From Kudoa neothunni (taxonomy: Eukaryota; Animalia; Cnidaria): a stretch of 64,000 nt of DNA. Shown one piece after another: positions 1 through 64,000 of this stretch. The position numbers and the translations under genes are program-made. Location: assembly GCA_964304625.1 (NCBI GenBank), contig OZ199838.1:10547817-10611816 (forward strand). Direction: 5' to 3'. How positions within the stretch are numbered: the stretch's first letter is position 1; every line of letters begins with the position of its first letter. The notes below the pieces were generated by a model, which had not been told where the DNA came from, made no database searches, and saw only the letters and a list, made by a program, of their open reading frames with translations.

Positions 1-1579
1 ATACGTGCAAGTAGATATTATATCCGAAAATTCAACAAAATCGTCGGATATTGGAACAGTAACAATATATTTTTTCGTGAATTCCTAAAAAATTAATATT
101 CAAACTACTTTAAAATAACATACATCTTTTAAATCATTTAATAATCGAGGTAGCAATGTCCCAGTGTTAACATAGCGGTGTGCTGTAGCTGTAATAACAT
201 GCACGCTCTTCCTGATTATTTTCTAAGGTGTGCATATAATGTGCAACTGAACATCAAAAACGTACGGAATAATATTGATAAATATTGTTTAGTTGAGTTA
301 CCATGGTAAGGTAAGTCTGATATTTTTCCAAATAATATGCCAGCGTTCGAAGATCTGTATTATACTAACGGAATTGGGATTGTACACATGCACAATAAAA
401 ATGCAATAATACGGCATTATTATGAATTATTATGTCATTTGAATCGCAGGAAAATTTTTTAGTTTTGGTCAGCACTGACAACTATATTAATCAAAATAGA
501 TTTTGGAAATGATTTCAAATTAATGTACTGGTTCATTCTCAAAAACTTGAATTGTATTAGTTATAACGACGATGTGTTTACGAATGTGAAATTGGTCACC
601 TCCAAAATGTTGCTTAAATAATCGTTTAATATTTGCACAAACGCCCATATCGATACTTGATTGCATATCATGGTTGATAATATTGAATCAAATATTTCAC
701 GAGAATATCCTACATTTTTTTCCATTTTCAGGAACAGATGTCCCTACAATGTTATCACATTGAGTTCACATCAAAACGCAAATACTGCCGTGGTATGAGA
801 AGCCAAACTTTCAAATGTCCCGACATATTTTTGTCTATAATTGATTAATTTTGAAAGAATGAAATTCAAATCATTTAACTGTGTAGTTCCGTATATTAAA
901 CCAAGGTTAATACTTGTGAATGCACTTTTGAAACCTGCGCCTTGAACTTTTTATATAAAATAATTATTCATGTAAATAATAACTTGTTTACATTTAATTT
1001 TTAATTGTTCCTCTAAATATATTATGGCTGGGTGTACATAATTTGTAATATCAGCTATGAAAAAAATCTGTGTCTCTTGGTTGTGGCTGTCACTTAGAGG
1101 AATCTCAAGAACAGTATTTATCTCTAATAGCTGCAGAATTATTTTTATTTTTAAAAAGCAATAACACTTGTATTAATATCTGTGTTATGTATTCTTGTGT
1201 CGTCTTCTACAGTCACCCCGGAGGATTTATCTTCCAATAAGTTCTATTTTATGGATAAACACGCTCTAACGACACAATTGATTACATCAGCAGGTGCTTT
1301 GGACATGTAAAGGATCCCACAACTTGTAAAAGTAACTTGCTTAGGAATACATCGATCTACATCTCGGTAACCCTTTAACATTGGTAATCTTAGTAAGTCT
1401 CAAAGCAACTACTGCATCAGAACACCAACGATTATTGTCAGATATGCATCGACGACATTGGTCTTCCAATGTTTGTTGAGTGATACGTGCGACTATAAAT
1501 GTATGAAATTTTTCCGATATACAAACCAACAAATACAATAATTGAGCCCGAATATTACAGCCAGTGAGTGAACTATCAT
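1..1579 (-). CDS. Divergent integrin beta-like protein, copy 1 (multi-exon, runs off the window start)
   Basis: Hand splicing of ~12 GT-AG introns of 35-50 nt from ATG 1579 gives a signal peptide (MIVHSLAVIFGLNYF), PSI-like QCRRCISDNNRWCSD..RC..SC, and a betaI-like domain (QETQIFFIADITNY; SINLGLIYGTT; SREIFDSILSTMICNQ; RKHIVVITNT). This aligns collinearly with integrin beta motifs YPVDLYYLMDLSYS, NFRLGFGSF, PEGGFDAIMQVAVC, RLLVFSTDA. The track ORF 1341..1538 is exon 2 read through its flanking introns. Confidence 0.75.
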
Positions 1580-2072
1580 TTCAATACCTTACTTAATTCG
1601 TTATCAAAGTGAATATCATATTTTATAACAATAATAATCGGATACATTATACTATTGAGTGAAAAATGAGACCATTAATCGGCGTTTTCGCCAAATTTTG
1701 AGCCAAAAATCGATGAATTGATCGAATATTTAGACAGATAAATAAATGCCAAATTTTTCTAATATTAAAACAGAATTTTTTTGTTTCACATTCTCCCTCC
1801 GTAAAATAATTATCTTTCTCATCTTCTAATATGAATTTAAATAATTTAGACCTCTCAAGTTATTTTGAATTAATTCTCATCAGCATATTAAAAGCAGATA
1901 GTCAATTATAAAAAGTGATAGATGCAAACACCTACGTAATATTTAAGATGTACTGAGTATTCGACCTCCTTATCAACAGTTCCCACTAACCATTAACAAC
2001 TACGAATCAAAACCTAAATTACGAAAATTAAATATGTACAATCGAAGATTTTATTTGATTAGATAATCTACG

Positions 2073-2159
2073 TGTAGTGCGTTGCCGAGAAAACGACACT
2101 GCTTAAGTTTTAAACACTAAAACGAATGTCTGCGAAAACCGAGTTATGGCGATGCTTCA
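2073..2159. mobile_element. 87-bp TG...CA insertion (solo-LTR/TRIM-like) upstream of copy 1
   Basis: Absent from the paralogous site (8222 ctacg). Flanked by ctacg (2068-2072) and ttacg (2160-2164). Starts TGTAG and ends TTCA. Confidence 0.5.
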
Positions 2160-3082
2160 TTACGAATGGTAAATAAGTTAGGTTTGATCGTGGTAAGTGG
2201 TTATTATATACGAATATTATTCGCACTGACGTGGTTTTGAATAAGACTAACTTTATCTGATGCATATGAATGTAATAATAGATCAGAATTGATCAAATAC
2301 GTAAGATTCATAAACAGTAATCTCTGATAACAACATATAATTGTGAGATATTAGGGCCAAAAATGAAAATAGCGTATACTTGCCGCAAAGTTAGGGTTAA
2401 TATTATCGTGAAAATTTCCTTTGATTTTATTTTAAAAAATGCTCACCTAAAGCATTGTGATCAAGTCATAATTAAGCTATTCCTATAGTATATTACTACA
2501 GATCATTTCTTATTCTTAAAGATTAATATAACATCCAAAAATAGTTAGATCTTGGAAATATTTAAAATTTATAACAAAATGATTTAAAAAATCAAACTTC
2601 TCATAAATTCACTTTCAATATAAAAATTTTTTGATGTAACACAGAAGAGCAGATGACAGATGTTCCAAATTGAGATTATAGTTGGATCGAAAATGAATCT
2701 TATTATATTAATTGAAAGTAACTTTTGACGCGGTAAATAATATTCAGGTCTCATTAGTTTGAACTATACCTAATTATTTATAACCCACCGCTTCGCACTC
2801 AAAAGTCAGAATTAATTAAATATAGAAGATTCTAAGAAGAATAAATTTGTATACAGCTTGTGAGTAAGAGATTCTGTGATTAAAATTCCTAAAGCGTATG
2901 CCTACATGCCTTTAAGATCAAAACTTATCGTGCGAATAGCCTCTGCCTTTGAGTAATTGCGTCTTTATAAATATTTAAAACAAAAATTTCGTGCGACATT
3001 AGCTTATTTATCTATATGATTTGTTAAATTTTATTGCAACAAAAATTCAACAAGGAATAAAAGAAGACTGGAAGCCTGTTTT

Positions 3083-3107
3083 ATAATAATAATAATAATA
3101 ATAATAA
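3083..3107. repeat. (AAT)n microsatellite
   Basis: About 8 perfect TAA units. Confidence 0.9.
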
Positions 3108-3519
3108 CAGCTAAAGAATAATTGATTCTCTAATAAAATAGTATCTTAAGGATTGAGTGTATTCTTGGTTATACATATAACATAATATCAATATTTTTTT
3201 AAATGTAATGTGGTTTATATTACAAAAAAACAATCATCTTTTTAAAGGCGGTCCTTACATTATTTAGAAAATTAGTATTTTATCTAGCGATTATACGATA
3301 GAATACTCTTCTTTATCGTATGGATTTTGTGATTTTCTTTAGAAACAAAGACTAACTTTTTTAGAACAGGTCAAAAATTTTTTTATGATTTCGTTAACAT
3401 TGAGAAAGCGTCTGCAACAATTCCAACAAATATGAGCATGTACCATTATATGATATCAATATCGGTGATTACAGAAATTTGTAGTACTCGCACATGTTTG
3501 AAGTTATGAAATATAGTGT

Positions 3520-5222
3520 CAGGGCATCCCTAGTTTGGACTTAATTACTGTATTAGGAATGAAAACCCCCGAATGTCTGTCGTTTTTAAAAATCCTTCGA
3601 AATGAATTAAATGAAATCATCAACCCTTAAATAACATTTGTAATCTTTACATCCCGCCCATTCATTTGATGGCGAAATCGTATTTAAAAAAAAGGAAATC
3701 ATGTATAGAGCTCCAAGTACAGTGCCGGAATTTGATTTCACACAGGAGAAATCAGTAACTACAGCATCTTATTTAGTAGCGCAACGTATAACAAAAACAA
3801 AGAAACATACGGCATTGCTAAAAGTTGATTATACATCGCGCCCTAGACATAGTTGAACTTGTATGTGTAGACGAAGCAAAACAGAATCTTCCAATTGTTC
3901 TACTCTCAAAAGACACCATTAATAGACGCATTTCTGAAATGTATCGACTATTTGTGAACAAATAACTGATTAGATTAGATTCAACAAAACAAGAATCCCT
4001 TTAAAATTGGATGAGTTCTATGATTTAACCAATTTTCTCAACCTATTGTTTTTTCTCGTTACGTTTGTTGAACTATGCCGAAAATTAATGACATTTATGT
4101 TAACATTTAACAAGAACCATTAAAGCCGTTAGTAAAATGAAAAAATGGAAGATTTTTTCAAAGGCACGACTTTTCGTGAGAAATGGTTGGATCAGTATGT
4201 ACAGATGGAGCCCGAATTATGATAGGAGCGAAGCGAAAAGCACCACATATAATGACAATGCATTTCATTATTCATAGATATGCTTTAACCCCAAAAACTC
4301 TTCCAGGTGAGTAAAAAATTGTCATGTGAAAAGTTTTCAAAGTTGTAAACTTCATTAGAACGAGATCATTAGGTTATCGTGTGTTCAAAGCGTTTGATTG
4401 GGAAATGGAGTTCGGGCATCCTGTTTTCTTACTTGTAACTGAGATAACGTGGTTTTGTTATGGATCGGGTTTGGGCCGCGTGTTTGAGGTTCTTACTGAA
4501 GTAGAGATTTTTTTCCACGACCGTAATTCAAAGCTTGACAAGGACTTTTCTGATCCTACTTTTATCGCCTACACAGCATATCTAACCGATATATTCAGTC
4601 GATATAATCAAGTCAACAAATGGCTTCAAGGAACTTGGATAACCGTTGTTGTAGTGCGTAAGAAAATGGTAGCTTTCTAGACAAATCTAGATTTGTGGGC
4701 AAGATGGATTTATCAAAAAAATTTTCGAAATTTGGAAAAGTCCATTAATGAAAGGTGTGATACATAAATCTTAGATAAACGAAAGTATGTGGACTATTTG
4801 AAAATCTTAAGGGGTCATTTTCTTTATTAACTATTTGTTTAATGACGTGATTCCGACAGAGAGATGAATTTTGAATCCCTTTGCTTTTCAGCTATATGAA
4901 ATAAACGATAACGACCCAACTAAGGATGAATTTATGGATATTTAATCGTCCGTTCCTCTTAAAGAAAAATTTGAGAGGGTTGATGTTTATTTTTTTGTAA
5001 ATTTTTGATAATCTTTTCCTTACTTTACCCAGCGGACCTATCAAATGATTATTCCCTTTGCGCTCACGTGCTTATGTGAATAAAGATTCTCAACGTTAGT
5101 ATAAATAATGACAAATCAGGAACAGTTAGAACACAATTGATAATATGAGACTAGCAATCATATCCACAGATCCTCTAATAAGCAAACTGATTGATTCGAA
5201 GAATCATTAATGTTCCCATTAA
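3520..5222 (+). pseudogene. hAT (Buster/Charlie, ZBED8/SCAND3-like) transposase, decayed
   Basis: Fragments TASYLVAQRITKTKKH, LLSKDTINRRISEM, VCTDGARIMIG, HFIIHRYAL, LGRVFEVLTEVEIFF, AYLTDIFSRYNQVNKWLQG and a C-terminal CSH*. Many stops and frameshifts. Confidence 0.88.
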
Positions 5223-5845
5223 TGGTATCCTTAGTGCTTTGAATATTTTTGATATTTTTCAAAATAATTGACTGTGTAATTTTGATTTAAAAATTTGTTT
5301 TTGTATACTGGATATGAAGATAAATTGTTTTATTTATTGATTGATTGATTTGTGTAACTATATTTAAAAAAATCAAACGTTTTTTATCAATGGTTTTATC
5401 CTAAGCATAAAGATGCGTATGCTCCACAGTGTATTATTTAGCTTAACTAGTACAAAACCTTAAGGTAAATATGAATTTAATAGCCAAGTTAAGGGGTTAA
5501 ATTTTTAAAAAATGGGTGAGAAGCTCTAAGGTATAGAAAGCGAATTGCCCAAGTCAAATAAGGAGACTTTGGCTATTAAAATTACTTTTTTGAGATTTTA
5601 ATAGTTTATCTATTAACAACAAAAGTTTCATAAGATTATAGCTATGAAAATTGATTATTTAATAAATTGTAAGGTGCCTTAAATTCCCAAAATATTGTAT
5701 AAACAGCGAAAATGACTCAGCATATAGCCAATGAATCAATAATAAACGTTATCTAGGCTTCCATGTGGATCAAAGAATAAGAATCAATATAATTCTTAGG
5801 AGTTGCGAGCGATTATTATATGGATAGAGTTTAGTCTTAATGTAA

Positions 5846-7726
5846 TCAAATTACGTATGAATTATGAGTATGGTTTTCACATTCACAAGAGCACAAATCT
5901 TGAGTGAGGAGGAATTGATAATTTTTCCCAAATACTGAAACTTCATATCTTGATGAATATAGAAAAATGTTAGAAAAAAAATTATACCTTCTTTCTATAG
6001 TTTCTGTGAGTGAGCATTTTCTAACTTCTAATGAGACCAAAATGGTTGCAGTAGAATTATGATCACATCGTAAATATAAACGTGAAACCCTAAAAAATTG
6101 TTCAGAAGGTACTTAAGTTTATGGTAGCAATGCCTGCAGCTAGACGATGTAAATGAAAATTCTACAAAATCGTTAGATAATGGAAAAACGAGAATATGTT
6201 CGTTCGTGCATGTCTTAAAAAAATTAGTTGAACTACTATAAAAAACCATACATCTTTAAAATAATCCAATAATTCAGATAAAAGTTTATTTGGTCTTTGG
6301 TTAGAATAACGGAATACTCTCGCTGGGATAACATACTTGCTGCCATCCAATACTTCCTAAGGCGCGCATAAAATGTGCAATTAAACCCCACCAAACATAC
6401 GTCATAATATTGTAATAGTTCTCTTGATTGAGTCATTATATAAACTACAGTCTGATATTTTACCAAATAATATCCCAATGTTTTGCGATCCATATGATAC
6501 TAATAGAATTGGAATTGCTCATATGTACAATAAATAAAAGCAATAATACGGCATTATTATGAACTATTTCATTATTTGAATTACAAGAAAATGTTCTAGT
6601 TTTAATCAACATTGACAACTATTTTAATCAAAATAGATTTAAAACGTGAATTTAAATAAATGTACCAGTTCATTATCCAAATATTGTATTGTATTAGTTA
6701 AAAGAACGATGTATTTACGAATGTGAATTTTGTCATGCCCAAAATGTCCCTTAAAGGATCAATAACAACCTACAGAAACCCCCATATTAATACTGGGTTG
6801 CATATCATAGTTGATAGGAGTGAATCAAATATTTCACGAGAATACATGTTTGTAGTTTTTCTCATCTGCAAAAATAGACGTTGCTATAATGTTATCACAT
6901 TGAGTTCACATCAAAATGAAAATACTGAAGCGGTATGAGAAGCCAAACTTTGAAATGCTCCAACATAATTTTTTCTATAATCGATTTATTTTGTAAGAAA
7001 GAAATAAAAATAATTTAACTGTGTAGTTTTGTATATTAAACCAATTTTAATACTTCCAAATGCACTTTGGAAATCTACGTCTTGAACTTTTTTTATATAA
7101 AATATACTTATTTACTTAAATAATAACTTATTTACGTTTAATATTTAATTGTTCTACCGTATATTCTATTGTGGAATCCAAATAGTTTGTAATATCCACA
7201 ATGAAAAAAACATGTTTCTCCTGATTGTTATTTGGAGAAATTTCAATACTAGTATTTATCTCTAATAACCGCGGAATTATTTTTATTTTTAAAGAGCATT
7301 AATACTTTTATTAATGGGTGGGTTATGTATTTTTGTTTCTCCTTCTACAATAAGTCTTGGGGACTGATCTTTAAATAAGTTCTATTTTATGAATAGATGT
7401 GCTCGAACCACAAAATTGTTTACATCAATCGGTGCTCTTGGCATGTGAATGTTCCCACAACTTGCGAAAGGAACCCCTTTAAGAATACATCTATCTTCCT
7501 TTTGGTAATCCTTTAACATCGGTATATAGTCTAATAATTCTAAAAGCAACTACTGCATCAGAACACCAGCGATTATTGTCAGATATGCATCGACGACATT
7601 GGTCATCCAATGTTTGCTGACCCTGACAGCCACAGACTACCATCATTGTAAGAAATTTATCCAACATACAAACAAATAAATACAATAAATGAGTACAAAT
7701 ATTGCGACCATTAAGTGAACCATCAT
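5846..7726 (-). CDS. Divergent integrin beta-like protein, copy 2 (signal-PSI-hybrid-betaI-hybrid; no EGF/TM exons found)
   Basis: ATG 7726, ~13 short introns at positions homologous to copy 1. Spliced product includes MMVHLMVAIFVLIYF, QCRRCISDNNRWCSD, KHVFFIVDITNY, SREIFDSLLSTMICNP, RKTLGYYLVKYQTVVYIMTQ, LVSLEVRKC and QDLCSCECE (cf. integrin beta 'C.C.CE'). The 3' end beyond ~5855 is uncertain. Confidence 0.75.
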
Positions 7727-8379
7727 TTCAATACCAAACTTAATTATTTACCAAATTTAATATTGAATGTTGTAATAATAATCGGATACATTATATTACT
7801 GGGTGAAAAATGAGGTCATTCACCTGTTTTCACATTTGTTGAGTCCCAAATTGATGAGTTGATCGAATTTTTAGGCAGTAAAATAAATTCAAATCACTAG
7901 TATTGAACTATTATTTTTTTGGTTAATTTTCCTGTGGAGAAATAATTCTTACTGACCTTTTAATATGTATTTAAATTATTTAAATTTATTGGGTTATTTT
8001 AAATTAATTCATATTTGCATGTTAAACGCAGTTATATATCCATAAACTCAGAGAGTTAATTACAAAAAGTGATGGATACAAACACCTATGTAATATTTAA
8101 GCTGAACTGTGTATTCGATTTCCTTATCAACGGTTCACATCAATTATTGACAACTACTAATCCGAACCTAAATTACGAAAATTAAATAGGTACATTCGAG
8201 GATTTTATTTGATTGAATAATCTACGAATGGGAAATAAGTTAGGTTTGATCGTGGGAAGTGGTAATTACATACGAATACTATTCAGATAGATGTAGTTTC
8301 GAATAAGGCTGACTTTAATTGATATATAAAAATATAACAATAGATCATAATTGATCAACTACGTTAGATTCATGAACAA

Positions 8380-8990
8380 CTAGTGCGAACTGCCCAGCTT
8401 CGCACGGGATTGGGAAAATTTTATCATAGAAGAATACGGTCAAAAAATAAAGAAATATAAGACTCTTGAGTAGCCTACAGGAGAAATTAAACAAATATTG
8501 TATTAACTATTACACTTTTAATGACTGTGATGGGCACGGTAAAAAATTGAGATCATTTTTGAGAGATTAAAAAAGTATAAGCCCTGAATAACTCGATAAT
8601 AACTTTATCCGACACATTTTTATACATTCTTTCCTCAAAATCGTTGTATAGCTTCTTAATATGAACAAAAATATTTAAATAATTAGATAAAATAAGATTT
8701 CAATCTATACATTAAATTTTATTGCTCAAAATTAAGTTTAACGGTCGCTATAACGAAATTTGGGGGCCTATTTTCAGCATGTAGATGTAGGGGTTGAATC
8801 CATCTCATTAAAACCTAAACTTCCGATTCTTCATTTATTTAGCAAATTTACATATTTTTGCTATATTACACGCAATCCATATAACTATAAAAGTGTACTC
8901 ATCAAGTCAGATATATTAAAGTTCCAAAAATAAGGAGTGTATTTGCACAAACACCCAAATGGACATATCTATTTTAAATGCACAGATAGA
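8380..8990 (-). mobile_element. Non-autonomous Helitron
   Basis: On the minus strand it ends in a GC hairpin (cccgtgcgaagctggg) followed ~9 nt later by CTAG|T. The putative 5' end is A|TCTATCT at 8990. Removing it restores aacaa-taa, matching aacag-taa at the paralogous site (~2313). The 5' boundary is less certain than the 3' boundary. Confidence 0.6.
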
Positions 8991-9590
8991 TAAACGAAAC
9001 AAGATGTATCTTGAAATCGTGTATTTATATCTTAAACTTAAACTACTAAAAACGTTCAAAATAACTTACTAAATTCAGTGTACATACGTGTCGTTATGCA
9101 TAAACAAATATAATCCTATTATTGAAGCCATGTAATCCGTTTAACAAATTTTACATCGAAGACAACACAATTTCCTACATTATTTTTGAATTTATATCTG
9201 TGTAATAACAAATAAAAAAATTTGAATGATCGTAAACCATTAGAAGTTACATCAATATCTATCTATAATGAAAAAAATTTTGCTGCACATGCGTACTTAG
9301 GGTACACACAAACGTGCTGACAGTCCTCCGTTATACGGTAGGTGACCGTTATTTCGTAGGACCGATAATTCATAACTTTCTTTGAAACTTTATCCATCCA
9401 GTTAAATTTATCAAATAACATGTATTATGAGTTCTTAATTAAATATAAGAGTTATTTTTTTATTTTGTGAAATAAAAAGTTTTAAAATTGTGTAATAACC
9501 GATAATTCGTAATTATTTTTAACGGCCGAAAAATGAATTCACAAATTCATAATTCTTCAAGAGAAATATGATATAATTACATATTATGAG

Positions 9591-10641
9591 CTAATTTACA
9601 GTTCAGTTGAATAAATTGGGTATGTTCGGCTTCCCTCGACGAATAAAAACTAATATAAAAGATAAACTTATTTTAATGTAAATATATTGCGTTAATTGTT
9701 TTATATACATCGGAAATGTATTTTATGGATTTTTTCTTAAAATGGTACTTACTCTGAGAGATAGGAACCAATTAATTACGACTTTTTGTGAGTTATATGT
9801 CGGTATTTTCTTCTTCTTGCATCCCCAATTGCTTAGATACGATTGATATGTATACCTTCCCGTTTCTTCAATTCAACCGAGTGATTTACCGTCTCATGGC
9901 TACAGTAAATAGCACCCAGGTTGTTGTAACCAGTCCAGCAATCTGTTTAAAGTACAGACCCAGGATGAACATTTTGAATTATTATATGTTCAAGTGCAGT
10001 TTTATTTCGAATGAGGCTTTGAACTTGAAATATATTACCATATGAGTTTATACTACCAACGATCCATATGTTTTGATTTACTGAAACTCTTCCTCGGTGA
10101 TACTTACGTTTGCAAATATGTGATTCATCAATTTGTACTACCACTGCGTGTCCTCCGATTCTTTCATTACTTAAATCAAAGTAGTTGACATAAATTTTTC
10201 TGATAAAATTCCTCAAGTCACAAATTGTATTGTCGGAACCCATTTGCAGTTGTTTCGACAACTGTGGTGGATACGACATTTGGATATCATTGACTTCTAT
10301 ATAAATCAATGCAAAGATTTGCCACGGCGTTAGTTTGGAACCCTCGAAAAATGTCCCTCTTCTAACTTAAATTTTTTTTACACATTGGACACTTGAAAAA
10401 ATATTTATCAATAATAGAATCTTTTTTAGCAGCATTAACACGTCACAACTATCGCACATTCTCTCTCTAGGCATAAGTTTAAGTTTTTGTAAGAGTGATA
10501 TTTGTTTTCCTATGTCATTCTATATTTCAAAAAGATGTTCTAACAAAAAATCATTAATATTTTCGAATGTAAATTCCATCGCGCTATAAATTCCGATTGA
10601 TGACGATAAACGAGGACGAATTCCACTGAACTGTAAATTAG
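9591..10641 (-). mobile_element. Merlin (IS1595/ISXO2-like) DNA transposon with disrupted transposase
   Basis: 21-bp inverted repeats ctaatttacagttcagt(t/g)gaa at 9591-9611 and 10621-10641. ATG 10579; motifs RIGGHAVVVQIDES..KRKYHRGR, NVHPGS..TDCWTGY, HETVNHS; internal stops. Confidence 0.88.
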
Positions 10642-10711
10642 TCGGGTTTTATTTCGTTCCTGTACCCCGGCTTTTATAAGCACTCGAGTTCTACCCCTCC
10701 GTCAGGTTCCA

Positions 10712-12909
10712 GGTTCCCCTATTTTTTGCGTTTATTCACGATGTTTTTCGTCGAAAATGGTTCTAAAAAATCTTATATGGTCTTTTCATCTGGAATGTAT
10801 CAAAAGTTTTTCCAAATTTTTTAAAATAAATTTTTCTTCTAATCGCGTATATGACGGCGAAGTCAACAACATAATCCTCATGTTAAACACTGGTTTCTAT
10901 ATTTCACTACGAAAGAATATGGATGTGACTACAATTTATGCATTTAAAAGTTTATTTTACGTTTGTATTTTATTATAAAGAATAAAAAATTACAATAAAT
11001 CATTATAAACGGTTGTTGTTCAGATATGTAGAATATTGAAATTTTCTTCGCATTCACAACAATTTCTCATTTACATTTTCGCTTAATTAAACAAAATAAC
11101 CACTATTGTTATTATTATAAATCTTTCCATTTAAAACTCTTTATCGTTTAAGGCAATTACTGAATGTTATTTGGTAAATTTCCCCCTAATCTTGACTCTA
11201 AGAAGTGATTATTAACTAGAAAATATATGAGAAACTAATTTAATAATTCTTAAGAATATTTAAAAATGAAAACAATCCTCAGAAATGAATTTTCTTTTAT
11301 GGAAAATAACTCATAAAAAATAAACATAATTACACGATATTTTTGTATAATTTTTTTATTGTTTGATCAGTTGTTAACATCGAATTATTTTTCATTATCT
11401 AAATATATTATATTAATATTTTATTTATATATCTTTTTATATTTCATTTTTTTAATTAAATTTCATATTTTGGCTATTAAAATATTACAGTTCAAGGTAG
11501 GCTCTATTTCTTGATATTTATTATTCGGATCAAACCATTTCACTTATTATAGCTGAAAAATAATTCTAATAACTTCAAAAAGTTTCCGATGAATGATCAC
11601 AAGAACATAATATTCACCTTCTCTTAAGATTGTCATTTTGATTATATTCGACTGCCAGTGCACATAATACACTTATCAGATGGTGGCTTTTGTGTCAGTT
11701 ATAAAACAAGCAGTTGGTTTTCATTTTGTAGAAATTGCTTTTATTGACCCAATGGCTGAAAATCTCAGCGCACGGACAGATTTATACCCTCGAGAACGGT
11801 TATGAATTACTTCATAATTATCCCTAATTCAATAAAAATCTAGCTTAGTGTATCATTTATCATTTAAAAGTACTATTTTTAAAACCACAACAACATGAAT
11901 ATAATTCATTGAAATAATATAAGACAAATATTGAGCATAAGAGGGTATAATAAGTTACAAAGTTGCATTGTTATACAGCATTACGATCCCTTGTTTTCTA
12001 TCACCTTCTCAGTATATATTTATCGATAAAAAAAATTTGTTGCCATTATTTCACTGCAAATAAGGAGGAGAGAAAGCACCAACATGTCTCGGGGAAAAAT
12101 TAATCCCACTTTGTATTGATAAAGAAAATATACTGATTCCTATTTTAAAAATGAATTTTAAAATAACAACAAATTAAGAACATTTAGTTTGAGTTTTGTT
12201 TGTTATAAACGAAATATTAATATTCGACATCATTAGCATATAATAATTAATTTAATACTATATTCATCAAACTCTTTATTTTAAATTTTAAAAAAATAAA
12301 ATATGTAGTTAAAATCGAATTTGAACTTAAATTTGAATCAAAGAAACGTTACAATATTATTTTATGTTTTAGTTAATGTAATTAAAACCTTACCTCAATA
12401 TTTATCTTTCTTTGTTACAATAAAAATCAAGAATATGAAGAAAAAAGAAATTAAATAAGAAAATATATTACATTTAATGGAGAATTAAAAATGGATGTTG
12501 AAAATTGATAAATAAAATAAACATTGTGCTTTAATTAGAATAAAATAAAAATGAGAAATTGTTGTGAATGCGAAGAAAATTTCAATATTCTACATATCTG
12601 AACAACAACCGTTTATAATGATTTATTGTAATTTTTTATTCTTTATAATAAAATACAAACGTAAAATAAACTTTTAAATGCATAAATTGTAATCACATCC
12701 ATATTCTTTCGTAGTGAAATATAGAAACCAGTGTTTAACATGAGGATTATGTTGTTGACTTCGTCGTCATATACGCGATTAGAAGAAAAATTTATTTTAA
12801 AAAATTTGGAAAAACTTTTGATACATTCCAGATGAAAAGACCTTATAAGATTTTTTAGAACCATTTTTGACGAAAAACATCGCGTAAAAACGCAAAAAAT
12901 AGGGGAGCC
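10712..12909. mobile_element. Non-autonomous element with ~360-bp terminal inverted repeats (foldback/MULE-like)
   Basis: 10712..~11072 is the near-perfect reverse complement of ~12549..12909. No transposase recognised inside; no clear TSD. Confidence 0.85.
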
Positions 12910-12924
12910 ACAATCTCAACAATA

Positions 12925-15752
12925 GCCCATGCGCGGGGATTATAGGATTATATTTATTTCGCTTTTTCTACAGGTTATATCGCGTTTACAAACAAAATGG
13001 CTCATAAAAATGATAAAATTTATTTCAGTTATTATTTATGTATGTAAAATGATTACAGATTATAAAACTTAACTGTCATTTTTGAAACATATTATCGATG
13101 TATACGTGGAAGGTTTATGATTTAGGAATGCGATAATAATCAGAAATGGAATTCTTTTCTTTATTTATAAAAAAAGATAATTTTTATTTTATCAAAATGA
13201 ATTTTGAGTTAGAATTCACAATAATCAACCGAATGTCTTCTATTATTATCAACAATGAATGTTGAATTCTATAAATAAAGTTCAACATATAAAATTGAAA
13301 TTACGAAATTTATTTTAACAATATTATTTGGCGACGATATGTTTATATTATTTTTGGGCTCACTTGTAGTGATAACGAGTCAGTCTTAATAAATTAATAT
13401 GGCGGAAAGTGTACATAGGTTATTTAAAAGTCAAATTTCTTCATATACCAAAATGAAACAACTTCTTGATAATTTTATTAAAGTATTGTTATAAACTATT
13501 ATGTTCTTACTTCAAAATTAAGGAATCAGGTTTCTCTATTAGAATTGGTAGGAGCAGCCAACCTAAAAATGAAGATAATCGGTCGGATGATGTTGATAAT
13601 AACGAAGAAAAATTAATTTACAGATATATTAAATATATCTGTCCACATGAAGACGTTAACCATTCAAAAAAAGTACATCTGCACCTCAGTCCTCGTTATC
13701 TAAATGTTGCCCAATACTTAACACAATATCTACTCAAAATGAAGCGTTATACGTGCTTAATTATAATATAACTCACAATCATGTAAAATAAGACATAGTC
13801 TTCCATCGGCATAATCAGAATGTATCGGATTGGAGGAAACAAACATTATCATTGTGTTTTAATTGGGGTGCAGACAACAAAAGAGCAAAGAAAATCTTGA
13901 ATCCGATTTGAACATCCCTCTCAGTTTAAAACAAATTAGAAATATGAAACATCGCACAAACAAGAATACTCAAGAATCATTCTCTATTGAAGACCTTCCT
14001 AAAGAATAGGATGGTTAACTCTTGCTCGACATCTACAAAGAAGCAGAATCGGATGAACTAAACGTTTTCTGCTTCACTATGAAAAATATGAAAAGTCTCT
14101 ATTCTAATAATGATGAAGTTTTACATATTGACGCAACCTACAAAGTAAACAAAACAAGATATCTATTGTACTGCATTGCAGTAGTTGATTCTTATGGACG
14201 AACTCGATCAATCTCCTTCGCTTTTGTTAACAATGAAACTCAAAATTTTGTTGGTAACGTATTATCTTCGTTTTGTAAATGAATAGAAGAAACAAAAATA
14301 ACAAAAGTTATCTTTATTGATAAGGATTCAACTGAAATTAATTAATTAAAGAAATTTTTATTTAATGCAAATATATTGTTATGTTCTTATCGTGTAGAAA
14401 AATCAATGGAAAGACAAATTCACCAATTTGAAGTCAATAAAAATACAAAAAATAGATTGATAACCCCTTCAAAACAAACCATTTATTCTAAATCATATGA
14501 CGAATATCTATTTTTTTAGATTAAATAAAAAAAACAAATACCATACTTTTTGTATCTATCAAAATGTTGGCCAGGTATTTCCGATATATGCACATAATGT
14601 CTGAGAAAAAACTTAATGACTTTTGGATCCAATACTAACAATCGAAATCAACAAGCCCATGGAAAACCCCAAATTTTGTTATCTAAGAAATCTACGTTGC
14701 AAAAATCAGATAGATGAAATTCTTAGTTATGTTAATTTTTGGATAGCGAATTCAGTATCAAAGAGCAACAATAATCTATGAATACACGTAGAATATCCAA
14801 TGATGTTGAATTAAATCAACTCCTCATTCATTTTTCTCCTTATTGTTGGGAAAAGATTTTAGAAAATTTCAATTTCAATTCCAATGATTTTATTACAATG
14901 CGGTGCGATAATTAATGGCGGTGCCGCCAATCTCTGATGAGAAATTAAGTGGCGGCTGATTCAGGCGCGAAAACCAACCTTACATTAATTAGATAACCTA
15001 TTATTGTTGGAGTACCATTGCGTGATATTTTGTACTGTGGAGCTAAATGCAAGAACGCAACATGTGGGAATCAAATATTTGTTTTTTTGTTCACCTAAAA
15101 TCAAATCCTGCCATGGTTGTTAAAAATAATGAAACATTCGTCTGTGACTGTCCATTCTTTGTACAGCATTATCTATTTTGCAATCATCTGATCAATCCGT
15201 TAAAATTATCTAAAATAAGAATTGAATGAATCGTTACAACAAGATGGACCAAAAATAACCTTTTCAATGGAAAATCACCTGATATATTTCCTGAACTTTG
15301 TGATGATAATTCACCATTGTCATATTCGTTTGTTGACAACGAAATGTTATTAGACGATTCTCCATCCAAGGATAAAAATGTAAACTCAACGTCTTGAAAA
15401 AATAATGAGTTAACTCAAAGAGTTCTACACATTAAATTCATTGGGTGGAGAGGAGTATCGGAAGTTTTACGATGAGATAACCAACTGATTACAAAATTTT
15501 GAAAAATCTGTCACTCATAGTGTTAGTGAAAAAAATGCGCCAAATAGAACAATAACATTCCAAATGAAAGAGTTCACATCAAAAGGTAGACCTAGAATCC
15601 CAAAAAACTATTTGAAATTTTCTAAATGACGTTCCGATTCATCATCCTAATACTAAAAAACATATTTTATCATTTGTATGAACTATTTTGTTTGTAAAAG
15701 CACTATAACCCGTAGAAAAAGCGAAATAAATATAATCCCCCCGCGCATGCCC
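12925..15752 (+). mobile_element. MULE (Mutator-like, SWIM-containing) transposon, decayed
   Basis: ~95-bp TIRs (g..catgcgcgggg...ttatatttatttcgctttttctac). Transposase remnant ~13399..15630 with EVLHIDATYKVNK, IFIDKDSTEI, TNNR, SWIM CDCPFFVQHYLFCNHL and AT-hook-like KGRPR. Confidence 0.9.
14902..15045. mobile_element. 144-bp insertion with 5-bp AATGC target-site duplication inside the MULE transposase
   Basis: AATGC at 14897-14901 and 15046-15050. Excising the insert plus one copy rejoins the frame NDFITM-QERNMWES. Confidence 0.7.
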
Positions 15753-16635
15753 CGGCGTAATGGAAAGAGATATTATTATTGCCTAGGTTGATACTAATTT
15801 CTTATTTATAATTTCTACCTGCCTTTTATTATTTCTAAATAGAAATAAAAGTTGCCTACGAGCTAACACATTTGGTATATATAAAAATTGTATGTCAGCG
15901 AAAATGCAAATTTTGACACCAACTATGCCTGAGTTACACAATTCTTAATTCGCTCATAACCTACTATTGATGATCAAATATTTTCGATCAGATTTTACAA
16001 TCGTTATTTTAAAATGCAAAATTTTATAGTTCTAATTGCATAATATTTATTTCTCTAAAAATTTCAGATATAACTAGGATCTTTCAAATATTTTGATAAT
16101 AAATGTAATGTTGAAATTATGTCATTGATAGAGATTGATTATTCGTTTGGTTCATTTTAACCATCTTATAATTACATAGAATTTTTAACACTTAAAAATC
16201 CACGGTTATGCCGTTTTTCTTTAACTCACAAAAAGTTCACATAACTTAGACGATACAAATTAGTAGTATGTAAATTTAGACCTTATAAAAACCTTTTCTA
16301 GATAATGAATTCATATGTGATGAAAAGATAATTTAGACTTTAAAATAAGTATTAACCCATCCATTGTTCTATTTTTTAAATTAAGCCAAAATTTATATAC
16401 TGATAGAGTATTATAATATAGCGATTAATTATAAGTAGAACTTCCAAATAATAATTATTTACAATGAAAACTTAATTTTACTAAAGTGCCGAGATGAAAC
16501 AGTAATTCTTAATGGGTTAATGTAGATAAATAAATGATGGAGAGAAACTAAAGAACGATAAATAGTTATTCTATATAACATATATAATTATTAATGTAAT
16601 CACTCAAGTTCTACAACTTTTAATTAATGGACCAA

Positions 16636-19600
16636 TTAGATACTTACTTTAGCTGGAATGTAAACTTGATCACATTTTTGATATAATAATTTATCTTTAT
16701 GTTTCTGACGAATATTTCTAATTATGTATATTCCAATTACAATGATCATGATAAATGACAGGAAAATAATGAAATTGATTATATCTAAGGTTTTTATATC
16801 ATTGATCCGACCTTGGACAATTTCATGATATTCAGTTGCATTTGTTGTACGGAATTCTTTGGTGGATTCCATAATCACGACTGGATTGTCTAAGTTTCCT
16901 AGTTTCGGTTGTTTTAGGTTAAAAATCTTTTGGACCACAACAGCATTCTTTTCTTTTTTCTCGATCAAAAATGTGAGCATTACTTCAATAGATTTTAAAT
17001 CTAGTGGAATCTCTTTCATCCTTTCGGAAAATTCTAGGCCACACGATACGTCGGAATTTAATTCATATGCTGTCACTTCAAATGCTGTATTTTCATTTTG
17101 GGAAATAAATTCGTTTGCTAATTGTTTTTTAGTCTCTGAATCCGCGAAGAATTTTTCGGAGAGTTCTTCCAAACTTGAGCTAACGAGTTCCTCATTTATA
17201 TGGTTTACATCATGGAGATGATGGTTTATTTGTCGCATTATTATATTATTCTGAGCCATTATTTTGATTTTTTCGTCGAGATAATGGTGATTTCCACTCG
17301 AAAAATTTGTAGTTAATGTTTTTTCTAATTCCTCATATTTAGATTTGATATCATCGTTCAGTTTGTTATTTTTTTTAATTATTTTTAACCAATCTAGTGA
17401 TAGGTCAATTTTGGCATTGTTAGCAGTTGACTGAAGTTGGCTAGCTTTTTCAAAGTATTTATTTAGTGGTTCAAGTTCTTTTTCAACATTTGATTTTATC
17501 AATACCAATTTAGCATTTTTGGAGTTAGTTAGAATATTCATTTCGGATTCAATCCAATCAACTTTTCCTTGATATTTTGAAGATAATAGTTCTTGCAACG
17601 AAATTAGTTGTTTCTTTAGTTCGTCAAATATTCCAAATGTGTCATTGATATGCTTTGATTTTTCCCCCATTTGTTTTAGAATTTCCAACAGTGTGTCTTT
17701 TTTGTCTTTATTTTTTGCAAGCACTTTCTCAAATTCTACTATTTGGAATGAAGCATTCATTAAAATCTTATCAATATTAATTTTTGTTTGTTTCGCATAA
17801 TTTTTTCCATTTATTAAGACGGCAGTAATTGGATATATTTCGAGATATTTTTGGTCCAGTTTTTTCTGAACATCGGTCAAATAAATTTCAAATTCATTTT
17901 TTCCATTTAAATTGTTGTCATTTACCGAATCAGTTATCCGATTTTGTAGCGATTTTACCTCGTCTTTAAGAGAGCTATAAGTATTTTCGGCACTAACTAT
18001 AGTTCTTTGAAACGCATGGATTTCGCTGGTTAATTTTATTATAGCTTGTTTATGAAAATCATTAAAACTTTTATTCGCATTCAAATCATCAGAATATTTT
18101 GCTAATGTGGTTGATGCGGAGGGTGTTTTATTGACTTCCCGTATAATCTGGCTATTTTTGCTATTCTCTGTAATAGATTTCTCCTGTGAAGCAGCAAATT
18201 TTGATCCGCTAATGAAAATTTCCTCAGAATCAGCGCAAACCTCTTGATGAGCGGCAATCTTTGCGCTGTACTGATCAAGCAGATCTCTCAAAATGTTGTT
18301 CAATTTGTTGATATCACTGATATTATTATCCACCGATTCATTGTATAAGCTCATTTTAGATTCAACTACTGAGTTTATGACGTCCGCAATTTTAACTTTT
18401 CGTTTTTGAAATTGTGTTTTGAATGAGTTCTGCATTCTATCATAAATATCAGCAATGGAAGGTATTGTATTTTTTAGGGAGTTCATCTGGCCAACACCAA
18501 ATATATCACCTGTTGGAAGTTTTCCCCTTTCAAGTGACTCCAAAAATCGGGATTTTAAGTCGTTAAATGAAGCGGTTTCATCTTCATTACTATATGTGTC
18601 GATCAGATCTTCACACTCTTTGGTAGTTTGTATAATTGAATGTTCACAATTTTCCCCATTTATCACATTTTGACAACATCCAAATTTAGATTTATAACTT
18701 GTAAGTTTATTATATATGTTGATCGAATCAGCTGATATCGATTCTTTTAAGTTTGAGAGTACAGCTAATGATCTTTCCTTCATTTCTAATGAAGCAGTTT
18801 TAAATTTATCACAATGAGTTTCCAATGCGTTGAGTTGATCTTTGATATTTCTAATATTAATCTTGTGTTCCTCGTTTAGATCATTGTCGAATAATCCATA
18901 AAGCTGGGATAACGTATCAACTTTTTCTAAAAGTTTTGTTCTCATATCCGTAGTGCTAGTTTTTTCACGTTCTAACAAACGAATGTTTGTGTCAGTAGTA
19001 GTCCTTATTTCAGACTTCAATGATTCCACTTGGTTTGGAAAATTTTTATTGAATCCGTCGACCTCACTTGCAAGTCGTCTCAACAAATGTGAAATTCCTT
19101 CATGCTTATCAAACCACCTCGTAGAATTGCTTAGATAACTATCTAACTCCTTATTTTTTTTATTAACATTAACTACTTTAGACTCAGAATTGTCTTTATT
19201 CGCTGACAAATTTTGAACAGTAGACACCATTAGTGATTTATATATGGAATAATCCTCGCTGTTCTTTCTTATTTGTTTGTTTTTTTCAACTAACAACGGT
19301 AGTTTGATTTTTAATCCATCTAATTTATCTTTTCTTCCTTTTTCAAAGTCGGAGTATTGATTATTCCAATCATCTTCAGGAAGATCCCATGTGTTGTTTA
19401 ATTGGCTGGCATAATCTTTAATTAATGCACTGATTTCATCTTTCATTTGAGTGGCTTCTAGTTTATTTGAATCGAAACTCTGTTTGGTCTCAGTTGTTAA
19501 TGCAAAATTAGCATCTATCAAACTCAAGTTATTATCAATTTCTTTCTTGATTTGTTCGACTTCACTAATAGAATTAGGGAACGAATTGTAAAATTTATTA

Positions 19601-22600
19601 ATCACCGAGTCGAAATTTATTTTTGGATATTTGCCCTTATGACCATTATAAAAGGCGATCTCTTCTGTTATTGAAGCACTGAGCGCTTGATAAGTTTGAG
19701 TGTTTGGCTTATTTACATCCTCCAAAATCAATTTGTTGATCATTGAATATTCCTCTTCAAAAGAGTTTAAAATTTTTTGAATCTCAATATCATCAAATTT
19801 AACTTTGTACTTTTCAATATAACGTGTTTTCAGTTCCTCCTTGTAAGTCTCAATCAGTTTGTTTGAATTTTGATTAATGTCATCAATATTTTTTATAGGC
19901 TCATTGTAATCTACATTATTGAGATTTAAATTGGAAATTTCTTGGGTGATACGCTGTAGTGACTCCAGCACTTCAGCGTTTTTTTTCTTTTGGTTCTCAA
20001 ATAATGTTTCCATTCCACCACATGAAGACATAAAAGATTCATAATTCTCATGCCCATCATTTTCGATAAGATTGAAAATGCATTTATTTATTGTTTTATT
20101 AAGAGTAGATAACAGATCCTTTTCAATTTCATATTCGTTTTTACCGCTATTTTTGTAATTTTTTAGTTGATTGAGAACAGTATTAGAGTTTGTTGAGAAT
20201 TTATCATTCAATTCTTTTAATTTTTTTGTAAAATTATCATATTCAGATAATTTCGTCGATAATTTTTCATCATACTCATCATTTCTAACATAATGTCTAC
20301 GAATGTATAAACTTTTGATGGCGTCAAAGTTATCACTTAATCTTGCTTTTTCTAATTCCGTTTTCTGTTTCTTTTCAGTATAATCATTGTTATCTCTATT
20401 AATAACACTTTTAAAATTTTCATTTTTGTTGTTTGAAGTATTATCCAGTGAAGCTTTCTTTTCGTTTGTTTTACTTATAAATAAATTAGTTTGAGAGCTT
20501 TTATCTCTCGCCATGTTTATCATACTTTCAAGGTTCTTATTTTTAGTTGTGACGTCCGCAATTGTAGTATCAACCGATCCAATGAATTCGTTTGCAGAAC
20601 TTTCAAATTCATCATATTTGGATTTTAATTGGTGATTGTCGGTAACGTATAGGTTATAAGAAGCCATTATAGTATTGGTGGTTTCACTGAGTTGAGCCTC
20701 ACTGGAAACTATCGAATCAGCATTCAATTTCAAATTTAATTTGCTTATTTCTTCATTTACTTTAATTTGAAATTCCTTGGGATGAATGGCCGTTTGCTTA
20801 GACAACAAATTTTTCACTCTTAATATGTTATTATATTCGTCCAAAATAACTTGACCGTTTCGCTTTAACGTTTCTATCTTTCCAAGATTTTCATTAATAG
20901 ATCTAATGCTCTCATCGATTTTTAGTTTAATTTGGCTAGAAGTAGACATAATTTCATTCATTTTATCAGTAACGGATTGGTATTTTTTGTGGATAGGACT
21001 GATAATAGATCGAGCCAGAGACCGCATAAATTTCGACTCATAATTTATCACAGATTTTTCAAATTGATCCAACTCAGTATTCTTTTCAGAAAGGAAGGAG
21101 AGTTTATTATTCCCTTCGGATTGTAATGTTGTTATTTTTGAATTTTCAAGGTCATGTTTTGATTGAGAGTCAGATAATATGAAATTTGTTTTATCCAATT
21201 TTTCATTCACAATCAAAATTGTTTCATTAGGATCCACAACAGTCATTTTCTTTTGAAGGTATTGTGAATTGATCTTTTTGACTGCATCAGGGATCTTAAC
21301 TCTTTTAATATTTATGATCTGTTGTTTTAAACTCGAGTAATCGTTCATAAAATTTGTAAATTCTTCCTTATCTTTTTTGAAATTATTAGCTAAGGTCGAC
21401 AGGAAGCTTTCCAAATCAGTTAGTTGTTTAGTCATAGTTTGGATATTGTCTTTATAATCTCTTTCATATTTTTCCTCCAACTGACTTTTATCCTTTTTAA
21501 GTGCAATTTCTTGTGACAAAACATTATTTAATTTATTGTGAACAATGGGTTTTGAAGTAATGCCGTTAAGGATTTCCTTAAACGTATTAACTTTGGTTTT
21601 TGCATCCTCAAAAAAACCTTTGGTTTCCAAAGCAGTTACATTAATCTCATCTAGTATAACTTGAGCGCTCGATTTTTCCTTTTCATGCGAAACAATTTGT
21701 GATTTCAACTGATCAAATTTAGTCATCAATGTGGTGTGTTTGTCCAAGGCACTCGATAACTCGTCGGTCATTTCTGACGGAATGTATCCGAGATACGATG
21801 ACAAAACTTCCGTAGAACTCTTGTAGAATGTGTTGGCTTCTTCTATGTTGAAGGTGGCGATTGAAACACTTTTCAATTGATTATGTTTGCTCATAAGGCT
21901 TTCGTGTTTTGCTATAATATTTAGACAGCTTTGCACATCGAACTTTTCATCCAGCTGATTTATTTTTTGAAAAATCTTCGCGTAATATCCATGAGCAGTT
22001 TTTGTGATATCATGGTTCATTGCAGAAATATAGCGATTTAATGATATATACAACGTATTGTACACCGATTTAAATGTATAGATGCAATCTGCATTATCTG
22101 TGATTTCCTTTTCGTAAAATAATATGTTTCTCTCAATTTCATTAATAGCATTAAGGCCGATGAGGTTAGCTTGTGGTGTAGCCATGGAAGAATTATTTAG
22201 GCAATTGTCAGAAGCTTCTATCATCACTTTCCTCGTGTCTTTATGACAGTTTTGTTGATTTTTATCCGTTGTAATCCTTGTTTGATGTTCTTTCCATTGT
22301 GTATGTCTGGGTTTTATCGTCGAAAAACAATTACTCATCTTCTTTACACCTGTCAAATGATTTTTTTTCCGCGTCACATCTGCTGCATATATTTTATTGT
22401 AGTCATCGGTGGATATATATGTATCAGCCTGACTAGGAAGCACCAATTCATAGAATTGTTTCACTTCACCACTCATAAAGTATTCTATGGATGTAGGGTC
22501 AATGTCGAGCCATATAAGTAATTCATTTAGCTTTTCTAACAAATCTTTAGCTTGAGATATTAGATTATCACATTTTTCTACATTAGCTTTCAATTTTTCT

Positions 22601-22757
22601 GTAGTAGAGCTCAACTCTAGGCAGATATCAGTTGAGGTAATTATTCTCCCCCATGATAAAACAAAAGCTACCACTAATATGAATTGAAAATAATGGTAAA
22701 TACTATTTATTAAGTAGTTATTGATTTACATGAAAAAATCTTTAGTTGATATTGCAT
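16636..22757 (-). CDS. Giant (~2020 aa) type I membrane protein with helical/coiled-coil ectodomain, unknown family
   Basis: Uninterrupted 6-kb ORF in AT-rich DNA. A 28-nt exon (ATG 22757..22730) plus a 56-nt GT-AG intron (22729..22674) gives the signal peptide MQYQLKIFSLVAFVLSWGRIITS. C-terminal TM IINFIIFLSFIMIIVIGIYII is followed by a basic stop-transfer and a ~27-aa tail. Confidence 0.9.
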
Positions 22758-23452
22758 TTATGTTACAATCCATGCACCTTTTTAGTTAGTTATATAAGAA
22801 TGAATCAGTCGATTTTACTTACGATCGACAGAGGATTTTCTCTAAAACTTCTATTGATTTATGTATGGATGAATATAATTATATGGTTTTGTATTAATTG
22901 TTCTTTCAGAAAACCCTATTGTTGATTTATATACATTATTAATTCTTCAAAAAATGGGGATAGTTTTGTCAAATAAGTAACATTAGAGTTATTAAAAAGC
23001 GTGAATGTGACGAAAAAACGTCATACATGTTTACCGGAGCGTGATGCGTACCGGAAAAGACATGAGCGCGATAAAAAACGCAGTGTCTATTGCAACGGAT
23101 GGGAATATCTCATAAAATAACGCTAGTGTACAAATTTTAATTTTATAAACATATGAAACAATAAATGAATTATTATTAAATAAATTTTCCTGTGAAAATT
23201 TATTTAATAAGTCGACATTCTACCTCTATATTGGCCAAGTATACAGACATTGTTTAATATTTGTCTTCAATAAACTCACATTCACGTTAATGTATAAGTA
23301 ATTTTCAAAGCTTGTGTTGATTTTATATAACAAGATGTATCGATATACACGACCAAGGTTGCCAGACGATTTTTGTAAATCATACCAAATAAAGTAATTG
23401 AAAGGTAGTGGATATTACCACGAAAACGAATTTCTCCATAACCACACAATAT

Positions 23453-23477
23453 TATATATATATATATATATATATAT
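23453..23477. repeat. (TA)n microsatellite
   Basis: About 12 TA units. Confidence 0.9.
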
Positions 23478-24054
23478 CTGTTTACAAATTTTTATTGAGA
23501 ACTTTTTTGCTATAAAAATTTCAATTTTCATACGAAAATTCATTCACCTAATTTTTGGCATTTGCAGCATATAACCGATTATTTTTCACATTTGTTGTAA
23601 TAGTTACTTAGTTATTATTAAATTTTTTATGATAAAATTATTTACTTCACAAGTTGAGAAAATAACTAATAGATATCATAAACAAAAAATCGCATTCGTA
23701 AGTCATAAATAGGGATCATATAATCGTTGATTGAACATCGAGTATCTCTGAATTTTACGATAAATAAAAAACATTACCCAAGAATTATTGACAAGGTACG
23801 AATAAACTTTATTATAATTCATTTATTTAAAATTCAATTATGTATTTTATTTTTTTTCATTTCTTCCCGAATGCAGTCATTCTAAAATCCCTTAATCTTC
23901 GTACTGCTTTGGGCTTTTTAGGAAGTGTAAAATCTGCAAAAAATGTAGGAAGATCACTGAACCTAAAATCTTAGAATTTCAGTAGATTTGATTGATTTTA
24001 TATTGTCTGATAAATTAATCCATTGTGATCTAATTGGATACCAATTCTTTTTAA

Positions 24055-24506
24055 GAGCCGACGGACAGATAGCACATCGATGTGACACTCGGGCTTAGAA
24101 CCTTGAGTTTAATGGGTTCGAATCCGCCGATGGTCAGACTATTGCTTCCGTGTCGGTGGGTCTCTATCCCATATTTGGGAGCTGTGGTTACAGCTTATGC
24201 TCGCTGTGAGGTGGGGTGCAACATCAGCCAATTTCGCGTGAATAGGAGTTGGAATCTCCAGAGCCCATCGAAAGGCAAGTAATTTGCAGACCTCACAGAG
24301 TCAACGTCCTTAAAGGGATAGGGTGTAAGGTGGTAGTCGTCATGAGACGAGGATATTTAGTAGGTTAAAGTTCCTCATTACCGCATAAGGATAAAGGGGG
24401 TTTCACGTTACGTCCTGCGGTGCCTACAGCATTAATGGAAGAGGTTTGACCAACCAGAATTCCACAACCTAATATGTTGCGCCAGGGGTTTTGCCTTGAA
24501 AAAAAA
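24055..24506 (+). mobile_element. tRNA-derived SINE-like element
   Basis: GC-rich island in AT-rich DNA. A-box-like TAGCACATCGA (24070), anticodon-like loop CTTAGAA, perfect B-box GGTTCGAATCC (24115-24125), structured body and terminal A8. No convincing TSD. Confidence 0.72.
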
Positions 24507-25429
24507 TTATCTTAATTATAAAATAAGTTATGATCATTATATCGTCAAAATTATATCATGAAATTTTTATAGTGACAATATAAGCAATCTACAAACTTTA
24601 CTACATTTAATAATTCTAAAAAAATGTTATAACAATTAGTTTTTGAAGAATTATTTGTTATAAAAGATATTTATACAAAATAAAATGAGCGATATGAATC
24701 TTAATTTAATGATATATTGTTGAACATACACCCTATGCACACTTATTTTTTTTGATACATATGGTCTTTAAATTTCATGTTCAATCTTTTCTTATATTTT
24801 CAAAAATAATAATTTTATTTTGTCTTCAGTCAAAATTTATAGAATTTTTGATGAAAATTTACAAATAATTGTGGGTTTTCTATATTTTTCTAATATTTAT
24901 CAATTAGTTTCACATTATATTATAACTTAACATTAATTCATTATGGGCAGTGGCTATTGACACGCTAACGTATAATCCCTTCTCGGGACTGGCCATTGAT
25001 TGACACACTAATGAATTTCTTGGCAATCGTTAGATATTTTACATTTGTTAATTTCTAGTATTAATTAGAACATTTTTTATCCAAGATTTGAAACTTATGA
25101 TAAAAAATATTGAATATTCATGTTATACTTATGAGCGTAGATTTTGTTATTTTCCACCCTTAATGCGACCATATAAGCTTCCAAGGCGCATTTAAACAAT
25201 TAAGTATGATAATAATAACATTTTTTGAAATAAAATAAGTTCCTTTTAACTACAGAAGAGAAGTTTTAGTTGATAATATCATGTAATTGGGTTGCGAATA
25301 GAGTAAGCTTTGATATGTAAATCAACATAATCATTATAGAATAGATAATCTGAATTTGATTATATTGTTTTATTTATTTTGATAAATTTTCAATTTTTAG
25401 ATCGTTTTCTTAACCATTTAAAATCGGTT

Positions 25430-27440
25430 AATCCCTATCCTCTAGGTCTTCCAATTGCTTCTACTTTTTTGGGCAATACATGGTCTAAATAATAATTATT
25501 ACAATAAACGAAGACGCAAACTTTTTATTCCCAAGCATCCTGTAGACTTGCCACCGGCCGAGTCGTTTTGGGGCTGCGATGATTCGGGTTTTTCCTTTAG
25601 TTTAATTGGTGATATGGGGACTACACATGTTTCGGGCTGGTTGCTTTCAGACAAACCCTTTATGATATTTGCATTATCACCTAATTTAGTATAATTAATA
25701 TCGATAGATAATAATAAAGAGTTATCACTCTTACAAGGGAATGTTGACTCGACTATATCCGTATCTACATTGCATTTTTCTGTGGATGAATCTAGAATTT
25801 TTGCTAACTATAAAAATTATCAGTATGTTAGCAGATAATAATGTATACTTGTTAATTTCTTTAAACTGACTAGGTTATGGCTTTTAATTATGCTTTCTGA
25901 GATTCGAAAATATTTCACACAGCAGTTAAATATTCGCCACAATACTCAACAGCAGTTGTTGCTAATTTGTCTGTATACACAGCGGTTTTCATTCGCTTGA
26001 AAAAAGTTGAGAGGTTTTCCGAATTCTTCTTTTTTACTACAGACTCTATTAAATTGTTTTTTACAATATTTATTTTAGTATTTTCTTTAATAAAATTTGA
26101 AATATGATCTTGGCTCCATCTGAAATTACACAGTTGGGGTTCGAACATGGGCATCAATAATTTACGTCTTAGAGCGAATATGTGTTGGCAGGGCAATTGG
26201 TAAGAACGATAGAAGAGACACGTACAAGAATTTGAAGTGGAGTCATACTCTATTCCCACATTAAATTTATTTTCCTTTTTTTAATTTCTTTGATTGTTAA
26301 TTTAAAAGAAAAGAATGTCAAAAAATCGCAGTAATTTCTTTCTACCTCAGTCTCAAGTCTCAATATTGAAATGTGTCGATTTTGACCGTTCTGTCACAAC
26401 ATGACATGTCCTCTCTGTTCTTAGAGAATTTAAAACGGTGAAAAATTTCTCAAAGAATTCATCTAATCTAGAAAATTTGTTATTGGTGGTTGTTAGTTTG
26501 GAGTTGAGGCATTCCAATCTATTGTTTGTTAGGTTGTCGTAATAGTGTCTTGCATCACTCAAAGAAATTATCCATTGTGAACGAATCGGGTCCCAATTTT
26601 TTCTGAAATAAGCGTTAAAATCTTCATATTTGTGATTGTATAGTTCAGTAAGTAAGATTTTGTATTATTCTTCGTTTTTCGAAAAAATTATTTTTCTGAT
26701 AATATCTGAAATATTATCTTTGACTTCATTTTTTATATTATATTTAGCAAGTCTCAACTCTCGCTCGAACGCCTGTATTACATGAAATTTACAGAGAATT
26801 AATGCAGAATTAGGAAAATGATTTTTCAGAGCTTTACGAAGTTTTAAATCCTTATCAGTAACAATGGACAGTACTGATTGTTTTATCCACGGTACAATTG
26901 ATATTGGTTCATCGATATACCAGTTGGTAACAGCTTCAGCTTCCTCATACATAATGCAGGCACTACCTACATGAGATAAACCCATAGAATCTTCTGAAAC
27001 CGTTAGATACAGGGGAGCACTACAATTTAAGGAGATAAACATTAATAAAAATAGGTTAAATAAAACAAGATAACATTCGTAAAAATTACCGTGAATCTAG
27101 TAGTTTTCAGGTTGCATCAACTAAAAGTAGCTCTGGGAAAAAAGAAAAAACCTTCTTCATTTCATCATCCAGGAATAATATTGCATTAACTTGATTGTTT
27201 TCGTCAGCCAATATTCTCAGATCACAATTATAATCAACGTTGAGCAATTGATAAATATAGTTGATATCATTTATTTTATTCGACATATTTATTTTGGAAT
27301 TGTGTATTGATTTCAATGTAATTTTTTTCCAGGTCTCTTGTTAGATTTTAGATTGCAGCAATTTTTTGTTGGCTCCCAAAGAAACTAACTCTGATACTAA
27401 ATCTTTATTCTTATCCAACTTAAGTTCTGGTGGCATATAA
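25430..27440 (-). pseudogene. MULE transposase (ZSWIM3-like), intron-containing, decayed
   Basis: FPELLLVDAT*KLL, VTDKDLKLRKALKNHFP..ILCKFHVIQAF, NLTNNRLECLNSKL, SWIM CTCLFYRSYQLPCQHIFA and GRPRG. Stops and frameshifts; TIRs not identified. Confidence 0.88.
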
Positions 27441-29700
27441 CTGAAACAATTTCATTTCTTTCGTGAAATGTATTCAAATATGTATATAATTATTGCATCT
27501 CATAGATCATCCAATGACAAATATGTATTTAATATTTTACGAGGCTATTTATAAACTAATTTATACATGAATAATAATAATAAATATACTTTTAATTATT
27601 TGGGCATAGTTTCATTTGTTTTCTGGAAGTTCAATAATGTCTGTTCTATTATCATCGGTCTAATATATTGAATTTTAATGGAAAATTTAAACCAAAGGAC
27701 GATGGTTAGCTATCTCAGCTTTATTAAATATCCAAATAGGCGTGATTTTACAATTTCTAATATTTGACATTCGATAATTGTTTTGGCGAGGTTGTATTTG
27801 GGAATTTAAGATGCTGAGGTTAATTCAAATTTATATTGCTTACACATAATAATATACCTTTAAATCTTATTTAAAAATCTCTTATCTAGATTAAAAATTC
27901 TTATCAATAATTAGTAAATTTAAAACATTCGAGTAGCAATCTTACCTTAAGAGAAACCATACACAAAATTCTCTAAGTGTTATTTTCGTTAGAGTCATAT
28001 TTCACAAAAATATTTATTAACGTCAAAATTTTTGAAGATGAGAGAATTATTACTACTAAATTGAGATTCTCTTTCCTTACCATGATTATTTATGACAACT
28101 TATTGATTTGTGATTTCTTCTAGGCGGTGAGTTCATAAATTGCCGCTATACTTTATTGAAAATAACGCTAATATTCAAAGCATACGGGAATTTTTCGTAT
28201 TCTATTAAAATTTCAAAACCAAATCGATTTTTGAACTTCACCGCTTCTTTTTCAATTCTATGTGTTGATTATCAATGGATATAAATTTTTTTCGTTATAA
28301 ATTATTGTGGTTGATACGGAGCAAACCTCTTCAAATTCTATTTCAAAAAAATTTGGTTTAAGGAATAGAATCATTTTAAAACTTTATATATTAAATTTTG
28401 AACAAAAATTTCATAATTAGATAAAAAAATGGTCGCCCACTCTCAAAATTCGAGAATTAGAAAATGTAAATATTTTTTCTAAATTTATTATACATAAAAT
28501 ATATCAACTTTAAATGAAAACCAAGAAATAAATCCAGAAATTTCTTTAAAAATCAACAGCTTTGCAACATTAAAAACGACGTTTCATGCGTATTAGATAG
28601 ACAAGGTTATTTTGGCGGCTAGAACACATGGCTCAAGTGATTAATGATTAAAACCCCTGAGTTTATTGGTAGTATGGAAAACGTCATTTTCATCCTTTAG
28701 AACATATTTTACCGCTAGTATATTTACTAAAAAGTGCATTTTAAGTGAATTCAATAAATATAGGATGATTAAAGGATCGTACTCACCAGGAACTTTTAAT
28801 AAAAAACTAACTTAATAAATATTGTAGGAGTGAAGAAACAACAAAAAGTTTAACACATTAATAAAATGAGTTTGGTAATATCTTAGCTATTATAGGATAT
28901 ATTCCTTACCGTAAGAATAGTCTGTGCCAATCAAAAAATCCGATATCTATAGATTTTCTAACCGAAAAATTAACATAATTACTCCATAATTTTCTTAAAT
29001 TTAATTTGAATAAGTTTAAGTTTACAGTGCATTAAAGATGAAGAAAACATTTTATTTCTATTATTCTTCGTGAAAACGTTTATTTTCTATAAATAGCGCG
29101 GTTGTTTATTAGACTAATTCTAATACCCTAGCTTTTGTGGTTTTTAAAAAAGATGAAGATGATGAAGAAGAAGCGAGATGCGTGATGCATTTCACGTCCA
29201 TCATGTTATATCACGCGTGTGACGTGACTCGCGTAGAAACCCTAAATAAAATACATTTTAAAGGTATATCAGTCTATGTCGAAAGGATTCACGGACACAT
29301 ACAATAACGTCATCATATGATATTAATCAAATTATAGGTTAGTCATTGATTTTCTCATAATATTTTAATATTATGAATTTAATTAAAATGGAAAAAACCA
29401 ATTAATTCATTATCCATTTTTTAAGCGAAATAAAAATGGTAGAACTTTTACATTCAATTATTTAATCCTATTATTAATAGTTTTTAAATTTAATTATTGA
29501 TTGATGATTAAATAAATTCTTAGGCCGATAAAGTATCAACTGTTAGTAGATTATTGTTTAAAAATTCATAAGCGAAGTTAACGAAATTGTTGTTAATCAA
29601 CGAGAGGTTTATTATCAAATGCACTAGCCTTTGTTAATAATATGATATCACATTTTAAACGGCCGAATATACCAGGATAATGATTAATAATACTCTACTC

Positions 29701-30270
29701 CAGTGGTTCTCAAACTTTTTTTGCAATGGAACCCTTATCTAAATTAACCCATTAAGGTCAGATCAAGAAACCTTGATGAATTAATACTGATTATAATAAA
29801 ACAATACTTTATTTGCAACACACTATTCGATATTGGAATAGCAATTAAGTTTATAATAAAAAAGATAAATTAAAACCATTATTATATTGGAACATATTCC
29901 GTGTTTTTTGAACTAGCGCTCGTAGATCATTCGTTTGCAAGTTCACCCATTTCTCTGTCTTCTTTAGACGATGTTTTCCTACTGATTATGTTTAAACACC
30001 GATCCATTGTAGGGCTTTTGGATTAATCAAACTAATTTGTTGAATAAAGGAAATATTGGTATCAACAGCAAAGCAACAAAAACTTCCTGCAGGTGCGTTG
30101 GTGCGTAGCTAACCGACAAAATTCAGCTATCACGTATCGCCAGTGTTGTCTTATTTAGCTATCAATGAAAATTCACTGACATCATAAGATACGACCTGTA
30201 CCAATTTCTAATAATATGATTAAATGTTGTTTTCATTGCAACTTTGTGGAGCCCACTTTGAGAACCGTTG
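29701..30270. mobile_element. hAT/Buster-type MITE
   Basis: Ends CAGTGGTTCTCAAA ... TTTGAGAACCGTTG. 8-bp flanks ctcTActc / cttTAgcc have the central TA typical of Buster TSDs. Confidence 0.8.
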
Positions 30271-30621
30271 CTTTAGCCAACTAAAGTTAATACTATCATT
30301 TAATTTAATTCGAAATAAAAGATAGATTCGGCAGGCTATTTCAGCTAAAATAAGTTTTTATATTTGCGAAATAATAACATGCATTAGATTTGCATCTCGA
30401 ATTTTAGCCCTCAGTAATTTTAAGGCGCATAGAATGAAAGGTAAATTTCCAGTACCTAATCCTAACGAAAAACGCAGAAACAACAATAATTGATAATTTG
30501 AGAAAATAAGATATAGGTAGAGTTGAAAACATCGTCAAAAAACCATATATAAAGTAATGAATTCGACGATAAAAATGTCGAATTCAGAAGTAAATTTTTA
30601 GTGGGTGCATAGTAGAAATAT

Positions 30622-32327
30622 TTAGGAGGCTTTTGTGGATAGATATAAGGCTGGTGCATCCTTGATGGCAATATCCAGATCATTTATCACTTTTTGTAGG
30701 ATTTTTTTCTCGTTAACAATGTAGTGTCGACAGTTGACAGAGATGTAGTTGTTGGATTTGACAGGTGGGAGTGAGTCTTCATTTACGTAACCGCTTAAAA
30801 TGAATTGCACATGAGTTTTCAATTGGTTTAATGATTTTAATTCGGTTTCTAATGAAAGGGCAATATTTCCATTAACTTTAGCTTTCAGATCTGGTCCCCA
30901 AACATTAGCAAGTTGTTGTTTTTCGTCAAGGGTGCAGTTCAGCAGGCGATAAATCAGTCTAAGGTCACCAGACCAGGCGTTAGAATACAAGCTCAGAGGA
31001 TGATGGAAAGAATCTTGAAGATCTGCAGCCGTAAGTAGATCCATTCGATTGGATATATCGGCTTTGGTGTTAAGACGATCAATGCTAACAACGAAGAAAT
31101 CGTTGGTGTTGTTTTCAAGGTAGAATCCATTGTATATGAATAAAAGTGAAGTGGGTCTCGCACCGTAAAAAATTCGCAGTTCGTCTCCACTTTGCAAATC
31201 ATTCGGGCACAAAACTCTACACAGACCACAATCTATATCAAAGTCCACAGAAAATATGGTGTCAGTGTGGTTGCATAAATCCATCACTGGTATAAGTCCG
31301 AGTGTGTGTTGGCCGCTTTTTGAGGAAGTAGGGATGGGATTCATTCGAGTCATCACAGTTGAGGCTGCCCAAAAATAATCCCGCAAATTAAATTTATCTT
31401 TCAGGTGATATTTTTTCACAAGCGCGCCGATCGGTTTGGAAGAAGATTCATTCTCGATAAATTTCATATGCAAATACACATATTGTCTCACACATGAAGT
31501 CCACAAACTTAAAGCATCCCAATACAATGGTGATCCTTTCAACGAAGCGAAATCATCGACCGAAAATTCACACACGTTGTTATAGGAAGATGGTAACGAA
31601 TCCAAATAGACTTTCCATGGAGAATCATTTTTCTTATAGCATTCAATTAGTAGTCCAAACGCCAGTAATATATTTGGCATAGTATTGAGCAGTGGATCAT
31701 TTTTAGCAACTTCTCCAATAGCTGAGTCTTTCATGAAATATTCTGCAGTTAAAATAAGGTTTTTAGGGATCTAAATCGACATTAATTTCATTCCAACTAT
31801 AATTCATATATACTTTGAGCACTTCTTCTCCTCTTTTCATGTTTTTTGTCACCTTCAACCCAAATCCCTCATTGTCTAACGATGAGCTCGATGTATGCTG
31901 CATAATATCGACACCTTGAAGATCTACAGCACCATTTCCCATCCAATCAAGTAACTGTTTTAACTAAATTATTTTTAAAATAAAAACAAGCACAGATATC
32001 TATCAATAGCAATATAATGAATGCTATTACTCGTTGATATCTATCAATACTCTTCAACCATGGAGTTATTGTTGGTTTAGCTGTGCATTTTTCAACCTCT
32101 GCCAACAACTTTCGAATCTTCAGGTGATATTCCATCAAATCATCTTCATTGGTGATGGTAGAAAATTGGCAGCATATTCGGAATATTTCCATTAGCTTTC
32201 CTTTCAAAGTAGGATCGGTTGCTTCATCCATGACAACCTGCGATAAGGTGGAACGCACAGTTTTAATTTTGTTGATAATGTTATTGATATTTTTTTGCGA
32301 AAGGTATTCAATTCCGTCCGAATTCAT
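30622..32327 (-). CDS. SETD3: SETD3-family (actin-histidine) methyltransferase
   Basis: Exons 32327..32031, 31963..31814 and 31770..30622. Motifs EGFGLKVT, SPWKVYLDSLP, RQYVYL, WAASTVMTRMN, LIPVMDLCNH, IFYGARP..YNGF and a Rubisco-LSMT-type C-terminal domain. The start codon is the first in-frame ATG. Confidence 0.88.
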
Positions 32328-32754
32328 GTCAATATGCAACCTGACAAAGGATTTAGTTGCAGTCCAAGACGACTTATTTTTCGGGATTACGACTAATTCA
32401 TCACTATGGAGTTTTCATAATATTTTAATTACATCAAAATCAGCTCTAGTAATATAGAAATACAATTGCCGGCGAATTCAACTCTCGGTATTATCTAATA
32501 ATCCCTTTTTTTCAAAAACGACAGTTAACATTGATATTGGATGATGGTAGGCGAAAGCGATTATGTAAATATGTAAATAGATTGATTAATGACTTTTTTA
32601 GAAACTATCTTATTCAATAATAAAAAATCGTATGCCATATATTTCAGGATTGTTTCAACTATATTTTAAAGATCATCAAAATTAGGGAAAAGTTTCGGTA
32701 ATCTTCGGCTGCGCCTCACCCCAATTTGTTGGTCCGGCGATTCTTTTTTTATTA
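32328..32754. promoter_or_regulatory. Probable bidirectional promoter region between SETD3 and SDA1
   Basis: Head-to-head start codons 427 bp apart; no specific element identified. Confidence 0.5.
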
Positions 32755-35325
32755 ATGCCTCCTACAACACCTGGCGCAACCAATACTCATTATTATGGTT
32801 CAAATGAAATTGTTGACCATGTTGAGTTGGTTGCACGTATAAAAAAAGATCCTCTTTGTCATCAAGATAATTTTATCTCACAGTACAACCATTTTGAGCG
32901 ACTTTGCCAATTGTTGACTTTGGAACCTTCTTCAATGAACGAGAATCTGCTCCAGCTGATATCTTTTATTAGTACTGTACTCCACAATTACAAACAATAC
33001 ACTGAGAAATTTGTTAACAATTTGGTGACCCTCATAGAAAGTTATGGCTATGTAAAATGTGATATTTTCTTTTTATTATGTATATTGGTAAATTTAGCAA
33101 TTGGAATCCACAATTCGATTGGTTATTTGTAAGGTATTGTTGAAGCAACAACGACAAAACAATATTGAACCTCTGAAATTGTATCAAATATTAGTTGGCC
33201 TCTTCAATTGTAAAGATAAAATTCTGAGAAAATCGTTACAACATCTTATTATTACCAATATCCAAAACTCGAATCGAAAACACTACAACAATCGGATAAA
33301 TCTCTCTATTCAAGGCTATTTTTTCAAAATGTTACAACAAACCTCGACAATTAGCATTAGTGACAATGAGCCTATTATTTTGGCAATTCTTAACATAGTG
33401 ATATCACTATGGAGAAAAAAAGTTTGGACAAACGATAAAACAGTTAACATGATTAGTTATGTGTGCTTTAGTGAAAGTTACAAGGTGATTTTTGTGTTTA
33501 TTGAACACAGTTTTTCGCATAGCGTTTGTAAATCATTGGAACTCTTTTGTTCTTTATTAATTATGTTTTTGTGTTCTTTTTTACAAATGATCTTGCATTA
33601 TTATGTTCTTTTGTTGTTGATTATCTTATGCGTAATTTGTTTGGTTGTAGGTGAGCTTTACCGCCATCAAATTCTTCTTGGCTATTAACAACACCACAGA
33701 CAACGAAAACCAAAGCGACGATGAGTTGGATGATCCAAATGGCGATGAAGTCAAAAGAATGAACGCCCTGATGCTCATCAAAGCCAACAAATGTGACACC
33801 AAACCTACAATCTCAAGAACATCCCGAAAAAAAAAACGCAAACTCGATAAAGCGTTAGAATATATGGCCAACATTGAAAAAAAGAAAAAAGCACGGCGTG
33901 TGGATCAGTCGGTAGGAGATAGTTCCGCTATTCGTTTGTTGAACGATCCACAATCGTTTGCGTTGGATTTATTGAAAAAATTTTCTAAATCCAAAAACAG
34001 ATTCGAGATGAAATTAATGATCATTGAATTAGTTGCGCGTGTGATCAGTATTCATACACTTATTATTCCCAATTATTACACTATTGTGCAACGTTATTTG
34101 AGACCCCATCAAGAAAACGCTGTTCGCATCCTGACCGCTCTTGTTCAGTCATGCCACAAACTCGTACCAGATGAATACATTTGTGCGTGTATCAAGACTA
34201 TTGCTGCCAATTTCATCTCACAGCACTCCGCCTCAGAAATCGCCGCGGTTGGAATGAACACTATCAGAGAAATCTGCTGGAGATCTCCAACTGCCATTGA
34301 AGAGTCACTTGCTCAAGAACTCGTTTCCATGGAAAAGGGAATCAATGGTTCTAAGGGTATCGATAAGGTACTGGCAATAGCGTCCAAGTCATTATTACAA
34401 ACCCTGCGAGTTGTGAACCCGAAAGTGCTTTTGAGAAAAGATCGTGCTCGCCCCCTTCTACCAAAATCTCGTCAGCAGTTGATCGATTCTTTAAATGAAA
34501 CTGACGACCCTTTAAATGCGCTCGGGGGTCCTAAAACTCATACAACTATTCCAGGGTTAGAATATTACGATAATCTAGCTGATAATCAATTTGAAAATGA
34601 GTCACAAGATATGTCTGAAGATGATGAAGATAGTATTTTGGAGGATGATGAAGGTGAAGATGGTACTTTAGAGGAGGAGGAGGAGGAGGATGATGATGAT
34701 GAAGATAGTGTTGATATTGAGAGTGATGAATGTGAAAATATTTCGCTGACCGGTCAAACATTGAATAGCGAAGTGATGTGCTCACGGTTTCTTACTGATG
34801 AAGAATTTCGAATGATTCGACGCCAAAAAATGAAACAAGATGCAAAAAAATTGGCTGAAAGTTTAGGAAACAAAAAACACAAAGCATCCAACCTCGATGA
34901 TGACAACTCCAGTGATATTGACGACAATTCGATTCATCACGATGATATTATTGGAGTTGAGACAGTGGGTTTTGTTAGCGGATTGAAAAGGAAGCACACA
35001 AATCCTGATTTTGTATCATCATCCACTCAAAACTTTTCGACCAACAAAAAGACTCCCGATATGAGAAAACAAGCCAACGCTGAATTTCGTAGCAAAGTCT
35101 TCAATGATTGGAGATTCAACCCAAAGGCTAGCATAACTCAACGTGAAAAGAATAAATCCAAACCTTTCATGATGATCAAAAATAAACGACAGGTATTGTG
35201 TAATCCCTTCATATTTTATGTGTGAATATTTGATTTAGGTGAAAGGCAAAGTTAAGAAATCTATCAGAGATAAGATTGCCACACTTCGAAAAACAATAAA
35301 AAATGCCGGGAAAATTCGGCGTTAA
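32755..35325 (+). CDS. SDAD1: SDA1 homolog (60S biogenesis factor)
   Basis: Exons 32755..33051, 33098..33484, 33651..35192 and 35239..35325. Motifs IKKDPLCHQDNF, LFNCKDKILRK, LWRKKVWTNDKTVN, AIRLLNDPQSFA, YLRPHQE, AVGMNTIREIC, an acidic tract, RFLTDEEF and NKSKPFMM. Confidence 0.93.
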
Positions 35326-36194
35326 TATTTCTATTAGTCTTTAGTGTGTAGATCTGTACGTAGGTTTTTGTTTTAGAAAAGGGGTTTTTATTTTTCCGAG
35401 CTTATTGTTGTGATTTTTGTTATTCTGGTGTACAAGATCGAAATTCCGAGTGCTTATGGTTACTGTTGACGCGCGGCAAACGGAGAATCTGAAACTACAG
35501 TTAGAATTTGATACATCGAAGTAAAACACTGTAGAATTTCGGATTTATAACATGTGAACTCTCGTAAACTTAATGCATCGTATAATAACGATTGGAACGA
35601 TCGTTTAAATTAGCAGTTGCCATTTTCGTGCACATACTAAACGCATTTGAGACCCATTTATTTTTTTCGAAGATCTGAAAATTTTCCAGTTCCTATGTAA
35701 AAATTCGGTAATAGTAAGATTTTATAATGTAATGGTGTATTGTTAATACAACGACTATATGTATATCATACAGATATTGCACTTTTTACGGCTTATGGGT
35801 GCAGAGGAATTGACGTTAAATGCGAAATTGCTTTTTCTAATTAAGAAAATTCTTATAAAGCGTCGAGTGATGAAGCTGGGTTTATAGATATTAGTTAGGG
35901 AACTGGATGTTAATACGCAGAATCGCATCATTGCGAGGGCGTCACGTGTCACGTCTTTAATTTATTTCCATTCATTGTGGCTAATGATGCCTTTTTTTCT
36001 GATGTTCCTTTTTAAGACTTTTTCATTTTAGTTTTTTTACCCTTCTAAATTACATGAAAATTTATATCCTCCAAATGACCCCACGTTTGTCTTTGATAAA
36101 ATATTTCATAAAATAATAATTTGTTATTTTAGAAGTTTTTAAAATATTTTATCGATTATATATTCAGTAATGTCATAAATCACATCATGTAATA

Positions 36195-38503
36195 CAATGT
36201 TTCCCAACCTTTTTTAGCCATGACCTATATTTTTTCCAAGAAATATCCGGTGACCCACGTAGATATATTAAATGTTTACTAGAATTAAGTTATTTTTTAA
36301 ATTATAATTATATCCAGTATTATATATAATTTAAATTGTATACATTATCATAATTATTTTTAATCTGTTAATCTAAAAATATTATTTAGCACTAATTTTA
36401 GTGGACCTTTGATGTAATAATATTTTACTTGAAACGAATATTATAAAACCATCAAGCTACTCCTGTATTGACTTATCACTTTTGGTTTTTGTTGATTTGC
36501 GTGATATTCTCGCATTTTAATTATTTTAAATATAATTATTATATTTGTAATATTTATTATTAGTTATTTGTACGAAATTAGTTTTTGGTCTAAATGATAT
36601 AATCAATGAAAATTTAAAAATTACTAGCATTTGTTAGCTTTTTTTCTTCCATATTCAATGCAATGAACACAAAATATGTTTTTATTTATAATTTCTTTCT
36701 ATCCATATAAAATATTTAGTCACATATTTAGCATGTTTTCTTTTAAATTCAATACGGGTATGACGAAATTTTGCCAGAGATATATTTACGCGCGTGCATG
36801 AATATGAGTGAAAATATTGAAAATACTTTCACAATTTTAAAAACTCGCAAAAATAATGACATGATCCTATACAAAGGTTATCTCTACGTGAAAGTTTACC
36901 AAAATAATCTATACAAATACTGGAGATGCCAAATAAGGAAGTGTAGAGGGAGATTGCGAACTTCCCCCTCTGTTGGTATTGATTCCCTTACAGAAGTTGG
37001 ATTCCATAATCATATAATTGGTGATAAGGATGTGAAAAAAAAAATGTTCGAACAAAAAATAAGAAACAGCAGAAAATACGGTGTATCCAACCAGAAAAGT
37101 TTTTTCCGTTGGTTCAACTGGAGAAAATATAAATAATATTCCTATATGCTCTAAAAAGTCGATTTATAAAAACATAAAAAATATTCGTAAGTGACAAAAT
37201 ATCAAAACTATCCCAATTTTCAAATGCTACAATGAATTAAAAACAAACAGAAATGAGTCCTTCTATTTATATGACTTAGGATCAGAAGACAAGAAACGAA
37301 TTATTATTTTCACGACAGAAAAAACTTTAATCCATTTGAGGAATTTAGATTATTGGATGGCGGATGGCACATTCAATGTTGTTCCAAATGAATATTGTCA
37401 ATTGTACACTATCCATGGGGCTGTCTTCAACAAAGTTTTTCCACTAGTGTATATTTTAATGAGTGATAAATTACAGAAGAATTACGAAAAGTTACTTAAA
37501 ATTTTAGCAGAGAAGGAAAAAGTTGCGCCACCGAAGAACATAATTATTGATTTTGAATTGGCTGCGTATGATGCTTTCAGAAAATTTTCGTCAAATTCAG
37601 CCCATGTTTGTTTGTTCCACTTTGGACAATATATATATCGTAAGGTACAAAAATTAGGTTGTTCGAAGGAGTATGAAACCGACGAAGATTTCAAAATATT
37701 TTTTTAACGCTTGACATCTCTTGCATTTGTCCCTCCTAATTCCATTCTTTATGAATTTGAGAAACTAAAAATAAAATCAAAGAAGTTTGAGAAATCTAAC
37801 ATAAAATTGTTAACGGAATACTTTCAGAAATATTTCATCCAAAATACCCATTAGTAGCATGGAATGCTTACGATCGAGTCCTAAACAATATTAAACTCAC
37901 TTCAAATTCGACGGAAATTTTTAATCGTCATTTTTATTCACGCTTCGAGCAATTCCATCCTGAAATACTCATTTTTATTCAAAAACTGAAGTAACATCAG
38001 ACTATTGTATAACAGAGACAAGGTACAAATTCGAAAGTAAAACTTGAAACGTAACATAATAAAAAGTATACCATTAAATGATGGATCTCAAATTTAGACA
38101 GAACAAGTTAAAATTACGTCGTGGTTTTATTTTTATGGATATAGATTATTTCTAAGTAGATAAAAATGCAGACAACCTAATTACAGCTTAAGAATATAAA
38201 AATGTTATTTTGAAAGATAACAAAGTTACGATTTTACATGAAAATAGCGATAGTTAGTTTTTGGAAACTGAACAGGTTTAATATAAACTATTATCATACT
38301 GCGCCATTTCGTAGAATAAATTATCATATCCCATTTTTTGAATCGAAACTAAATGATATCAAAACAACCTGAAATAGTATTGCACGCATTACGTCCTTAC
38401 ATGATTTAAACGGGGATTAACCAAAATTACGAAGTGAATAAATTAAGATTAATTTTTAAATTTAATCTAGAGTGACTCCGGCACCCCCTATATGGAAACA
38501 CTG
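36195..38503. mobile_element. hAT-like termini enclosing a MULE transposase (possible nested insertion)
   Basis: Left CAATGTTTCCCAA and right TATGGAAACACTG. Flanks atgTAata / agcTAaag share only 4 of 8, so pairing of the two ends is uncertain. Confidence 0.45.
36771..38010 (+). pseudogene. FLYWCH-MULE transposase, decayed
   Basis: FLYWCH-like YKGYLY..YWRCQIRKCRGRL..HNH; MULE YWMADGTFNVVP..QLYTIHG, IIIDFELAA, CLFHFGQYIYRK; frameshifts and stops. Confidence 0.9.
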
Positions 38504-39250
38504 AGCTAAAGGATAGAAGTATGTTTCATGTCTATTTCGACAATTTCTTCACCTCCTAAAAATTATTGGTTGAATTGAAAAGAAGAAGTGTTAATGCTAC
38601 TGGAACAGTGAGGATGAACCGAACGTCAAATTGTCCCTTGACGACTCCGAAAGTAATGAGTAAAAACCACTGAGTCTACCATGAATATTTCAAAGATTCT
38701 AGAACTGAGATCAACTGTATTGAATGGAATGATACTAAGCCTTTTACTCTTCTTAGTAATTTTCTTACTGTTGAAACAATTCAACATGTGAAAAGTTACT
38801 GCGAAGCAAAAAAGCGATATGTATCGATTGAACAACCTCAAATTTGTCATATGTACAACAAGTATACGGGTGGTGTTGATACAGTAGACAATTCCGTATC
38901 TTGCTACAGAATAAGAATTCGCTCTAAAAAATGGTACTGGTCTCATCTTACTAGCATGATATCGCTTGCAGCAGTTAATTCATGGAGAGTGTTTAATTAC
39001 AAAAGCAAAGAAAAAATCAATTTATTAAATCATATTAGATACAATGTAACCAACTTGATCAGTATAGATAATTCTGAAAAATAAACATGTCGATCATCCA
39101 TCGCAAATATCCATGCTGTGTCATTGTGTAGCCGAACTATGATGAGTACTAATGCTGGGAAAAGGAGACGAAGATGTGTTGTATGTAAGACTATCTACTT
39201 TTGTCAAAATTATATTTATGATAAATTCTCGATAGATTTTCATAACAAAC
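38504..39250 (+). pseudogene. piggyBac transposase 3' fragment (PGBD-like)
   Basis: HVYFDNFFTS, ATGTVRMNR, YNKYTGGVDTVDNSVSCYRIRIRSKKWY, and a Cys-rich tail RRRCVVCK. Confidence 0.88.
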
Positions 39251-39641
39251 AGTAGTCTACTCTCTTATCGATATAAAACTGTTTATTTTTCGCGCATTCT
39301 ATGACACAACGTCTAATTAGAAAATCGCACGTCAGTGGGTTTTCGTTCCCTTTTCGGCCCTTTAGTAATTTTGCTGTTTTCCTAGAAAAATTACTTTTTT
39401 AGTTAATAGTAATTTAATTTCGCTATTAAAAGATTATTTTCAACTTATATTTTGAATTATAAGGAAATTTAAATAATGGACTCGAAATAGTTTTAGTCTG
39501 CTATCATCAGAAATCAAAAATTATTACCTCAATAAGTTTAAAACGTTATAACTTGCTACTCATATTTTTTTATTTAATATTTAGAAAGAATAATTTGATA
39601 CAGATGTTCGTTGAAAACCATTATCATCCCATCTAACCCGC

Positions 39642-42600
39642 ATGCGCAGAGAATCTACTAGCGAAAGTTGCTCCTCTTCTGAAGATGAGTCTTCAAAATA
39701 TGTGCTGCCCGAAAATATATATGTTAAAGTAGCTATATTTTTTATAAAACTCATTAATTTTCAATTACGATAGAAAATGGAAGAGATAATTGAGAAAAGA
39801 TATTTCCCTGACAATAATCAGATGCGGTCCGTGTTGGCCGGGGATTCACATGCTAATAAAGTTGAAAATAAAGATGATTCCACTGTTCGCCCCGACTATA
39901 CACCGTAAATTAAAAAATCATTTGAACAACGATCATAATAGAATGTCTAAGCACTTTGGATCAATTGAAACGATTAGAGTCAGAAAATCATACACCGAGC
40001 ACAAATATGACGTTAGATGAATTTTTAAAAACTTATATGGGCGAGGATAATGCATCTTATGAAAAGTTGGCCAGTAAAGAACGCTTGAAGCAGTTGGAAG
40101 AGTACAAACATTTTTACAAGCATGAAGACCAACGTTATTTGGAAGCACCACCAGGTAGTGTAGATTGTTTGTTCGATTTTGTATGCCATGAGGATGTAAT
40201 AATGACTTTCACATAGACAAAGATGGTAGACTGCATATAATGAGTCATAACGCATGGAAACACACCACAGAAAATGCGCTTATGTTCAATCCTACAGGCG
40301 CTGAATATACTCCAGAAGAACTGTTGAATAAGAAGCGCCAAGGCGTACCGGATATTGATCCAAAAGCCACTCGTATACAGCTCACCGTAGACCCATCTGT
40401 TAAAATGAAGCTGCATCAAATAAAAAAAGATAAACTAGAAGATAGATGGAAACAAGGGAAATTAGGGATTGATGGAAATTTCAACTGTAACCCAGATTAT
40501 CAGACTAGCACAGCCACTGGCAATGAACATTCAACGTTGGTTGATTATGCACAACCTGAAGCTCAAGGTATTGAATATTAGGTTCTCTTAAAGGAATTTT
40601 CTATGTAAAATATGTAGTACCCGCATCACCGTTAATGACCTGGGGTCACATTGATTCAACACCATGCCGCTTGGAGTCATCCTCGAAAAAGTCGGTGGGA
40701 GAATTTTCGATCGCTCCAATCTCAGAACGCGAAGAAATTGCGTACAATCTAGGAAGTGGTATATCGAAAAATAATGCCAATTCAATTTTTAAAACGCCCA
40801 CAATCACCCCAAAGTAGTTGATATTCATAATTAACATATTTAGCTGTAAATTACGTTTAAAAATATTCCTTCGAGCGAGGTAATTTATGTTTACAAAGAT
40901 TAACTAGTTCTACTCCATATTGTTCACATAAAATAAGCGATTGCCTATTGAGCTTATCTGAAACTGAAATATAAGACAAGTCATATATTAATTTTTTCAT
41001 TGAATAAGGAAAATGGAAGTGGTTATTCTCATGGTAAATATTAATCCAAATTTGCATACACGCATGTCCAATGTCAATTTTTAACCCAAGCAACTTTCAC
41101 TGACAAGTTGCATTTGGATATAATTTTTTTGAATTGACTTTATTGAATTATTTCTGACCCGGCGCTTCGCTCTTGGGGTGTGAAGTAACTAAATGTGGTC
41201 AAAATAAACGGTATCTGAATATTATTTCCTATGCCAATATCAACTTTCAATTTTTAATCTCAGCAACTCCAACTTACAAATTCGTTATAGATTTAATTTT
41301 TTAGAATCTGCTATATTTAATTATTTTCTTTGCCAATATCAACTTTCAATTTGTATACTGGGTAGGTTTTATAATCGAAGAACACGATACATATCACAAT
41401 TATCCAAAAGCGCTTTTGGTGCACGAGTTACGAAGAAATTCGCTCATTTTTAGCATCACACAGCGTTTATTCACGTATAGTTTTTAGTAATTTTCAGTGC
41501 TCCGTCTTAAAAGATACATGTTTGTATTTCTAATTACAATCAAATAGTAATCGATTTTCTTTTTTTGACACGAACGAAAATGTTACAATAAACAGGAGTT
41601 GATAATATTCACCTCAGATCTTGTATGATATTAGTTCAGATTGTTCCGTATTAATAATTAATCAAATATTCCGTATAATTTTTCTGTTTATATAAAATTC
41701 TGCGTGATTTATGTGTTATTCCATATTAATTGTTTCATATTTTGAGGAAAAAATAAGAATAACAATATTTACACAGAGAAATTTGTTATAATAACGAGGA
41801 AATACAAATTTGTATAATTTCATTAATTCATTACGTATAATTAGCTATAAAAATACTTTTCTGATGAATACTGCAATCATTTAAGAATTACAGTATTTAG
41901 AGAGTGGCTTAATTCAAATATCCAATTGGGGTTCGTAAATGCCCCCACGATTTACAAGGAGGATTAAAAAGCTTGTTTTTGTTTAAGTGCTAATTTAGGT
42001 AGTATAATTTAGGATTTAATTTAATACACGATAATCATTTTTGAATTAACTGCGAATTTTGCGTTGTAGTTCAAACCGTTGTCAAGGCTCTTCTGCCAAT
42101 AATTACTTGTATTACACTATGGTTTTTATTAAAGACAATGCAGCAATTGATTTTATCAAAATATATAAGGAGGATTTAAATTGGCTTTGCAAATAAAATT
42201 GGAGTATAGTTTTTGGTTAGATTTGCTGCTATTTTTGATCACTATTAATTTCGAAATGAAAATTTCCAAGTTCGCAGTAAGTTGGTTTTTAATTATCCGT
42301 ATACAGCGACTTATGGGTCGTGTGTAATCAGAAGGGAAATCAAAACCACTACGCACGACACAACTCTTGCATGCGAAATTAAACAAAAAATTAGGTTATT
42401 ATACTTTGACCAACTAGCATATTTATTTAGTTTAATATTTGAATTAATTTATAATGGAACACGATTTAAAATTTGAAGATCCACTAAAAAATGTATTATG
42501 TAAAATGTTAAATCTTCTTATAAATTATAGATCAAATAATAAATGCAGGTGTGGATTTTGAGGCATCATAAGGAATTCATTAGCTCCATTAATAAAAACA

Positions 42601-43414
42601 TATTGAGAATCTTCTATCTTTTCTCTCTCATCAGCTCAATCCACTCTTCTACTTGCAGATCAAAATCTATATTTTCTCCCTTTGGGAGTTTTTATTACTT
42701 TTGAATACAACAATCGTTATAATGTTAAAACAACCAGTCTATACAATTCTAATAGTATTCAAGGCAGATCTTATTTTTATATCAAAGATCTTCATTGTAT
42801 CAAATTAGCGTTTGATTTATTCGCTATTTTTTATAATATTTTATATTTTCAACTTTTTGGATAGAGTGGAATTTTTAAATCATCTGTTGACGCACGAGTC
42901 GTAATTTTCTTTGTTTTGAAGAAAACTCATCACGCACGACACATAAAATGCATAAAAACTTTTGATGTTTTAATTTTCCTAGAGTTAAATTGAGGCCATG
43001 TGTTACTTTTGTTATAAAGTTTATAGAGTGCCAATTAAAGTTTCTATATATCATTAATTTATGTTTTATTATGATATTACATACGACCCATATGTTACTG
43101 TATGCGTAGCTTTTCAAAATTTGAAAAGAAAAGATTGTCATACGCAAAAATACTAAATCAATCCTAAAATTTATTTTTATTTTAACTGTTGCAATCATTC
43201 CATGTCATTTTATGAAATATTATCATTTAGATATTCCACCAGAAGATTAGGCAAGAATACACCAAAAATATTATCTCCAGCAGCGAAGAGACTTATGATC
43301 AATCAAAAAATATCCAAAACATCAATATTGACATCGGCGACATCGAACCTGTCGAAAACGCCTACTCCAATTATTCGCGGCGTGATTACACCCCGCAAAT
43401 CGACCAAAAAATAA
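39642..43414 (+). CDS. ESS2: Splicing factor ESS2/DGCR14 homolog
   Basis: Six exons. Motifs VLPENIYVKKMEEIIEKRYFPD, TLDEFLKTYMGEDNASYEKL, WKHTTENALMFNPTG, SPLMTWGHIDSTPCRLE, REEIAYNL and LSPAAKRL. The last exon 43231..43414 follows a 2417-nt intron (40814..43230). Confidence 0.88.
41148..41352 (-). mobile_element. Helitron-like 3' terminus remnant with internal direct repeat, in ESS2 intron
   Basis: Hairpin cccggcgcttcgctcttggg resembles the 8393 hairpin but CTAG is degenerate. A ~30-bp direct repeat (tgccaatatcaactttcaattt) lies at ~41231 and ~41332. Confidence 0.35.
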
Positions 43415-43734
43415 ACAAACTATGTTATATATGTTACACAATCTTGTTGTTATAATATTTTTGTATTTAAATGATATGATATTTTTTTTGTTTAATATGA
43501 CGATTTAAGTGGATTATACTGGAAATGTTACAATTATTTCTTAGTGATTTTCTGTGATAGACTCATGCGATATAATGTTTAACACACATTCGGTAACTTG
43601 AAAACTGTAAACAAATTTATTGAGTGATCGAATTAAGAGGATGAGTCAACAATTTCGTATTTGAATTCAACCGAATAGATTAACGAAGTGGGTATTGAGT
43701 TAATCCTTTAATCCTGTTGGTATTGGTGTGTGGT

Positions 43735-46700
43735 ATGTCTCAGCCTGTTCCAATCACGTTTACTGAAGTTTTACAGGTGATTTTTTTGGAAAAACTGTTT
43801 TCGATAAACCATATTTGAGTAGCTTCAAAAACTTGGCGTATCACCAACCAGTATTGGGTTTTCTACAGTGAGTTTACAGTCGGATAAGTGTGTTTGTGTT
43901 CGAGAGAAGACAGACGATAAAGCTAATGTTGTTATTTTTGATACATCCAATCCCTCAGCTGTGATCCGAAAACCTATCACAGCTGATTCTGCTATTATGA
44001 ACCCTGTTTCTAAAGTTATCGCACTTAAAGCTGGAAAAAATCTTCAACTATTCGATTTGGATAACAAACAGAAAGTTGCTGCTTTTGTTGTAGTTGATGA
44101 CGTCACTTTTTGGAAGTGGGTCACCAAAGATATCATTGCCTTCGTTTCTGGAGGGCATTTGTATCATTGGACCATATTGAGTAAGCATTATTTATTCTCC
44201 AACGTTACATATACTACTACCAATGGGAATTAGTGGGTAGTTTAATAATTAATAAGGGTTTTGTTTCTATTCGAGTTAATAGTTTGTTCTATTTCCTTTT
44301 AATTGTTATGGGCAATATATATATAATTGCAATGAAACTAGGTTATTTCGATTATTACTTGAGACGCCTGCGTTGTAACACAATCAATTTAACCATTAAT
44401 TCAAAAAGTAGTGATTCAATGTAGATTCCATTTGTAAATTTTTTTAATAGCACCCAGTGAATAAAAACTGACATATTTTCGACAGGTTACATTTAATTAT
44501 ACAGTTTTGTTGATACAAAGTTTGTAAGATTGTTTACCTTTAGTAATAGAATTAATTGATAATTAGCGACAATTAATCCTACTTTTCTTACCATGGTGCT
44601 TAGCGGCTATATCCTCGATTTTTATGAGAATTACGCTCATGTGTGATCTTTGATTATTAAAACCATATGTTTCACTGTAAATGCTATCCAATTTTTAACT
44701 TCATTCTTTATATCAATTTTCTCCTATATTTTCTGGAGGTTTGGCATTGGAGAGATTTCTGTTGTAAGCTCTGCTTAGCGTAAACTTCGAAGTTGATCGA
44801 ACATACAGTGCACAGCTCGTTTAATTTTTTATTTTCTCCTACTAAAATTTTAACTCCCATAATTACGATATATTATTTTTAGCTGATTTATTTCAGAGAA
44901 AAATTGTTAGTAAAATATAAATCCTGATAATATTTGATAAAAATTTCATTTGTGACATTCTTAGCTAAAATCTACCCTATTGACATGGTCGCTTTTCGTC
45001 GGAGAAATGATGTTTCGCATTTTATGGCGTAATTTGATACGGCCTAATTTTGTTTGTATAACGTAGTAGTATTTTCCCGTCAATGATTTTAATTTTTATG
45101 CGTTTTTTGATTTTTAACAAAAAATATACATTTCCTAGAATATTTATTTACTAAATTTAAAATACGATTTTTCGGGCTTTGTCGTGAATTATATTCGTTG
45201 ATATGGTGATTATGATCCTGAATGAAGCTCCTATTGAATTTAAGGTCAAAAACTTAATATATCCTTAATCAGTAAATGTAGCATATATTTTTCAGTTTCA
45301 TTACTTTATTTTTACGGAATACTTTTTACATTTGAGTTCTTCAAGAAAAGCCCATTAGGTGTCATAATTTTAGATTTTAGTACTTATTCATTCAGGGTGT
45401 TGGTAATTTCTTTAGAAACAATGGGAGCTCAGTCTGCAATGTTTTTCTTCATATCGTCTCCTAGTATTATAGCCAGTTTACTGTTATAAAAGATGACGTA
45501 ATAGTCCCTTCTGGTTATAAGCTAATATATAATTGAGTTTTTTGCCAAAATACATGCATCTTATATACATTTCATTGGAGATAAATAAACGGTTCCATGT
45601 GAAGAAAAACAATACGTAGATATCGGATTAACTTATTATTCTAAGTCAGCTTGAATAATTTTTTTGCTTTGTTTACTAATAACATCTAAATATTATTTAC
45701 AGCGCTAATATCCACTTTCTACTAATATTAGGGATTGCGTTATGAGAAGTTGATTAATGCATTCACACCCACTCTTATTTTGGGTTGACTAATATTGTTG
45801 TAGACGATGGAGAAACAAAATCTCCAGAGAAAATTTTCCAGTTGCATTCCTCACTCTCACAAGCACAAATAATCAACTATCATGTTGACGCTACACGCAA
45901 GTGGTGCGTTCTTATTGGCGTCAATGCAGTAAATGGAAAAATTGGAGGTGCTATGCAGTTGTTTTCGGTGGAAAGAAATGTTACACAACCTATTGCTGGT
46001 CATGCTGCCACTTTCGCCCAATATCAGTTGGGGGAGAATCCTTCACCTAGCAACCTTTTCATATTTGGAAACAGAGACGACAATGGAGCAAAAATACATA
46101 TCATCGAAGTGGGTGGTACACCCGCCGGCAACCAACCATTTTCTAAAAAGATTGGAGATATCTTTTTCCAACCGGACGCCGTCAACGATTTTCCTATTGC
46201 TCTACACGCTGACAATCAAAGTGGTGTGTTCTATCTACTCACCAAATCGGGCTTTATGTACATGTATGAGATTGAAACTGCCAGCTGTTTTTATGCCACC
46301 AAGATAAGTCAAGAAGTCCTCTTCGCCAGTGCCCCCACAAGCGGCCATGGATTTATGGCTATCAATCGACAAGGTACACTATTCGCTGTGAGAATCGATA
46401 AAGACAATATTGTGAACTATCTCAAGATGAAAGGATTGGATAGTCTGGCGTTCAAGATAATTGAAAGATGTGGACTGCCTGGATCGGAAGCCATCTATCT
46501 GAATCGATTCAATAATCTATTTGCTCAGGGCCAATATGAAGCGGCCGCTAAAGTGGCCGCAAAAGCACCAAATAATATCTTACGAACCTCAGATGTTATA
46601 AGACGTTTTCAAACTGCACCTACGGCTCCGGGAAGTGCATCACCGTTGCTGCATTATTTTGGGTGTCTGCTGGAGATGGGCACACTGAACAAAGATGAGA

Positions 46701-49700
46701 GTATTGAATTGTGTCGACCGGTGGTTCAACAAAATAAGAAAAATCTAATCGAGAAATGGCTCAACGAAGATAAACTGGAATGCTCAGCCGAACTAGGAGA
46801 CATGGTGAGAAGTTTGGATCCAAATATAGCTCGTTCCGTCTATCTAAAGTGTAACGCAAGTGACAGAGTTATGCAATCTTTCGCCGAAATGGGTCAGTTC
46901 GATCAGATCGTTCTCTACGCTCAGAAAGTTGGAATTTCGCCTGACTACATTAACATCCTCAATGGTATGATCAAAAGTAATCCTGATGGTTCAGTGGAAT
47001 TTGCAAAACAGTTGATTTCTTGCGATCCTCCATTGGTGGATATTTCGATGGTAGTGGATCTGTATGCGACTTATAATTTGGTGAAACAATGCACCAACTT
47101 TTTGTTGGAAGCCCTCAAAGAAGATAAACCTGAGCATGGAGCTCTCCAAACGAGGCTGCTTGAAATGAATTTGATGAACGCTCCTGCTGTTGCTGAAGCC
47201 ATTTTCGCTCGAAAAATGTTTACCCACTACGATTTTAATCATGTTGCGGGATTGTGTGAACGCTGCGGTCTTATGCAACGCGCCCTCGAACATTACACCG
47301 ATATCTATGACATCAAACGAGCTATTGTACATACCCATTTGTTCAATCCCGAATGGTTGGTGTTGTACTTTGGTAACCTATCGCCAGATGATTCTATGGC
47401 ATGTTTGAAACTGTTGATGGAATCGAACAGTAGACAAAATTTACAGTTGTGTGCGAATATTGCTGCCAAATACAGCGATCAATTATCCAGCAACGCTTTG
47501 ATCAATCTGTTTGAATCGGTACGCAGTTTCGAAGGACTGTTTTTATATTTGGGTAAAATTGTCAACTACAGTGAAGATCCTGAGGCGCATTTCAAATACA
47601 TTCAAGCTGCATGCAAAGTTGGTCAAATAAAAGAAGCCGAACGCATTTGTAAAGAAAGCAATTTCTACGATGCTGAACGTGTGAAAAATTTCCTCAAAGA
47701 ATCTCGCCTTCAAGATCACCTTCCATTGGTTATTGTGTGTGATCGATACAACTTCGTTCAAGATCTTATCCTCTACCTTTACAAACAGAATGCAATGAAA
47801 TACATTGAGATGTATGTGCAGAAAGTGAATCCAACCAGATTGCCTGTTGTCGTTGGCGGACTGCTAGATTTAAATTGCAACGATGATTTTATCCGGAATA
47901 TGATTATCTCTGTCCCTGATTCCTTCAATATGATTGAGTTGGTTGAGGAAGTGAGCAAACGAAATCGTATTCGACTTTTGTTGCCTGTCCTCGAAAACAG
48001 AGTGATGAGTGGTAGTACTGATCCTTCGGTTCACTCCGCCATGGCTATGGTGTATATTGACTCCAATATTAACCCTGAAAAGTTTTTACGCGAAAACAAA
48101 TACTACGATCCTGAATCCGTCGGAAAATTCTGTGAAAAGTTTGATCCCAACCTCGCCTTCATTTCCTACGGCAAAGGTTTCTGTGATGAAGATGTGCTGA
48201 GAGTTTGTTGTCAGAATAAACTTTTCAAACACTTGGGTCGGTATCTAGTGTCTAGAATGGATGAATCACTATGGAATAAGGTTTTGGCTCCAGAATTTGA
48301 ATTCAGAAAACAACTAGTTGATCAGATTGTTCAGTGTGTACTGCCTGAAACCCAAGATCCTGAAATCGTTAGTTTCACTGTGAAAGCTTTCATGAAGAAT
48401 GATCTGCCGAATGAGTTGGTTGAACTGCTCGATCAACTAGTACTCAACAATACCATTTTCAGCAATCACAAAAACATACAAAATCTTCTTATTCTCACCT
48501 CCATTAAAGCCGATCGATCTCGCGTTATGGATTATGTGACCAAACTGGACAACTACGATGCTGTTGATATTGCCAATATTGCTATCCAAAATAGTCTCTT
48601 TGAAGAAGCTTTGGCTATCTACAAAAAGAATAATCTCCACCAAAACGTTATGGAAGTTCTACTATCCAATCTTAAAGATTTGGTACGTGCGTATGAGTAT
48701 GCTGAGAGAGTTAATCAGCCAGCTGTGTGGAGCATTCTGGCTCGTTACCAACTATCCGGTGGACTTGTTAAAGAAGCCCTGATTTCGTACATGAAAGCCG
48801 AAGATCCTAACAATTATCGAGAAGTTACCGCAGCTGCAAAAGCCACTGAAAACTATGAATATCTCAAATCGTACCTGGAAATGGTCAAAATATCAATTAG
48901 AGATTCATTTGTAGACACACAATATGCATTTTGTTTGATCCGACTCGATCAACTTGATGCCTTGGACGGTTTTGTGAAGCAATCCTCCAACATTGATCTT
49001 GTAGTGTTAGGTGATCAATGCCTTGATGATGCTTACTACGAAGCTGCATTGATTCTATTCCTCGCCGCTTCCAACTATCCAAAACTTGCTGTTGTGTATA
49101 TGAAGAAGAAAGACTACACTTCGGCCATTGATTGCGCCAAGAAAGCCAACAACATAACCACTTGGAGAGTGGTTTGTTTCGGTTGTTTGGACCAACAGGA
49201 ATTCGCTATCGCCAAACTGTGTTCGACATACATTGTAGTTAATCCAGATGAATTATCTGATGTGATCAACTACTACGAAAAAAATGCCTACTTCAACGAA
49301 CTACTTGAAATGTTGGAGTCTGCCACATCACTTGAACGCACTCATATGGGAATATTCACTGAGTTGGCTATTTGCTATGCTAAATATAAACCATCCAAGT
49401 TGAAGGAACATGTAGAGCTTTTTATCACCCGTATCAACATACCCAAAGTGATTTATGCGGCCGAGCAAAGTCATCTTTGGCCTGAAACAGTTTATCTCTA
49501 TGAGAAATATGAGGAATATGATAATGCTCTCAGAACCATTATCCAACATCCAGCCGAAGCCTACCATGAAACCAAATTCAGAGATATTATCACCAAAGTT
49601 GGAAATGTCGATCTTCTGTATAAGGCGGTTACTTTTTATCTGGAACAACATCCAATGTTGTTGAACGAATTACTCAATCTTATCTGCCAAAAAGTGGATC

Positions 49701-50402
49701 CAGTGACCGTAATCAACATGTTCAAAGTGGGAGACAATGTCTCGTTGATCAAAGGCTACTTGGAATTTTCACAAAAACAAGACTCTAAATACATAAATGA
49801 ACACCTCAATAAGCTCTACATTGAAGAGGGACAATATGAAGCGCTCATGATATCAGTCACCAAATACACAAACTTTGATATGATTAAGTTGGCAGAAGAA
49901 CTAGAAAGTCATGAGATGGTTGAGTTCCGCCGTGTGTCCAATTCCCTCTATAAACAATGCAATCGTTGGAACAAGTCGATAGAATTGGCCAAAAAAAGAT
50001 GGCCTCGATTCAGATGCTGCTATTTATGCCTCCGAATCTCGTGACCCTGTTCATGCTGTGGATCTTTTGATACATTTCACGTCAAACAAAATGCATGAAG
50101 CTACGATCAGTCTCCTTTACCACTGCTACGACCTTCTAAAACCTGATGATGTGCTAGAACATTGCTGGAAAAACAACATGGTTGATATGTGCATGCCATA
50201 CATTATTCAAATGTTGAGTGATGTGATTCCAAAGGTTAATGAGCTGGGCGGAAAAGTATTGGAAGAGGAAAAGGCCACCATCAAGGAACAACCTTCCATT
50301 CTATTGACAAATCCACTGATGTTGACTGGTGGACCCTCTTATTCATCCGCAATGGGCGGAAATCAGTTCAACATGCCCGGATCAGGCTTTCAGCGATTCT
50401 AA
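43735..50402 (+). CDS. CLTC: Clathrin heavy chain (one apparent +1 indel at 49991-49997)
   Basis: Exons 43735..43776, 43823..44180 and 45804..50402. Motifs RKPITADSAIMNP, GHAATF, ECSAELGD, LQTRLLEMNL, QRALEHYTDIYDIKR, LERTHMGIFTELA, YDLLKPDDVLE and LMLTGGP. Confidence 0.97.
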
Positions 50403-53400
50403 ACTCTATTGAAATGACCTAAAATTATTTTCTTTATACTACCAATTCTAATGCCCCTTAAAGAGTTTTTTTCTCGCGTCATCCTTGCTTTCGTTTTTAT
50501 TGTTTTTCATCTAACTTTAATTTTAATTAACTTCGTAATATATAGGTGTGATCGTTCATATTTTGATATTTTAAATTAAATAAGGTGGTTGCTCTCATCT
50601 GAATTTTAGTAAATATAAAAATTTTCATTGTTCGGGTCGGGTTGGTGGGAATTGATATTTTTTTGGCAGTGAAGATAACGCTGATGAAAATGACTATGTG
50701 TGGCAAACCTTGCATACCTAAAAAATAGAATTTTTCATTCAGAGAAAGGAAATACAATACTAATTAACAATGGTGGTTTACTTATAGATTAAAAAATTCG
50801 ATGGTCTGTATGAAGCATGTAACCCGCAGAAAATATGGTGAATTTTTTTGAGTGACTCTTTATGAAACGAAAAGAATAAATAATTTAAAGGATCGCCTCA
50901 ATAATTCCTCCATTATTTTTGTTTTTTTCGCATGTCCAGGTGATTTGTTTGTCAATCCTCTACGTTATTCGAAAACGACCATCCTCACTCAAACGAATTA
51001 TGGGATGGAAATAACTCCCGTTTTTATCAATTAAACCCTTAACTCTATAGATGTTTTGCGGTCTGAATACAATATATTACTTAAAAATTGTTATTTAGAA
51101 TTGTGTAATGAGTTAGAATGGTTAAAACAATTTTATGAACCATTAACATCAAATTACAGGAAAAATGGGAATTAAATAATAATTCTATTCTTATGTATCA
51201 GAATCACATAAAAATTTTACGCTGACTCTAAAATGCATTGAAAATTAGTTTTTTATCAGATTTTTAAATTAAATAAGATAAAAAAAATTCTTAGATAGAT
51301 TGATTTTTCGTGCATGAGTGAAAATTTTGATGCCAACTTCTCATTTTCTTAATTATTCCATATCTAAAATTGTTTACAACTGATGTTTTTAAAAAGAGGT
51401 GCAACAGATTGAGTTTTAGTATATATTTTTGTCCATAAATTAGATACATTATATAATTATAATTTAATACAATAATGGTTTATTAGACAATACACAAAAT
51501 GTTAACCCATGTATAACATTTTAAATTTATTTCCAAACTTTTCAATTATATATGTTAATATTTTGAATATATTACAATTTTGCGTTTGTATCAATTATAT
51601 TGTATTTAATAATGCTTATTATATTTTTCAATGTGAATTCGAATATTACAATTAGAAGCCGTAATTTTCGATTAAAATCGATGAACGTCGAAAAGCATAA
51701 AATTTTTTAATATATTTTTACATGTTTCGGTTAAAATAAAGATAATTCGTCGTTTATTTTTAGTTTTATTATGGGTAGAAAAAGAAGACCAATTGACAAT
51801 TATATAGCCGGATAAATAGAGTTCATGAGGAAATCGACCCAAAAAATATATCAAAATTTGTAAACGTCGATCAACGAGAAATTTCACAGCAAGAGTGGTT
51901 GAAACTTTCACACCATAGAAATGATAAAATGATAGGTCCTGGATTTTAGAGAATAAATAAATCAAAGTATTCCATATTGTCTAGGATAGGCCAAGTTTTG
52001 GTGCATATCCCACTATCACCTACAGTCGTGGAAATAAGTTTCTCATAATCTATAAAGTAAATCTATCGCTTGATCGAATGAGAATTCCTTAAATATTATA
52101 TTCTATAAATTTTATTTTATAAAAAAATAAAATTTATATTTATATCTCTGACATTGAACATGATAATAAAGTTCTGTGTCACGCGTGTGCCAGTTTTTAA
52201 ATTAAACGTCGATTTTAATCGTCAAAAATTACAGCATCTAATTAAAATTATTTTGATTTTGATTTAAAATGAAAAAAAATATTTAAAATATGGCGTTACA
52301 GAGATGGAATTATCTCTTGTTCATTTAAATTCTGAATGAACATAAAACATAAGGCACAGAAGAGTTAATAAAAAATAGTAATCGAATGAATTTTTAGATA
52401 AACCCTAAACATTTCCTCTTGTAATTCCGGATAATAAAATTTAGTGATTTCATGAAATATTTCTCAAAATTTCGGTGGCGGAGACCCAAATTTAAACTGC
52501 TGTTTATGAGACAATGAATAATACGAAATTTACAAAATCTTGCCAATACATGAACTAAGTGATAGTAAGTGTTAGAAAACTTGAATTCATCTTATGTTAA
52601 AATTTTATGACTAATTAAACATTGTTAAGTCGAATCTTGAGTGATAAAAGACATCGCGAAACAATTAGCTTCTAAGTTCTCCAAGTCGGATTATTTAAGA
52701 TTATTGTTTGAGTAATAACCTTTTTTCTCTAAATTCCATCGATATTAATTATTTTTATTCTCAGGGTCATCTCGAATAAATTTTTTAAAAACAACGATGA
52801 AAAACATTTGGAGTTATTTATACCCAATAGGTCACTGAAGGATAAATTTTTAGTTCACAGCATATTTTTTGTTATTATTTTAAACTTTTTACGGTTATAC
52901 ATATCGTTTAATTAAGAGAATAACAAATATTTTATGAATTTTAATGGAAAATGAAATATTTTACTGGTGGATTAAAGTTGACTCAGGATGTAATAGATCC
53001 TAAGTCCATTAGGAGGTTAAATTAATATGATAAGTTGAACCATATTTGTTGAATTTAATTTCTAAATGGAGAACTAACGATTATTAGACGAAATTTATTT
53101 AGGTTTCTTATTAAATAATATTTTTGTGATAAGTTTTTATCCTTCGAATAAAAAACAATGTCTGATTGCATGGGGTAAATGTGAATAACTGCACTCATCT
53201 TTTAAATAAACGGACTCAATTATTCAACTTTACTCTTATTTTATATATTCATAAAATTTAAATATTTATTTTTTTAAATATATTACATTTTAACGATACT
53301 ATTTTAGATAAAAATGTCAGCCATATGTACGTAGGCGATTTATATTACACAGGAATTACTACATTGAGCTAATATAAATCTTGTGCAAATTCAAAAAATT

Positions 53401-53712
53401 TTGTCTTTATTATCGGAAATTGGTAGTGAATACATATTCATGAGGTTTTAACACTAAAAATATTACTACAAAAAGGAAATGGGAATATCATAATTCACAC
53501 AACTTTAGCTGATAAGTTATTATTTACATCCAGGTTTTATCTTATCACGTAATTAGTATTTTGGGGGGTTTCTGTTATAATTACTTTTAATTCAATTAAT
53601 TCCCCGTGATGCCTCCATTAGAAAATTAGTTAAACCATAGTAATCGTGTTATTATATGAACAGATAATTATTCTGAATATCTTAAACTTCAAATAGCACA
53701 TACTATCTTAAG

Positions 53713-54130
53713 GCATGTATGACCCGGCATTCAAGCCAGCTGTGAAAACAAAAATAAAAATGGCCACATATAAAAACGATTGAATAAGCTTCTAAAAATG
53801 CTATCCTTAGAAGAATCAATGGGATTTGGTGTTAGGAATATTGAGAAGGTGTTTAGGGATAAATTTACGGGTATCTAATCAGATGGTGGTTTATCATAAG
53901 AAAAATAATTATGGCGATAGATATGCGATGAAAATGCACTATTATAAGTACTATAGCAACGTTTATCATAAGAGTTTATCAAAACAAATTTCATTCGATT
54001 ATTCACAGAAATTCTCGTAGGAATAGATGTTTATTCAATAGATTGATTGAAAATAAACATTATTGGTCACTAATAAAGGAGTATTTTCGTGTAGAAAGAC
54101 TAACAAGTTATTCAGAACGGAACTATTTGA
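53713..54130 (+). CDS. Possible short exons of an unidentified gene (may be the 5' part of the 55.2-57.5 kb gene)
   Basis: GT-AG splicing joins MYDPAFKPA-LLKMLSLEESMGFGVRNIEK-MVVYHKKNNYGDRYAMKMHYYK-NSRRNRCLFNRLIENKHYWSLIKEYF. No recognised homology. Confidence 0.35.
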
Positions 54131-55230
54131 GTTAAGGTAAATAAGAAGTCGACCTGATTCATTTCTGAAATAAAGGTAATCAAGTTTATTGTTATAAATT
54201 AATGAGATTCACAGGGCTCATTAGATACTTAAATACCTAGATTTATCAAATATCAAACTTTAATTCATAAAATGTTTGATATGGTTGATATCATATACAT
54301 GTATACTATTACTTATGTGAATATATTATATGGGGTGGGATAAAGTATTAGATATGATCGGAACATTTCTTAAAAATGTGATATTTATAGTATTAACTGA
54401 CCAAATTATTTTTTACAACCTTTAGAATTAGTTTTAATAACTCGTATTATCACTCTCTAGTAAATTAAAGTGTTAATCGGAGGGTCAATGCACACGTAAT
54501 AGTCTGTCAGTTGACAGGTTCCATAGGTCTGATCAAAATAGATGTGATTGTTTTTAGTGTAATCTTATAAAATTAAAATCTTATTAAATTGTCATTAGAT
54601 GCCAAAATAGTAATTTGATGGTTGTTGCAATCGGTTATTCAATATATTTCTATTATTCAGTGGGCAAATGTGCTGAAAATAGATAAGAATGTTTTAATGA
54701 GAGTATAGAAAAGATTTTTAATCAAGAATTGATGCAAAAATTTTTGATTATTATGAATAATCTTGTAGGAAATATTTAAAATGATTATGGCCGAGCGTTA
54801 AAACATTACATTAAAGTTTGTTTGTTTAATCTAGAGCCGAGATTAGATTGAACCTATGCGAAAAAACTCTGTGACAAAAATTTCATCCCCTTAGCAATAA
54901 TTTAAAATAATCCAGAAAAGGATAAAGAGCTTATTGTTCGATCATTATTATCGTTGATAAGAGTATTCACAAGCCTACGACATTATACAAAACCAAAAAA
55001 TGAACAATGATGATAATGTAATGTTATTTTTTTATGAAGATTTAAGATATTTATTTTAAATGTAGCCTAATAACGACTATGTGCTGGATAGCAAAGTCCA
55101 GTTGAGTAGACCTAGAATAAAAAATTTCCGAAAAAATGCTCCCACTTGTATGAACTCTTCAAAAGTTGTAATTGTTGAGTAATGAGGATGTTATAACAAT
55201 TTAATTTTTGAAATATTAAACTATTTTCAG

Positions 55231-57547
55231 AACTCCCATTGAAAAGTTAAATGACCACCTTTACACATCTACCACAAAAAATAGAAACATTCACGATTTT
55301 TCCAGAAATAACAACTATGGTCAAACAAACCTGGTATATATATATATATATATGACATCACATTTGACAATAAAAACTTTATGCATTGGCTTAACTTTTG
55401 TGTAAATAATGAGAATTATTCTAGACTAGAAATAAAACATGCAGTCCTTTGAAGCCTGGAAACATTGGTCTAGGCATGAAAATGCCAGGCTTGGGAGAAA
55501 TTACAGATATGAGAGCTCAGCTTAGAAACCATAAATCCATTCATTCGCCAATAAAAATTCAGACAAGTATTAGATAAGCTAAAGCTAGAAAGAATAGTTA
55601 TTTGGAAAATTTTGGATTATTTTGTAGAGTCATTTATCAGCCCTTCCACTAAGAGTTCGTTGCCACAAACCAAACCCGTCAGTATCGATCTTAATGATAG
55701 TGGAACAAGGTTTTTTGTTAGAAATGACGACATTTTATATTAATAATTCTAATAGCACAATGAATGCACCGTCTAGTAGTTCCGGGAGAGTTACCAAATT
55801 TACTCCCTCTCAAAAAGTTTCTACACCTAAAAATCTGCTTGTGAATGGTGGTTTATTAGCTAATTAAAACTTTATGATTTATTCAACCCTCCATAAGATA
55901 AACCCATTTCTACCGATAAAGTCCAACATAAGGGAGCTTACTCAACCAGAAATAACACAACTAACAATCAACATCGAGCTACAGGATTGCGAACTACTAT
56001 AGCCGATAAACGATTGTCTGGTATGATTGTGGTGGATAGGGGATTTTTTTCTATATACAGATTTAACTAGATTTCAATGCAATGCCGATGTCTTCATTTG
56101 ACAAAATCCAGCAGAACAATAAGTCTTCTAAAGATGACTCAAAAAGTATAGATTCGATGAACAGAATTTTATTATATTTGATTTTATAGTTACAAACCAA
56201 ACTTCTGAAAGAATGTCTACCTTTAAACATTTAAATACAACGAACAATAGGCCAGCAAGCATAGTAGCTGGTACATCGACTTTCAATACACCTAAAACAC
56301 CAAAAACCCCCATTACCAGCCCTGCCAGCAGTTCTCCAAACAATAGATCGAATAATTATAACAAAGCTATAAGCAGAAGTAGTTTTTTGGTAACGTTTTG
56401 GTTAGTAACAGTAAATACTGAAATAGATGAAACAACGAGCCCCAAAGGATCGCCAGTTTCCAGATTTTCACAAAAGAAAGAAACTATAGTTAAAAAAGAA
56501 TGTCAAAAAGTTCAGGAACCAATGACTAGTCCCCCCTCTATCGCAAGATCTAAAAGTAATAAACATTTATTGAAGAAATTCACCTACTTTGACAGCTTCT
56601 CATGATCCCTATCGAAAGCCAAATGACGTTTCTACCACTGTGACGGCCACCGCACAGAGAACTATTATTAACAGTTCTCCTAAATCGAAAAAACATGATC
56701 ACGTTATCTCCGATAATATCGCAAAGAATATTAGTACTACACATAGTAAATTCTTATATTTTATATAAACACGCAGAATTTTTTGAAAAGACCTCGGAAA
56801 AAATGTTCGAAGAAAATATCCATAATGCTCTCAATGTAGAGAAAAGAGTAGCTGCCATTGAGCGATTTAGAGTTAAAAGGTACCATAGACATTTCTGGTA
56901 AAAATAAAATTTAGCCATCGAAATAGACAAAACTCCCTGGATCATCTTTTGAGTTCTAAAGAAAAACTTGAAATCACTTCAAGGTACTCCCCCGAAATTT
57001 CACCATCAAGTTATAAGTCACCAATACGCGATACAGACAATAAAATACGGTTTGATTCTAAACGACGATCAGGTATTGACGATTTGGATTATTTATGTCG
57101 ATCAATTAAAATCCCAATCAGTTAGTACAGATCTGGAATACAGTTGCCCAGGCGAAAGAATCAGACAAACCTTGGCCATATTTGCTGAATACGGTACGAT
57201 AATTTATTAAAATACATTCATTTAACCATATAAACTAGGTAAGAAAAACAACTCCAATGATATAAAAAAATCAAAAATATCAACTCATACTAGAGTCAGG
57301 CGTGGTAACCACCCTAAAACAGCATATAATATAGCAGGATCACCTATTTCAGTAAAATCCATCGCATCCGTATACGTTGAAAATGTTTACCAAAATAAGT
57401 CCGTTTAAATTTAATAGATTACTACTAAATAAATTATTTAGACACCTTCCAATTAAATATCAATGTCAAAGTAGGGCCAATTCGAGAACTACGCAAAACA
57501 AGACCGATATAACTTCGCTCATCAAAAGTTTTGATAAAGACTTCTAA
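55231..57547 (+). CDS. Unidentified intron-rich gene, 3' part, encoding a S/T/P/K-rich disordered region
   Basis: About 13 consecutive exons joinable in frame by 40-90-nt GT-AG introns (e.g. GLGMKMPGLGEITDMRAQLRNHKS, TPKTPKTPITSPASSSP, ending SLIKSFDKDF*). Start not found; some junctions ambiguous. Confidence 0.6.
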
Positions 57548-58092
57548 TTAATAAAAAAAGTTCGTTGTACTTACTAGATTTTACAAATTTTTTATATAGC
57601 AGAAATATTTGATTGAATTGTTTTTAATATTCATATTTAAAACATGCTATTTTCTTTATTGCAAAAATTACAGATTTTAGTTTAAGTGATATCTTTTTTT
57701 ATTTTCGATAACCAAAACGACCTTTTAAAATTCAAGTGATGAGAAAAATTAATATGCATATATATAATAAAGTTTTTACGTTAAATATGTTGAAAACTTT
57801 ATTTTTATATGTGCGTGACCACAGTATCTATTTCAAAGAGTGTGCACATTAAGTGAAAACCTTAAAACGCCGAGTTAGAGTTAAATAATATCAAAGCTAC
57901 TCCAAAATTATTCTTAATCATTTTTCTATATTTCTATATTGTTTGAAAAATAGTGTATTTTTTATTTGGGGAAATATCCAAGTATAGGTAAACTAAAATA
58001 CTTATCGATAAATCCATCCAATGTATTATTTGATTCTGACGTTAAGATATCATCAGCTGCAAGATGTTACGCAGAAGAAAAACATGTTTATA

Positions 58093-59072
58093 CAGTCGAA
58101 TTCCGTTTACCCGAAATTTCAGCAAACGCAATCTGAAATAACTTTTTGTTGGAATTTTCGGATAAAAATGTCTTGAAGTCTGGATTAGTGCCTGGTTAAA
58201 ATGGCACCTACATTTATTTTTTTGATACATATGTTCGTTATTTATTCAATTTTAGTTTATGTTTTATTAATAGAAATAGCGTAACGTAGATAATACAGTA
58301 TTTTTTGTTCAAGATGCAATCTTGTTTTTAATAGGCAGAAAAATGTTGAGTAAAAGCAAATTCCCTTACATCTTTTCATGAATAAGAAAAAATAAAAATG
58401 AAATTTATTGGATTGTTTAGTCACAAACTAGCAGTGACTTCATAAGACAAAGTTATCCATGGAATTGACTCAATTCAACAATGTTCACACATCAGTTTTT
58501 TCCCACAACACCTCCGTTTCTAAGTCTTATTGAGTCTTAACAATCATTAATAAATATTAAATGGTTGGAATATGACGTGTTTAATTAATGAGGAAATTTT
58601 AAATATCGTTATGGAAAATTATGGGAAATTACTCCTCATTGTTACATTATTCTTAACATCATTATTAGTACAGCTCACAATATCCAAACAGGGAAGAAAT
58701 TATAAAGAAATTAATAATAATAATAATGGTCCATTTTCTAGAATCTAGGAGGTATCATTCTAAAATGGCGCAGCAGCGTTAAGATCGCACATATCGGTAA
58801 TATGCGTGCGTCGACTACATTGGATCTAGGACTACTGTGCTTTAAACTAATGTTTTCACATTGTATTCACTAGTAAAACTTATATGTAGTAGAGTTTTCT
58901 TTTAAAAAAATTATAAAACAAACGTTGAATAATGAAAAATAAAGTATGTAACCAATCTATAATTTTTTCACACCACATATGCGCATTTAATAGAACTTCG
59001 TTTAACCGAAATTTCAGTATCCGAAAAGCAAATGTCGGGTCCCAACATTTTCGGATAAACGGGTTTCAAATG
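58093..59072. mobile_element. pogo/Tigger-like MITE
   Basis: TA|CAGTCGAATTCCGTTTACCCGAAA ... TTTCGGATAAACGGGTTTCAAATG|TA imperfect TIRs with TA duplication and subterminal repeats. Confidence 0.72.
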
Positions 59073-59457
59073 TATCTATTTAATCACTGTTTTATTATTT
59101 AAAGAAAAAATATTTTCATTCATATAAATTTTCCTTGGATTATTTTGTTGTATTTTTAATTTGACACATTATAACATCTAAAAGTATTTCTAATAATTCA
59201 CATTTTTAAATGGATTAATATTACCTATAGAATAATTCTGGTAGTTTACTTAAATAAAATTTATACTTAATATTAAATCTGACGATATTAATGTTTGAAT
59301 CGAATGTTTCTACAACCAATTAGACAACAAATCTGAGATAAATGATAATTTTTCACTTTAATTTATACGTTTTTAAATATTGTATACGATAAGATATTGA
59401 GAATTCGCGACAAATCTCAAGTCTCACTATACTTCCCAATATCCAAGCCTCGTTTAA

Positions 59458-61419
59458 CCCTCTAACGACATTGGGGTAGATTTAACCTTAGATTTCTTTA
59501 TTATTTTATTTGTAAAATTATTATAAAGTAATATGCGAAGTTATGAAAAATTCATACGAACAGATTTACAGGAAAATACAGAATATTGGCATCATTAAGC
59601 CCATTTTAATCCTTTCGGATGATGTCGCGCATTGTTCAAAAACTTATATAAACGCGTCCAGCGAATGAAATGTGTATTTTTGGTCAACATAAATAGACGA
59701 CTAAATAAAAAATAATATATAATCAAATTAATTGTTTATTTTGAGAAATCCAAACAGATTTTTGATGAGTGATCTTTGCAATAATATCGTTGACAGATTT
59801 CGTAACATGAGGCTGTTTTTTATCATTTTTCGAGGACATAGTTAGCACCTAGATTGTGATTTCGAATTTGAAGGATCATTATGTTTATTTGGTAGGGATG
59901 TAAGAGTCCTTTTGACTACTTTTTCCAATTTAGTATTTCTACTAAGAAGTTACCTGTACATTAATTCTGCCATTTCACTAAAAAAACTCTTCTTTTTAGG
60001 GTTTTTTAATGTTTTTATAGATTCAGAAGGCTTTGATTAATGATATGTCAATAATATTATAAAATACGACGACTGGCCATCTTCTGCATAACATACGAAC
60101 GGATACCGAAGATATCATCCTGTCGACAGTATCGACCCCACCTTTAAAGCTATCGTAGTGCTCTATAACGTGTGGTTTTTGTCATTTTGTAGACTTCCTA
60201 TGTTGGTGTTATTTTTTCCTGTCGTTAGTAAATTAACGGCCTTTCCTTTCTTGAGAACATATGACGTTATCATGTTTTTCTCATGGAAGAGAAATATGGT
60301 ACTATGCAACGCCCTGTTCCTTTATGGAAGCACGCATGGAGGCAAATCCCTCTTATTATTCCTTATATGTCCAAAATAAGTAAGGCGTTTTTGCAGCAAC
60401 TTGGATGTCAGTGATAGCGACGAACAAAAATTATCCGCAACAATGTTCCTCACAGAATTATACAATGGAGATGCAAGTGAAAGAACAATGCTTTCGCCAA
60501 CTCCAACACTTCTAGTAGCGTTTTCGCTATTTTTCCCGTGATAAGTAGAAATATTGAGATCATATTTCGCTGGTTTTTAAGGCATATATTGCCTAAGGAG
60601 CATCTTACTTTAAAAGGGAAAAGTTGTTCGTCAATTGTGACGTTTTCACGAGGCGCACAGTACTTGGGTAATTCGTTCACCCACATGTTCCAAACATCAC
60701 GAAGTGCAGCAAATTTATCAACACTTCTTTGCATTTTTGTGCCTTTATTGTCAAAGTGTAGTGCTTGTGATATTTGTAAAAAGCGAGTTCGAGAAAAAAG
60801 CTGACGATAAATTGGCTTCCTTCAGATAAACTAAAAATTGCATGCAAAGGTTCCGCTCTCTCTTGATGAATTCCCATTAAGATAAGGATTCCCAGGAACC
60901 TTTTAAATTCAACATCATCAATTTCTTTCCATGAATTGTGGAAATAATCACGTCCAAACATATTGGTGTTTTTAATAATTTCTCCACAAATATCTTCATT
61001 AAAGAATATCAAAAAACAATCCAAAACTTCTTTTATGCGTTGAATACAGTAAATTGTTGGTCCTGGATTACAATTCATTATGTTTTCAATTGATGTTTTT
61101 GAAGCAGATAGCTTAATTAGGCTCCAAACAATCCCACTTTTTCCCTCAGCGGAGTCTTGGTTACATTCGATTTCATAGCATTCGTCAGATAATTCTAGAT
61201 ACTCAGACAAGCAGTCCTCGACTTGATTACCATATGGTTCGAGCTCCTCAATAAATTCGGAAAAATCACTACTCATATTTACTTTTTAAAATAAGCCGAC
61301 CACGTGCGTTTAATGATGCGATTTGTTAGGTTATCTGCCGCATTTTAATTTACTAATTAAAATACTTAAGAATTTTGACGGTTATTGTTTAAATCTAATA
61401 AAATATGATATTCTAAGAG
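59458..61419 (-). mobile_element. piggyBac transposon (PGBD4-like), decayed
   Basis: Transposase 61276..~59760 with TIDEQLFPFK, IVADNF, GGVDTVD (all three catalytic Asp) but frameshifted. TTAA|CCC at 59454-60 and GAG|TTAA at 61417-23; TIR similarity is weak. Confidence 0.8.
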
Positions 61420-61999
61420 TTAAACGTTCCCCCTATAACCTGTGAGAATACATCGGTAGTGGTGAAGTATGTGACTCCAGAAAAACACCATCTTGCGCTC
61501 GTTTTTTCTTTTACGATTATCAATAATAAGTCAAAAGAATACCGAGTGAAAATACTGATCTAAAATTAATTACTTCTAAATTTTTGCCTAATTCCTATTC
61601 GACAACAGTCGGATACACGTGTAATCTACATCGTTTTGCAATAAACACCGGGAAATAGCGTATTATTTGCATACTTTATCCTGATTAGTACATTGTAACC
61701 ATTATTTAAATTTTCTTAAGCTTTTCATACCAAATTTAGCCTAGTAAACCTTCTAAATAAGCTTATCTAACATTAAGAAATAATGTGTCATCTATCTTTA
61801 TTTCTAAATGTCAAATTAACTTTTAAAACATTTAGTCACATCTATAATTGTTTATTTTAGTTTATAAATTTTTATTTGTACATTGTTATTAGTGAAAAAT
61901 TTTTTATACACCAATTACTCGAAAAATTGAAACTGACAATAATTACATTAATCGTACGTTGATATTTTTGGCTACAAAATTGAAGAGAGTCATTAATAC

Positions 62000-62165
62000 T
62001 GTTAGGGCAAGGAACCATCGTTCAATATAACAATAATAATATAGAGGCTAATATAAGGGTGTTTATATAGTTAGCGCCAACTGTATATTAATACACGTAG
62101 GTACCGACCAAGATAATGTGTGTCATTATACCTTTGACGTCAAAGACTAACTGTCAGCCCCAACA
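62000..62165 (-). repeat. 3' LTR of Gypsy element (166 bp)
   Basis: Minus strand TGTTGGGGC...GCCCTAACA inverted ends, immediately preceded by the polypurine tract GAAAGGGGGAATAG (62166-62179). Internal TATATAAA. Confidence 0.85.
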
Positions 62166-64000
62166 CTATTCCCCCTTTCAACAGTTTCACCACAAGAGCT
62201 TTCAAACAACGTTCCGTTTCCCAACACATTGCTGCGATCCACATAAGGCTTCAGTTTATCGAAGTTAGTTACCAAAACTTTACCGTTCAAATCCAGTCTA
62301 TAGACAGAGTCTGAAATTAGCTGCTTGACCGTGTATGGTCCATCATAATACGGATCTAATTTATGCTTTCTAATTGGAATATACACCCACACTTTATCGC
62401 CGACGTTGTAAGGAGATCCATAAACACGCTTGTTATATCTTGATTTTGTTTTGTCCAAGTCTAATTCCATATTCTCTTTTGCTACTCTCCGAGCTAATTG
62501 CATATCTTTCACCAAACAACGGACATAATCTTCTTCACAGAATAAAATTTGATCAGTATTTAGAGTAACATCTAGGGGTGATTTTATTTCTCTTCCTAAC
62601 ATAAGAAAATTTGGCGAAAATTTTGATGCTGAATGTATTGCTCCTCTGTATGCCATCATTACAAAAGGAACTTGATCGTCCCAACTTTGACTTTCGGAAG
62701 ACACCTTGCTCAGCATATCAATGATTGTTCGATTTAACCGCTCCACCATCCCATCCGATTTTGGATTATAAGCACAAGTTCTAGTCTTCTTAATTCCCAT
62801 AATTTTGCACATTTCCATGAACAGCATAGACTCAAAATTAGTGCCTTGATCACTGTGTATTGAAGACGGTATCCCGAAACGACTAAACACATGTTTGATC
62901 AGTTTTTTCACAATTGTTTGTGCTCCTTGGTCCTTGATGGGAAACGCCTCAGCCCATTTGGTGAAGTAATCCTGTATCACGCATATGAAGCGATTTCCAC
63001 GGACTGTAGTTTTTTAAAGGACCAACTATATCAATCGCGACTCTTTCCATTGGAAAAGAGTAAATTTCTGTATCAAGCTTTGCGATAAACTTTTTCGTAG
63101 ATCGATTCCGCTCAGAGCACTCTTCACAAGATTCGCACCACTTACGAACATCTCTTCTCTGTAACGGCCAAAAGAATTTGGATCTAACTTTTTCAGACAT
63201 CTTATTATACCCAAGATGACCAGCCGTAATATCGTCGTGAGAAGATTGAAGTATGACCTTTTTAAGACCATCTGGGACGACCAATCTTAAGGTTTCCGTT
63301 TTCGTGTGCTCATCCACATAAGCTCTGAAGAGAACTCCATTAACAAGTTTCAGACTATCACGCAGCATCCACAATATTTTTACTTCATTACATTCTTCTT
63401 TTGGAACTTTATTTGGAAGAGAATTTAATTCAATCCAACTAATGACTTTTCTTATTACAGAATCGTTCCTTTGCTCAGATTTTATTGTATTATTATCAAG
63501 ACCACATATTTTTGTCGCAACATTCACTTCTGTTTCGGTAGGAACTCGTGATAAGGAATCAGCATTTGTGTGGATTTTTCCCGGCCGATGGACAATATCT
63601 AGATCGAACTCTGCTAACTGCTCTAACCAACGGGCTACTTGTCCTTCGGGGTTCTTGAAGGAGAGCAGCCACTTTAGTGCATTATGATCAGTCCGGACCA
63701 AGAATTTTTTACCTAATAAATAGGCTTTAAAATATTTCACAAAGTGAACCAGAGCCAATAATTCCTTTCTGGTGGTACTATAATTTTTCTCTCGATTAGA
63801 TAAACTTCGGCTACCAAAAGCAATGACTTTCTCTTTTCCATCTATCAGTTGTGAAAAAATACCTCCAACAAATACATTGCTCGCGTCAGTATCAAGAATG
63901 AAAGGAGCGTTACAATCAGGAAAACTTAACAATTCCGGCTTTACAATGGCTTTTTTCAATTCTTCAAAACTTGCGGTACAATCCTGAGACCAATTCCATT
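62147..64000 (-). mobile_element. pol: Ty3/Gypsy LTR retrotransposon pol (RT connection-RNase H-integrase), 5' part outside window
   Basis: RNase H FILDTDAS..YSTTRKELLA..TDHNAL; integrase HHCC (HDDITAGHLG..CEEC), DDE (IDIVG, HSDQG, GMVER) and GPY. One +1 break at 63010-63015. Confidence 0.95.

What the first reader, a model, noticed from the sequence alone, without database searches (positions are those of the whole stretch)
1..7726. Tandem integrin-beta-like genes that have lost the betaI metal-binding (MIDAS) machinery
Seen: two paralogs hidden by ~13 tiny introns each, aligning collinearly with the integrin beta PSI, hybrid and betaI domains. Known: integrin beta ligand binding needs the DxSxS MIDAS motif, the Glu of PEGG and the Asp of STDA, and the specificity-determining loop follows GFGSFVDK. 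Here DxSxS is DITNY in both copies, PEGGFD is SREIFD, STDA is (I/L)TNT, and the Cys-bonded specificity loop is deleted (KTT-Q-KNYVGAF). Inference: a repurposed, cation-independent pseudo-integrin family, possibly a host-interaction or decoy protein. The array may continue left of the window.
Basis: partly seen in the sequence, partly recalled or inferred. Interest (0 to 1): 0.8.

Follow-up and report, generated by a model that had tools for sequence, protein, structure and literature searches.

The report
Metal-site-less integrin betas in fish parasite
A tuna-muscle parasite with a very small gene set carries about 18 diverged copies of the cell-adhesion receptor integrin beta that keep the fold but have lost the metal-gripping site, and this window holds the front halves of two of them, which suggests a variable surface-protein repertoire.

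Summary
The genome matches Kudoa neothunni (myxozoan). Both copies are open-frame integrin-beta heads (15 exons, 417/418 aa) with the same intron positions and phases and all 13 head cysteines of a canonical paralog. MIDAS loss is confirmed: DxSxS is DITNY, the Glu220 site is Arg, the Asp251 site is Asn.

Corrections: the cysteine specificity loop is also missing in the MIDAS-intact paralogs; the introns are ordinary for this genome; the array does not continue left. Copy A itself does: after a 9.5-kb transposon-filled intron come I-EGF1, a remodelled leg, a beta-tail domain, a membrane helix and a tail without NPxY (691 aa). Copy B has no leg of its own.

They belong to a clade of about 18 MIDAS-less betas beside about 11 canonical-type ones; A/B dN/dS is 0.63. 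Best reading: cation-independent, talin-uncoupled variable surface proteins, convergent with mouse Pactolus. Expression, ligand and alpha pairing are untested. The scan noted the family in other windows of this genome; I found no paper on it.

The parts
5855..7726 (-). Copy B: head-only integrin-beta-like gene (signal peptide, PSI, hybrid, betaI, hybrid C-terminal half), 15 exons, 418 aa open. Exons: 7726-7684, 7636-7554, 7510-7424, 7381-7306, 7261-7136, 7086-7020, 6974-6926, 6883-6794, 6749-6666, 6618-6550, 6499-6401, 6356-6252, 6213-6134, 6089-5988, 5948-5855
   Evidence: DNA 5878-7599 matches independent unitigs without gaps or other letters
7182..7196 (-). Copy B degenerate beta-MIDAS motif DITNY; ADMIDAS positions 8 and 9 are Ser and Thr
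6824..6841 (-). Copy B SREIFD; Arg at the Glu220-equivalent position, 12 residues before the conserved betaI cysteine
6690..6701 (-). Copy B LTNT; Asn at the Asp251-equivalent position
5723..5854 (-). Start of intron 15 of copy B (GT donor, in-frame stop after two codons); similarity to copy A ends at 5723, the break point of the legless copy
3535..5528 (+). Decayed hAT/Buster-like transposon remnant between B and A, 69% identical to its best other copy; no leg exons in the spacer
5..1579 (-). Copy A exons 1-13: 1579-1537, 1492-1413, 1372-1286, 1243-1168, 1123-992, 946-880, 834-786, 743-657, 612-529, 481-413, 364-266, 222-124, 84-5. Exons 14-15 lie just left of the window; exons 16-20 (leg, membrane helix, tail) lie at G000:C1:10538050-10537039, after a 9.49-kb intron. 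Full model 691 aa
1038..1052 (-). Copy A degenerate beta-MIDAS motif DITNY; ADMIDAS positions 8 and 9 are Pro and Ala
687..704 (-). Copy A SREIFD; Arg at the Glu220 site
7727..8378 (-). Upstream region duplicated together with copy B (counterpart 1580-2316 for copy A), 78-89% identical blocks; likely promoter and 5' UTR

Best explanation
These are members of a Kudoa-expanded clade of integrin-beta-derived surface proteins that bind without a cation. Shown: integrin-beta descent and retained architecture; loss of the MIDAS serine at position 5, the Glu220 and ADMIDAS ligands; a shortened, rebuilt leg; a single membrane helix; a short tail without NPxY in copy A; about 18 clade members, most with open frames; fast head divergence and head/leg exchange between copies. 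Inferred: with no metal to grip an acidic (RGD/LDV-type) ligand and no talin/kindlin motif, the betaI top face works as a variable, metal-independent contact surface on a disulfide-braced stalk, not as a force-coupled switch. The most likely use is at the host-parasite or cell-in-cell interface (adhesin or variable coat), while the canonical betas do ordinary matrix adhesion. Copy A is a complete receptor. Copy B was a working paralog for most of its history; today it is a recently cut pseudogene (about 0.5), a secreted headpiece ending two codons into intron 15 (about 0.3) or an alternative head spliced onto A's leg (about 0.2).
For: Same 15 intron positions and phases and all 13 head cysteines as canonical paralog L019. 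Profile-profile E 2e-38. Leg exon 19 folds like the beta3 tail domain: Z 8.1, rmsd 3.4, 81 aligned, next hit Z 4.4; the top 17 Foldseek rows are integrin betas. Position-5 Ser lost in 13 of 13 clade members read, Glu220 site changed in 15 of 15. The clade is split from the five DxS/TxS-keeping paralogs at 99/98 support. dN/dS 0.63 (0.48-0.84); an open frame survived in 0 of 1000 neutral simulations at 0.1 changes per site. Mosaic array L039-L041. Integrin beta and talin rise with virulence in the myxozoan Ceratonova shasta (PMC6843538).
Against: No RNA evidence, no localisation, no ligand. dN/dS below 1 does not show positive selection and fits relaxed constraint. Copy C has about six frame-shifting indels, so turnover and decay occur. 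The first Asp is invariant and several members keep the Asp251 site, so a residual metal site is not excluded for all. Other readers report alpha-gene arrays in this genome, which points to heterodimers; I could not confirm them (blank and uninformative).
Confidence: 0.5

Rival explanations
1. Carrier model: the MIDAS-less betas are obligate partners that fold, traffic and display an expanded set of divergent alpha subunits; specificity sits on the alpha propeller or the joint surface, giving a combinatorial alpha x beta repertoire.
For: The alpha-facing loop keeps its length (exons 9-10: 84 and 69 nt against 84 and 72 nt in L019). Other readers list several alpha arrays and alpha tails without GFFKR (unchecked).
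Against: The Arg/Lys of the GDGR/K motif, which by my knowledge docks into the propeller, is replaced in A, B, C and the other clade members read, though also in canonical L017 and L018. The specificity loop is the shortest in the family. No alpha gene was confirmed here.
Confidence: 0.25
2. Birth-and-death drift: transposon-driven duplicates under relaxed selection that lose their functional sites on the way to pseudogenes.
For: dN/dS 0.63 overall, lineage ratios 0.50-0.78; copy C and L016 frameshifted; B legless; transposons in and between the genes.
Against: MIDAS loss is ancestral to a deep clade (branch lengths up to about 2 changes per site) in which at least 14 members keep open frames over exons 6-15, with conserved splice sites and cysteines; 13 invariant columns in the rebuilt leg.
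Confidence: 0.12
3. Rewired metal site: the invariant first Asp, Thr at position 3, the Glu one residue after the usual position and Asn251 still bind a cation with changed geometry, so these are atypical but metal-dependent integrins, one step beyond beta8.
For: First Asp kept in 13 of 13 members read; Thr can replace Ser; Asn can coordinate Ca (PMC6889490).
Against: Position 5 is Tyr, Phe, Lys, Pro, Val or Met; the Glu220 site is Arg, Lys, His, Asn, Gln, Tyr or Asp with no common replacement; an Arg there would compete with a cation.
Confidence: 0.1

Closest known systems
Pactolus (mouse Itgb2l, integrin beta-2-like protein; PDB 2IUE; Chen 1998 PMID 9535848, Sen and Legge 2007 PMID 17523188)
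   Same: Integrin-beta-derived surface protein. From my own knowledge (the papers were not held; only titles and the PDB row were seen): non-functional MIDAS, no metal binding, reduced specificity loop, no alpha partner, membrane and truncated forms.
   Different: One rodent gene derived from beta2; here an independent clade of about 18 genes in a cnidarian parasite, with a rebuilt leg and head/leg shuffling. Convergent, not orthologous.
Integrin beta8 (PMC6889490)
   Same: No ADMIDAS, no talin linkage, little hybrid-domain swing-out.
   Different: beta8 keeps the MIDAS and binds RGD with Mg; the Kudoa clade also lacks the MIDAS serine and Glu220.
Canonical cnidarian betas (Acropora AmItgb2, Podocoryne IntB; PMC2397394) and Kudoa paralogs L017 and L019
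   Same: Domain order, intron positions, head cysteines.
   Different: These keep DxSxS, four I-EGF modules and NPxY/F; copy A has 35 cysteines against 50 in L019 and no NPxY.
Clustered protocadherin / UGT1A variable-first-exon loci (from memory)
   Same: Tandem promoter-plus-head cassettes upstream of one constant membrane part would look like B, A, leg.
   Different: Only one such orphan head among 22 exon-15 hits in the genome; no transcript evidence.

Membership tests
Integrin beta subunit family (descent) | PSI - hybrid - betaI - hybrid - I-EGF - beta-tail - membrane helix order | tested here: met
   Copy A; copy B has the head only
Integrin beta subunit family (descent) | Significant similarity to true betas | tested here: met
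   Indirect chain: paralog L016 hits PF00362 at E 6e-27 and human beta7 at E 2e-20; A and B hit the canonical-paralog profile at E 4e-20 and 5e-9. Single exons alone give no Pfam hit
Canonical ligand-binding integrin beta | DxSxS MIDAS motif | tested here: not met
   DITNY in A, B and C
Canonical ligand-binding integrin beta | Glu220 (MIDAS/SyMBS) and Asp251 | tested here: not met
   Arg and Asn in A, B and C; roles in PMC3792891
Canonical ligand-binding integrin beta | ADMIDAS Asp pair at positions 8-9 | tested here: not met
   Pro-Ala in A, Ser-Thr in B; also lost in L019, kept as Asp-Glu in L017
Canonical ligand-binding integrin beta | Four I-EGF modules | tested here: not met
   I-EGF1 kept; modules 2-3 replaced by a clade-specific cysteine module; a remnant of module 4
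Canonical ligand-binding integrin beta | NPxY/F tail motif | tested here: not met
   Absent in A's tail of about 25 residues, present in L017 and L019
Canonical ligand-binding integrin beta | Heterodimer with an alpha subunit | not testable with these tools
   Alpha family scans of the genome blank and uninformative
Pactolus (Itgb2l) | Orthology to rodent beta2-like gene | tested here: not met
   The host is a cnidarian and the clade shares its exon structure with Kudoa's own betas; no Pactolus sequence was in the tree
Pactolus (Itgb2l) | No metal binding, single chain | not testable with these tools
   Needs protein work; the sequence predicts loss of the metal ligands
betaI/vWA fold of the spliced head | Rossmann-type betaI fold by structure prediction | not tested

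The most novel reading that the evidence does not exclude
Copy B is a live alternative promoter-plus-head cassette spliced across copy A's head onto A's single leg (a 15.6-kb intron), and the whole clade is a variable-head, constant-stalk receptor repertoire built from integrin beta and reshuffled at intron 15, much like protocadherin clusters or parasite variant-antigen families.
Probability: 0.15. Interest if true: 0.82.

Novelty: new variant of a known kind. Interest (0 to 1): 0.6.

Why it matters
The MIDAS is the defining chemistry of integrin adhesion and is kept even in expanded invertebrate families (Ciona, PMC1145181; corals, PMC2397394). An animal with about 5,300 predicted proteins (PMC12239612) that carries roughly 29 beta loci, about 18 of them without MIDAS, against 8 in humans (my knowledge), has spent rare coding space on a rebuilt adhesion receptor. 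That gives named candidates for the little-known myxozoan host-interface proteins, in a group where integrins were proposed as drug targets (PMC6843538). It is also a natural test of what the betaI fold does without metal, with many independent variants where only Pactolus was known to me.

Tried and rejected
RNA support: two metatranscriptome runs gave no reads, which is no test. Pfam on single exons: nothing. Word searches with the canonical betaI frame and the beta-tail alignment: nothing. The 1.84-billion search with the rebuilt-leg profile gave one cockroach repeat protein, rejected as a cysteine-spacing artefact. A clathrin control found only one close (69%) relative, so these blanks say little about other myxozoans. 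Atlas: no hit at 0.9. Folding the rebuilt-leg exon failed (pLDDT 47). My first idea that all three copies are secreted heads was rejected once the legs of A and C were found behind long introns. A hidden leg for B between 1580 and 5854 or upstream: none by tblastn, blastn or leg profiles. 'Exons diverge faster than introns' as proof of positive selection: exon differences about 26% against 21% in introns, but dN 0.29 is below dS 0.46, so not shown. Alpha-subunit scans were blank. Spliced models were built and compared only inside local scripts; the joined search and fold step was left out.

Full report
Organism. The window is G000:C1:10547817-10611816 of a 40,260,978-base assembly with contigs of 17.15, 12.04 and 11.05 Mb and an 18.2-kb contig carrying divergent cox1-like frames. 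This matches Kudoa neothunni, a myxozoan assembled from yellowfin tuna data: 40.2 Mb, N50 12.0 Mb, three chromosomes, GC 30.4%, median intron 49 nt, 5,316 predicted proteins, almost no RNA reads (PMC12239612). Neither that paper nor the Sphaerospora genome preprint mentions integrins.

Observation. Two minus-strand paralogs lie 6.14 kb apart. With splice sites shared by both, copy B (7726-5855) gives 418 codons and copy A (1579 to 276 bases left of the window) 417 codons, each in 15 exons without a stop. The five exon length differences are all multiples of three. Unitigs from the source sample cover B from 5878 to 7599 with no differences. No RNA mapped, so the splicing is inferred.

Descent. 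The genome holds ordinary betas. L019 (C1, 9.67 Mb; 749 aa, DSSQS, four I-EGF, membrane helix, NPLF) has the same 15 intron positions and phases over the head as A and B, and its 13 head cysteines pair one for one with A's. L017 (DLSQS, NPLY) is also canonical. The frame in L016 hits PF00362 at E 6e-27 and solved beta7, beta1 and beta3 at E 2e-20 to 1e-11. A and B are about 20% identical to these paralogs, far above shuffles, and the profile of the divergent clade matches the canonical profile at E 2e-38.

Metal sites. In the DXSXSXXDD scheme (PMC6889490) A and B keep only the first Asp and have Thr at position 3 and Tyr at position 5; the ADMIDAS pair is gone. The Glu220 site, which serves MIDAS and SyMBS (PMC3792891), is Arg, and the Asp251 site is Asn. 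The specificity loop is another matter: L017, L018 and L019 also lack its cysteine pair, and A and B are only 6 to 16 residues shorter there. L019 has also lost ADMIDAS. So loop shortening is genome-wide and MIDAS loss is clade-specific.

What lies left of the window. No third tandem copy. An I-EGF1 scan found an exon 9.49 kb further left; the intron is filled with piggyBac-, Tc1- and hAT-like remnants. Five exons complete gene A to 691 aa: I-EGF1, an 82-residue cysteine module in place of I-EGF2-3, a remnant of I-EGF4, a beta-tail domain, a membrane helix and a short tail with no NPxY. The tail-domain exon, folded with 11 paralogs (pLDDT 82), matches the beta3 tail domain alone among 48,161 chains at Z 8.1. 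The cysteine module has 13 invariant columns in nine paralogs, no family hit and no confident fold.

Copy B. Its likeness to A runs from about 650 bases upstream of the start to 130 bases into intron 15. The spacer to A's promoter holds an old hAT remnant and a dispersed repeat but no leg. B is not a young copy: it branches outside A plus the chromosome-2 copy C (99/96), and A-B dS is 0.46. An unselected frame would not have survived that (0 of 1000 simulations at 0.1 changes per site, substitutions only). So B either lost its leg recently, or works as a secreted head (stop two codons into intron 15), or uses A's leg. It is the only head without a nearby I-EGF1 among 22 exon-15 hits, which argues against a general cassette design.

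The family. The I-EGF1 scan gives about 28 loci; with B, about 29. Seventeen legs and 18 heads are of the divergent type; 16 of their beta-tail exons are found by profile. Twelve further members gave open exon chains from exon 6 to 16 with the same intron phases. In all 13 members whose motif could be read the first Asp stays and the fifth-position Ser is lost; the Glu220 site differs in all 15 read. None of the tails read from the divergent clade shows NPxY within the membrane exon. The tree separates 15 divergent rows from five DxS/TxS rows at 99/98; it is midpoint-rooted and has no outside sequence. In the C3 array, L039 differs from L040 and L041 in the head (dS about 0.42) but is 97-100% identical to L041 from exon 15 on, introns included: heads and legs are exchanged near the boundary where B is cut. 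Copy C carries about six frame-shifting indels; I could not tell decay from assembly error.

Selection. A-B dN/dS is 0.63 (0.48-0.84): 0.50 in the N-terminal part, 0.69 in betaI. This is high for a receptor but below 1. It fits a mixture of constraint and fast change and does not prove positive selection.

Mechanism. Without the metal an acidic ligand residue has nothing to complete; without NPxY, talin and kindlin have no usual site (PMC12516132); with a rebuilt leg the bent-to-extended switch is probably lost (inference). What remains under constraint is a disulfide scaffold that holds a fast-changing head off the membrane. I therefore read these as cation-independent variable surface proteins, probability 0.5; as carriers for diverse alpha chains, 0.25; drifting duplicates, 0.12; a rewired metal site, 0.1. 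The role at the host interface rests on the parasite's biology and on the C. shasta data (PMC6843538), not on a test.

Comparison. It works like Pactolus as I recall it (no metal, reduced loops, membrane and truncated forms), but it is not a member; the Pactolus papers were not held and only their titles and PDB entry were seen. It goes beyond beta8, which keeps its MIDAS. It is an integrin beta by descent and fails the motif tests of a canonical ligand-binding beta. How far the clade extends in myxozoans is open, because the databases hold little from this group.

Limits. No expression data. Spliced models were searched exon by exon by reference; the joined search and fold step was left out, and joined models were used only in local scripts. 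Alpha arrays are other readers' unchecked notes. Verdict: real, new variant of a known kind, interest 0.6.

Noticed in passing
L039, L040, L041 (G000:C3:9.387-9.409 Mb): Three-gene array in which L039 has a diverged head but a leg 97-100% identical to L041, introns included: a head/leg mosaic. L040's leg is interrupted by an insertion of about 2.2 kb.
   Followed up: partly
L016:4360-6800 (G000:C1:13.614-13.617 Mb): Copy of a canonical beta that lacks many internal introns but keeps some terminal ones and has frameshifts; looks like recombination with a cDNA.
   Followed up: partly
L018:2600-5023 (G000:C3:5.88 Mb): Beta with intact DxSxS but Thr at the Glu220 site: a possible intermediate state of metal-site loss. 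The gene seems to continue after an intron of about 2 kb.
   Followed up: partly
L013:3740-8743 (G000:C2:1.746-1.751 Mb): Copy C, closest relative of A, complete with leg but with about six single-base indels; pseudogene or low-coverage errors.
   Followed up: partly
window 16636-22674 (-): 2012-aa single open frame, helical, with a C-terminal membrane segment; an orphan surface protein next to the pair.
   Followed up: no
window 10712-11091 and 12530-12909: 380-nt inverted repeat, 96% complementary, 1.4 kb apart; probably a transposon with long terminal repeats.
   Followed up: no
window 43868-50402 (+), 33101-35225 (+), 30622-31734 (-): Clathrin heavy chain (69% to one unnamed public protein, 54% to others), an SDA1-like and a SET-domain-like gene (the last two named from memory), with long intron-poor frames unlike the integrin genes.
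   Followed up: partly
window 6133-6090 (-): Intron 13 of copy B has a GC donor where A and C have GT.
   Followed up: yes
window 62147-63959 (-): Gypsy-like retrotransposon RNase H and integrase frames; observed only.
   Followed up: no
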